Shown here piece after piece: positions 1-32,000 of a stretch of 32,000 nt of DNA. The notes beneath the pieces were generated by a model that did not search any database, was not told the DNA's origin, and saw only the letters and a program-made list of their open reading frames with translations. The stretch is taken from contig JAIXXZ010000112.1 of assembly GCA_027490465.1 (NCBI GenBank), positions 8,052 to 40,051 on the forward strand. Direction: 5' to 3'. Every line of letters begins with the position of its first letter. Position 1 is the first letter of the stretch. This stretch comes from Oxalobacteraceae bacterium (lineage in GTDB: Bacteria > Pseudomonadota > Gammaproteobacteria > Burkholderiales > Burkholderiaceae_D). A program made the translations under genes and the position numbers.

Positions 1-11
1 TTTTTACATAT

Positions 12-1103
12 TTGCCCAGACTAACATTAAAATTACCGGCAATTGAAATGAGTGTAATTGCATTGCTGCTCGGTATTTTTTTTTCGGTTTTTATAAGTCT
101 ATTATCTACACGGCAAATTAGTGAGTTTCAAATACAGGCTTCCATTGGCTCGATCGAGGTTTATGCTCAAATATTTGCTGCATATTTATTGGCAAAGCAT
201 TTCCATCCGAAAATACCACAGACGATGATCGAAAAGTCTGTGGTTAATTACATTATTCCGCCAACATGCATTGCGATAATTGCGTTCGTCTGGAATCCAC
301 TTATAACGCATCAATTCATAAGCGAGTATGCATTTGGTATGTCAGACACAGGGCAATGGCGCTTTAGCGGTTTTTTTGGGCTCCCTTATTATGCTGCGAT
401 TGCATATAATTTATTCATTTTTCTTTGTGTCAAGGAGCTAAAGCATAAGCAACCAAAAAATAGCCGATTAATATTTTTAGTTTTGTTGATCACAATTTTG
501 CTTCTCGGCGGTTTATTGGCCGCATCTAAAACGTTTATATTTGGATTGCCGTTAATTTTGTATTTTGTAGCACATAATCATGGATATTCATTTTTTAGAA
601 ATCTCTGGGGCGCACTGAAATCGGCTGTGTTATTAATGGTGGCACTTGTTGTGGCTGCATCAGCTATTTCGGTGTGTCTCTTTGAGTCCGATAAAGTATT
701 TTTACTTTTTGAAAGTAACATTTTCAATGCAATAGATGCGCTGATTTTTAGGTATTCAGATGACAACGAGGCGATTGCTGGCATTCTCTCTGATCCAAAT
801 TGGTCCATGATCAATGGGGTGGGATTATTTGCTAATCCGGTCGCAACTGATTCGCAAATAAGAGACGTTATTTATAGATTTGGTCTGCTTGGCTTGATTC
901 CAATGTTTTTTTTGGTATTTCACGTATTGAAGAGGGCGTCAGGTGGCTATGGAATAGTATTTTTGATGATGCTGATCGGTGCCCTTGGAAGCAATACATT
1001 AACGCCAAAAAACTTATCTCTATTGATCTGGTACTTAATATTTTCTTCTATTATTTCATCTGCAGTTTATTTTAATAATCATCGATCTAAATTATGTTTG
1101 TAA
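12..1103 (+). CDS. Polytopic membrane protein, O-antigen/exopolysaccharide polymerase (Wzy)-like. The 5' end is uncertain: the frame is open to the window edge and there is an alternative ATG at 48.
   Basis: 363-codon ORF made almost entirely of hydrophobic helices. It is markedly AT-rich compared with the following genes and is the first gene of a glycosyltransferase operon. The call rests on architecture and context, not on a named motif. Confidence 0.5.
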   Translation: MPRLTLKLPAIEMSVIALLLGIFFSVFISLLSTRQISEFQIQASIGSIEVYAQIFAAYLLAKHFHPKIPQTMIEKSVVNYIIPPTCIAIIAFVWNPLITHQFISEYAFGMSDTGQWRFSGFFGLPYYAAIAYNLFIFLCVKELKHKQPKNSRLIFLVLLITILLLGGLLAASKTFIFGLPLILYFVAHNHGYSFFRNLWGALKSAVLLMVALVVAASAISVCLFESDKVFLLFESNIFNAIDALIFRYSDDNEAIAGILSDPNWSMINGVGLFANPVATDSQIRDVIYRFGLLGLIPMFFLVFHVLKRASGGYGIVFLMMLIGALGSNTLTPKNLSLLIWYLIFSSIISSAVYFNNHRSKLCL

Positions 1104-1122
1104 AACAATTGTGTTGACTTTG

Positions 1123-1150
1123 TCTCAATAAATATATTGAGAATTTTTTG
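1123..1150 (+). terminator. Weak AT-rich hairpin plus T-run after the Wzy-like gene
   Basis: TCTCAATA (1123-1130) pairs with TATTGAGA (1135-1142) across a 4-nt loop, followed by ATTTTTTG. The stem is all A/T-rich, so function is doubtful. Confidence 0.3.
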
Positions 1151-1152
1151 AT

Positions 1153-2259
1153 ATGAAAATTTTACATTTCATTCTCGGCAAAGCCAACAAGTCACGGGCA
1201 AACGGGGTCAATCAGGTTGTTGCAGGTCTTGCAAAGTATTGTGCATCACGCGGTGTATCGACTCGTGTTATTGGAAAGGCGGAATCTGTCGAGCGAGAAG
1301 GTGAAGTTATCTCTCGGGATGGGTTTTCTGTTGAAGCCTATTCGGTTTGGGGGAAGCCATTACTACATGCTCTGACCGAGGCAATTAGTTGGGCCGATGT
1401 TGTTCATCTGCACGGGGTTTATTCCCCATGGAATCTGATGGTCGCACGCATGTGCGATAAAGCGCGCACGCCTTATGTTGTCACGCTTCATGATGGCCTC
1501 GCATCTGGGCGATCGCACGCGCGTGGAAAGTATAAAAAGTGGTTGTTTCACACTTTTCTACAACGTAGACATTTGGCAAATGCAGCTGGCGTGCATGTTC
1601 TGACGGAAGAGGAGGCAACGGACTTATATTCTGTAGCGCAACCAAAAAATATTTTTTGCATACCCAATGGCGTCGATCTCGATGATTACCCATGTCTAGG
1701 CGAACGCAAGTATGTGGAATCCCGAGAAGTCACCATTGGTTACTTGGGTCGTTTGTCCGTCGAGAAAAACCTTGAAGCGCTATGTGTTGCGTTCTCTTTA
1801 CTGAATAGAAGCCACAAAATGCGATTGATGTTGGCTGGACCGCCTTCTGCTTATGGTAAGTCATTATTGAATCGGTTTGCTGAGCACGGGGTAATTGGTG
1901 TCGGTGCCAAATTTGGTATTGAGAAATCTGAATTTATTAGCTCTCTAGATTTATTTGTTCATCCTTCCCTGTGCGACGTGTTCTCAATCGCTGGTATGGA
2001 AGTTATGGCTTTGGGAACACCGTTGTTAATCACGCGCACATCGAAGGCCAGTTACTTTTATGATCGGCGGGCCTTTTTTATGTCCGAGCCCACCGTATTC
2101 GGTTTAGAGAGGGGTTTGCGCAATGCACTAGAGCACCGGGCGGACTGGCCTATCATGGTTGCGAATGGTCGGCGTTTAATTGAAGAAAGGCTCAATTGGC
2201 GTGCCGCAGCTGATGACATGCTAGCTGCTTATTACGGTATTGTGGTGAAACATGTATGA
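1153..2259 (+). CDS. Glycosyltransferase, GT-B fold group 1 (GT4-like)
   Basis: 368-aa ORF. The C-terminal block DLFVHPSLCDVFSIAGMEVMALGTPLLITR resembles the donor-binding E-x7-E region of group 1 glycosyltransferases. The stop overlaps the next start (ATGA at 2256-2259). Confidence 0.8.
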   Translation: MKILHFILGKANKSRANGVNQVVAGLAKYCASRGVSTRVIGKAESVEREGEVISRDGFSVEAYSVWGKPLLHALTEAISWADVVHLHGVYSPWNLMVARMCDKARTPYVVTLHDGLASGRSHARGKYKKWLFHTFLQRRHLANAAGVHVLTEEEATDLYSVAQPKNIFCIPNGVDLDDYPCLGERKYVESREVTIGYLGRLSVEKNLEALCVAFSLLNRSHKMRLMLAGPPSAYGKSLLNRFAEHGVIGVGAKFGIEKSEFISSLDLFVHPSLCDVFSIAGMEVMALGTPLLITRTSKASYFYDRRAFFMSEPTVFGLERGLRNALEHRADWPIMVANGRRLIEERLNWRAAADDMLAAYYGIVVKHV

Positions 2260-3560
2260 AGCTTGAAGTAACTGAGTTAGTAAAAAGGTCGCTTGCAGAC
2301 GTAATGCCTGTATTAGGGCTGAGGGGGGCGGATGCGCACGCGCGAGAGGGGGGCGACCTTGATTTCATCGTCCCTCCCGGTAATGCGGTATCCGCGTGCA
2401 GATTAGTTGCGAAAGCTGCGCTGGCCGAAGGATGGTTTCCTGTGGGATTTCGAGACATTGGCTATCTCGCGCAGATCGTTCTCATCCGTCCGACAACGTT
2501 AGGTGACGATGATGCGTTGAAGATTGACTTCTTCGACGGTCTACGTTGGTACGGTGTTGGCGTAGACATTGCGGGTCACGCACTTTTTGACCGACTTTTG
2601 CCCTTGCGACGCGACGAGACGAAGTTGGCAGGTGCCGTAGGATTCATCCAGAAGAGTCTTATCGTTGGCCAATTAAGCGAGCGCGACTGGGTGCGAGTTG
2701 AGGAGTCGGGGGTCGATGTGAGCTATTTAGCCGAGACTGCACAATCACTTTCTCTGCCGATCACCCGCAGTCAGATCGAGGCGCATGGTGTAACAGGACT
2801 TGCCAAATGGCGTTTACGGGCAGCTTCGGGCGGTGCAAAAAATGGAATATCTGTAGTTGCATGGCTTTTTCAAGCCACTACCACACATCTCAAGTTTAAG
2901 TCCGGCTTTGGGACAAAGGCGGGCTTGATTCTGGGCATTTCCGGGCTTGATGGCTCCGGTAAAAGTACCCTTGTTGACAGGTTGGTACGCGCTATCCGCA
3001 AGGGTGGCGGAGAACAACCCCAGATCGTTCACTTACTGCCTGCCTGGATACCCATGCCGCACCAGCTTTTTAGACGCCGAAAAACTCAAAGCAACTACAC
3101 TCGCCCTTATTCAGAGCCACCGGTTTCGTCGCGAATAAATGGATGGTTACGATTAGGTTTTTACATCTGGGCCTTTACGCTCGCACGACTAGAACTTTGG
3201 TTGCAAAGTGGGAGAGGGCGATTGATCATTATGGATCGTAGCTTCCTCGATTTCGCTTCTGATTTGACACGCTCTCGAATACCGGCAAGACGCCTGCCCA
3301 ATTGGTTGCTGAATGTGTTGATGCCATATGGGCGGCTGTTCTTTCTGGATGCATCTCCCGAGGAAGTGGTAGCTCGAAAGGGTGAACTAACACTAGAGAA
3401 AGCTCGATCACTTCAAGCCAACTACCGCGAAACCTGCGGAAATATTGGTGCGACTTTGCTGAATGGTGATCGCGCTGCAGATGATGTTTTCAAAGAATTG
3501 CTAGGACACCTTTCGTTGGATTACTTGCAGCGAATTCAGGCCGCAGAGAGATGCCAGTGA
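2256..3560 (+). CDS. Two-domain protein: N-terminal pol-beta-type nucleotidyltransferase-like region fused to a C-terminal thymidylate-kinase-like P-loop domain
   Basis: 434-aa ORF. The N-terminus carries GGDLDFIVPPGN (a G..D.D minimal NTase-like motif). Around residue 230, a Walker A GISGLDGSGKSTLV is followed by IIMDRSFLDF, typical of dTMP-kinase-like folds. The gene is translationally coupled on both sides. Confidence 0.6.
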   Translation: MKLEVTELVKRSLADVMPVLGLRGADAHAREGGDLDFIVPPGNAVSACRLVAKAALAEGWFPVGFRDIGYLAQIVLIRPTTLGDDDALKIDFFDGLRWYGVGVDIAGHALFDRLLPLRRDETKLAGAVGFIQKSLIVGQLSERDWVRVEESGVDVSYLAETAQSLSLPITRSQIEAHGVTGLAKWRLRAASGGAKNGISVVAWLFQATTTHLKFKSGFGTKAGLILGISGLDGSGKSTLVDRLVRAIRKGGGEQPQIVHLLPAWIPMPHQLFRRRKTQSNYTRPYSEPPVSSRINGWLRLGFYIWAFTLARLELWLQSGRGRLIIMDRSFLDFASDLTRSRIPARRLPNWLLNVLMPYGRLFFLDASPEEVVARKGELTLEKARSLQANYRETCGNIGATLLNGDRAADDVFKELLGHLSLDYLQRIQAAERCQ

Positions 3561-4837
3561 AAGCCAGTGTGTCGAGTAGTGTTCCTTTTCGACAGGGGCA
3601 ATATAAGCCCTGGATTCTGATAGCTGCCTATGACGTTAGTATGGGTGAGTCAAGTGAGGGTCACGTGGCTTTCAGCGTCCTAAGTCACCTTAATAAGACT
3701 TATCGCATCATTTTGGTAACACGCAAGAATAATAAGAATCGATTGGAGTACGACCCTGTCTTTGCCTCTACTTGCCATGGTGTTTATCTGATTGGCTACG
3801 ATTTACCTAAATGGGCGAGCTGGTGGAAACGTGGCGCACGGTTCTATCAAGCTTATGCCTATCTGTGGCAAATGAGTTGGCCAACAGTACTGAGGGGCCA
3901 TACTCGCATATTAGAGTCTCTCCGGTTAATTCACATTCTTAACTTCCACAATGACAGCATCCCGTCTCTTGCCTGGCAGACTGGCATTCCAGTAGTCTGG
4001 GGACCAATCAACCACAACGAAATCATTTCATGCTGGAGAAAAAAATACTGGCCTATCAATATTTCGATTAAGCACGTTACTTCTTTTGCATTACGTCGCA
4101 TGCTCTGGAAGTTTGACCCTTTTTTGAGGGCCCATATTCGCCATAGCAGAGTAGTGCTTTCAGCGGGAGAATGGGTTGATCGACGTCTTGAAATTCCAGT
4201 CACCAATCGTACGATCCGACGTAGCCAACTTGGTGCAAGTGAGAGTGCCTTCCATACAGGTTTCGAGACCGCCGGAATAAGCAATGGAAGTACAAGGGAA
4301 CTGATCTGCGCCGGGCGCGTTGATTGGATCAAGGGTTTAGATATTGCGATCGAAGCTCTTGTTCTTTTACCCGAGGAGTATCGTTTAAGAATCGTTGGAA
4401 ACGGGCCCGCAGAGCCTAGGTTGCGTGCTTTGGCATCCCAGTTGGACGTAAGCTCCAGGGTGACCTTTCAACCGCCGGTTCCCCGTGATGCACTCTCAGC
4501 GCTTTATGAGCAAGCCGACTTGTTTCTTTTTACTTCAGCTGAAGTGGCAGGCTTAGTGTGGGTTGAGGCGCTGGCCAGTGGCTTGCCAGTGGTGGCGTTC
4601 GATGGCATGACAGAAGTGGCATTGGCGGCGCGCTATCTTCCTGGAATCCAATTGGCAGTTACCGGTCAAGGGCGTCTTGAGAACGTTGAAAATTTTTCTG
4701 TTGCAATCAAGATTGCTGCAGAGGCACCCCGTAATCCAGCCGTCCTCAGAGCTGCTGTGCTGAAACATTATGGATGGAACGAACTGTCTGCAACGATTAA
4801 CAACGCCTATCGTGTAGCAATGGAGGGGCTCCAGTGA
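3551..4837 (+). CDS. Glycosyltransferase, group 1 family
   Basis: 428-aa ORF. It overlaps the upstream gene by 10 nt. The C-terminal block ADLFLFTSAEVAGLVWVEALASGLPVVAFD matches the GT1 donor-binding region. Confidence 0.75.
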   Translation: MPVKASVSSSVPFRQGQYKPWILIAAYDVSMGESSEGHVAFSVLSHLNKTYRIILVTRKNNKNRLEYDPVFASTCHGVYLIGYDLPKWASWWKRGARFYQAYAYLWQMSWPTVLRGHTRILESLRLIHILNFHNDSIPSLAWQTGIPVVWGPINHNEIISCWRKKYWPINISIKHVTSFALRRMLWKFDPFLRAHIRHSRVVLSAGEWVDRRLEIPVTNRTIRRSQLGASESAFHTGFETAGISNGSTRELICAGRVDWIKGLDIAIEALVLLPEEYRLRIVGNGPAEPRLRALASQLDVSSRVTFQPPVPRDALSALYEQADLFLFTSAEVAGLVWVEALASGLPVVAFDGMTEVALAARYLPGIQLAVTGQGRLENVENFSVAIKIAAEAPRNPAVLRAAVLKHYGWNELSATINNAYRVAMEGLQ

Positions 4838-5922
4838 TCATCTTTGTTCACTTGCTCAACGACCGCTCTGGAAGCCCGCGTGTTCTTTGTTCCACCATTG
4901 CAGCTTTACGGCAAGAAGAAGACCGGTTGCGCTTATTCGTTGGCAGCGGTGGCTCAGGTTTCCTTAATGATGCAGGCATAGAAACCACACGTTACTGGTA
5001 TAGGCGCACCCCAATCCGCATATTAACCCTAGGAACATACCTGATCAGCCAGATAGCCTTAGTGATCCGGCTGTTTCGCACACAAGACATCGACCGCAGT
5101 GCACTGATCTACGTTAATACACTTCTGCCCTTCGGTGCGGCGCTTTATGGGTGGATGACCGGAAGGCGCGTCGTGTATCACTTGCATGAGGTCTCGGTGA
5201 GCCCCGTGCCACTCAGATGGTTTCTAACGGCCATTGCGCGCCATACTGCGCGAAGTCTGATTTATGTATCGGATTTCCATCGAAACTGCTTGCCGATTGC
5301 TGGCGTTCCGGCCAGAACAATTCACAACTCACTCGATGAGGATTTTCTTATACGTGCACGCGCTAGCCAGTATGCACATCGCCGTAATGGGCATTTTAAG
5401 GTGTTGATGCTTTCCTCGCTGCGCGACTACAAGGGGGTACCAGAGTTTTTGGCTTTAGCCGATTGTTTTGCTGACCGTGCTGATGTTTGCTTCGACCTAG
5501 TGCTGAATGATGACCAGTTTGCAATCAGTAGATATTTCGCGGCTAAGTCGATATCAAGTTATGTCACGATACATGCTCGCACCGACGATCCTGCATTGCA
5601 CTATGCGCAGGCAAGCCTAGTGCTGAATTTATCGAGGCCAGACCTGTGGGTGGAAACCTTTGGTCTCACCCTGCTCGAAGCGATGGCCTTTGGAGTACCG
5701 GTAATCGCACCGCCCGTCGGCGGACCATTAGAACTAGTGCGCGAGGGACATGAAGGTTTCTTGATCGACTGCCGCAATACCAACGAGCTGGTAAGTAAGG
5801 TTTCGCAACTTGCTGGCAACGATGTGCTATGCCTCACTATGTCTGAGGCAGCGCGTCGCAGGGCTGAATGCTTTTCCCCCTCCGTATTTGCAAAGGCAAT
5901 GCGCGATGTTATTAAAAAATAA
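4834..5922 (+). CDS. Glycosyltransferase, group 1 family
   Basis: 362-aa ORF. GTGA overlap with the upstream stop. Motif VETFGLTLLEAMAFGVPVIAPPVGGPLELVREGHEGFL is a classical E-x7-E region. Confidence 0.85.
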   Translation: MIIFVHLLNDRSGSPRVLCSTIAALRQEEDRLRLFVGSGGSGFLNDAGIETTRYWYRRTPIRILTLGTYLISQIALVIRLFRTQDIDRSALIYVNTLLPFGAALYGWMTGRRVVYHLHEVSVSPVPLRWFLTAIARHTARSLIYVSDFHRNCLPIAGVPARTIHNSLDEDFLIRARASQYAHRRNGHFKVLMLSSLRDYKGVPEFLALADCFADRADVCFDLVLNDDQFAISRYFAAKSISSYVTIHARTDDPALHYAQASLVLNLSRPDLWVETFGLTLLEAMAFGVPVIAPPVGGPLELVREGHEGFLIDCRNTNELVSKVSQLAGNDVLCLTMSEAARRRAECFSPSVFAKAMRDVIKK

Positions 5923-5943
5923 AGTTAACGAAAACGCTGTATC

Positions 5944-7035
5944 TTGAAGACGATATCAATACTGGGAACCGTTGGAATTCCTGCCTCGTACGGGGGATTC
6001 GAAACACTGGTCGAGAACCTTGCTCGGTATCATCAGGCGAATAGGCTGCCTACCAAGTTGGTCGTCTATTGCAGTGCGAAGAGCTATTCCGTGCGAGAAA
6101 AGTCCTGTTATGGTGCTGACTTGCGTTATGTTCGGCTTAACGCTAACGGCGTTTCCAGCATTGCATACGATATCGCCTCTCTTTTTTCTGCCGTTTGGCA
6201 GCGCAGTGACGTCATCTTGCTCTTGGGTGTATCAGGTGCAATTGCCCTGCCATTGGTTCGATTATTGTCTCGTTCATGTATCGTGACCAATATTGATGGC
6301 ATCGAATGGAAGCGGAAAAAGTGGAAGGGGCTAGCACGTTGGTTCTTGCGGCTTTCCGAGAAAATAGCCGTGATGTTTTCGCACGAAGTGATTGCCGATA
6401 ATGGTGGGATTGCTGCTCATGTTTCGAAAATTTATGGAAAGCAGTGTCATGTGATTGCCTATGGAGGTGATCATGCGGTCCAAGCTACACCAAGCCAATA
6501 TGTTGGCGAACAGTTGCCTTCACGTTATGCTCTGGCGCTTTGCCGCATTGAACCTGAAAACAATGTGGGCTTGATTCTTGAAGCATTTGCAAGGCACCCA
6601 AGTATGCCGCTAGTTTTTGTCGGGAACTGGAACAACAGTGAATTTGGACGTGAGTTGCGAGAGCGTTTTGGCGGAGTAAAAACCCTGCATTTGTTAGATC
6701 CAATTTATGAATTGGGTGTCCTCCACAGCCTGCGCAGCAAGGCAACGATTTATGTACATGGTCACTCTGCAGGGGGAACCAATCCGTCACTGGTGGAAAT
6801 GATGCACTTTGGTGTGCCTGTGCTGGCGTACGACTGCGTCTTTAATCGCTACACCACGGACAATCAGGCTTTATGGTTTAGCGATGCTGAGTCATTGCTG
6901 GCTGCGATCGCTTCATTGACCTCGGCGGTCGCCAAGCAAACAGGGCTTGACATGAAGCGTATTGCCGAAGGTCGGTATACCTGGCGGCATATTGGGGAAG
7001 CCTACTTCAGGCTGTTGCTGCAAAACGATCGATGA
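5944..7035 (+). CDS. Glycosyltransferase with DUF1972-type N-terminus (WbbL/rhamnosyl- or mannosyltransferase-like class)
   Basis: 363-aa ORF with a TTG start. The N-terminus ISILGTVGIPASYGGFETLVENL is characteristic of DUF1972 glycosyltransferases. The C-terminal block is VHGHSAGGTNPSLVEMMHFGVPVLAYD. Confidence 0.75.
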   Translation: MKTISILGTVGIPASYGGFETLVENLARYHQANRLPTKLVVYCSAKSYSVREKSCYGADLRYVRLNANGVSSIAYDIASLFSAVWQRSDVILLLGVSGAIALPLVRLLSRSCIVTNIDGIEWKRKKWKGLARWFLRLSEKIAVMFSHEVIADNGGIAAHVSKIYGKQCHVIAYGGDHAVQATPSQYVGEQLPSRYALALCRIEPENNVGLILEAFARHPSMPLVFVGNWNNSEFGRELRERFGGVKTLHLLDPIYELGVLHSLRSKATIYVHGHSAGGTNPSLVEMMHFGVPVLAYDCVFNRYTTDNQALWFSDAESLLAAIASLTSAVAKQTGLDMKRIAEGRYTWRHIGEAYFRLLLQNDR

Positions 7036-7318
7036 AAATGATTCGTAGCTCCTCGACTCGGGGGCGGCGATGGCCTTGGTTGCTTTAGAGCTGGGCTGGC
7101 CGGTGACTGGCCTCGATGTGAAGGGTTTGATGATCTATGAAGACGGCAACGGTCGTGAGCACGCTAGACAGGCCGTTCCCTGCACGGATTTTCCCTTGCA
7201 GCAGATCAGGCTATACGCGTGCTGGGACACCGAGCACTGGGTGATCATGCTGCCCAGCGAGTATTAAAACGAGATCGAGCACTGAACTACACGTCCAGTG
7301 CCCATTGATCCCAACCAA

Positions 7319-7759
7319 TTATTTCTTGAAACCCGCTTTCAAGCTACCGCTTGCGGCTTCAATCTGAGCGTCCAGCTCGCCTGTTTCAACCGCAGACTTT
7401 ACCGTCTCGATTGCGGTGACCAAATCATCCAGATTGGCCACTTCAATGGCGTTCTTGCCTTTGGCAATATCCAGCACGCGTGATCCATAGCGTACTGAAA
7501 AACAAAGCTTGCCATTGTCGCCAGTGAACCACCACGGCCGCACTCGTTTGGGTGCGTCGATGATCACGCGCTCACCGGTTTCAGTGTTGCGTACAGATTT
7601 CCTGCGAACCGGTGCGAACGTTTCACCAGACTTTTGGGATCGTGCCAGCTGCAACTGCTCCCATAGTTTATCGCTCAACTTATTTCTTCGAACCACAATC
7701 GCAGGCAAGGCAGTGGGCTTGCGGGCTTCGACCAATTTCAGCTTGCTTAGTGCGCTCAT
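7319..7759 (-). CDS. Hypothetical small basic protein (possible DNA-binding or regulatory role given the adjacent repeat array)
   Basis: 146-aa ORF with a strong SD (GGAGGA 4 nt upstream of the ATG on the minus strand). Divergent from the hexamer array. No family recognised with certainty. Confidence 0.7.
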   Translation of the reverse strand: MSALSKLKLVEARKPTALPAIVVRRNKLSDKLWEQLQLARSQKSGETFAPVRRKSVRNTETGERVIIDAPKRVRPWWFTGDNGKLCFSVRYGSRVLDIAKGKNAIEVANLDDLVTAIETVKSAVETGELDAQIEAASGSLKAGFKK

Positions 7760-7918
7760 TTGTTCCTCCTATTTGGGTTAAGAGCACACTTACTTTATGA
7801 CTGATTTTTGGGCAGGACGACCGCGTTTTTGGATCAATTTGTCCAAAAGAGCGGAAATCAGCCTAATTTTCACTGCATTTTTCGTGGGTTTTCTTGTCTC
7901 AGGCATAAATATTTGTGC

Positions 7919-8170
7919 GAGTTGCTTTGTTCTAGTTGCGAGTTGCAGTTGCTAGAAGAAGAAAAACAGTTGCAGTTGCTAGAGAGTTGCAGTTGCTAGA
8001 GAGTTGCAGTTGTTGAGTTGTGTTGCTGAGGTAAATGAGTAGCCATGAGCAGCAACTCGAGACCAGCAACTTCCCTTTTGGGATCTGCCACTGGCAACTC
8101 AGCAACAGATCAGCAACTGTTTTTCTTCTTCTGCAACTGCAACTATTCCTGCAACCAGAAACCAGCAACT
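7919..8170. repeat. Strand-segregated hexamer array (AGTTGC on the left arm, GCAACT on the right arm), including 17-bp tandem iterons and a 32/33-bp inverted repeat
   Basis: - Left arm: 9 perfect AGTTGC copies at 7920, 7934, 7941, 7947, 7968, 7974, 7985, 7991 and 8002, plus degenerate copies extending to 8026.
- Right arm: 7 perfect GCAACT copies at 8052, 8066, 8094, 8113, 8133, 8139 and 8165, plus 2 degenerate copies.
- The 17-bp unit AGTTGCAGTTGCTAGAG is repeated at 7968, 7985 and (degenerate) 8002.
- 7941-7973 is the reverse complement of 8113-8144 except for a 1-nt indel. Confidence 0.9.
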
Positions 8171-8194
8171 GCACAAACTATCAAGGAGAAGATA

Positions 8195-8725
8195 ATGAGA
8201 GAAGCAGTAATCACGAGATCAGCAGAAATTAACCCAGTAGTCATCACGCAAGCACAAGCTGCTAAACCCGCAGAACGAGAAATCGCCATACGCGGCTTTA
8301 TCAATGAACGATTTGGCAGCACCTATGGACAAGGGCTTTTTCGCCGCGCAGTCTACAACGGCTCCATTGAGCTACGAAACCCATTTCAGAAATATCTGGT
8401 GGACTTCTTCACCTATGCCTATTGGGAAGTCAAAGCGCGGTCGGATCAGCAGATCAAGACCGTGAATGACATGCTGTCAGCTGGTATGGATAGTGATCCC
8501 GATATCCTGTTTTCTTGGTTGCAGCACTACGATCCAGTAACCAAGCACAAGTCAGCAGTTGCAGGCTACGCGGTGTATCACACCAAGACCAACGAAGTGC
8601 ATGTAAGTATCAACGATCCCGAGCGAGATGTAGTGGAGCAGTGGTGGCTTGATGCTCGCGCCTGCGCCAATCCAGGGCTAAAAAAACCAGCGTTTATTGC
8701 GGCCAATGTGGATCTCAACAGCTGA
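8195..8725 (+). CDS. Hypothetical protein (176 aa)
   Basis: In-frame ATG at 8195 preceded by AAGGAG (8183-8188). The longer 8045 start would translate through the hexamer repeats and has no SD. No recognisable motif. Confidence 0.65.
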   Translation: MREAVITRSAEINPVVITQAQAAKPAEREIAIRGFINERFGSTYGQGLFRRAVYNGSIELRNPFQKYLVDFFTYAYWEVKARSDQQIKTVNDMLSAGMDSDPDILFSWLQHYDPVTKHKSAVAGYAVYHTKTNEVHVSINDPERDVVEQWWLDARACANPGLKKPAFIAANVDLNS

Positions 8726-8918
8726 GCTGGGGCCCAGTGAAATAATTATGAAATTTGCAATAAAAGCCAGCCCAGTGAGCAAAACCCACAGCTCGCTGCA
8801 CTGGGTTTTGCACAGCAGGGCGCTAAAACGCGCTACAAGCGCTTTTTTGATGGCGTCTAGTACTGCACAAGCCCAGTAGCTGAATAAATAGCTTGTAGTG
8901 CTGATTTGACGCTTTAGG

Positions 8919-8941
8919 TTATCCACAGCAGCTGTGGATAA
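8919..8941. promoter_or_regulatory. Two convergent perfect DnaA boxes forming a 23-bp perfect palindrome
   Basis: TTATCCACAGC-A-GCTGTGGATAA. Each arm contains the consensus DnaA box TTATCCACA. No flanking T-run, so it is not a typical intrinsic terminator. Confidence 0.6.
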
Positions 8942-9046
8942 CGATCAGTTAACGGGTTGCAAAACTGCTGACAGCGTGGGTTTGATCGGCGTGCATGCAG
9001 ATTAAGCAGCGTGTGGGATTTCTCCCACAGAATGACAGCAAGCAAA

Positions 9047-9076
9047 CGCATAAGAAAATTCAACTTTTCTTATGCG
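9047..9076. repeat. Perfect 12-6-12 palindrome, candidate recombinase core-type site
   Basis: CGCATAAGAAAA (9047-9058), TTCAAC spacer, TTTTCTTATGCG (9065-9076). It lies about 130 bp upstream of the small tyrosine recombinase gene. No T-run on either strand. Confidence 0.45.
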
Positions 9077-9203
9077 CTGTTGCTAAGTCATTGATTCTTG
9101 GAAGATCTGCGAAATTTGCAACCAACAAAAAAAGAGGTCGTCCATTTTGGAAAAAGAAAACACACTACAAGCGGGTGTTTTATTTATCTGAAAGGACAAA
9201 CAA

Positions 9204-9770
9204 ATGGCCCAAGCAAAAACGTTAACGCAAGCAGAATTTGATCAAGTGATGCGGTACATTAGTACCAAGAAATTCGCACTTCGAAATCGAGTGATGTTCC
9301 TGATTAGTCATTGGTCAGGCATGCGTGTGGGTGAGATTGCCAGTCTCAAGGTGAAGGATATCCTCAATCCCGATGGCACGATCCGCGCAGAAGTACGATT
9401 GTTACCCGAGCAAACCAAAGGGCGCCACGCTCGAACTGTTTATCTACCTGCCAAGCTGCAAGAAGAGCTGCGTGCCTATATTCGCTGCCGCTGCATCAAC
9501 AGCGACATTGAACCGGTGTTTTACACCAGCGGTGGCAAGCCATTTACTGCCAACAGTTTATGCCAGCTATTTTTCTGGTTGTATCGGCGAGCAGGGATTG
9601 CAGGTGCCAGTAGCCATAGCGGTCGCCGTAGTTTTATCACAGCACTGGCAGCCAAAGGCATATCAGTTAGGGTGCTGGCGTCACTCGCCGGGCATAGAGA
9701 TATTTCGGTCACACAGAAATATATCGATGTGCATGACGACATGAAGAGAGCGGCGGTGGAACTAATATGA
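9204..9770 (+). CDS. Minimal tyrosine recombinase (phage-integrase-family catalytic domain only)
   Basis: 188-aa ORF. Catalytic signature seen: R in SGMRVGEIASL, H-x-x-R in SSHSGRRSFITALA, and H...Y in LAGHRDISVTQKYIDV. There is no N-terminal core- or arm-binding domain. Confidence 0.85.
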   Translation: MAQAKTLTQAEFDQVMRYISTKKFALRNRVMFLISHWSGMRVGEIASLKVKDILNPDGTIRAEVRLLPEQTKGRHARTVYLPAKLQEELRAYIRCRCINSDIEPVFYTSGGKPFTANSLCQLFFWLYRRAGIAGASSHSGRRSFITALAAKGISVRVLASLAGHRDISVTQKYIDVHDDMKRAAVELI

Positions 9771-9773
9771 GCA

Positions 9774-10151
9774 CTACGGGTCACGTTTGACCCAGCGGTG
9801 ATCGTCGCCCCAGCCATCCTCAGGATCTTTCTGGCCGTGTACAGCCTCGTAATCCCGGTCCGCCTTGCGTTGAGCATCGGCATAGATCATGTAGGCTTTA
9901 GCGATATCCTCGTCATTTGGGTAGATTGTCTGTGCGCTTCGAGCAATCTTGGCTGCTAAGTATTTTTGCACCCATGCATGTTGCCAACTTTTTGGGTAGA
10001 CCTTCACAGGCGCGGGTGCAGGTGTGGCTGGTTTGTTCCCGGGCTGCGGAGTAGGTGGTGTGTTTGCTTGCAGCTGATGTTGTCTGACCTGTTGCTGCTG
10101 ACTGATTTTTAATACGGGTTTGGCTTGCGGGGCGAATTCATAAAATCTCAT
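9774..10151 (-). CDS. Hypothetical protein with a Pro/Gln-rich N-terminal half
   Basis: 125-aa ORF with GAGGAG SD upstream of the ATG on the minus strand. No family recognised. Confidence 0.55.
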   Translation of the reverse strand: MRFYEFAPQAKPVLKISQQQQVRQHQLQANTPPTPQPGNKPATPAPAPVKVYPKSWQHAWVQKYLAAKIARSAQTIYPNDEDIAKAYMIYADAQRKADRDYEAVHGQKDPEDGWGDDHRWVKRDP

Positions 10152-10192
10152 GGCTGACTCCTCTCAGCATATTTATCGTGACTGAAGCAGAG

Positions 10193-11221
10193 TCACCGGG
10201 CAGGATTGACGGCTAGACTAGCGCTGTGCCGTCCCGCACGCGCTGCCTTTTGAGATGCCATGAAGGGAAAGTCCATGTTGGCGTACTCAGTAAGAATCGC
10301 TACACCATCAGCCACCGTGGTTTGCCTGTCAACAGAAAGGCGCCGCTGCTGCAGGGGATCCAAAAACTCAAACTCACGAACCAGCCAATCTGGCCGAAAC
10401 CTCAGACAATCACGCCTTGCAGCCTCAAGATCACGCTGCTGAGCAACTGACCATCTGGGTGTGGCAGTCACCGCGGCTTTGCCGGGAAATCGGCCTAATT
10501 CCACGTTAGCGATCAGAAGGGCTGCATCGGCAAGATTCTGCTGTGTGGTTACGCGCGTACAGGATTGCTTGAATCGCGCCCGCTGCTGGCTATCTGTCTT
10601 ATCGGGCAAGTTTCGAGGCGATAACCGCAGCGATACACCGATTTCATACAGACGCCAGCGACAGTCATGGCTTTGGCGTACCAATTTAGACAGGCACCAG
10701 GTCTGGTAGGCGGTGAGCAAGCGACGCCGGCTCTTGGTGGGATAGTCCAGTAGCTGAAACAGTGGTGATTGTCTGCCTAATCTTTTGCTCACCAGATTCT
10801 TATCCAGCAAAAGCTTTAATTGCACTAGCGCAGAATCGGTGGATAAGCCATCCGGTATACGCACGATTAATCCACCCAAATCTAGCTGGTGAGTCAAATC
10901 AGCGGATTGCACCACACTCACTGGATCGCCTGATCTGCAATGAGTTTCCATTTGTCCAAACAAACGCTCGGCATTCACTGCCCACCACTGATCCAAGCGA
11001 TCAAATGCATAGATATCACCAAAGCACTGATAGATATTTTGTAATTGCAGGTCTTGTGTGTCGCCGCGCTGTTGGCAACACCACCAATAATCTTCGCTGA
11101 GTCTCAGGTAAGCGATCCACCAAAATAGCTGACTACAGCGCAGCAGTCTAGGGTTGGTTATGTTTTTGAGAACTTCTTGCTCGCTGATCCAACCTCCTGA
11201 ATTCTGTACCCATTTTGGCAT
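10193..11221 (-). CDS. Hypothetical Trp-rich protein (342 aa), possible island regulator
   Basis: Long ORF with an SD-like GGGGGA. The N-terminal motif FWWIAYLRLSEDYWW and an internal CRWRLYEIGVSLRLSP (HTH-like) give a vague resemblance to element-encoded activators. No firm family assignment. Confidence 0.65.
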   Translation of the reverse strand: MPKWVQNSGGWISEQEVLKNITNPRLLRCSQLFWWIAYLRLSEDYWWCCQQRGDTQDLQLQNIYQCFGDIYAFDRLDQWWAVNAERLFGQMETHCRSGDPVSVVQSADLTHQLDLGGLIVRIPDGLSTDSALVQLKLLLDKNLVSKRLGRQSPLFQLLDYPTKSRRRLLTAYQTWCLSKLVRQSHDCRWRLYEIGVSLRLSPRNLPDKTDSQQRARFKQSCTRVTTQQNLADAALLIANVELGRFPGKAAVTATPRWSVAQQRDLEAARRDCLRFRPDWLVREFEFLDPLQQRRLSVDRQTTVADGVAILTEYANMDFPFMASQKAARAGRHSASLAVNPAR

Positions 11222-11337
11222 GTGTCCCCCGAAAAATTCTTTATTAATTTTGCGGCCGCGGACGGAAAATTTATCGTATCTCTGGATAGTCTTTCTGCAC
11301 GGCAGATTGCGCCGTTGAATAATATTTAGGAGGAATC

Positions 11338-12381
11338 ATGCGAACACAGACAGAGACAAAAGTTGAAAATGGTGTTTACAAGAATGGCGCCATTTCTGTA
11401 CCCAAAAATGGTCGGGTCATTATTGAGGAGGACGTGGGAGATTTAGAGCAGTTTGATCTTCAGTCTTTCATGAGCTCGGCGATGGAAAATCAGGCTGGAC
11501 GAGCAGTCAAACCATCCGATAAGAAAAATCGCGATCAGCAGGTAGCAGAGTTTATTAGTGAAGGAGAAAACTTATTTTCGCTCAGCGAGAAATATCAAGC
11601 AGAGTTTGTGGTTCGTGGCAATCAAGCGCTGTACGAGCTATTGGGATCGATTTACAGTCTTGGTCTTAGAATTGAGCAAAGCGAAAATAGCAATGAAATC
11701 GTTCGCTTGATGCAAAAGAAAATAAAAGCAGATCATGACATCAAAATTGGCTCAGCGGCCAGCGCTATGTCGACCATGGTGCAGTATGTGATTCGCTCAG
11801 ATAAGCGAACCTGTTCAAGGTATGCCAAAGTGCTAGAAGTAGCCATGGCTGAAGATTTATCGCCGGAGGAGCTTCCTGCGTATATTACCCGCCGTGGTGG
11901 AGTTAGCCAGATTCGTGAGATTGAATCTGAGGCTATGGCTAAAAAGCAAGGTAGCAAAGAAAGCGCTGCTCGACTGGCCTTGCTCAGGGAGTTTTATAAG
12001 TACTACGCCTTCCAAAATACCTTCCAACAGCTGACCTTCGATCAGGAAGTGACGGTTCATAATTCTGACAATACTGGTGCGGCAGAGACTGCTCAATTTG
12101 CCTTTTTTATGGCAGCTGAAGATCCATATAAAAAGGGGCATTTCAAAATCTTAGGCGCTCATGATCTCGGTAAGAATTTCGAGGATGTTGTGTTCAAGTA
12201 TTTAACGAAAAGCGCACCATCAAGTCTGAGGGTGTTGGAGGCAGGTTTGAGAAACCTTCAAAAAAAGCTTTTGCAAGGAAATATATCTGCCAGCTTGAGG
12301 GATCATCTGAAATTAGAAATTAGCAAGCCTTTGAAGTATGCCCAGCAAGAAGCAATTGAAATGGAAGTTAAAGAAGTTTAG
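11338..12381 (+). CDS. Hypothetical protein (347 aa)
   Basis: Strong SD (AGGAGG, 4 nt spacing). Divergent from 10193-11221 and followed by a canonical terminator. No catalytic motif recognised. Confidence 0.75.
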   Translation: MRTQTETKVENGVYKNGAISVPKNGRVIIEEDVGDLEQFDLQSFMSSAMENQAGRAVKPSDKKNRDQQVAEFISEGENLFSLSEKYQAEFVVRGNQALYELLGSIYSLGLRIEQSENSNEIVRLMQKKIKADHDIKIGSAASAMSTMVQYVIRSDKRTCSRYAKVLEVAMAEDLSPEELPAYITRRGGVSQIREIESEAMAKKQGSKESAARLALLREFYKYYAFQNTFQQLTFDQEVTVHNSDNTGAAETAQFAFFMAAEDPYKKGHFKILGAHDLGKNFEDVVFKYLTKSAPSSLRVLEAGLRNLQKKLLQGNISASLRDHLKLEISKPLKYAQQEAIEMEVKEV

Positions 12382-12387
12382 TGGCAA

Positions 12388-12410
12388 GGGGAGGAAACTC
12401 CCCATTTTTT
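12388..12410 (+). terminator. Rho-independent terminator
   Basis: GGGGAG (12388-12393), GAAA loop, CTCCCC (12398-12403), then ATTTTTT. Confidence 0.75.
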
Positions 12411-12432
12411 GTATTTTCGTAGGGAGTAATTT

Positions 12433-12930
12433 ATGACTACCTATTACATTTGTCGTTCTGCTGACTTGAACGACCTTGAACTGCCTCAAACGTTTGAAGA
12501 GCAATTGGCGTGCGAAATCGTCACAGCTGCACGTATATATGACGAAATATCCGCAGATTTATTGGCGATCCAGGCTGATTCTGAAAATGGTATGTATGCT
12601 CAACTCAAAGGTGCCGCTCTGTTTTCTATGGAATTAAATGATTCAAACATTCAGATTTGGCAAACTGAAGCCAAAAAAATTTATGAGTACCTACTTGGTC
12701 CAGCAGAAGAAAACAGTCGTATCTGGAGCGCGTTTGGGACGCTACACGCTGAGATGGAAGACTTTGAGGCCTTATGTAATCAATCAAAAAATTTTAACGA
12801 ACTAGCTGAGGATTTTTCGTCTTTTGTGGCGTCTCAAATCGATGAGAGTATCCGTGAAGAGCAAAGCGCATTCGCAGATATCATGGAAGATCTTTATTCA
12901 ATCGAGGAACTTAAAACCGTGACCAGCTGA
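12433..12930 (+). CDS. Small, strongly acidic hypothetical protein (165 aa)
   Basis: GGGAG SD 6 nt upstream. By my hand count there are about 33 Asp+Glu against about 9 Lys+Arg. Confidence 0.7.
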   Translation: MTTYYICRSADLNDLELPQTFEEQLACEIVTAARIYDEISADLLAIQADSENGMYAQLKGAALFSMELNDSNIQIWQTEAKKIYEYLLGPAEENSRIWSAFGTLHAEMEDFEALCNQSKNFNELAEDFSSFVASQIDESIREEQSAFADIMEDLYSIEELKTVTS

Positions 12931-12946
12931 CAGCGAATTGGCTAGG

Positions 12947-13426
12947 TCAATTGGACAGCGCTGCCAAGGTCAAATACTGCTCAAGTTCAATCAGAGCTGC
13001 ACGAGATGCCATGGCGTTGCCAGCTGACGCGATCTCAAGGCGGTGATTACGATTGGCTGTGGTGATGTTTATTGTGACCTTGCCAGCCTCTAGTTTGAAG
13101 GTGTGGGTTATTTCGTAGCGGGGCAGATTCTCTAGCCGTTCTTTGTGGGAGGTAACTCGAGTGGTTGCGATCTCTGAAAGTGATTTGGGTAGATCCCAAG
13201 CGTGCTTGATCCGATTCTCGTAGTCGGCTAGAGCGTCTTGGGCAGTTTCCCGGGCCACATCACGTCCCACGCGCTGGACTTCAGGAATGCTGTCGGTAAT
13301 ATCGATCCCGTTATCCAAGCGGTGAATGGCTTCGTTATAAAAGCGAATGGCAGTCAGGCCATGATGAATCCGGTCCAAGGCGGACTCAGCATAGTCGTTG
13401 AAATAGCGGGTTAGGGCGTCGCTCAT
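12947..13426 (-). CDS. Hypothetical protein (159 aa), probably translated from a leaderless mRNA
   Basis: ORF immediately downstream of the integrase on the same strand. A near-consensus promoter ends 6 nt before its ATG and there is no SD. Confidence 0.6.
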   Translation of the reverse strand: MSDALTRYFNDYAESALDRIHHGLTAIRFYNEAIHRLDNGIDITDSIPEVQRVGRDVARETAQDALADYENRIKHAWDLPKSLSEIATTRVTSHKERLENLPRYEITHTFKLEAGKVTINITTANRNHRLEIASAGNAMASRAALIELEQYLTLAALSN

Positions 13427-13432
13427 GGCTTG

Positions 13433-13460
13433 ATTATAGGCACATGAGCGGGTGGGTCAA
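13433..13460 (-). promoter_or_regulatory. Near-consensus sigma70-type promoter positioned for a leaderless transcript
   Basis: Read on the minus strand: -35 TTGACC (13460-13455), a 16-nt spacer, -10 TATAAT (13438-13433), then 6 nt (CAAGCC) before the ATG at 13426. Confidence 0.5.
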
Positions 13461-13476
13461 CCAGAAGGAACTTGGG

Positions 13477-14856
13477 CTATTTGGGCGGTGGCTTGCGCTG
13501 TTTTAAGCGCTCGTTGAAGTCTTTGGACACATCCTGGCTGATGACCACCATGGGCAGCGTCAATCCCGTGCTCATCTCGATCAGCTGCATGATGTTGTTG
13601 GGCATTTGAGCGGCCATCAAAGCGCGGATTTGGGCAGCTTGGTCGGATCCGTCGCCATCCACGGTACCCGCAAACTGCTTGGCCTTCATCAGTGGCGTTA
13701 GGTGGCTGTAGTGCTTGGTGATCATGAGTACTGAGGTACCCATTTGCTCAGCCAGATCGTGGATCGGGATGCTCTCCAAAAGCCGTTGTGTGGCGTAGTA
13801 GTGACGAAGACTGTACAAGCTGCGCTCTTTGCCAGTCACCGGGCAGATCAAGAGACCAGATTCCTCCAGCATTTGCCGGAAGGGTTTATTAAAGTTGTCA
13901 GGCAGGTTGCCCGAGGGCATACGGAAGACCCGTTTGTCGATTTTTTTCTTTAACAATTGCTGAAGCGATAGATGAGCAAGATCAGGGCTCATCTGTCGAA
14001 GTTTTTCTAGCAGCAGCCAGCAGCTATTGTGCGCTACGAAGTTTCTCGCCCCGCGTTTGCCTTTTTGTAGCCGGAAATGCAGTATGGGTTGACCATCACG
14101 CATCTCCACATCGATGTGCCGCCATTCGAGGAATTCTGCCTCTGTGCCAGGGCGCATGCCTGTGGCAGCCATGAAGGGCACATACACAGACAGCAGGGTT
14201 CGCAAGGTGCGAGTGATAGCGGTGCGGCCATCATCGATGAATTTGGGGAAGTAGGCGATTAAAGTTTCCAGCTCTTCTTGGCTGAATTCTGCACGACGAT
14301 CGCTATCGCCACCGGTGTTCTTTGTAGCAGGGCGCTGTCTCTCACCCATGTAGCCGCGCTCGATGGCTTCATCCAACACAAGATTGAATGCAGCATTGTG
14401 ATTGTTCTGTGCGCTGCCGGATAGCTCGCGTCCCACTTTGTCACGGCGCCAGCGATGAAATTCCGATATCAGTGCTGGTGTGATGCAGTCCACGTTGAAC
14501 TTGCCGTAGAACGGGATCAGGTAAAGCTTGATGGCTGAGATGTAGTCTTTGGCACTGGGTTTCGCAGTACCTGCTTTGGCCTCATCTTCCAGTCGATGCT
14601 GAACGATTTCAGCGATGGGTTTGAACTTCTTGCTGATAACAGGTCTGCCTTCTTCATGATCGAAGGTAGCTTTCATCCAGATACGTTCTGCGATCTTCTT
14701 GGCTTTGTCGAGGTCAGTGGTGTTTGTGCTGACTCTGAACCATTTTTTGACGCCATCTATCTTGTAATGCGCTTGCCATTTCCGACTGCCGTCACGCATC
14801 ACTAAGCGCAGCTGCTCGGTGCGTAAAACGAGGGTTTGAGAGGAGAGGACTCGCAT
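13477..14856 (-). CDS. int: Site-specific tyrosine integrase (phage integrase family)
   Basis: 459-aa ORF. It has an N-terminal arm-binding-like segment (RDGSRKWQAHYKIDGVKKWFRVST) and catalytic blocks ATGMRPGTEAEFLEWRHID, YSLRHYYATQ and MITKHYSHL. It sits next to the tRNA-derived att core. Confidence 0.9.
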   Translation of the reverse strand: MRVLSSQTLVLRTEQLRLVMRDGSRKWQAHYKIDGVKKWFRVSTNTTDLDKAKKIAERIWMKATFDHEEGRPVISKKFKPIAEIVQHRLEDEAKAGTAKPSAKDYISAIKLYLIPFYGKFNVDCITPALISEFHRWRRDKVGRELSGSAQNNHNAAFNLVLDEAIERGYMGERQRPATKNTGGDSDRRAEFSQEELETLIAYFPKFIDDGRTAITRTLRTLLSVYVPFMAATGMRPGTEAEFLEWRHIDVEMRDGQPILHFRLQKGKRGARNFVAHNSCWLLLEKLRQMSPDLAHLSLQQLLKKKIDKRVFRMPSGNLPDNFNKPFRQMLEESGLLICPVTGKERSLYSLRHYYATQRLLESIPIHDLAEQMGTSVLMITKHYSHLTPLMKAKQFAGTVDGDGSDQAAQIRALMAAQMPNNIMQLIEMSTGLTLPMVVISQDVSKDFNERLKQRKPPPK

Positions 14857-14911
14857 ATGGGCAGTATACGAGCGAGAAAAGCAGAGCGCAACCAGCGGCA
14901 GCTATATTGAT

Positions 14912-14930
14912 TGTGTTATAACTGTGTTAT
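14912..14930. repeat. Direct repeat TGTGTTAT x2 (11-bp period), candidate integrase arm-type sites left of the att core
   Basis: TGTGTTAT at 14912-14919 and 14923-14930. Related GTGTAAT pairs occur on the other side of the core. Confidence 0.5.
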
Positions 14931-14944
14931 TAAGAAGTTAAATT

Positions 14945-14971
14945 AAAAGCAAGCCCTAAGTGCTTGCTTTT
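14945..14971. terminator. Bidirectional hairpin terminator immediately 3' of the tRNA fragment
   Basis: AAAAGCAAGC (14945-14954), 7-nt loop, GCTTGCTTTT (14962-14971). A GC core is flanked by an A-run and a T-run. Confidence 0.55.
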
Positions 14972-14982
14972 AAAAGGATTTT

Positions 14983-15027
14983 TGGCTCCCCGACCTGGAC
15001 TCGAACCAGGGACCTGCGGATTAACAG
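14983..15027 (-). other. 3' 45 nt of a tRNA-Asn(GUU) gene (anticodon loop to CCA), i.e. an att core. The 5' half of the tRNA is absent.
   Basis: The reverse complement reads CTGTTAA-TCCGC-AGGTC-CCTGG-TTCGAGT-CCAGG-TCGGGGA-G-CCA. This gives the anticodon loop with GTT, the T-arm and the acceptor 3' strand. The sequence 5' of the loop (GCTTG) cannot pair with TCCGC, and no D-arm or acceptor 5' strand follows. Confidence 0.8.
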
Positions 15028-15053
15028 CAAGCCAGGCGCGTGGAAAAATGTTT

Positions 15054-15110
15054 AAAATCAATTTATTACAGCAACAAAATCAATTTGTGTAATAAACCGT
15101 GTAATTGATT
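15054..15110. repeat. Cluster of short repeats right of the att core
   Basis: - AAAATCAATTT occurs at 15054-15064 and 15076-15086, with an inverted AATTGATT at 15103-15110.
- TTATTACA (15063-15070) is inverted relative to TGTAATAA (15088-15095).
- GTGTAAT occurs at 15087-15093 and 15099-15105. Confidence 0.6.
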
Positions 15111-15111
15111 C

Positions 15112-15134
15112 AAAAGTTGCATAATGCAACTTTT
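15112..15134. repeat. Perfect 23-bp palindrome (11-1-11) containing AGTTGC/GCAACT
   Basis: AAAAGTTGCAT-A-ATGCAACTTTT. It lies about 190 bp upstream of the 15322 ORF. Confidence 0.7.
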
Positions 15135-15261
15135 CCAGCAAAACACGCAAATTTGGGGTCGGTGTCCGCCATTTTAAGGTCTAAAAACCCAAATCTTAGA
15201 GCTTGTTAATCTGTTCGAATCAAGGAGCGAAAATACATTTAGAAAACTTTGCGCTTAATGT

Positions 15262-15290
15262 TTGACCTTGTTGAGTGAGAGTGTGACTAT
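15262..15290 (+). promoter_or_regulatory. Possible sigma70-type promoter for the 15322-16580 operon
   Basis: TTGACC (15262-15267), a 17-nt spacer ending in TGT, and GACTAT (15285-15290). By-eye match only. Confidence 0.3.
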
Positions 15291-15321
15291 CATGTTCAAA
15301 AGATTCTGAAATTGGATTGAT

Positions 15322-16158
15322 ATGGCAACCTTTGAGTTATTTCGGTACCAACTGCTTCCCGCATCCCAGGAGCATCAGCAGGATTTATTTGGTGAATCTC
15401 TGACGCTTGATCAGATCAAAGAAAAAAAGAATGAAATTTTCTGGGGGCTATTACAAGAAGGTGCATTGTTCAACTCAGAGAAACTACTACAGAAAACGCT
15501 TTTTTCAGATGGGTACTGGTTTTCAATAAAGCTTGCACCTAAGCGCAAAACCGTTATCAATAAACCTGATTTCAGAAGTGAATCGGTAGAAAATTGGCCA
15601 CACATTACAGTGTTCATAAATAACGATCCTACAGTACAAATCATTGGCGTTTCACGGAATCAACGTGCTTTTAAAGACTCGATTTCAGTAGTTCGTACAC
15701 TGGAAAAAAGAATCAGTAGGCCACTAAGAGATCGCGGACTTACAGTTCAATTTCAGAGCATATACGAGCAAACTGAGTTTTGGCAGCTAATGGAGCGGCA
15801 GCGTGGCCGAGTGGAGAGAGTACGTTTTGAGATGATCTCGCCGAACATGGCAAACATTTCTGGAGTGTTGAAGGTGGATTTGCGGCGACTAAATCAAGAG
15901 TCCAACTCTCAGAAAACATCACTTGAATTAGAGGCTGTAGCAGGCTCGTCACTTCAAATTGATCAATCTGACGGGTTAATTTCGAGTTGTGTAGATTATT
16001 CAGCTAACGGTGGTGGTGATATCAAAGTGAAAATTAAAGGCTTTAAAAAGACAATTCGAACATCTACATCAGTTAGAACGATTGAAGCTGATGAAATTAT
16101 TTTCGAGGATGCTAATTGTGAATCTTTAGATCTTCTGCTCAAAGGTGTACTAAAGTGA
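15322..16158 (+). CDS. Hypothetical soluble protein (278 aa), first gene of a two-gene operon
   Basis: Long ORF in low-GC DNA. Its stop overlaps the GTG start of the next gene (GTGA at 16155-16158). No nucleotide-binding or nuclease motif recognised. Confidence 0.75.
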   Translation: MATFELFRYQLLPASQEHQQDLFGESLTLDQIKEKKNEIFWGLLQEGALFNSEKLLQKTLFSDGYWFSIKLAPKRKTVINKPDFRSESVENWPHITVFINNDPTVQIIGVSRNQRAFKDSISVVRTLEKRISRPLRDRGLTVQFQSIYEQTEFWQLMERQRGRVERVRFEMISPNMANISGVLKVDLRRLNQESNSQKTSLELEAVAGSSLQIDQSDGLISSCVDYSANGGGDIKVKIKGFKKTIRTSTSVRTIEADEIIFEDANCESLDLLLKGVLK

Positions 16159-16580
16159 TTTCTTGGTTCCGAAACATTTTTATCTATCTGGTTTGCGCTA
16201 ATGCTGCAACTGGATTTCTAAATTGGATGGGTTCGCCACTGATCTCTGATCTATCAAAGAATCTCACAGCTATCGTATTAGCTTTGCTTGCTATAAATGT
16301 TCAGACAACTGCTGTGATCGCCGTAAAGCTTCGCGATATTCTTGATAAATCCGGTGGAAATGCCAATGCAACGATTGAACAGTTTCGATTGGCGATCATT
16401 GAGCAAGCTGTACTCTTATTGCTTGCCTTGTTTCTTCAAGGAACAATTGGTGCTCAGTCCTTTCAACTCTCACCTTTAACTCTTAGTATCTGCTGTTTGT
16501 TTATATTTTTTGCAACTGTTCATATTTTTCTTGATACGTCCATCGGACTGCTCATAGCATTATTTCCTGAAAATACCTGA
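16155..16580 (+). CDS. Small integral membrane protein (141 aa, about 4 predicted TM helices)
   Basis: Hydrophobic stretches fall at roughly residues 6-24, 37-57, 83-103 and 108-137. Translationally coupled to the upstream ORF. Confidence 0.7.
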   Translation: MISWFRNIFIYLVCANAATGFLNWMGSPLISDLSKNLTAIVLALLAINVQTTAVIAVKLRDILDKSGGNANATIEQFRLAIIEQAVLLLLALFLQGTIGAQSFQLSPLTLSICCLFIFFATVHIFLDTSIGLLIALFPENT

Positions 16581-16643
16581 TTCGAACTTTGATTTTGAAT
16601 CAGAGTATTTTGCGGGACTCTCCCGCACCTAGTCGAACTAATT

Positions 16644-17444
16644 TCAAAGATTTAATCCGTAAGGTGCAAAGAACTTAGCCCATCGATCTGAGTCATACAT
16701 CTCACCATCAATGCTAGCGTCAAACATCTCACGGATCACTTTGACCGCTTCAACATTAGGTTTCGGTGGTAATCGCGAGCCGAGATTTTTAAGTCCGAAC
16801 TTATAAACTGCTTCTCGTTCAGTGCTACTGAGGGCTGACTCTTTGAATGCCCAATACGATTGGTCATAGTTGGCGTAACCACTTTTTTCAGTTTTTTTAA
16901 TAGTGAAGTCCATCCCTCGTTCGATGTCGCAGGGAGACTCTAGTAGGTCTCTGTGCATCAGCATGTTTAGCACTAGGTTGTGAATATGTGGGCCAATGAT
17001 GAACTGACGAATTGGATTGTTGGGAGCATCTGATTCACGAAATGGTGATTCGCGGACGAACCCTTGATATAAGTAGCTACGCTTTTTCCAATAGTGTCGC
17101 GCCATTTCTTCAAGGGTTGGATCTTTCATCCATGTTCTAACTTCTTGAAGAACTGGACATTCTTCGCCGTACATCTGCATGCATGGGACCATAACTTTTA
17201 GAGGTTTAATTTCAGTTTTCCCTTTGATGCCAGCAAATGGAAGCTTGATCATGTCTCGCTCAACCCAAAAAAAAGGGTTGTCAGTGTTTCTATCAGGAAG
17301 GAAGCGAAGTGTTGCCGTCGCGTTTAGTGCAATTTCCCAATGCTGATATACGGATGTATCTGTACGAGATTTTGAAACTAACTTTGCTAATGCAGGATTC
17401 TTTGCAGTTAACAAGTTACGAATTTTTTCGAGGGAATTAGTCAT
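16644..17444 (-). CDS. Phage T4 gp32-like single-stranded DNA-binding protein (core domain only)
   Basis: By-eye alignment to T4 gp32 (ours vs T4):
- ATATLRFLPDRNTDNPFFWV vs [21 protein letters not shown]
- GEECPVLQEV vs YDSCPVCQYI
- KKRSYLYQGFVRESP vs KRKTSYWANILVVKDP
- GMDFTIKKTEKSGYANYDQSYW vs [22 protein letters not shown]. Confidence 0.85.
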   Translation of the reverse strand: MTNSLEKIRNLLTAKNPALAKLVSKSRTDTSVYQHWEIALNATATLRFLPDRNTDNPFFWVERDMIKLPFAGIKGKTEIKPLKVMVPCMQMYGEECPVLQEVRTWMKDPTLEEMARHYWKKRSYLYQGFVRESPFRESDAPNNPIRQFIIGPHIHNLVLNMLMHRDLLESPCDIERGMDFTIKKTEKSGYANYDQSYWAFKESALSSTEREAVYKFGLKNLGSRLPPKPNVEAVKVIREMFDASIDGEMYDSDRWAKFFAPYGLNL

Positions 17445-17649
17445 ATAGTTCGTTTTTGATATGGTGCGGCGGGAGGGAATTGGCCAGAAAATGGCTTTGT
17501 GAAGCGAGCATATACGGCGCTACATGTAAAAAAGTGGCACGTGCCGTTGTGTAACTGATTTTTAAAACGCGTTAGAAAAACTAAAGTGAAAGCCTAGTAA
17601 TCCTGCATTGTCAGCACAGCGCATGATGACCTAAGTTTCAGTCTGTTAA

Positions 17650-18906
17650 ATGCTGAAAATTTTTCCTATGGTCGCCACGCTGAATCAATCTGCCGGATAT
17701 GCATTTTCTTCCCGAACCTATCCGCTGAAGGTCTACGCCGGGCCTGACGCGCTGGAGTCACTGCCCGATGAATTAATGCGCAATGACGCACAACGCGCGT
17801 TGATCTTGTGTGGACGCAGCGTGTACGAGCGATCTACTCTCACGCAGCATATTTCCGCACTATTGGGCAGCCATCTTGCGGGTATATTTCCGAACGTTTC
17901 CGAGGGTGCGCCGAGTGAATGCATCGAAGCAGCCGCCAAGATGGCGGACGAATTAGGTGCGGATGCGCTGATTGCGATTGGTGCAGGCAGCGTGATCAAA
18001 GGTGCGCGCGTGGTCGCTATGTTGATGGGTGAGAAACGACCGCTTCTTGATATGGCGACCAGACACGTTGATGGTCAAAAGCCCGTCACCCAAAAACTGC
18101 TCGCGGCTAAGGTGCCGATTTTCAATGTGCTGACCTCGCCAACGTCGGCGCAGAACCGAGGTGGGTCTGCAGTGCGGCATCACGGCGAGGTTCATCATTT
18201 GGAGTTCTTTGATCCAAAAACCAGACCGAGAGCCATCTTTTGGGACAGCACGGCCTTGGCGACTGCGCCTGTTTCGCTGGCACGGTCGACCAGTTTTGAA
18301 ACGTATTGGTGGGCGCTGATGTGCGTGGGTGCTGTCGAAACAGCCAACCCTTTAGTTCAGGCCAGTCGATATCAGGCCTGGCGGCTGGCGCGCAATGCTT
18401 ACCCGCGTCTGCTTGAGCCCTCGGATCATGCGGCGCGAATTGATTTATGCGCGGCCTCTTTGCTGCAGAACCGAGACGAGGAGGACGGAGGCAAGCCTTT
18501 GACATGTCATGTCTTGGTTCGAGTCGCCTATGCAGTCGCTGTCGCCATCTTCAATAGCTACCCTGGCATCACCCAGTCGCACGGCTATGCTGGTTTGGCG
18601 CCTGCCGTAATCCGGCATCTCGGACATCTTTGCCCCGATGTGACGACCGCAATCGGTGCAGCACTGGACTTGCAGGTTCGCGTCGATGATGCGCAGCTCG
18701 GCGAGAAGGTCGCCAACGCGGTTCAGACACACTTCGACACCCTCGGTTGGCATAAGCCGCTCAGTGCGATCGTGATACCCATGGATCACGCACCGGTTTT
18801 ACTCAAGTTTGCATTGAAGAATTTCAACGCAAATCATGATCGCTTTCTCGATGAGCATGCCGATCTCATTCTCGTTGCGATCAAGGACGCGATCAGCTTG
18901 CGCTAA
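17650..18906 (+). CDS. Iron-containing alcohol dehydrogenase-family protein (divergent). Alternative start at 17668.
   Basis: 418-aa ORF. Carries a Fe-ADH-like glycine block LIAIGAGSVIKGARVVA and His-rich HHGEVHH. Family assignment is moderate. Confidence 0.55.
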   Translation: MLKIFPMVATLNQSAGYAFSSRTYPLKVYAGPDALESLPDELMRNDAQRALILCGRSVYERSTLTQHISALLGSHLAGIFPNVSEGAPSECIEAAAKMADELGADALIAIGAGSVIKGARVVAMLMGEKRPLLDMATRHVDGQKPVTQKLLAAKVPIFNVLTSPTSAQNRGGSAVRHHGEVHHLEFFDPKTRPRAIFWDSTALATAPVSLARSTSFETYWWALMCVGAVETANPLVQASRYQAWRLARNAYPRLLEPSDHAARIDLCAASLLQNRDEEDGGKPLTCHVLVRVAYAVAVAIFNSYPGITQSHGYAGLAPAVIRHLGHLCPDVTTAIGAALDLQVRVDDAQLGEKVANAVQTHFDTLGWHKPLSAIVIPMDHAPVLLKFALKNFNANHDRFLDEHADLILVAIKDAISLR

Positions 18907-18910
18907 TCGT

Positions 18911-19810
18911 TTACAGACTATCGGGGCGCCTTATTTCCTGCAAAATCCAGTCGCGAAAAAGCGCAAAGGCTTCGCTGACGGGGCGTGCGGAAGACCAGCC
19001 CAGGTAGTAACCATTTTTACCTCGCACCCTGATATCAAAAGGTGCGATGAGGGTACCCGAATCGAGGTCGGATTTGATGTAGGCGTGTTGAACCAGTGCG
19101 ATGCCGACGCCATCAATTGCAGCCTGAATCGCGAGAGAAGAACTGCCAAATGACAGGCTGTGCGTCGGTTGCAAATCGGGCTCGCCGGCTTGCGTCAACC
19201 AGGCCTTCCAGTAATCGGCCCGCGGCACTGACTTGAGCAATGTGAAATTGATCAAATCAGCAGGCTTCTCGAGAGGTGGTCCTCCCGCCAGAAGGGACGG
19301 ACTGCAGACAGGCGTAAATTCGTCATCGAACAGGCGCACACCACTGACCCCGGAGGGAAGGCTGCTGCCTACCCATGAGGCCATATCGACATCTTCTGCC
19401 TCTAGTTCTACCGCCCTGAAGCTCGTCATGATCTGGATATCCAGGTCCGGATGGGCGCCATGAAATCGTGCAAGCCGTGGCATCAGCCATTTCTCCGCCA
19501 GCGTCGGCAACAGCGTTAGCTTGATGGTGGATTTGCTGCGCTTTCTGGTGATCGAGTCGAGCGCAACACTGATCCAGTCCAGCGCTTGCGTCAATTGAGG
19601 ATGTAATAACAGACCGGCATCGGTGAGCTCGATGGCACGTCCTCTTCTCTGAATCAGCGAAACCCCAACGCTTTCCTCTAAAAGCTTGACTTGTTGGCTG
19701 ATAGCGCCCGGCGTAACGCACAGCTCCATGGCAGCCTTGGAAACACTGAGATGTCTTGCCGTTGCCTCGAAGGCGCGCAAGCCGAGTAATGGCAGATGAG
19801 ATCTTTGCAT
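18911..19810 (-). CDS. LysR-family transcriptional regulator (GcvA/AmpR-like subgroup)
   Basis: The N-terminal HTH LPLLGLRAFEATARHLSVSKAAMELCVTPGAISQQVKLLEE is typical of this family. 299 aa. Divergent from the 19921 operon. Confidence 0.9.
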   Translation of the reverse strand: MQRSHLPLLGLRAFEATARHLSVSKAAMELCVTPGAISQQVKLLEESVGVSLIQRRGRAIELTDAGLLLHPQLTQALDWISVALDSITRKRSKSTIKLTLLPTLAEKWLMPRLARFHGAHPDLDIQIMTSFRAVELEAEDVDMASWVGSSLPSGVSGVRLFDDEFTPVCSPSLLAGGPPLEKPADLINFTLLKSVPRADYWKAWLTQAGEPDLQPTHSLSFGSSSLAIQAAIDGVGIALVQHAYIKSDLDSGTLIAPFDIRVRGKNGYYLGWSSARPVSEAFALFRDWILQEIRRPDSL

Positions 19811-19845
19811 CGCTCGATTTTAGCGTAACTAAATATATCGAGCAG

Positions 19846-19862
19846 AAATCATGCGTTGATTT
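19846..19862. promoter_or_regulatory. Candidate LysR-type operator in the divergent intergenic region
   Basis: Inverted repeat AAATCA-TGCGT-TGATTT between the LysR gene and the catabolic operon. By-eye only. Confidence 0.25.
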
Positions 19863-19920
19863 ATGGGTTCTCAACTCCTAAAGTCAGCTTCATTCCAGAA
19901 GGCGTTCAGAGACAGCGAAA

Positions 19921-20301
19921 ATGAAAATCACAAAACGACTCAGTAGCCACATTAGCAAGACACCACATGGATTGGCGCTGCTGGCAAGCCGCAGCCGTGA
20001 TGACGTCAATTGGCAGTTTCCGCCAGCAGAATTCACACTGGGTGATGTGCCGGATCAGGAAAGCGTGTTGAGTACCCGCGGTGTTCTCTACACCTACAGC
20101 ATTGTTCACGTTGATCGCGAGCGCGGTCCCTATGCATTAGCCATGGTGGATTTTGAGCCAGACGTTCGGGTTTTCGGCCCCATGATTTACGAGCCCGGGA
20201 AAGAGCCGCCGCTGGGCGCGACAATGGAAGTGACAGCGTATGCGTTGAAAGACGGGTCGGAAGACTATGCGTTTCGACAGTCGACAGGTAGCGCAGCATG
20301 A
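19921..20301 (+). CDS. DUF35-type OB-fold protein (thiolase partner) lacking the usual zinc-ribbon cysteines
   Basis: 126 aa. OB-fold block GVLYTYSIVHVDRERGPYALAMVDFEPDVRVFGPM. The stop overlaps the start of a thiolase-like gene (ATGA). No Cys anywhere in the protein. Confidence 0.65.
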   Translation: MKITKRLSSHISKTPHGLALLASRSRDDVNWQFPPAEFTLGDVPDQESVLSTRGVLYTYSIVHVDRERGPYALAMVDFEPDVRVFGPMIYEPGKEPPLGATMEVTAYALKDGSEDYAFRQSTGSAA

Positions 20302-21434
20302 GCGAAGCCGTCATATCTGGTGTTGGTATTTCTGATTTCGGCAAGTTTCCCCATCTGACCGAGGAAGTGCTGGCGCAAGCGGCCATTATGGATGCGCTTA
20401 CCGATGCCGGTCTCTCGATCAAGGATATTCAGGCTTTTTATTGCGGAAATGCCGCGGGTGGACACCTCCCGGGTCAGCGCGTTCTGCGTGAACTGCACAC
20501 AGATGGGCAGGCGGTATTTAACATCGACAATGCATGCTCCAGTGGCGCCACGGCATTCCATCTGGCACTGGATGCGCTCAGATCTCAAAAACACGACACC
20601 GTATTGGTGTTCGGCATGGATCAGCTCAGCACCTTCGGTGGTGGTGCGCTGCCATTAAGTCAGCGCGATTGGAATAATCGACGGGGTATGGTCATGCCCG
20701 CGCTCTATGCGATGCGCGCGCGTCGATATATGCATGACTACGATGTCTCGCCCCAGGTCCTCGCAGAGGTGTCTGTCAAAAATCGGCAACATGGTGCGCT
20801 TAACCCGATTGCGACATTTTGCAAAACAGTGACAGTCGAGGAAGTACTTGCATCACGCCCGATTGCGGAGCCGCTGACCTTGCTGCAGTGTTGCCCCGCG
20901 GTAGTCGACGGTGCTGCTGCAGTCGTACTCACGACAAAACCGGGCAAGGGTCTGGCCAAGCCAGTCCGTGTCTTGGCATCGGTAGTGCAATCCGGTGTTT
21001 TTGAAACCAGTGCGGTCGACATGACCGAAGCAGAGATTACGGCGCGTTCAGCGCTGATGGCCTATGAGCAGGCGGGTATTGCACCGCAGGACTTGAGTCT
21101 GATCGAACTTCACGATGCGTTCACCATCTCGGAACTGCTCTATTACGAAGCCCTGAGTCTGTGTGGGCGAGGCGAAGCGCAGCATCTGTTGCGCAGTGGC
21201 GCAACGACGCTGGGTGGCCGTATTCCTGTCAACCCAAGCGGTGGTCTGATTGCAAAGGGGCACCCACCCGGTGCGACTGGCGTGGCGCAGATGGTTGAAA
21301 TTTGCGAACAGCTTCAGCAGCGTGCCGGTAAGCGGCAGGTGGCGGGTGCGCGTCTCGGCCTGAGTCAGGTCACAGGTGGCGGCATATGGGGCGTAGACCA
21401 TGCCGCCTGCTCAATCCATATTTTCTCAATATAA
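20298..21434 (+). CDS. Thiolase-family protein, SCP-x/nonspecific lipid-transfer-type
   Basis: 378 aa. Nucleophile block NIDNACSSGATAFHLA and C-terminal NPSGGLIAKGHPPGATGV. Paired with an upstream DUF35 gene. Confidence 0.85.
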   Translation: MSEAVISGVGISDFGKFPHLTEEVLAQAAIMDALTDAGLSIKDIQAFYCGNAAGGHLPGQRVLRELHTDGQAVFNIDNACSSGATAFHLALDALRSQKHDTVLVFGMDQLSTFGGGALPLSQRDWNNRRGMVMPALYAMRARRYMHDYDVSPQVLAEVSVKNRQHGALNPIATFCKTVTVEEVLASRPIAEPLTLLQCCPAVVDGAAAVVLTTKPGKGLAKPVRVLASVVQSGVFETSAVDMTEAEITARSALMAYEQAGIAPQDLSLIELHDAFTISELLYYEALSLCGRGEAQHLLRSGATTLGGRIPVNPSGGLIAKGHPPGATGVAQMVEICEQLQQRAGKRQVAGARLGLSQVTGGGIWGVDHAACSIHIFSI

Positions 21435-21449
21435 ATCTCACCATTCCCT

Positions 21450-22241
21450 ATGACTGACAACCAACAATCAGCGGCAAACAAGATCCCGGATTCCCTCAGC
21501 GGATTGACCGCCATCGTCACCGGAGGTGGCAGAGGCATCGGTTTGGGCATTGCGAAGGATTTGGCAAGCCAAGGCTGTCGTATTGCCCTTTGGGATGTGG
21601 ATTCTGCAGCACTCGATCAGGCCGCTGCAGAGTTAAAGACATCAGGTGCTGATGTCTATGCAAAATTAATCAGCGTCACTGCACAGGAAGAAGTTGAGCA
21701 TGAAGTCGCTGAGTTGTATAGCGCTACCGGACGGGTTGATATTTTGGTCAACAACGCTGGTATTGGCGGAGACAAGCTGGTCGAGAAGATGAACCTCGAT
21801 TTCTGGCAGCGTGTAGTCGAAACCAATTTGACCTCGCAATTCATCTGCGCAAAGGCTGTTCTGCCCTATATGGTTCAGCAGCGCTTTGGACGAATCATCA
21901 ATATTTCATCGCGGGCGTGGCTGGGTAATCGGGGTCAGGCAAGCTACTCGGCGTCCAAAGGTGGCGTGGTCAGTTTCACCCGCAGCCTCGCTCTGGAATA
22001 TGCACGTCACGGCATTACCGCTAATGCGATCGCTCCCGGGATCACCGAGACCCCGCTCTTTCAGACGCTATCTGAGCAAGTGATCAGCGACCTCAAGCGT
22101 TCGGTACCCGTGCAGCGCATCGGGCAATCTGAGGATGTCGCCAATGCAGTCCGATTTTTTTCTCAGCCGGCGTCTAATTACGTCACAGGGCAGTTGCTTT
22201 ATGTCTGTGGAGGACGCAGCCTGAGTAGCGTATCGGTATGA
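21450..22241 (+). CDS. Short-chain dehydrogenase/reductase (FabG-like 3-oxo/3-hydroxyacyl reductase)
   Basis: Motifs VTGGGRGIGLGIA (TGxxxGxG), NNAG and YSASKGG (YxxxK). Confidence 0.9.
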   Translation: MTDNQQSAANKIPDSLSGLTAIVTGGGRGIGLGIAKDLASQGCRIALWDVDSAALDQAAAELKTSGADVYAKLISVTAQEEVEHEVAELYSATGRVDILVNNAGIGGDKLVEKMNLDFWQRVVETNLTSQFICAKAVLPYMVQQRFGRIINISSRAWLGNRGQASYSASKGGVVSFTRSLALEYARHGITANAIAPGITETPLFQTLSEQVISDLKRSVPVQRIGQSEDVANAVRFFSQPASNYVTGQLLYVCGGRSLSSVSV

Positions 22242-22285
22242 AGCAGGTGAAGAAAATGAACATACTTTATTCAGAGGCCTGATCC

Positions 22286-23491
22286 GTGCTTTCACAATCG
22301 TTAACCGGACTCAAGATCATTGATTTCACCCAGATTGCTGCAGGTCCGACTTGCACCATGTTGCTCGCTGATCTGGGCGCCGATGTGATCAAGGTAGAAG
22401 CACCCAGCGGTGACTTGGGGCGCACCTTTGTGCCTGTCGTTGATGGTCAAAGTGTGACCTTCATGTCTTTGAACCGTAATAAGCGCAGCATCACTCTCGA
22501 CCTAAAAAACGACGAGCATCTGGCTATTTGTCTTAAATTGCTGCGCGAAGCTGATGTGGTTGTAGAGAGCTTTCGCCCGGGTGTCATGCAGCGGCTCTCC
22601 CTCGGTTATGAAACGCTCAGAAAAGATAATCCGCGCCTGATCTATTGTTCTGTGTCGGCCTATGGGCAGACGGGTCCCTGGCGAGACAAGCCGGGTGTCG
22701 ATGGTGTGATTCAAGCTGTCTCTGGACTGATGAGTGTGACTGGATCACCCGATACACCGCCGTGCAAGATACAGGTGCCCATCGTTGATATCGTCACTGG
22801 GTATCTGGCGACAGTGAGCGTGCTGGCCGCTATTACGCAACGTGAGGTGACCGGTGCTGGTCAGCACCTTGACATCAGTATGTTCGGCAGTGCCGTCTCG
22901 CTTCAACAATCTGCATTGTCTGCCTACCTAGCCGATAAAATTATTCCTCAACGTATGGGTAGTGCTGCCCCTTACGCGGCACCGAATGAAGCGTTGCGTT
23001 GTTCTGACGGCTGGATCATGGTGGCCGCCTATCAACCGGCACGATGGAAAGCACTGTGCGAAATTGTCGGGATGCCGGAATTGCTGACTGACTTGCGATT
23101 TATTGATCTTGAAAGTCGTATCGCACATCGCGTCGAGTTGGTGCAGGCATTGGAATCACGGATGTCAATGCAATCCAAGCTGACATGGATCACTGCGCTC
23201 GAGGCTGCCGATATCATCTGCGCCCCCATCAATAACTATGCCGAAGTGGTCAGCGCACCTCCATACATTGGGGCGGATATGGAAGAGCGCATTGAGCATC
23301 CGTCTGTCGGCGTCATTTCGATGCCTCGATCTCCGCTCAGGTCAAGCGGTGAATTGCCTGCGGCTCGTCATCCACCACCGATCCTCGGTGAGCATACGCG
23401 TGAAATTCTTTTAGCCTTGGGCTACAGCGACACAGATATGCATCGCTTGTTTAATTTCAAACTTAACAATCAACAGTTTGCATCCACATAA
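22286..23491 (+). CDS. Family III CoA-transferase (CaiB/BaiF family)
   Basis: 401 aa with a GTG start. N-terminus LTGLKIIDFTQIAAGPTCTMLLADLGADVIKVE, followed by FRPGVMQRLSLGYETL, both typical of the family. Confidence 0.85.
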   Translation: MLSQSLTGLKIIDFTQIAAGPTCTMLLADLGADVIKVEAPSGDLGRTFVPVVDGQSVTFMSLNRNKRSITLDLKNDEHLAICLKLLREADVVVESFRPGVMQRLSLGYETLRKDNPRLIYCSVSAYGQTGPWRDKPGVDGVIQAVSGLMSVTGSPDTPPCKIQVPIVDIVTGYLATVSVLAAITQREVTGAGQHLDISMFGSAVSLQQSALSAYLADKIIPQRMGSAAPYAAPNEALRCSDGWIMVAAYQPARWKALCEIVGMPELLTDLRFIDLESRIAHRVELVQALESRMSMQSKLTWITALEAADIICAPINNYAEVVSAPPYIGADMEERIEHPSVGVISMPRSPLRSSGELPAARHPPPILGEHTREILLALGYSDTDMHRLFNFKLNNQQFAST

Positions 23492-24267
23492 TGACGGTAT
23501 CTCTTGAAGTAAATGAGTTTGTCGCGACGGTGACTCTCAACCGACCCGAAGCCATGAATGCACTGGATCCTGATTCAGTGATTCAACTGCAAGCTATCTG
23601 GCAGCAGATCTCCTATGACGCTAATGTCCGTGTCGTCATACTTACCGGTGCTGGCGATCGTTCTTTTTGTACCGGCGCGGACCTAAAAAAAACGGCACCA
23701 CCCGCTGAATCTTTTGCTGAGCTCCATTACGGATCGGTTCGCCCTGCATTCAATTTAGGTAGCCTTCAGACCGGCAAACCAGTCATTGGGGCGATCAATG
23801 GATTTGCGCTGGGTGGTGGTCTTGAGCTGGCATTGCAATGCGATATACGCATTGCCTCTGATAACGCGAGCTTTGGTCTGCCCGAGGTTTGTATCGGCAG
23901 TATTCCAGGGGCGGGTGGCACGCAGCGCATTATTCGTGCCGTTGGTCAGTCTGATGCAATGTTCATGCTGCTGACCGGTGCAAGAATCGATGCTGCAGAG
24001 GCGCTGCGCATTGGCCTGGTGAGTCGGGTTGTGGCACCTCCGATGCTTTTGGAAACGGCCACGTCCATTGCCCGACAAATTGCTGCCAATGCGCCACTGG
24101 CAGTTGCTGCTGTCAAAAAGCTGTCAACCATCGGTCGTGACACGTCCTTGTCTGCCGGACTGGAATTGGAGCAGCAAGCATTTGGTGTGCTTCGCAACAG
24201 CGAAGATCGCCTGGAGGGTCGGACCGCTTTTGTAGAAAAAAGAAAACCCGTATTCAGGGGCAAGTGA
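23491..24267 (+). CDS. Enoyl-CoA hydratase/isomerase (crotonase superfamily)
   Basis: 258 aa. Motifs VILTGAGDRSFCTGADL and GAINGFALGGGLELALQCDIRIAS. Confidence 0.9.
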   Translation: MTVSLEVNEFVATVTLNRPEAMNALDPDSVIQLQAIWQQISYDANVRVVILTGAGDRSFCTGADLKKTAPPAESFAELHYGSVRPAFNLGSLQTGKPVIGAINGFALGGGLELALQCDIRIASDNASFGLPEVCIGSIPGAGGTQRIIRAVGQSDAMFMLLTGARIDAAEALRIGLVSRVVAPPMLLETATSIARQIAANAPLAVAAVKKLSTIGRDTSLSAGLELEQQAFGVLRNSEDRLEGRTAFVEKRKPVFRGK

Positions 24268-25121
24268 TCATTCTGCCCATCATGCAAACACCCACTGTCA
24301 GCTCCACTACCGATGATGCGATGACCGCTGCAGGCCAGCCTCGTGTCAACGCTGATTTGTCGCTTGAAGTGAAGAATGTCGTCGTGAGATTCGGTGGCGT
24401 GGTTGCGCTGGATGGTGTGAGTTTTGGTATACCCCGGGGAAAAATAATCGCGTTAATCGGTCCCAATGGTGCAGGGAAAACGACTCTCTTTAATTGCATC
24501 AGCCGCTTGTACACACCTTCATCAGGCGATGTTTTGTACTGCGGTAAATCGCTGCTGCGCATGCCTGCGCACCATGTCGCCCATGCAGGCATAGGCCGAA
24601 CCTTTCAAAACCTCGCACTGTTCCAGGGTCTGAGCGTTACAGACAACATCAAAATAGGAACCCACATACGCACTCGGGGAAACTTGTTGTCAGATGCTTT
24701 GCGCATGCCCTTGTCGCGTAAGGCAAATGCCGATGCAATGGTGATCGCCGATCAGCTGATCAGCTATTTGGATCTTGAATCTGTCGCATCAATCAAGGTA
24801 AACGATCTGCCGTTTGGAACCCAAAAGCGTGTCGAGTTAGCCAGGGCACTGGCGACGCAGCCAAGCTTGCTACTGTTGGATGAGCCTGCGTGCGGGCTGA
24901 ATCATGAGGAAGTGATCGAACTGGGCCAGATGATCCAGCGAATTCGCGCTGATTTCCGTCTGACTGTATTGCTCGTCGAGCACCATATGGGGCTGGTGAT
25001 GTCGATATCGGATCACATCATCGCCTTGAACTTTGGGCGTCAGATCGCAGAGGGTACGCCGGAGGAGATACAACGACATCCCGATGTCATCGGTGCGTAT
25101 CTCGGCGGAGCGAGCGCATGA
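24264..25121 (+). CDS. ABC transporter ATP-binding protein, LivG-like (alternative ATG at 24282)
   Basis: Walker A GPNGAGKTT and Walker B LLLLDEPACGL. GTGA overlap with the upstream stop. Confidence 0.9.
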   Translation: MIILPIMQTPTVSSTTDDAMTAAGQPRVNADLSLEVKNVVVRFGGVVALDGVSFGIPRGKIIALIGPNGAGKTTLFNCISRLYTPSSGDVLYCGKSLLRMPAHHVAHAGIGRTFQNLALFQGLSVTDNIKIGTHIRTRGNLLSDALRMPLSRKANADAMVIADQLISYLDLESVASIKVNDLPFGTQKRVELARALATQPSLLLLDEPACGLNHEEVIELGQMIQRIRADFRLTVLLVEHHMGLVMSISDHIIALNFGRQIAEGTPEEIQRHPDVIGAYLGGASA

Positions 25122-25831
25122 AAGGGCAGCTCGTTATCAGGAGCCTGACGGCCGCTTACGGTAGCAGTCGGGTTTTGCATGACATGAATCTCAGCGTGAA
25201 TGTCGGGGAGATCGCCGCGCTGCTGGGTGCGAACGGCGCTGGAAAGACCAGTACCTTGCGGGCAATCAGCGGCATGCTGTCGCGCCAGGGCTGTATCGAG
25301 TTCAATGGGCGGCGTATCGATCAGTTATCCACGGAAGAGGTCGCGCGGCTGGGTGTGGGTCACGTGCCCGATGGGCGTGGCACTTTCGGTGCCTTGAGTG
25401 TGCTTGAAAACTTACAGCTCGGCGCCATTCGTCGCAGCGACAAGGTCGGCATCAACGGCGATATGAGCCGGATATTTGACTACTTTCCGGTTCTTTTCGA
25501 TCGGCGTACGCAACAGGCAGGCACCCTTTCCGGTGGTGAGCAGCAAATGCTCGCGGTTGGTCGGGCATTGATGGCGCGTCCCAGCTTGCTTTTGCTTGAT
25601 GAACCCTCGTTTGGTCTTGCGCCGCTGGTCGTACGGGATCTCTTTCTCATATTCCGAAGACTCAATAAAGAGCAAGGCCTCAGCATACTTCTGGTTGAAC
25701 AGAACGCCCATCTGGCCTTGGATCTGGCAGACCAGGCTTTTCTTCTCGAGACCGGCCGTATTGTCTTTTCCGGTTCAGCAGAAGCGATTCAGCGTAACGA
25801 CAGCATTCGTCGCGCCTATTTGGGAAATTGA
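25118..25831 (+). CDS. ABC transporter ATP-binding protein, LivF-like
   Basis: Walker A GANGAGKTS, signature LSGGEQQML and Walker B LLLLDEPSFGLAP. Confidence 0.9.
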   Translation: MKGQLVIRSLTAAYGSSRVLHDMNLSVNVGEIAALLGANGAGKTSTLRAISGMLSRQGCIEFNGRRIDQLSTEEVARLGVGHVPDGRGTFGALSVLENLQLGAIRRSDKVGINGDMSRIFDYFPVLFDRRTQQAGTLSGGEQQMLAVGRALMARPSLLLLDEPSFGLAPLVVRDLFLIFRRLNKEQGLSILLVEQNAHLALDLADQAFLLETGRIVFSGSAEAIQRNDSIRRAYLGN

Positions 25832-26712
25832 TCATGGAGTTATTTCTACAGCAGCTGGTCGCTGGACTATCGACAGGAACGATTTACGCCTGCGTGGCGC
25901 TCGCGGTCGTCATGATTTATCAGGCCATCGGTCGGGTCAATTTTTCGCAGGGTGAAATGGCCATGCTGTCTACCTTTGCGGGTTGGCAGATGATTGAGTA
26001 CGGCATGCCGTACTGGCTGGCTTTTCCTCTCACAGTCGTGCTGTCGTTTGTATTTGGCGTCTTGATCGAACGCATCCTGATGCGGCCGCTCCGCGGTGCG
26101 CCTGCACTGAGCCTGGTGATTGTGTTTATTGGCTTGCTACTCATTTTTAATAGCGTCGCGGGATACATTTGGAGCTACACAGTCAAATCGTTCCCCACGC
26201 CATTCGGTACCGCGCCGTTTCTGGGAAGTGTCTGGATCAGTCAGCATCAGGTCGGCATGATGGGCACGACCTTAGCGATCCTGTTTCTGTTGTTTCTCTT
26301 TTTTCGGTTTACCCGTGTCGGCTTGGCCATGCGTGGAGCCGCAGATAACCCAGAATCGGCGCGGCTCTTGGGTATCCGTGTCTGGACCATGGAAGGGCTG
26401 GGTTGGGGACTCGCCGCCGCCATCGGTGCCGTGGCCGGCATGCTGATCGCACCGATTGTCTTCCTCGAGCCAAACATGATGGCAGGCACCCTGGTCTATG
26501 GATTTGCCGGAGCCGTCCTTGGCGGGCTGACGAGCCCCGGTGGTGCTGTCCTCGGCGGGATCATCGTGGGGGTAATGGAGAACCTCGCTGGCACATTCAT
26601 TCCCGTGATTGGCGGCGAACTCAAACTCACATTGGCTCTGATCACCATCGTTGGTGTCCTTGTGATTCGTCCACAGGGCCTGTTGGGTAAAAAAATGGTG
26701 CGCCGCGTATGA
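25828..26712 (+). CDS. Branched-chain amino acid-type ABC permease, LivH-like
   Basis: 294-aa polytopic protein with N-terminus LQQLVAGLSTGTIYACVALAVVMIY, typical of the HAAT family. 4-nt overlaps with its neighbours. Confidence 0.85.
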   Translation: MIMELFLQQLVAGLSTGTIYACVALAVVMIYQAIGRVNFSQGEMAMLSTFAGWQMIEYGMPYWLAFPLTVVLSFVFGVLIERILMRPLRGAPALSLVIVFIGLLLIFNSVAGYIWSYTVKSFPTPFGTAPFLGSVWISQHQVGMMGTTLAILFLLFLFFRFTRVGLAMRGAADNPESARLLGIRVWTMEGLGWGLAAAIGAVAGMLIAPIVFLEPNMMAGTLVYGFAGAVLGGLTSPGGAVLGGIIVGVMENLAGTFIPVIGGELKLTLALITIVGVLVIRPQGLLGKKMVRRV

Positions 26713-27707
26713 AGGAAAAAATACTGCATCAGGGACGAGACATCAGCTCTGCGACAAAAGTTTTCATGGTCATGGCGATGCTTGTATTGGCCGCTGTCCT
26801 GCCGGTATTCGCCAAAGGATTTGTACTGTTTCAAGCAACACAGATCATGATTTTTGCCATTGCCATTCTTGGATTGAATCTGCTGGTGGGATTCAGCGGA
26901 CAGCTCTCGCTCGGCCATGGGGCGTTCTTCGCAGTGGGCGCCTACGCGGCAGCGATTCTGATGGCGCAATTCGAACTTCATTATGTCCTCGCCATCGTCG
27001 CGGCTGGAATCATTACCTTTGTGTTTGGTTTTTTGTTTGGATTGCCGGCGCTGCGACTGGAAGGTGTTTATCTGGCCATGGCGACATTCTCATTGGCTGT
27101 TGCGATGCCGCAGGTGATCAAGCTTTCTGTTCTGGAGCATTGGACCGGAGGCTCTCAGGGCATTGCCATCGACAAACCACAGGCTCCGTTCGGCTTATCG
27201 ATCAACGAGGATCAATGGCTCTATCTGATCACCCTGACAGCGACATCCGTACTTTATCTTGTCGCAAAAAATATCACGAGTAGTCGTACGGGTCTCGCTC
27301 TGCTGGCGGTCAAGGAAAATCCTCTCGCAGCCAGAGCCATGGGAGTCAATGAATCGGTTTATAAAACGCTCGCCTTTGGTCTGAGTGCAGGATTCAACGG
27401 CATCGCAGGTTCGTTAAGTGCAATGGCCGTTCAGTACATCGCACCGGAGAGCTTCACCTTTTATCTTTCGGCGGCCATTCTGGTCGGTTTGGTGGTTGGG
27501 GGTGTCGGATGGTTACCGGGGGCGTTTTTTGGAGCAGTCTTTGTTTTGCTCGTACCGAACCTTGCAGAAAGCGTTTCAAAAGGTCTTTCCGGTGCTGTTT
27601 ACGGAGGTTTTTTGATTGCGATGATATTTTTTATGCCATCAGGTTTGAGTACGTGTCGACATTTTATTTTCGATCGGTTGCAGCGCAAAAGCAGGCATTC
27701 TCTTTGA
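26709..27707 (+). CDS. Branched-chain amino acid-type ABC permease, LivM-like
   Basis: 332-aa polytopic protein carrying GLNLLVGFSGQLSLGHGAFFAVGAY, typical of LivM. Confidence 0.85.
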   Translation: MKEKILHQGRDISSATKVFMVMAMLVLAAVLPVFAKGFVLFQATQIMIFAIAILGLNLLVGFSGQLSLGHGAFFAVGAYAAAILMAQFELHYVLAIVAAGIITFVFGFLFGLPALRLEGVYLAMATFSLAVAMPQVIKLSVLEHWTGGSQGIAIDKPQAPFGLSINEDQWLYLITLTATSVLYLVAKNITSSRTGLALLAVKENPLAARAMGVNESVYKTLAFGLSAGFNGIAGSLSAMAVQYIAPESFTFYLSAAILVGLVVGGVGWLPGAFFGAVFVLLVPNLAESVSKGLSGAVYGGFLIAMIFFMPSGLSTCRHFIFDRLQRKSRHSL

Positions 27708-27724
27708 CTAACCAGGAGTGAAGC

Positions 27725-29053
27725 ATGAACGGTCTGAGCATCATGAAAATCACGAATTTAATAAATAGAAAAGCTGAGTCCAGTCTCACTATCACGTCGA
27801 GTACGGGTAATGAAAAAAAGCAAGGTAAAGCAAGTCACATCTGCTTCGGAAGCTGGTTTGCAGCACTGGTGTTTTGTGGCGCGGTCATGCCGGGTGCGTG
27901 GGCTGAAAAAGCGTCATTACCCGGGTTTTCAGATACAGAAATACGAATCGGTAATACTAGCCCCTACAGCGGTCCGGGCTCAGCCTACAGCACCATTACC
28001 AAGACTGAGGCAGCGTACTTCAAAATGATCAATGAAAACGGCGGAATCAATGGCCGCAAGATCAACTTCATTTCGTATGACGACGCATTGAGTCCACCAA
28101 AAACCGTTGAGCAAACGCGCAAATTAGTCGAGAGCGACGATGTGCTGGCGATGTTTAATACGATTGGTACTGCGGCAAATTTGGCATCGCAAAAATATCT
28201 CAATGCTAAACAGGTACCTCAATTATTAGTAGGCGGTGGCGCGACACATTTAGTCGATCCGAAAAAATATCCATGGACTATGGGATGGCAGCCGACCTAC
28301 TTTAGCGAAGGATCAATCTATGCCAAGCATATTCTGGCCAGCCTTCCCAATGCGAAGATTGCAGTGCTTTATCAGAACGATGATTTCGGTAAAGACTATC
28401 TGGCCGGACTGAAAGCAGGTCTGGGTGAGAAATCAAGTGCCATGATCATTTCCACAGCAACCTATGAGCCGGCCGACCCCACGGTCGACTCCCAAATACT
28501 TAAGCTCAAAGCCTCCGGCGCTGATGTTCTCGTGAACATCACGACACCGAAGTTTGCCTCTCAGGTAATTAAGAAAGTGGCCGAGATTGGCTGGAAGCCG
28601 GCGCATTACTTGATCAATATTTCTGTTTCGGTTGGCGCTGTAATGAAGCCGGCCGGTATTGAGAACAGTCAGGGTATTTTGAGTACCGCTTATCTGATGG
28701 AATCCACAGACGCTCGCTGGAAAGATCACCCTGAAATGAAAGCCTGGTCTGCTTTTATGGATAAGTACATGCCCGGTGCAAACAAGGCAGATTCCATGAC
28801 GGTTTATGGCTACGTCACAGCTCAGGCTTTGGTCCAGATTCTGACGCAATGCGGGAACGATTTGTCACGGGCGAATGTGATGAAGCAAGCCGCCAGTCTG
28901 AACAAGATTCCATTCAAACTGATGATTCCAGGGATAGTTGCGCACACGACGCCCACGGATTTGTATCCCATACAGCAAATGCAAATGATGCGGCTCAAGG
29001 GAGAGCAGTGGGAGCTTTTCGGCCCCATCATCAGCAGCGGGGTGGGCCAGTGA
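27725..29053 (+). CDS. ABC transporter periplasmic substrate-binding protein (type I PBP, Liv-like cluster)
   Basis: AGGAG SD 8 nt upstream. Signal-peptide-like FAALVFCGAVMPGAWA sits after an unusually long N-region. The IRIGNTSPYSGPGSAY block is typical of the family. Confidence 0.85.
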   Translation: MNGLSIMKITNLINRKAESSLTITSSTGNEKKQGKASHICFGSWFAALVFCGAVMPGAWAEKASLPGFSDTEIRIGNTSPYSGPGSAYSTITKTEAAYFKMINENGGINGRKINFISYDDALSPPKTVEQTRKLVESDDVLAMFNTIGTAANLASQKYLNAKQVPQLLVGGGATHLVDPKKYPWTMGWQPTYFSEGSIYAKHILASLPNAKIAVLYQNDDFGKDYLAGLKAGLGEKSSAMIISTATYEPADPTVDSQILKLKASGADVLVNITTPKFASQVIKKVAEIGWKPAHYLINISVSVGAVMKPAGIENSQGILSTAYLMESTDARWKDHPEMKAWSAFMDKYMPGANKADSMTVYGYVTAQALVQILTQCGNDLSRANVMKQAASLNKIPFKLMIPGIVAHTTPTDLYPIQQMQMMRLKGEQWELFGPIISSGVGQ

Positions 29054-29105
29054 GTTCAGGCGCAATGCATCATCCTCATCATCATCCAGCGTCAGCGAGT
29101 TGGTA

Positions 29106-30722
29106 ATGGCTGACGTCATCACATATGACTACATCATCGTCGGTGCGGGTTCGGCCGGATGCGTGCTTGCGAACCGACTATCAGAGGACCCCTCGGTCTC
29201 GGTATTGCTGCTTGAAGCTGGTCCGGAGGACAAGAGCCTTTGGATGAAAATTCCCGCCGGCGCCTCTCGCGTTTTTGGTCCGGGGCCGACGAACTGGGCT
29301 TACTTTACTGAGCCTGAAAAACATCTTCGCGATCGAAAAATTTACTGGCCACGAGGACGCACATTGGGAGGCTCAAGCTCAATCAATGGGATGGTTTACC
29401 TTCGCGGACATCCCGAGGACTACAACGACTGGGCCCGACTGGGTAATCCGGGCTGGTCCTGGGATGAAGTCATGCCTTACTTCAAGCGCAGCGAGAATCA
29501 ACAGCACGGTGCCAGTGCGATGCACGGTGCGGATGGACCGCTGGCGGTCAGCGATCCGGCGATTGATGATGAAGGCAGCCGCTTGTTTATTCAGTCTTCG
29601 GTCAATGCCGGACTGCCGTTTCGCCGAGATCTCAATGATGGTATCCAGGAGGGCGTGGGACGGGCGCAGGTGACCGTCAGAGCGGGGCGGAGAAGTTCCA
29701 CCGCTGAGGCTTTTCTTCACCCTGTCAGGAGCCGTAAAAATCTGCATGTGGTGGTAGAGGCTCTGGCAGAGCAGGTTCTGATGGAGGATCGCCGGGCCGT
29801 GGGTCTGCGTTACACCCGCGGTGGTCAGCAAGTCGAGGTCAGATCCCGGCGCGAGGTCATCCTGTCTGGGGGAGTCATCAATTCGCCCCAATTACTGATG
29901 CTGTCAGGAATCGGTCCCGGTGAGCATCTGCAGCAACGAGGCATCAAGGTCGCGCATGCACTCGCGGGCGTGGGCGCTAATTTGCAGGATCACTTGTACG
30001 TCTACTACATCGCCGAGTGCGAAAAATCCATTTCGGTTAATCATCAACTCACCGGCGCAAGAATGTACTTTCAGGCGCTGAAGTATTTTATGAACCGTAG
30101 CGGCTACCTCAATATCGGTGCGGTCCAGGCAACTGCTTTTCCCAAAGTGGCAAAAAATGCTGATCGCCCAGATGTTGAAATCAGCTTTCGGCCGATGAGC
30201 CTGACGATCAGTAAAACGGGGGCCATTGTTCTTGACTCATTTCCAGGCATTAATGCGTCTTGTAGCTTGCTCAGACCCAAAGCACGTGGATCGATTCAAC
30301 TGGCCAGCCCAGATCCGCGTGAGCCGGCACGCATTTTCGCTAATTATCTTGATAACGATGAAGATCTCTCAGTGATGCGCGAGGGCATGCGATGGATCAG
30401 AAACGTATTCAACACACCACCTTTGGCAAACTTCATCAAGACTGAAGTTTCGCCGGGTATGTCAATCAAAACCGATGCCGAATGGGAGAGTTTCATTCGC
30501 GACTCCGCTCAGTCGGTGTATCACCCCGTCGGTACCTGTGCAATGGGAGTGGATGAGCAGTCTGTGGTTGATCCCGAGCTGAGAGTCTATGGGATAAAAA
30601 ACCTTCGCGTCGTAGATGCATCGGTGATGCCGCGCATTACGTCCTGCAACACCAACGCACCGACCATCATGATTGCCGAAAAAGCTGCTGCAATGATTAT
30701 TGCAGACCAAAAATCAACGTAA
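29106..30722 (+). CDS. GMC-family FAD oxidoreductase (choline/alcohol dehydrogenase-like)
   Basis: Motifs YDYIIVGAGSAGCVLANRLSED, GGSSSINGMVYLRG and C-terminal HPVGTCAMG. I prefer the ATG at 29106 over the TTG at 29100 used in the ORF track. Confidence 0.9.
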   Translation: MADVITYDYIIVGAGSAGCVLANRLSEDPSVSVLLLEAGPEDKSLWMKIPAGASRVFGPGPTNWAYFTEPEKHLRDRKIYWPRGRTLGGSSSINGMVYLRGHPEDYNDWARLGNPGWSWDEVMPYFKRSENQQHGASAMHGADGPLAVSDPAIDDEGSRLFIQSSVNAGLPFRRDLNDGIQEGVGRAQVTVRAGRRSSTAEAFLHPVRSRKNLHVVVEALAEQVLMEDRRAVGLRYTRGGQQVEVRSRREVILSGGVINSPQLLMLSGIGPGEHLQQRGIKVAHALAGVGANLQDHLYVYYIAECEKSISVNHQLTGARMYFQALKYFMNRSGYLNIGAVQATAFPKVAKNADRPDVEISFRPMSLTISKTGAIVLDSFPGINASCSLLRPKARGSIQLASPDPREPARIFANYLDNDEDLSVMREGMRWIRNVFNTPPLANFIKTEVSPGMSIKTDAEWESFIRDSAQSVYHPVGTCAMGVDEQSVVDPELRVYGIKNLRVVDASVMPRITSCNTNAPTIMIAEKAAAMIIADQKST

Positions 30723-30750
30723 TACCCACCTAATGACCAGGAGTCGCAGC

Positions 30751-32000
30751 ATGACCCAGCAATATGAACTGTACATAGACGGCAAATTCACACCGCCTGA
30801 AGCAGGGCAATATTTTGATTCCTTTAGTCCTGCTACCGGAACGCTCGTAGCCAGAGTGGCGCAGGGGAATGCCAAAGACGTTGATTTGGCAGTGCAGTCC
30901 GCATTTGCTGCAAAACGTGTGTGGGCAGAAATGAATCCGCTGGAGCGAGGCAAGATTTTACGAAAATTAGCCGACCTTCTCGTTCAAAATGCTGCCTACC
31001 TTGGCAAGTTGGAATCGGAAGAGATGGGTATGCCATCCAGTCTTTCACCGATGATTGTGGTGGAATCTGCCAAGTTCTTTGACTACTACGGTGGTCTCGC
31101 AGCATCCATTCACGGTGATACGATCCCCATCAATCCTCAGATATTTTGCTACAACCTTTACGAGCCCTATGGCGTCGTCGGCATTATTACGCCTTGGAAT
31201 GGTCCTCTCAATCAGGCAGCCCGTAGTCTGGCGCCTGCCTTAGCCGCAGGTAACACAGTGGTTCTCAAGCCCAGCGAGTTTTCGTCACTGACCGCACTCG
31301 AAATGGCACGCTTGGCGACGGAGGCAGGCATCCCCAACGGAGTATTCAATGTCGTCACGGGTGATGGTGTGAATGCGGGCGCGCCGCTGGTGACCCATCC
31401 ACTGGTTCGCAAGATATCCTTTACCGGCTCTGTCAAGACCGGGCAGGCTATCGGCGCCATTGCCGCTCAAAAGATCATGCCGGTCACGCTCGAGTTGGGG
31501 GGGAAATCTCCCAACATCGTTTTCGAAGACGCGAAACTTGATGCCGCGGTTCCCATGGTGTTAATGGGTTTTATTTTGAATAGTGGCCAGATTTGTACTT
31601 CCGGGACGCGTATTCTGGTGCAGCGGACAATATTCGATGTGTTCGCCGCGAAGATTGCTGCGGCGGCCGCGAGCTTCCCGATAGGGCGCGATCGTCCTTT
31701 CCCAACGCTGGGTCCCATCGCCAACAAGCCTCAGTTTGAGAAGATTCTTGGATTTTTCGAGAGCGCACGCCAGGAGGGGGCCACCTGTCTGACCGGGGGA
31801 GAGCGGGCTTCGGGGGAGGGACTGGATCAGGGGCTGTACATCAAGCCCACGCTGTTCACCAACGTAACGCCCGACATGAAGGTAGTAAGGGAAGAAATTT
31901 TTGGTCCGGTTGGTGTGCTGATTCCCTTTGACAGTGAAGAAGAGGCGATCCGCATCGCCAATGATACGGAGTATGGTCTTGCGTCCGGCATATGGACCCA
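30751..32000 (+). CDS. NAD(P)-dependent aldehyde dehydrogenase (3' end beyond the window)
   Basis: My own translation from the ATG at 30751 (AGGAG at 30739-30743) gives MTQQYELYIDGKFTPPEAGQYFDSFSPATG. It contains ELGGKSP (about 31495) and the catalytic-Cys block NSGQICTSGTR. The frame stays open to position 32000, which is why it is absent from the ORF track. Confidence 0.9.
   Translation, partial: MTQQYELYIDGKFTPPEAGQYFDSFSPATGTLVARVAQGNAKDVDLAVQSAFAAKRVWAEMNPLERGKILRKLADLLVQNAAYLGKLESEEMGMPSSLSPMIVVESAKFFDYYGGLAASIHGDTIPINPQIFCYNLYEPYGVVGIITPWNGPLNQAARSLAPALAAGNTVVLKPSEFSSLTALEMARLATEAGIPNGVFNVVTGDGVNAGAPLVTHPLVRKISFTGSVKTGQAIGAIAAQKIMPVTLELGGKSPNIVFEDAKLDAAVPMVLMGFILNSGQICTSGTRILVQRTIFDVFAAKIAAAAASFPIGRDRPFPTLGPIANKPQFEKILGFFESARQEGATCLTGGERASGEGLDQGLYIKPTLFTNVTPDMKVVREEIFGPVGVLIPFDSEEEAIRIANDTEYGLASGIWT

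Follow-up and report, generated by a model that had tools for sequence, protein, structure and literature searches.

The window, i.e., the whole stretch of 32,000 nucleotides of Oxalobacteraceae DNA analysed here, carries an array of short DNA words of about 250 bp, in which some 20 copies of the five-letter GTTGC take opposite orientations in the left and the right half. This array lies in an intergenic region of 435 bp (positions 7760-8194), between a gene at 7319-7759 on the minus strand and another at 8195-8725 on the plus strand, as a previous sequence-only reading of this DNA had stated. It sits in a tRNA-integrating element of about 8 kb (around 7040-15030) within the chromosome. The plasmid locus suggested by that reading is thus replaced by a chromosomally integrated element, which is equipped with a tyrosine integrase, bears an att remnant derived from a tRNA, and lacks plasmid or phage DNA matches (none to the locus in PLSDB or INPHARED). 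Moreover, the plus-strand gene, hereafter B, was not found on plasmids, and neither flanking protein was found on IMG/VR contigs.

The minus-strand gene encodes a DUF6641 protein of 146 aa (pI around 10), a helix-sheet-helix orphan whose confident structural model has no significant match in the PDB. It is the usual divergent neighbour of the array, which does not require it; the literature search returned nothing on DUF6641 and no informative match for the word. The start codon of DUF6641 is preceded, at a distance of 63 nt, by a GGACGACC word (7815-7822). The same word in relatives occupies the spacer of a promoter-like site (TTGGCA-N17-TAAAnA), which situates the promoter of DUF6641 close to its gene and not within the array. 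On the other side, B (176 aa) is preceded by the RBS AAGGAG (8183-8188) and has a conserved core of about 150 aa starting at residue 27 or so; R33, R51, K66, and K119 are its invariant basic residues. Between B and a small recombinase gene extends a conserved non-coding gap (8726-9203), which contains a second word, GGTCGTCC, at 9136-9143, about 60 nt upstream of the recombinase gene. A 76-aa ORF at 8995-9225, considered as a hidden small DNA-binding protein, was rejected, since every frame of this segment is interrupted by stops in relatives; the similarity is that of conserved non-coding DNA. The small recombinase, sRec (9204-9770, plus strand, 188 aa), is a tyrosine recombinase with the catalytic domain only, and its gene belongs to the backbone of the element family. 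A large tyrosine integrase of 459 aa (13477-14856, minus strand) and the 3' remnant of a tRNA-Asn(GUU) (14983-15030, minus strand), the att-type end of the integrated element, complete this picture. No Rfam family or tRNA was found in the window. A palindrome carrying the same hexamer as the array (15112-15134) was set aside; it is located outside the element and, near integrases elsewhere, is not conserved. As far as could be found, the backbone of these elements (integrase, cargo, catalytic-domain-only recombinase, a slot for B or a Rep-like gene, and DUF6641) is undescribed. Their hosts span Burkholderiaceae, Comamonadaceae, Methylophilaceae, and Oxalobacteraceae, and include the isolates Polynucleobacter sp. 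AP-Capit-er-40B-B4 and P. sinensis MWH-HuW1.

The two arms of the array

The array begins with an outer AT-rich boundary block, ATAAATATTTGTGCG (7905-7919; family consensus ATAAATAyTTtTGCG), which the first word directly abuts. The left arm (7920-8026, plus strand) contains 10 GTTGC cores, nine of them as AGTTGC (at 7920, 7934, 7941, 7947, 7968, 7974, 7985, 7991, and 8002), near-copies AGTTGT at 8008 and 8015, and the purine tract AGAAGAAGAAAAA at 7954-7966. The switch of orientation takes place in the centre (8027-8051), around a conserved block TAAATGAGTAGCCATGA at 8032-8048 (family consensus CAAATGAGTArCyCTGA). The right arm (8052-8170, minus strand) contains nine GCAAC cores, seven of them as GCAACT (at 8052, 8066, 8094, 8113, 8133, 8139, and 8165), three degenerate copies (GAGAC, GCCAC, and GAAAC), and the pyrimidine tracts CTTTTGGGATCT (8075-8086) and TTTTTCTTCTTCT (8120-8132); 25 nt separate its end from the B start codon. 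The counts given earlier for both sides, at least nine and at least seven hexamers, are therefore exact. No hexamer lies on the wrong side of the array (AGTTGC spans 7920-8007 on the plus strand, GCAACT 8052-8170), and the other 31.7 kb or so of the window contain 18 copies. Words of the GGTCGACC type flank the unit formed by the array and B. No DnaA-box or IHF consensus was found in 7760-8200, although a conserved AT-rich block of 12-15 bp does flank the array. A small ORF running through the right arm (8035-8232, or with an alternative start at 8045) was rejected, being not conserved and only five codons long in the related locus L010.

Two longer repeats are superimposed on the words. The 17-bp tandem unit that had been described is present, AGTTGCAGTTGCTAGAG being repeated 2.6 times at 7968-8012 with 100% matches (TRF), with a further related copy at 7940-7956. 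Its reading as an iteron did not hold: the unit does not occur in L081-L085, the closest relatives, none of the other arrays in a set of 95 distinct ones has an exact tandem repeat with a unit of at least 12 nt, and the unit thus represents a duplication specific to the window. The second repeat is a long inverted one (7941-8144), where 7941-7973 mirrors 8113-8144 with one indel, as previously noted; it consists of a perfect 20-nt pair (7954-7973 and 8113-8132) and a perfect 12-nt pair (7941-7952 and 8133-8144), and its A-tract/T-tract part is kept in the clade of the window.

The array and its obligate partner, gene B

The search for the same array beside homologues in other genomes, which the sequence-only reading had proposed, was successful: about 100 related loci with B, in freshwater Betaproteobacteria, share the design. 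The common plan comprises the outer AT block, a GTTGC-type left arm, the conserved centre, a mirrored GCAAC-type right arm, and the RBS of B. In all related loci, the left-arm type is distal and the right-arm type proximal to B. Of the 165 core sites in a non-redundant set of 22 related loci, 163 are strand-concordant, and none of 2000 permutations equalled this value, so the array is indeed far beyond chance, as had been claimed. The words are conserved and the spacers are not: pairwise identity reaches 0.78 in core columns vs 0.39 in spacers (p = 1e-15), and 0.94 vs 0.77 in a second clade. The spacing between words varies from 6 to 46 bp, and neither word positions nor spacing are mirror-fixed. 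The outer AT block is among the most conserved columns of the alignment, and it remains with the array and B where DUF6641 lies elsewhere (L073, L049, L065, and L067). These comparisons demonstrate that we are dealing with a real and conserved array, whose words are segregated by strand and under selection. The preferred word changes from one lineage of B to another (L073 has GCGAC, the second module of L051 GTTAC, and L021 and L027 GTTTC), yet it is conserved within clades. Such a lineage-specific word, conserved within clades, fits a co-evolving partner encoded by the element and not a fixed host factor.

The earlier proposal that either flanking gene could encode the binding protein was halved by these comparisons, since the array tracks the 176-aa gene only and many DUF6641 loci have no array. 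DUF6641 was rejected as the cognate protein because the array is absent from all DUF6641 loci devoid of B, and close DUF6641 relatives are array-free. On the contrary, AGTTGC/AGCAAC is the top word only in loci with a B homologue, the apparent exceptions corresponding to one IS-disrupted B and one contig edge. In L073, B is placed differently relative to DUF6641 and a complete array still precedes it; in L049, L065, and L067, insertions part DUF6641 from the array, never B from the array. An exact 20-mer of the central block retrieved 78 metagenome loci, with B downstream in 66 of the 68 evaluable ones. The two exceptions, which have no array, and the viral-contig matches to the central block were discarded as coincidental matches inside coding sequence. 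Sibling elements without B lack the array, and no other gene family specific to array-bearing elements was found. Thus, the array is inseparable from B, which is its obligate partner.

B is an orphan, mildly acidic protein (family median pI 6.3). Its AlphaFold2 model is confident (pLDDT 84), mostly-beta and beta-barrel-like, and has no significant match in the PDB or BFVD; it contains neither an HTH nor an RHH, nor any further fold known to bind DNA. B could be assigned to none of the families in Pfam, NCBIfam, PHROG, or PADLOC, and comparing profiles with PDB sequences yielded nothing either. A search of 1.84 billion proteins gave only 99 related representatives, all of them stand-alone, and no informative domain fusion. 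Several leads were rejected on inspection: a 1,655-aa match is spurious (a eukaryotic HYR/SRCR protein), the N-terminal extensions of B relatives in databases are over-calls running through the repeats, and membership in a defence system was rejected, with no PADLOC match.

How the array may act

Scanning with a tool and a script gave no convincing sigma-70-like promoter inside the array, either in the window or in 16 of 20 relatives, and inspection of the conserved blocks by eye only for sigma-54 and ECF readings gave nothing. Folded as single-stranded DNA, 7915-8175 gives a single long hairpin of -78 kcal/mol, whereas shuffled versions reach -38 +/- 3.7 (z about -11). When only the spacers are shuffled, so that the cores stay in place, the fold of the real sequence is more stable than that of the controls in 12 of 19 loci (z from -3 to -6.6), and four loci have no excess pairing. 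No conserved stem-loop was found: diverged arrays yield a consensus fold of only -8.3 kcal/mol, in which the covariation term is unfavourable and the number of compensatory pairs is 0. At the RNA level, no strand bias was found, the sense strand being the better-folding one in only 8 of 19 loci (mean difference 0.5 kcal/mol) and G.U pairs showing no bias; an RNA copy of the right arm is predicted to be unstructured (z = -0.5). These comparisons demonstrate that the array does not act as a conserved hairpin, and not as a strand-specific RNA either; they point to recognition on duplex DNA.

The best explanation, which we favour tentatively, is that the array is a duplex-DNA platform with multiple binding sites controlling B, most likely bound by B itself. 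We infer the three parts of this explanation, namely protein binding, B as the binder, and control of B transcription. The platform would be dyad-symmetric and made up of some 16-23 short words (consensus aGTTGCt, degenerate GT[T/C/G][G/A/T]C). A sequence-specific protein would occupy many adjacent words, the two arms being loaded in opposite orientation around the conserved centre. The array fills the region from the outer AT block to the RBS of B, which is why the B promoter would lie inside the platform and why occupancy of the platform would set B expression, the outcome probably being repression in the integrated state. B appears the most likely binder because nothing else is co-inherited with the array, and its binding would create an autoregulatory loop. 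The geometry also argues for control of B, the last word being about 25 nt from its start and the promoter-like site of DUF6641 lying outside the array. Several points weigh against autoregulation, however. B is mildly acidic and lacks a known DNA-binding fold or family; since no sigma-70-like promoter is detectable, an operator over a promoter cannot be demonstrated; an array of 250 bp and about 20 sites exceeds most simple operators; and the arms are complementary beyond the word cores in 12 of 19 loci, which pure word recognition does not require.

An unlikely but serious alternative is that the array is the replication origin of the excised element and B a new type of initiator, loaded head-to-head on the two arms. 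The outer AT-rich block would melt and the same binding would autoregulate B, so that this reading can coexist with the control platform. Its models are T antigen on inverted GAGGC pentamers, SaPI Rep on flanking sets of iterons, and the autoregulation of P1 and pSC101 RepA. The layout is consistent with an origin, with about 20 words over some 250 bp, a dyad, a conserved centre, and an AT-rich boundary block, and so is the tight cis pair of gene and site moving as a unit. In addition, the same slot of sibling elements holds a protein family (C13/C30) with three HUH rolling-circle Rep motifs, which suggests that the slot can hold a replication module; its matches to Pfam REP_ORF2-G2P (E = 5e-4 to 4e-3, 3/3 members) are below the Pfam cut-off, and the HUH assignment has no PDB support. 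On the other hand, B is not similar to any initiator, nor is it related to C13/C30 (hhalign probability 0.4%). No helicase, primase, or DnaA box was found in or near the element, and the backbone clusters contain no helicase or primase family either. Equivalence of slots is also weak evidence, as the same intergenic space takes unrelated cargo (a HicAB-like pair, a MITE, and other ORFs). A 518-aa slot protein of L060, considered as a polymerase, was rejected for want of PDB, Pfam, or PHROG support. Finally, no circular, multicopy, or high-copy form was seen and no copy was found on viral contigs or plasmids; the related contig L081, which breaks inside the tRNA-Asn att repeat, is a linear assembly break.

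A broader proposal, fairly improbable as a whole, would make B a new class of sequence-specific DNA binder with a beta-barrel-like fold, whose molecules line up along the 5-bp words of a dyad array in two files facing opposite ways. The cassette of gene and site would then serve both replication and control in an undescribed family of small elements, which would integrate at tRNA genes and carry cargo between abundant freshwater Betaproteobacteria (Polynucleobacter, Limnohabitans, Methylopumilus, and relatives).

We consider it improbable that the array is a binding array or sponge for a host protein, either nucleoid-associated or a global regulator, with B as a passenger whose expression or silencing would depend on the host factor. 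An acidic B devoid of a DNA-binding signature is consistent with this view, and the missing canonical promoter fits the need for a host activator. However, the elements occur in several families, and a preferred word that is lineage-specific does not fit one fixed host protein. We recognised in the words no bacterial regulator motif known to us, and the literature search was uninformative.

It is still less probable that the array works as a single-stranded hairpin or cruciform, i.e., as a single-strand origin, an oriT-like site, or an Frpo-type promoter active when the element is single-stranded. The -78 kcal/mol fold of the window, the 12 of 19 loci above their fixed-core controls, and the conserved A-tract/T-tract mirror pairs speak for it. 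Against it stand the -8.3 kcal/mol consensus fold with its 0 compensatory pairs, the four loci without excess pairing, word positions and spacing that are not mirror-fixed, and the absence of any relaxase, conjugation, or rolling-circle gene beside B-type arrays.

The partition centromere bound by a small protein of the ParR, ParG, or omega type, as proposed in the sequence-only reading, has become very doubtful. Blocks of short direct and inverted words upstream of a small gene do resemble the parH, parC, and omega heptad arrays of TP228, pB171, R1, and pSM19035. However, no ParA/ParM-type NTPase was found in the element of the window or in 78 related loci, where the only ATPase family, C4, is a generic AAA protein absent from the window. 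Neither neighbour is RHH-like, B being beta-barrel-like and DUF6641 helix-sheet-helix, with no RHH family matches; moreover, the element is chromosomal and has no plasmid relatives. What stands of the initial proposal is a selected array of short words, of the kind that proteins bind cooperatively, tied to one flanking gene; its plasmid, iteron, RHH/ParR, and either-gene parts fall.

We attribute an equally slight probability to arm-type accessory sites for a tyrosine recombinase of the element, in an attP-like site or an invertible switch. The attP-like size, the opposed arms around a centre, the gene for a small recombinase of Fim length just downstream of B, and the flanking GGTCGACC-type words are all compatible with such sites. 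Nevertheless, sRec, present in 53 of 78 loci, is as frequent in array-less elements as in the others, and so is the large integrase; the true att is the tRNA-Asn remnant, unrelated to the centre of the array, and there is no sign of inversion, since the centre has one orientation at every locus inspected. Least probable of all are 5' leader repeats read on RNA by a binding protein in the style of TRAP or CsrA: GCAAC is sense-oriented toward both flanking genes, each arm for the gene it faces, and an unstructured right-arm RNA would be accessible, but the left arm stays with B in L073 although no gene lies on its far side, the promoter-like site of DUF6641 is downstream of the left arm with no promoter detectable at the centre, and neither a G.U strand bias nor an Rfam match was found.

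Whatever its role, the array is coupled to an orphan protein without a recognisable DNA-binding fold. The family of uncharacterised integrative elements in which it sits is common in freshwater bacteria that are ecologically dominant and have streamlined genomes. Binding of the words by B would define a DNA-binding fold that is new and whose specificity code is already at hand, since the word variants change along with the lineages of B. An origin role of the array would account for both the persistence of these small islands after excision and their spread. Whichever reading is true, about 100 natural array variants are already at hand for the design of experiments.

Comparison with known systems

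Arrays of short words that are read cooperatively recur in centromeres, operators, and origins; the examples known to us depend on RHH or winged-helix proteins and are found on plasmids or phages. The omega heptads of inc18 and pSM19035 and the ParG/parH-OF tetramer boxes of TP228 are like our array in having many words of 4-7 bp, direct and inverted, closely packed upstream of a small gene; the cooperative reading of duplex DNA and the combination of operator and higher-order roles, which those systems display, are proposed for our array. Their binders are basic RHH dimers of about 70 aa acting with a ParA ATPase, on plasmids, whereas the B system has neither ParA nor RHH, its candidate binder is an acidic, beta-rich orphan of 150 aa, and it belongs to an integrated element. 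In addition, our words are strictly two-armed around a unique conserved centre, with a variable spacing (6-46 bp).

Iteron origins (P1 incC-repA, pSC101, and R6K) share with the array a cluster of sites directly upstream of the gene of the presumed binder and inseparable from it, with an adjoining AT-rich block. Iterons are direct repeats of 17-22 bp with a regular phasing, bound by a winged-helix Rep and usually accompanied by DnaA boxes. In contrast, the conserved unit here is 5-7 bp long, the 17-nt tandem is found in the window only, and both DnaA boxes and a winged-helix protein are missing. The polyomavirus core origin (inverted GAGGC) and the SaPI origins (two sets of iterons) also display pentamer or hexamer words opposed around a centre, with A/T tracts; their initiators carry an SF3 or Rep helicase, whereas none is encoded here, where the origin role is only putative. 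Fur-type hexamer arrays are similar in their adjacent 6-bp units, in either orientation and extendable by added units. However, Fur boxes of about 19 bp, sometimes extended, cover canonical promoters and are read by a conserved host regulator, while the word of our array drifts with the element lineage.

Finally, the genomic context can be compared with the tRNA-anchored additive islands, or tycheposon-like elements, of streamlined aquatic bacteria (PMC10872708). The passages of PMC10872708 on tycheposons, tyrosine recombinases, and tRNA contain no DUF6641, B family, or word array. The context itself matches, with small cargo elements, tyrosine recombinases, insertion at tRNA genes, freshwater Betaproteobacteria, and adjoining glycosylation islands.

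The array in the window and across its family

The divergent intergenic region between the DUF6641 gene (7319-7759, -) and the 176-aa orphan gene B (8195-8725, +) is indeed 435 bp long, and the strand segregation of its hexamers described in the sequence-only reading is exact. The left arm of the array carries nine AGTTGC words on the + strand (7920-8007) and the right arm seven GCAACT words, i.e., AGTTGC on the - strand (8052-8170), without any copy on the wrong side; the remaining ~31.7 kb of the window contain only 18 copies. Counted as 5-nt cores, the array holds ten GTTGC and nine GCAAC, plus three degenerate copies in the right arm. The 17-bp tandem unit, announced as repeated about three times, is AGTTGCAGTTGCTAGAG, present in 2.6 copies at 7968-8012 with another copy at 7940-7956, and the mirror between 7941-7973 and 8113-8144 is built, as claimed, with a single indel, from perfect 20-nt and 12-nt inverted pairs.

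The same array had been proposed to be sought beside homologues of these genes in other genomes. We collected related loci by a DUF6641 profile search, with one genome per species, and obtained 78 loci, mostly from Polynucleobacter, other freshwater Burkholderiales, and Methylophilaceae, some genomes carrying several. A B homologue is found divergently, 315-435 bp upstream, in ~35 of them, and AGTTGC/AGCAAC ranks first among the upstream hexamers of essentially every locus with B, and of none that lacks it. Two loci seem to break this rule: in L026, B has been destroyed by insertion of an IS3-family element, and L015 lies at a contig edge. The layout is constant. An outer AT-rich block (consensus ATAAATAyTTtTGCG) opens the array and leads into the left arm, where GTTGC and its degenerate forms GTTAC, GTCGC, GTGGC, and GTTTC are accompanied by a purine tract. 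Beyond the conserved centre (CAAATGAGTArCyCTGA), the right arm combines GCAAC, GTAAC, and GCGAC words with pyrimidine tracts, and the RBS of B lies ~25 nt after the final word. Over 22 non-redundant loci, the word consensus is aGTTGCt, neighbours are spaced by 6-46 bp, and 163 of 165 cores lie on the expected side, which was matched by none of 2000 permutations. Pairwise conservation is higher in word than in spacer columns, both in a first clade (0.78 vs 0.39, p = 1e-15) and in a second one (0.94 vs 0.77, p = 1e-4), and the array words are under purifying selection. Among 95 distinct arrays, that of the window has the maximum number of cores (19 strict cores for a median of 7; 23 for a median of 15 when degenerate ones are included) and is the only one with an exact tandem duplication. 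Its closest relatives, whose B proteins are 78-85% identical, share the A-tract/T-tract inverted repeat and have 6 + 9 cores, without the 17-nt repeat. The supposed plasmid-type iterons therefore reflect a recent local expansion and homogenisation, and do not define the array.

In order to remove the bias of a DUF6641-based collection, we also used the central 20-mer of the array as a metagenome query. This gave 78 loci, with B directly downstream in 66 of the 68 evaluable ones and a divergent DUF6641 gene in 63 of 65. The two matches without B are chance matches within coding sequence, without array, as are all 18 loose matches to viral contigs. In one locus (L073), B and DUF6641 point the same way, and a complete two-arm array still precedes B; in three others (L049, L065, and L067), extra DNA lies between DUF6641 and the array, never between the array and B. 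Moreover, the preferred word shifts with the B lineage, to GCGAC (L073), GTTAC (second module of L051), or GTTTC (L021 and L027). The DUF6641 proteins of array loci mostly group together, as expected for linked genes, yet close relatives exist without array. Hence, of the two flanking orphans to which the array had been tied, only B is retained, and the travelling unit is the array with B rather than DUF6641 with the array.

An element integrated at a tRNA gene

The window is chromosomal, with a glycosyltransferase cluster left of 7036 and, right of 17650, genes for an Fe-ADH, a LysR regulator, thiolase/CoA-transferase, and an ABC transporter. Between these flanks, a truncated DUF6876 gene (7070-7267) abuts the glycosyltransferase cluster; next come DUF6641, the array, and B, then sRec (9204-9770), a 188-aa tyrosine recombinase that has only a catalytic domain. 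After four or five uncharacterised genes, the series closes with a tyrosine integrase of 459 aa (13477-14856, -). Directly beyond the integrase, a 3' remnant of tRNA-Asn(GUU) (14983-15030) marks one att end; neither an intact tRNA nor a second copy of the remnant is found within the window. A related metagenome contig of 8,188 bp (L081) contains the same gene set only and ends inside the same tRNA-derived repeat. Because of the chromosomal flanks, the integrase, the tRNA-Asn remnant, and the gene set and break point of this contig, the array locus is a ~8-kb tRNA-integrating element whose left end has decayed, and not the plasmid-type locus first suggested; no plasmid or phage record resembles its DNA. 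The copy in the window looks decayed and is probably immobile.

The sRec protein, of Fim-invertase length and Xer-like sequence, is encoded in the window and in 53 of the 78 related loci, and is a backbone gene of the family, additional to the full-length integrase. The other cargo or backbone genes (10193-12381 in the window; protein clusters C4, C5, C6, C11, and C17) received no assignment from Pfam, PHROG, NCBIfam, or PADLOC; these families include an AAA ATPase family and several of 230-350 aa. The element family as a whole is essentially uncharacterised, and the consulted portion of the freshwater-island paper (PMC10872708) mentions neither the array nor the B family. Past the att remnant, a second low-GC block (~0.40; 15322-17444) with three uncharacterised ORFs, one of which (16644-17444, -) has a weak gp32-like ssDNA-binding match, may be a neighbouring island of a tandem array. 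Just outside the remnant, a perfect palindrome, AAAAGTTGCAtaaTGCAACTTTT (15112-15134), contains the array hexamer; it is not conserved near the integrases of related loci and could be a chance occurrence or a terminator-like hairpin.

Non-coding flanks and proteins

A near-palindromic word, GG[T/A]C[G/A]ACC, occupies a fixed position before DUF6641 (-63 to -65 relative to its start codon, L002-L078) and also precedes the start codon of sRec by ~60 nt, whether or not the locus has B; in the window, the two copies (7815-7822 and 9136-9143) flank the unit formed by the array and B. It may serve as an operator common to both genes or as a recombination site. In the DUF6641 sense, it lies inside the spacer of a promoter-like TTGGCA/TTGACA-N17-TAAAnA, so that the DUF6641 promoter appears to be near its own gene, outside the array. 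For B, neither the window nor 16 of 20 relatives showed a sigma-70-like promoter. As the array fills the interval from the AT block to the RBS, and as the DNA beyond it in L073 is unrelated, we infer that the B promoter must be inside the array. In L065, an additional gene of 173 aa has been inserted between DUF6641 and the array, with a copy of GATGGACAACCGAAATCTG on each side (~5425 and ~5936, locus coordinates); since this duplicated sequence includes the GGACAACC word, cassettes may insert site-specifically at that word. The interval separating B from sRec (8726-9203) contains strongly conserved DNA blocks and a small tandem repeat, GCGCTAAAA (8820-8843); relatives have stops there in all frames, which makes it improbable that the 76-aa ORF at 8995-9225 is a gene.

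The B family is small: 1.84 billion proteins yielded 99 representatives, all of them stand-alone. To its conserved core of ~150 aa, the clade of the window adds a variable N-terminal extension of ~26 aa. In this clade, B starts with MREAVITR (8195-8272), resembling the usual family start MREIAIRG, which hints that the 5' part of the gene was duplicated. Gene callers often over-extend B-family ORFs upstream through the GCAAC repeats (8045-8194 in the window), giving low-complexity N-termini with QNP, ATA, SN, or QQ runs (P0122, P0124, P0187, P0190, P0204, and P0213). A coding reading of the array was rejected: ORFs through it are not conserved, and the longer N-termini that databases give for relatives of B are over-calls. 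The AF2 model of B, a confident one (pLDDT 84, pTM 0.78), is mostly beta; its best PDB match is the GID4 beta-barrel (TM ~0.4, E ~0.1), and BFVD gave no significant match. DUF6641, on which our literature search returned nothing, is a basic protein (pI ~10) modelled as a helix-sheet-helix fold, for which no structural match was found. The predicted folds neither support nor exclude DNA binding by either protein; the charge of B, mildly acidic across the family (median pI 6.3), argues mildly against it.

Possible functions of the array

From anatomy and comparative genomics, we tentatively favor the array being a multi-site protein-binding platform on duplex DNA and the control region of B: a protein would occupy many words of the duplex and control B. 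The most likely candidate binder is B itself, because no other gene co-occurs with the array, the unit moves together, and the word drifts with the B lineage.

The main rival, compatible with a control region and in our view rather unlikely, would make the array a dyad replication origin and B its initiator. In sibling elements, other genes replace the array and B between sRec and DUF6641, among them the C13/C30 family of 166-196 aa (eight loci: L023, L045, L048, L050, and L061 for C13; L056, L071, and L078 for C30). These proteins, unrelated to B, display HUH rolling-circle Rep motifs I-III (THAVTLT, vHyHcAiG, GWlgY..K) and consistent Pfam REP_ORF2-G2P matches, all below cut-off; structural confirmation of the HUH assignment was not found, and their probable identity is a small rolling-circle Rep or a small relaxase. 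Their presence hints at a slot able to accommodate a replication module; unrelated cargo, however, also inserts there. A classical iteron origin was discarded, the words being of 5-7 bp and irregularly spaced, without winged-helix Rep or DnaA boxes. An array serving a host factor ranks next and is improbable.

The other models are each very improbable. As ssDNA, the window array folds at -78 kcal/mol (z about -11) and, with cores held fixed, 12 of 19 loci fold better than spacer-shuffled controls, but the consensus fold of diverged arrays reaches only -8.3 kcal/mol with no compensatory pairs, against a conserved hairpin. Against a strand-specific RNA, the sense strand is the better folded in only 8 of 19 loci, the right-arm RNA has a z of -0.5, and Rfam gave no match. 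The centromere bound by a small RHH, ParR, or omega-type protein, proposed earlier, finds no ParA/ParM gene and no RHH protein at any locus, and recombinase arm sites are disfavored by sRec and the integrase being as common in array-less elements.

Cooperative arrays of short words are already known, such as omega heptads, ParG boxes, Fur hexamers, and T-antigen pentamers. Four features set the present array apart from these: its words are sorted strictly into two arms flanking a unique conserved centre; the protein obligately paired with it is an orphan, acidic, and not of the RHH type; the integrative elements that carry it form an undescribed family; and it occurs widely among abundant freshwater bacteria.

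What the first reader, a model, noticed from the sequence alone, without database searches (positions are those of the whole stretch)
16644..17444. gp32-like SSB with a degenerate zinc site and no acidic C-terminal tail
The protein aligns by eye with T4 gp32 across the N-terminal region and the OB-fold core (RFLP block, CPV block, KKRSY block, GYANYD block). Two hallmarks differ.
- Zinc site: the T4 ligands are His64, Cys77, Cys87 and Cys90. Here I find Cys88 and Cys96, but Leu99 in place of the last Cys (CPVLQ vs CPVCQ), and no obvious His equivalent.
- C-terminus: the protein stops at residue 266 (...WAKFFAPYGLNL). It lacks the long Asp/Ser-rich C-terminal domain that T4 gp32 uses to recruit replisome and recombination partners.

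A core-only, possibly zinc-free gp32 on a bacterial island suggests a repurposed ssDNA binder rather than a replication SSB. The start codon also lacks an SD.
Basis: partly seen in the sequence, partly recalled or inferred. Interest (0 to 1): 0.7.

Follow-up and report, generated by a model that had tools for sequence, protein, structure and literature searches.

The report
Tail-less phage SSB captured by islands

Summary
ORF 16644-17444(-) encodes a 266-aa protein with a T4 gp32 fold. It keeps only two of the four zinc ligands (Cys88, Cys96; Leu99 replaces T4 Cys90; there is no His64 equivalent). It ends at the edge of the core with no tail.

- The degenerate zinc site is not island-specific. 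The whole phage family (PHROG 1192) shares it, including tail-bearing SSBs that sit beside TerL, UvsX and UvsY.
- The protein is not core-only. It keeps a conserved N-terminal segment, so it resembles the laboratory truncate gp32*I.

Tail loss is the distinctive trait. All homologues at 66% identity or more (about 35 loci, from Burkholderiales and Methylophilaceae MAGs and metagenomes) are 264-281 aa. They form one clade (100/100 bootstrap) nested inside 320-356-aa phage SSBs. They are under purifying selection (dN/dS about 0.12), and none was found in the scans of IMG/VR viral contigs. They lie in defence-rich islands, usually 0.5-4.4 kb upstream of a tRNA-Asn 3' fragment.

My preferred function is untested: a competitor or dominant-negative SSB that interferes with phage replication. 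The window copy has lost its native Shine-Dalgarno and promoter region and may be poorly expressed.

The parts
16644..17444 (-). gp32-family SSB gene, 266 aa: N-terminal segment plus OB-fold core, with no linker or tail. Cys88 is at 17181-17183, Cys96 at 17157-17159 and Leu99 (the T4 Cys90 position) at 17148-17150.
   Evidence: Purifying selection.
17445..17452 (-). The 7-8 nt of the gene's native 5' leader that remain. The island/core junction lies at 17452/17453. The native Shine-Dalgarno (GGAG) and the divergent SRAP gene seen in relatives are missing.
   Evidence: Window 20000..17453 is 99% identical to the L025 and L023 core flank. Window 17451..14979 is 92.5% identical to L013. Sequences at the junction. 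No promoter-like site on the minus strand in this stretch.
16577..16627 (.). Hairpins between the convergent 141-aa gene and the SSB gene, probably transcription terminators.
   Evidence: Terminator-like hairpin at 16577-16603. The GC hairpin GCGGGACTCTCCCGC at 16613-16627 was read directly from the sequence.
15322..16158 (+). 278-aa protein of unknown function. It is the first gene of a two-gene cargo cassette lying between the SSB gene and the tRNA fragment.
   Evidence: No Pfam, PADLOC, PHROG or NCBIfam hit. 98 homologue clusters, all ~204-344 aa (mostly ~275-290 aa) and without any described function (all but one lack a Pfam hit). The same cassette lies next to the SSB gene in L013 and L031.
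16155..16580 (+). 141-aa hydrophobic protein, probably membrane-bound. Its start overlaps the stop of the 278-aa gene.
14983..15027 (-). tRNA-Asn 3' fragment of 45 nt, running from the anticodon loop to CCA. It is att-like and sits on the same strand as the SSB gene, downstream of it.
   Evidence: Sequence read. One copy in the window. ARAGORN and Rfam find no intact tRNA. The same fragment lies 0.5-4.4 kb downstream of the SSB gene in 15 loci.
13477..14856 (-). Tyrosine integrase (459 aa) that follows the tRNA fragment directly. It most likely belongs to a neighbouring island in tandem.
   Evidence: Weak Pfam matches to Phage_integrase and SAM-like domains. Orthologues occupy the same position in L006 and L028, and a different integrase does so in L033.

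Best explanation
Shown:
- The gene encodes a gp32-fold ssDNA-binding protein.
- It descends from the replication/recombination SSB of large (jumbo-type) phages.
- A single lineage of that SSB was captured by genomic islands of Burkholderiales and Methylophilaceae bacteria.
- It lost the roughly 65-residue linker, acidic patch and conserved C-terminal tip (..DILAMIRNRK).
- It has since been kept intact by purifying selection as a stand-alone gene near the tRNA-Asn att end of defence-rich islands.

Inferred:
- It keeps 88 core positions that are also at least 90% conserved in the phage clade, including the WKKRSY strand, plus the conserved N-terminal segment. It probably still coats ssDNA cooperatively.
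- Without the tail it cannot recruit polymerase, helicase, UvsX or UvsY.
- By analogy with T4 gp32*I, it should also lack the tail's self-inhibition.

Most likely role: a competitor or dominant-negative SSB. During infection by phages that use a related SSB, it would occupy or co-assemble on phage ssDNA and stall replication and recombination. That would make it a single-gene exclusion or defence factor.

In this window the copy has lost its native Shine-Dalgarno and promoter region, so its expression is uncertain.
For: - Fold and family.
- Length dichotomy: every homologue at 66% identity or more is 264-281 aa and stops after FAPYGL. Every homologue at 57% or less is 321-356 aa and carries the tip motif. 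All 79 homologue ORFs in the IMG/VR loci carry tails; the one under 300 aa is cut at its N-terminus by a contig end.
- Phylogeny: the short clade is monophyletic in 100 of 100 NJ bootstraps. It is sister to one clade of phage SSBs and nested in the wider phage family.
- Purifying selection: median dN/dS 0.12 over 233 pairs.
- No tail remnant downstream.
- Phage context of the long clade: TerL, tail tube, UvsX-like and UvsY-like neighbours. Atu_ph07 has the TerL and SSB part of this order, with the flanking genes annotated as hypothetical.
- Absence from viruses: the best IMG/VR identity is 56%. The signature LLESPCDxERGM has 0 hits in 2.9 M viral contigs but 34 hits in the short-clade loci.
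- Hosts: Burkholderiales, Limnohabitans and Methylophilaceae MAGs.
- Defence-type neighbours: SIR2-HerA, DndF-like or type II REase, GajB-like UvrD, DpdF-like, an AriA/NsnB-like ATPase, BrxR/WYL, SNF2-NOV_C, MmeI-type, SLFN_AlbA_2, and GIY-YIG with a methylase.
- Core and N-terminal conservation.
- Behaviour of gp32*I: it stays cooperative, associates with ssDNA faster than full-length gp32, destabilises dsDNA more strongly, and lacks the domain that contacts partner proteins (PMC12893549; PMC5892887).
Against: - There is no functional evidence of any kind.
- No PADLOC model matches. Placement in defence islands is only guilt by association.
- The fixed position and orientation next to the att fragment, with variable cargo in between, is what one expects of a backbone gene of the mobile element rather than a defence cargo gene.
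- Uniformly low dN/dS shows no arms-race signature.
- The N-terminal segment has no T4-type LAST motif, so cooperativity and co-assembly with phage SSB are assumed rather than shown.
- The window copy lacks a Shine-Dalgarno and a promoter.
- Two relatives (L038 and L042) are frameshifted.
Confidence: 0.4

Rival explanations
1. Island housekeeping. The protein serves the mobile element itself. It would coat ssDNA formed during the island's excision-replication, transfer or establishment in a new host. Plasmid and ICE-borne ssb genes do this, for example ssb with bet/exo and rumAB in SXT/R391 elements (my own knowledge).
For: - Constant position and orientation 0.5-4.4 kb upstream of the tRNA-Asn att fragment in 15 loci, with variable cargo inserted between, as for a backbone anchor gene.
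- Recurrent nearby SRAP, S24 peptidase, Y-family polymerase and Cho genes, that is ssDNA and damage-tolerance functions.
- Adjacency to tyrosine integrases in L014, L015, L021 and L022.
Against: - No replication initiator, primase, relaxase or other backbone gene is conserved with it. Everything upstream is mosaic.
- An SSB that supports replication normally needs its partner-recruiting tail, and that is exactly what was lost.
Confidence: 0.22
2. Satellite tool. The islands are hitchhikers of large phages, and the captured SSB helps the island parasitise or redirect the helper phage's replication machinery for its own spread.
For: - tRNA/tmRNA-integrating islands with a tyrosine integrase, defence cargo and no transfer genes have been shown to be transduced by a jumbo phage (PMC12595487).
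- The gene comes from jumbo-type phages.
Against: - No other satellite hallmark (packaging, capsid-size redirection or a replication origin module) was seen.
- The described I55-type islands carry no such SSB.
- Without a tail the protein cannot recruit helper enzymes.
Confidence: 0.12
3. Integrase cofactor. The protein acts as a recombination directionality or att-site accessory factor. Precedent: the gp32-like OB-fold SSBs that moonlight as RDFs for serine integrases (TG1 gp25 and phiC31 gp3).
For: - Precedent in PMC11795197.
- The gene lies at the att-proximal end, opposite the integrase. In a circularised element it would flank attP and face the int gene. AlpA-type factors occupy that end in the I55-type islands.
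Against: - No sequence relationship to the Gp3-like RDF family: hhalign probability 0.15%.
- The local integrases are tyrosine recombinases, whose RDFs are typically small DNA-bending proteins (my own knowledge).
- The integrases after the att fragment most likely belong to a different, tandem island.
Confidence: 0.06
4. Silent passenger in this genome. Whatever the family does, the window copy is a transcriptionally or translationally dead allele kept only by recency. It was left behind by a rearrangement that fused it to the core flank.
For: - The junction lies 8 nt upstream of the ATG. The native GGAG and the whole upstream region are missing, and there is no promoter-like site on that strand.
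- Two relatives are already frameshifted.
Against: - The ORF is intact. Window versus L013 gives dN/dS 0.105.
- The identical protein occurs in two other assemblies.
- Read-through or a non-consensus promoter cannot be excluded.
Confidence: 0.15

Closest known systems
T4 gp32*I (residues 1-253: N-domain plus core, with the C-domain removed by proteolysis or recombinantly)
   Same: - Same fold.
- Same domain content: an N-terminal segment and an OB-fold core, with no C-terminal partner-binding domain.
- gp32*I stays cooperative, associates with ssDNA faster and destabilises dsDNA more strongly than full-length gp32.
   Different: - gp32*I is a laboratory or proteolytic product. This protein is a naturally tail-less, selected gene in bacteria.
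- About 20% identity to T4 gp32.
- No LAST motif at the N-terminus.
- Only 2 of the 4 zinc ligands.
PHROG_1192 SSBs of large phages, for example Agrobacterium phage Atu_ph07 gp107 (YP_009611772.1, 333 aa), the Pseudomonas PA5oct group and the Klebsiella RaK2 group
   Same: - 43-49% identity over the whole core; HMM E=1e-49.
- Same two-Cys remnant of the zinc site and the same WKKRSY strand.
- The metagenomic sister clade is 52-57% identical.
   Different: - The phage proteins carry a 60-90-residue linker, an acidic patch and a conserved tip, and sit beside TerL, UvsX and UvsY.
- The island clade has none of this and was not found in the scans of IMG/VR.
TG1 gp25 and phiC31 gp3 recombination directionality factors (Pfam Gp3-like, PF18897)
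   Same: The paper describes them as OB-fold SSBs, with zinc-site-bearing T4 gp32 the closest such structural match, working in a non-replicative, moonlighting role next to an integration module.
   Different: - No detectable sequence similarity.
- They are predicted to retain a zinc-binding site.
- They partner with serine integrases, not tyrosine integrases.
Plasmid and ICE-borne bacterial-type SSBs (PF00436 family)
   Same: ssDNA-binding proteins carried as accessory genes of mobile elements.
   Different: - A different fold family: homotetrameric SSB with an acidic tip. No Pfam SSB match here.
- Those proteins keep their partner-binding tails.

Membership tests
gp32 family (Pfam PF08804, T4 gp32-like SSB) | Sequence match to the family model at or above the curated threshold | tested here: inconclusive
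   25.9 bits against a gathering score of 26.8, E=1.2e-5. A profile of the family reaches T4 and RB69 gp32 at E=2.5e-5. Some close homologues carry a precomputed PF08804 hit.
gp32 family (Pfam PF08804, T4 gp32-like SSB) | gp32 OB-fold core structure | tested here: met
   AF2 model with pLDDT 78. The only significant PDB matches are 1gpc, 2a1k, 2atq and 8gme, with TMt 0.61-0.69 and E from 2e-9 to 5e-8.
gp32 family (Pfam PF08804, T4 gp32-like SSB) | His-Cys3 zinc site (T4 H64, C77, C87, C90) | tested here: not met
   Only the C77 and C87 equivalents are present (Cys88 and Cys96). The C90 position is Leu99. The H64 position is Leu68 or Ala71. Metal content cannot be tested here.
gp32 family (Pfam PF08804, T4 gp32-like SSB) | N-terminal cooperativity domain with the LAST motif (KRKST) | tested here: inconclusive
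   An N-terminal helix-forming segment is present and conserved (L5, R9 and L12 invariant), but it has no KRKST motif. The internal WKKRSY strand aligns with T4 KRKTSY. Cooperativity was not measured.
gp32 family (Pfam PF08804, T4 gp32-like SSB) | Disordered acidic C-terminal domain that recruits replication and recombination partners | tested here: not met
   The protein ends at the core boundary. No remnant lies downstream.
PHROG_1192 (large-phage SSB) | HMM match over the full core | tested here: met
   E=1.3e-49, residues 1-258 against profile positions 1-250 of 326.
PHROG_1192 (large-phage SSB) | Encoded in a phage genome within the replication/recombination module, with a linker and the ..DILAxIRxRK tip | tested here: not met
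   The context is a bacterial island. There is no tail. 0 hits in IMG/VR for the clade signature.
Known anti-phage defence systems (PADLOC-DB v2) | Match to any defence-protein model | tested here: not met
   No family at E<=0.1. Neighbours in related loci do match defence models.
Gp3-like recombination directionality factors (PF18897) | Sequence or profile similarity to phiC31 gp3 | tested here: not met
   hhalign probability 0.15%. gp3 itself matches PF18897, and the query does not.
Decayed T4-like prophage remnant | Relaxed selection, truncation scars and other phage gene remnants nearby | tested here: not met
   dN/dS 0.12. Uniform length in about 35 loci. No tail remnant. Only integrase hits and two PHROG families of unknown function in the window island, with no phage structural or replication genes.

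The most novel reading that the evidence does not exclude
A bacterial island has domesticated the SSB of its own predators into a single-gene immunity factor. The tail-less, self-assembling protein co-polymerises with or outcompetes the phage SSB on ssDNA. It thereby blocks recruitment of UvsX, UvsY, polymerase and helicase, and so poisons replication of large phages. This would be a prokaryotic counterpart of dominant-negative, virus-derived restriction factors.
Probability: 0.3. Interest if true: 0.8.

Novelty: new variant of a known kind. Interest (0 to 1): 0.55.

Why it matters
SSB tails are the hubs that organise replication and recombination. A naturally tail-less, selected gp32-family protein living in bacteria rather than phages is a ready-made experiment on what an SSB does when it can bind DNA but recruit nothing.

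If it interferes with phage replication, it would add a simple defence principle: a captured viral protein used as a dominant-negative. It would also point at large phages of abundant lake bacteria, which are hard to study.

The work also corrects an assumption. The His-Cys3 zinc site is not a hallmark of the gp32 family. A large phage branch replicates with only a two-Cys remnant or with none.

Tried and rejected
- PADLOC, NCBIfam and Pfam gave no functional label beyond gp32.
- Rfam and ARAGORN found no RNA gene or intact tRNA in the window or in any related locus.
- I searched for a second att copy or direct repeat upstream of the gene that would define a mini-element. None was found.
- I searched upstream regions for CTG-N10-CAG SOS-type boxes, because of the SRAP, S24 and Y-family polymerase neighbours. 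None was found.
- The RDF idea has no sequence link to phiC31 gp3.
- I considered that short-clade residues H155, H164 and C172 form a new metal site replacing the lost zinc site. This is weakened because the tail-bearing Atu_ph07 SSB also has His and Cys at the corresponding places. The geometry could not be checked because model coordinates are not exposed.
- The plasmid collection gave only one distant hit (42% identity, a 476-kb Skermanella replicon), so there is no plasmid route.
- I found no conserved partner gene. The neighbours SRAP, C1 (about 99 aa), C7 (133 aa) and the integrase each occur in only a subset of loci.
- Six literature searches found no description of a tail-less gp32 homologue in bacterial islands.

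Full report
**1. What is at the coordinates**

The ORF 16644..17444 on the minus strand is real. It starts with ATG, is 266 aa long and ends ...WAKFFAPYGLNL. It is a gp32-family protein:
- Pfam gp32 (PF08804) matches at E=1.2e-5, with 25.9 bits against a gathering score of 26.8.
- PHROG_1192 'single strand DNA binding protein' matches at E=1.3e-49 over residues 1-258.
- T4 and RB69 gp32 crystal-structure sequences are hit at E=2.5e-3 by the single sequence and at E=2.5e-5 by a family profile.
- An AlphaFold2 model built on a 36-sequence alignment has mean pLDDT 78 and pTM 0.73. Only the first 27 or so residues are of low confidence.
- The only significant matches of that model in the PDB are the gp32 core structures 1gpc, 2a1k, 2atq and 8gme, with TM 0.61-0.69 and E from 2e-9 to 5e-8.

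**2. Zinc site**

In the 1gpc chain numbering, chain index plus 21 gives the T4 residue. I checked this on C77, C87 and C90 in the printed alignment. The alignments give these equivalences:

| T4 ligand | Residue here |
|---|---|
| C77 | Cys88 |
| C87 | Cys96 |
| C90 | Leu99 (CPVLQ versus CPVCQ) |
| H64 | Leu68 (single sequence) or Ala71 (profile) |

This is not a peculiarity of the island copy, however:
- Across 36 relatives that include tail-bearing phage proteins, Cys88 and Cys96 are invariant, Leu68 is invariant and Leu99 is at least 90% conserved. Position 71 is variable (A, Q, H, S, Y, N, T).
- The SSB of the isolated jumbo phage Atu_ph07 reads VPCMEMYKEPCPII.
- More distant phage members have lost one or both cysteines: P0218, P0248 and P0262.

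A whole phage branch of the gp32 family thus lacks the canonical His-Cys3 site. Whether the two-Cys remnant still binds metal cannot be decided here.

**3. The tail**

The homologue search (3957 hits) splits cleanly in two:
- Every sequence at 66-90% identity is 264-281 aa and stops just after the core motif F(A/S)PYGL.
- Every sequence at 57% identity or less is 321-356 aa. These carry an Ala/Pro-rich linker, an acidic aromatic patch (PPF or W followed by D/E-x-D-D) and a conserved tip, ..KPSSQRAEDILAMIRNRK.

Further checks:
- In IMG/VR the top 80 loci gave 79 homologue ORFs with a median length of 331 aa. The only one under 300 aa is cut at its N-terminus by a contig end, and 69 of the 79 have the tip motif.
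- tblastn with phage tails finds no linker or tip remnant downstream of any short-clade gene.
- The short proteins keep the N-terminal segment, with L5, R9 and L12 invariant in both clades. The architecture is N-segment plus core, which is the layout of the classical truncate gp32*I and not of the bare core.

**4. Evolution**

- At 50% clustering the short forms are a single cluster among 671 detectable relatives, and nearly all the others are 300-400 aa.
- An NJ tree of 77 sequences over 237 core columns recovers the short clade as monophyletic in 100 of 100 bootstraps. It sits on a stem of 0.23 substitutions per site. It is sister to one clade of tail-bearing sequences from viral contigs and nested in the wider phage family.
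- Pairwise Nei-Gojobori dN/dS among 23 short-clade genes has a median of 0.12 (range 0.07-0.33). Window versus L013 gives 0.105.
- Between the short clade and its sister, 88 positions are at least 90% conserved and identical. Only 12 are fixed differently, and five of those lie in residues 155-172.
- Two copies, L038 and L042, are frameshifted.

This is one capture followed by tail loss and long-term maintenance. It is not decay.

**5. Where the two forms live**

The long form sits in phage genomes. In L009 the order is tail tube, TerL, a virion protein, the SSB, a UvsX-like recombinase and a UvsY-like mediator. Atu_ph07 has TerL, a hypothetical gene, the SSB and another hypothetical gene in the matching positions. 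The best isolated-phage relatives are all jumbo phages:
- Atu_ph07, 47% identity.
- The PA5oct group, 49%.
- Phosso, 47%.
- The RaK2 group, 43%.

The short form was not found in viral collections:
- The best IMG/VR identity is 56%.
- The clade signature LLESPCDxERGM has 0 matches in 2.9 M viral contigs, against 34 matches in the short-clade loci used as a positive control.

In the GTDB species genomes the short form occurs only in three MAGs: a Burkholderiales bacterium, a Limnohabitans sp. and a Methylophilaceae bacterium. A neighbouring window gene has a 96%-identical homologue annotated as coming from a Burkholderiaceae bacterium.

**6. Island context**

In the window, a 40% GC block spans about 14.9-17.6 kb within 53-56% GC DNA. 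It holds three things:
- the SSB gene;
- a convergent two-gene cassette of 278 aa and 141 aa;
- a 45-nt tRNA-Asn 3' fragment (anticodon loop to CCA) at 14983-15027 on the same strand as the SSB gene.

A tyrosine integrase follows the fragment directly.

The same fragment lies 0.5-4.4 kb downstream of the SSB gene in 15 loci, and different cargo fills the interval in different loci:
- the 278-aa and 141-aa pair;
- a DpdF-like gene with a GajB-like UvrD;
- SLFN_AlbA_2 with GIY-YIG and a methylase;
- a 406-aa protein of unknown function.

Many contigs break just after the fragment, as expected of a repeated att sequence. Beyond the fragment there is either an integrase (window, L006 and L028 with one family; L033 with another) or core-like genes (L036 and L032). 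This fits the fragment being an attR, with islands stacked in tandem. No intact tRNA-Asn was captured in any locus, so the islands' far ends remain undefined.

The upstream neighbours are mosaic. They include:
- SRAP, present in 6 loci;
- a 99-aa and a 133-aa protein of unknown function;
- integrases;
- S24 peptidase, Y-family polymerase and Cho;
- defence systems: SIR2-HerA, DndF-like or type II REase, an AriA/NsnB-like ATPase, BrxR/WYL, SNF2-NOV_C and MmeI-type (PADLOC confirmation).

**7. The window allele has lost its expression signals**

Window 20000..17453 is 99% identical to the core flank (LysR and Fe-ADH) of L025 and L023. Homology to the SSB modules of L013 (92.5%) and L025 (85.6%) starts at 17451. 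The island/core junction is therefore 8 nt upstream of the ATG.

Relatives carry AAACCGGAGCTnGAACTGTATG and a divergent SRAP gene at that position. The window has neither, and no promoter-like site is found on that strand.

The ORF is nevertheless intact, and the identical protein occurs in two other assemblies.

**8. Mechanism**

Established for T4:
- The N-domain gives cooperativity.
- The acidic C-domain both contacts replication and recombination partners and folds back to restrain DNA binding.
- gp32*I remains cooperative, associates with ssDNA faster and destabilises dsDNA more strongly (PMC12893549; PMC5892887).

Transferring this to the island protein is an inference. It should be an unrestrained, self-assembling ssDNA coat that cannot recruit anything. 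Three observations point the same way:
- its phage origin;
- its absence from the phage collections searched;
- its residence in defence-rich islands.

On that basis I favour a competitor or dominant-negative role against phages that use related SSBs (confidence about 0.4).

The main rival is a backbone function for the island itself. That rival is favoured by the gene's constant att-proximal position. It is disfavoured by the lack of any co-conserved backbone genes and by the loss of the tail. Two further precedents make leads but are unsupported by sequence:
- jumbo-phage-transduced islands (PMC12595487);
- gp32-like SSBs that moonlight as serine-integrase RDFs (PMC11795197).

phiC31 gp3 is unrelated to this family by profile comparison.

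**9. Verdict**

- The zinc argument is set aside, because the degenerate site is ancestral to the family.
- The tail loss in a host-borne, selected clade is the real finding.

This is a new variant of a known kind of protein. It has a testable and potentially interesting function, but no functional evidence yet.

Noticed in passing
window 15322-16580 (+): A two-gene cassette: a 278-aa protein and an overlapping 141-aa hydrophobic protein. It has no Pfam, PADLOC, PHROG or NCBIfam match. The 278-aa protein has 98 homologue clusters, ~204-344 aa (mostly ~275-290 aa), in Burkholderiaceae, Vogesella, Telluria, Acidithiobacillus and Caminibacter. The cassette sits in the variable slot between the SSB gene and the att fragment, and does so in L013 and L031 too. 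It is a candidate uncharacterised defence or abortive-infection pair.
   Followed up: partly
window 14983-15027 (-) and 13477-14856 (-): A 45-nt tRNA-Asn 3' fragment (anticodon loop to CCA) with a terminator hairpin at 14943-14973, followed directly by a tyrosine integrase. There is no intact tRNA in the window. The same order (fragment, then integrase) occurs in L006, L028 and L033, which suggests islands stacked in tandem at a tRNA-Asn hotspot.
   Followed up: partly
window 17452/17453; L025 5782/5783: Two strains with 99%-identical core flanks share exactly the same island/core junction nucleotide but have different island-side sequence. In the window the SSB ATG is 8 nt away. In L025 and L023 a 3'-truncated SRAP gene comes first, then an SSB gene that is 85.6% identical. 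The junction may be a recombination hotspot. This is unexplained.
   Followed up: partly
long-clade phage SSBs, e.g. P0046-P0120, L098-L177, L180:6004-7005: The tails of these phage SSBs end in a conserved, rather basic amphipathic tip (..AEDILAMIRNRK, or DLIAQLKARQ in Atu_ph07), preceded by an acidic aromatic patch. T4 and E. coli SSB instead have a purely acidic tip. This is probably an uncharacterised partner-binding motif.
   Followed up: no
L013 6679-9915; L023, L025, L035 and L006: A recurrent cluster of SRAP (YedK-like), S24 peptidase, Y-family polymerase (IMS) and Cho-like nuclease genes lies beside the SSB gene in related islands. It looks like a damage-tolerance or mutagenesis module carried by the islands.
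   Followed up: no
window 12-7035 (+): A run of six co-oriented genes, four of which (1153-2259, 3551-4837, 4834-5922 and 5944-7035) match glycosyltransferase families (GT4, GT1, DUF1972), with GC rising from 0.38 to 0.52. It is probably a surface-polysaccharide locus next to the island region.
   Followed up: no
window 9204-9770 (+): A 188-aa ORF that matches only the catalytic domain of tyrosine integrases (Pfam E=1.7e-27; PHROG_216). It is a truncated or minimal recombinase inside the neighbouring island. Homologues (cluster C9) occur in L014 and L026.
   Followed up: no
L038 2420-3213; L042 2142-2938: Two short-clade SSB genes are split by frameshifts near residue 60, so the gene is occasionally lost.
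   Followed up: no
residues 155-172 of the protein (window about 16929-16982): Five of the twelve substitutions that distinguish the island clade from its sister phage clade cluster here: H155, M161, H164, L168 and C172. The tail-bearing Atu_ph07 SSB also has His and Cys at the corresponding places, so the meaning is unclear.
   Followed up: partly
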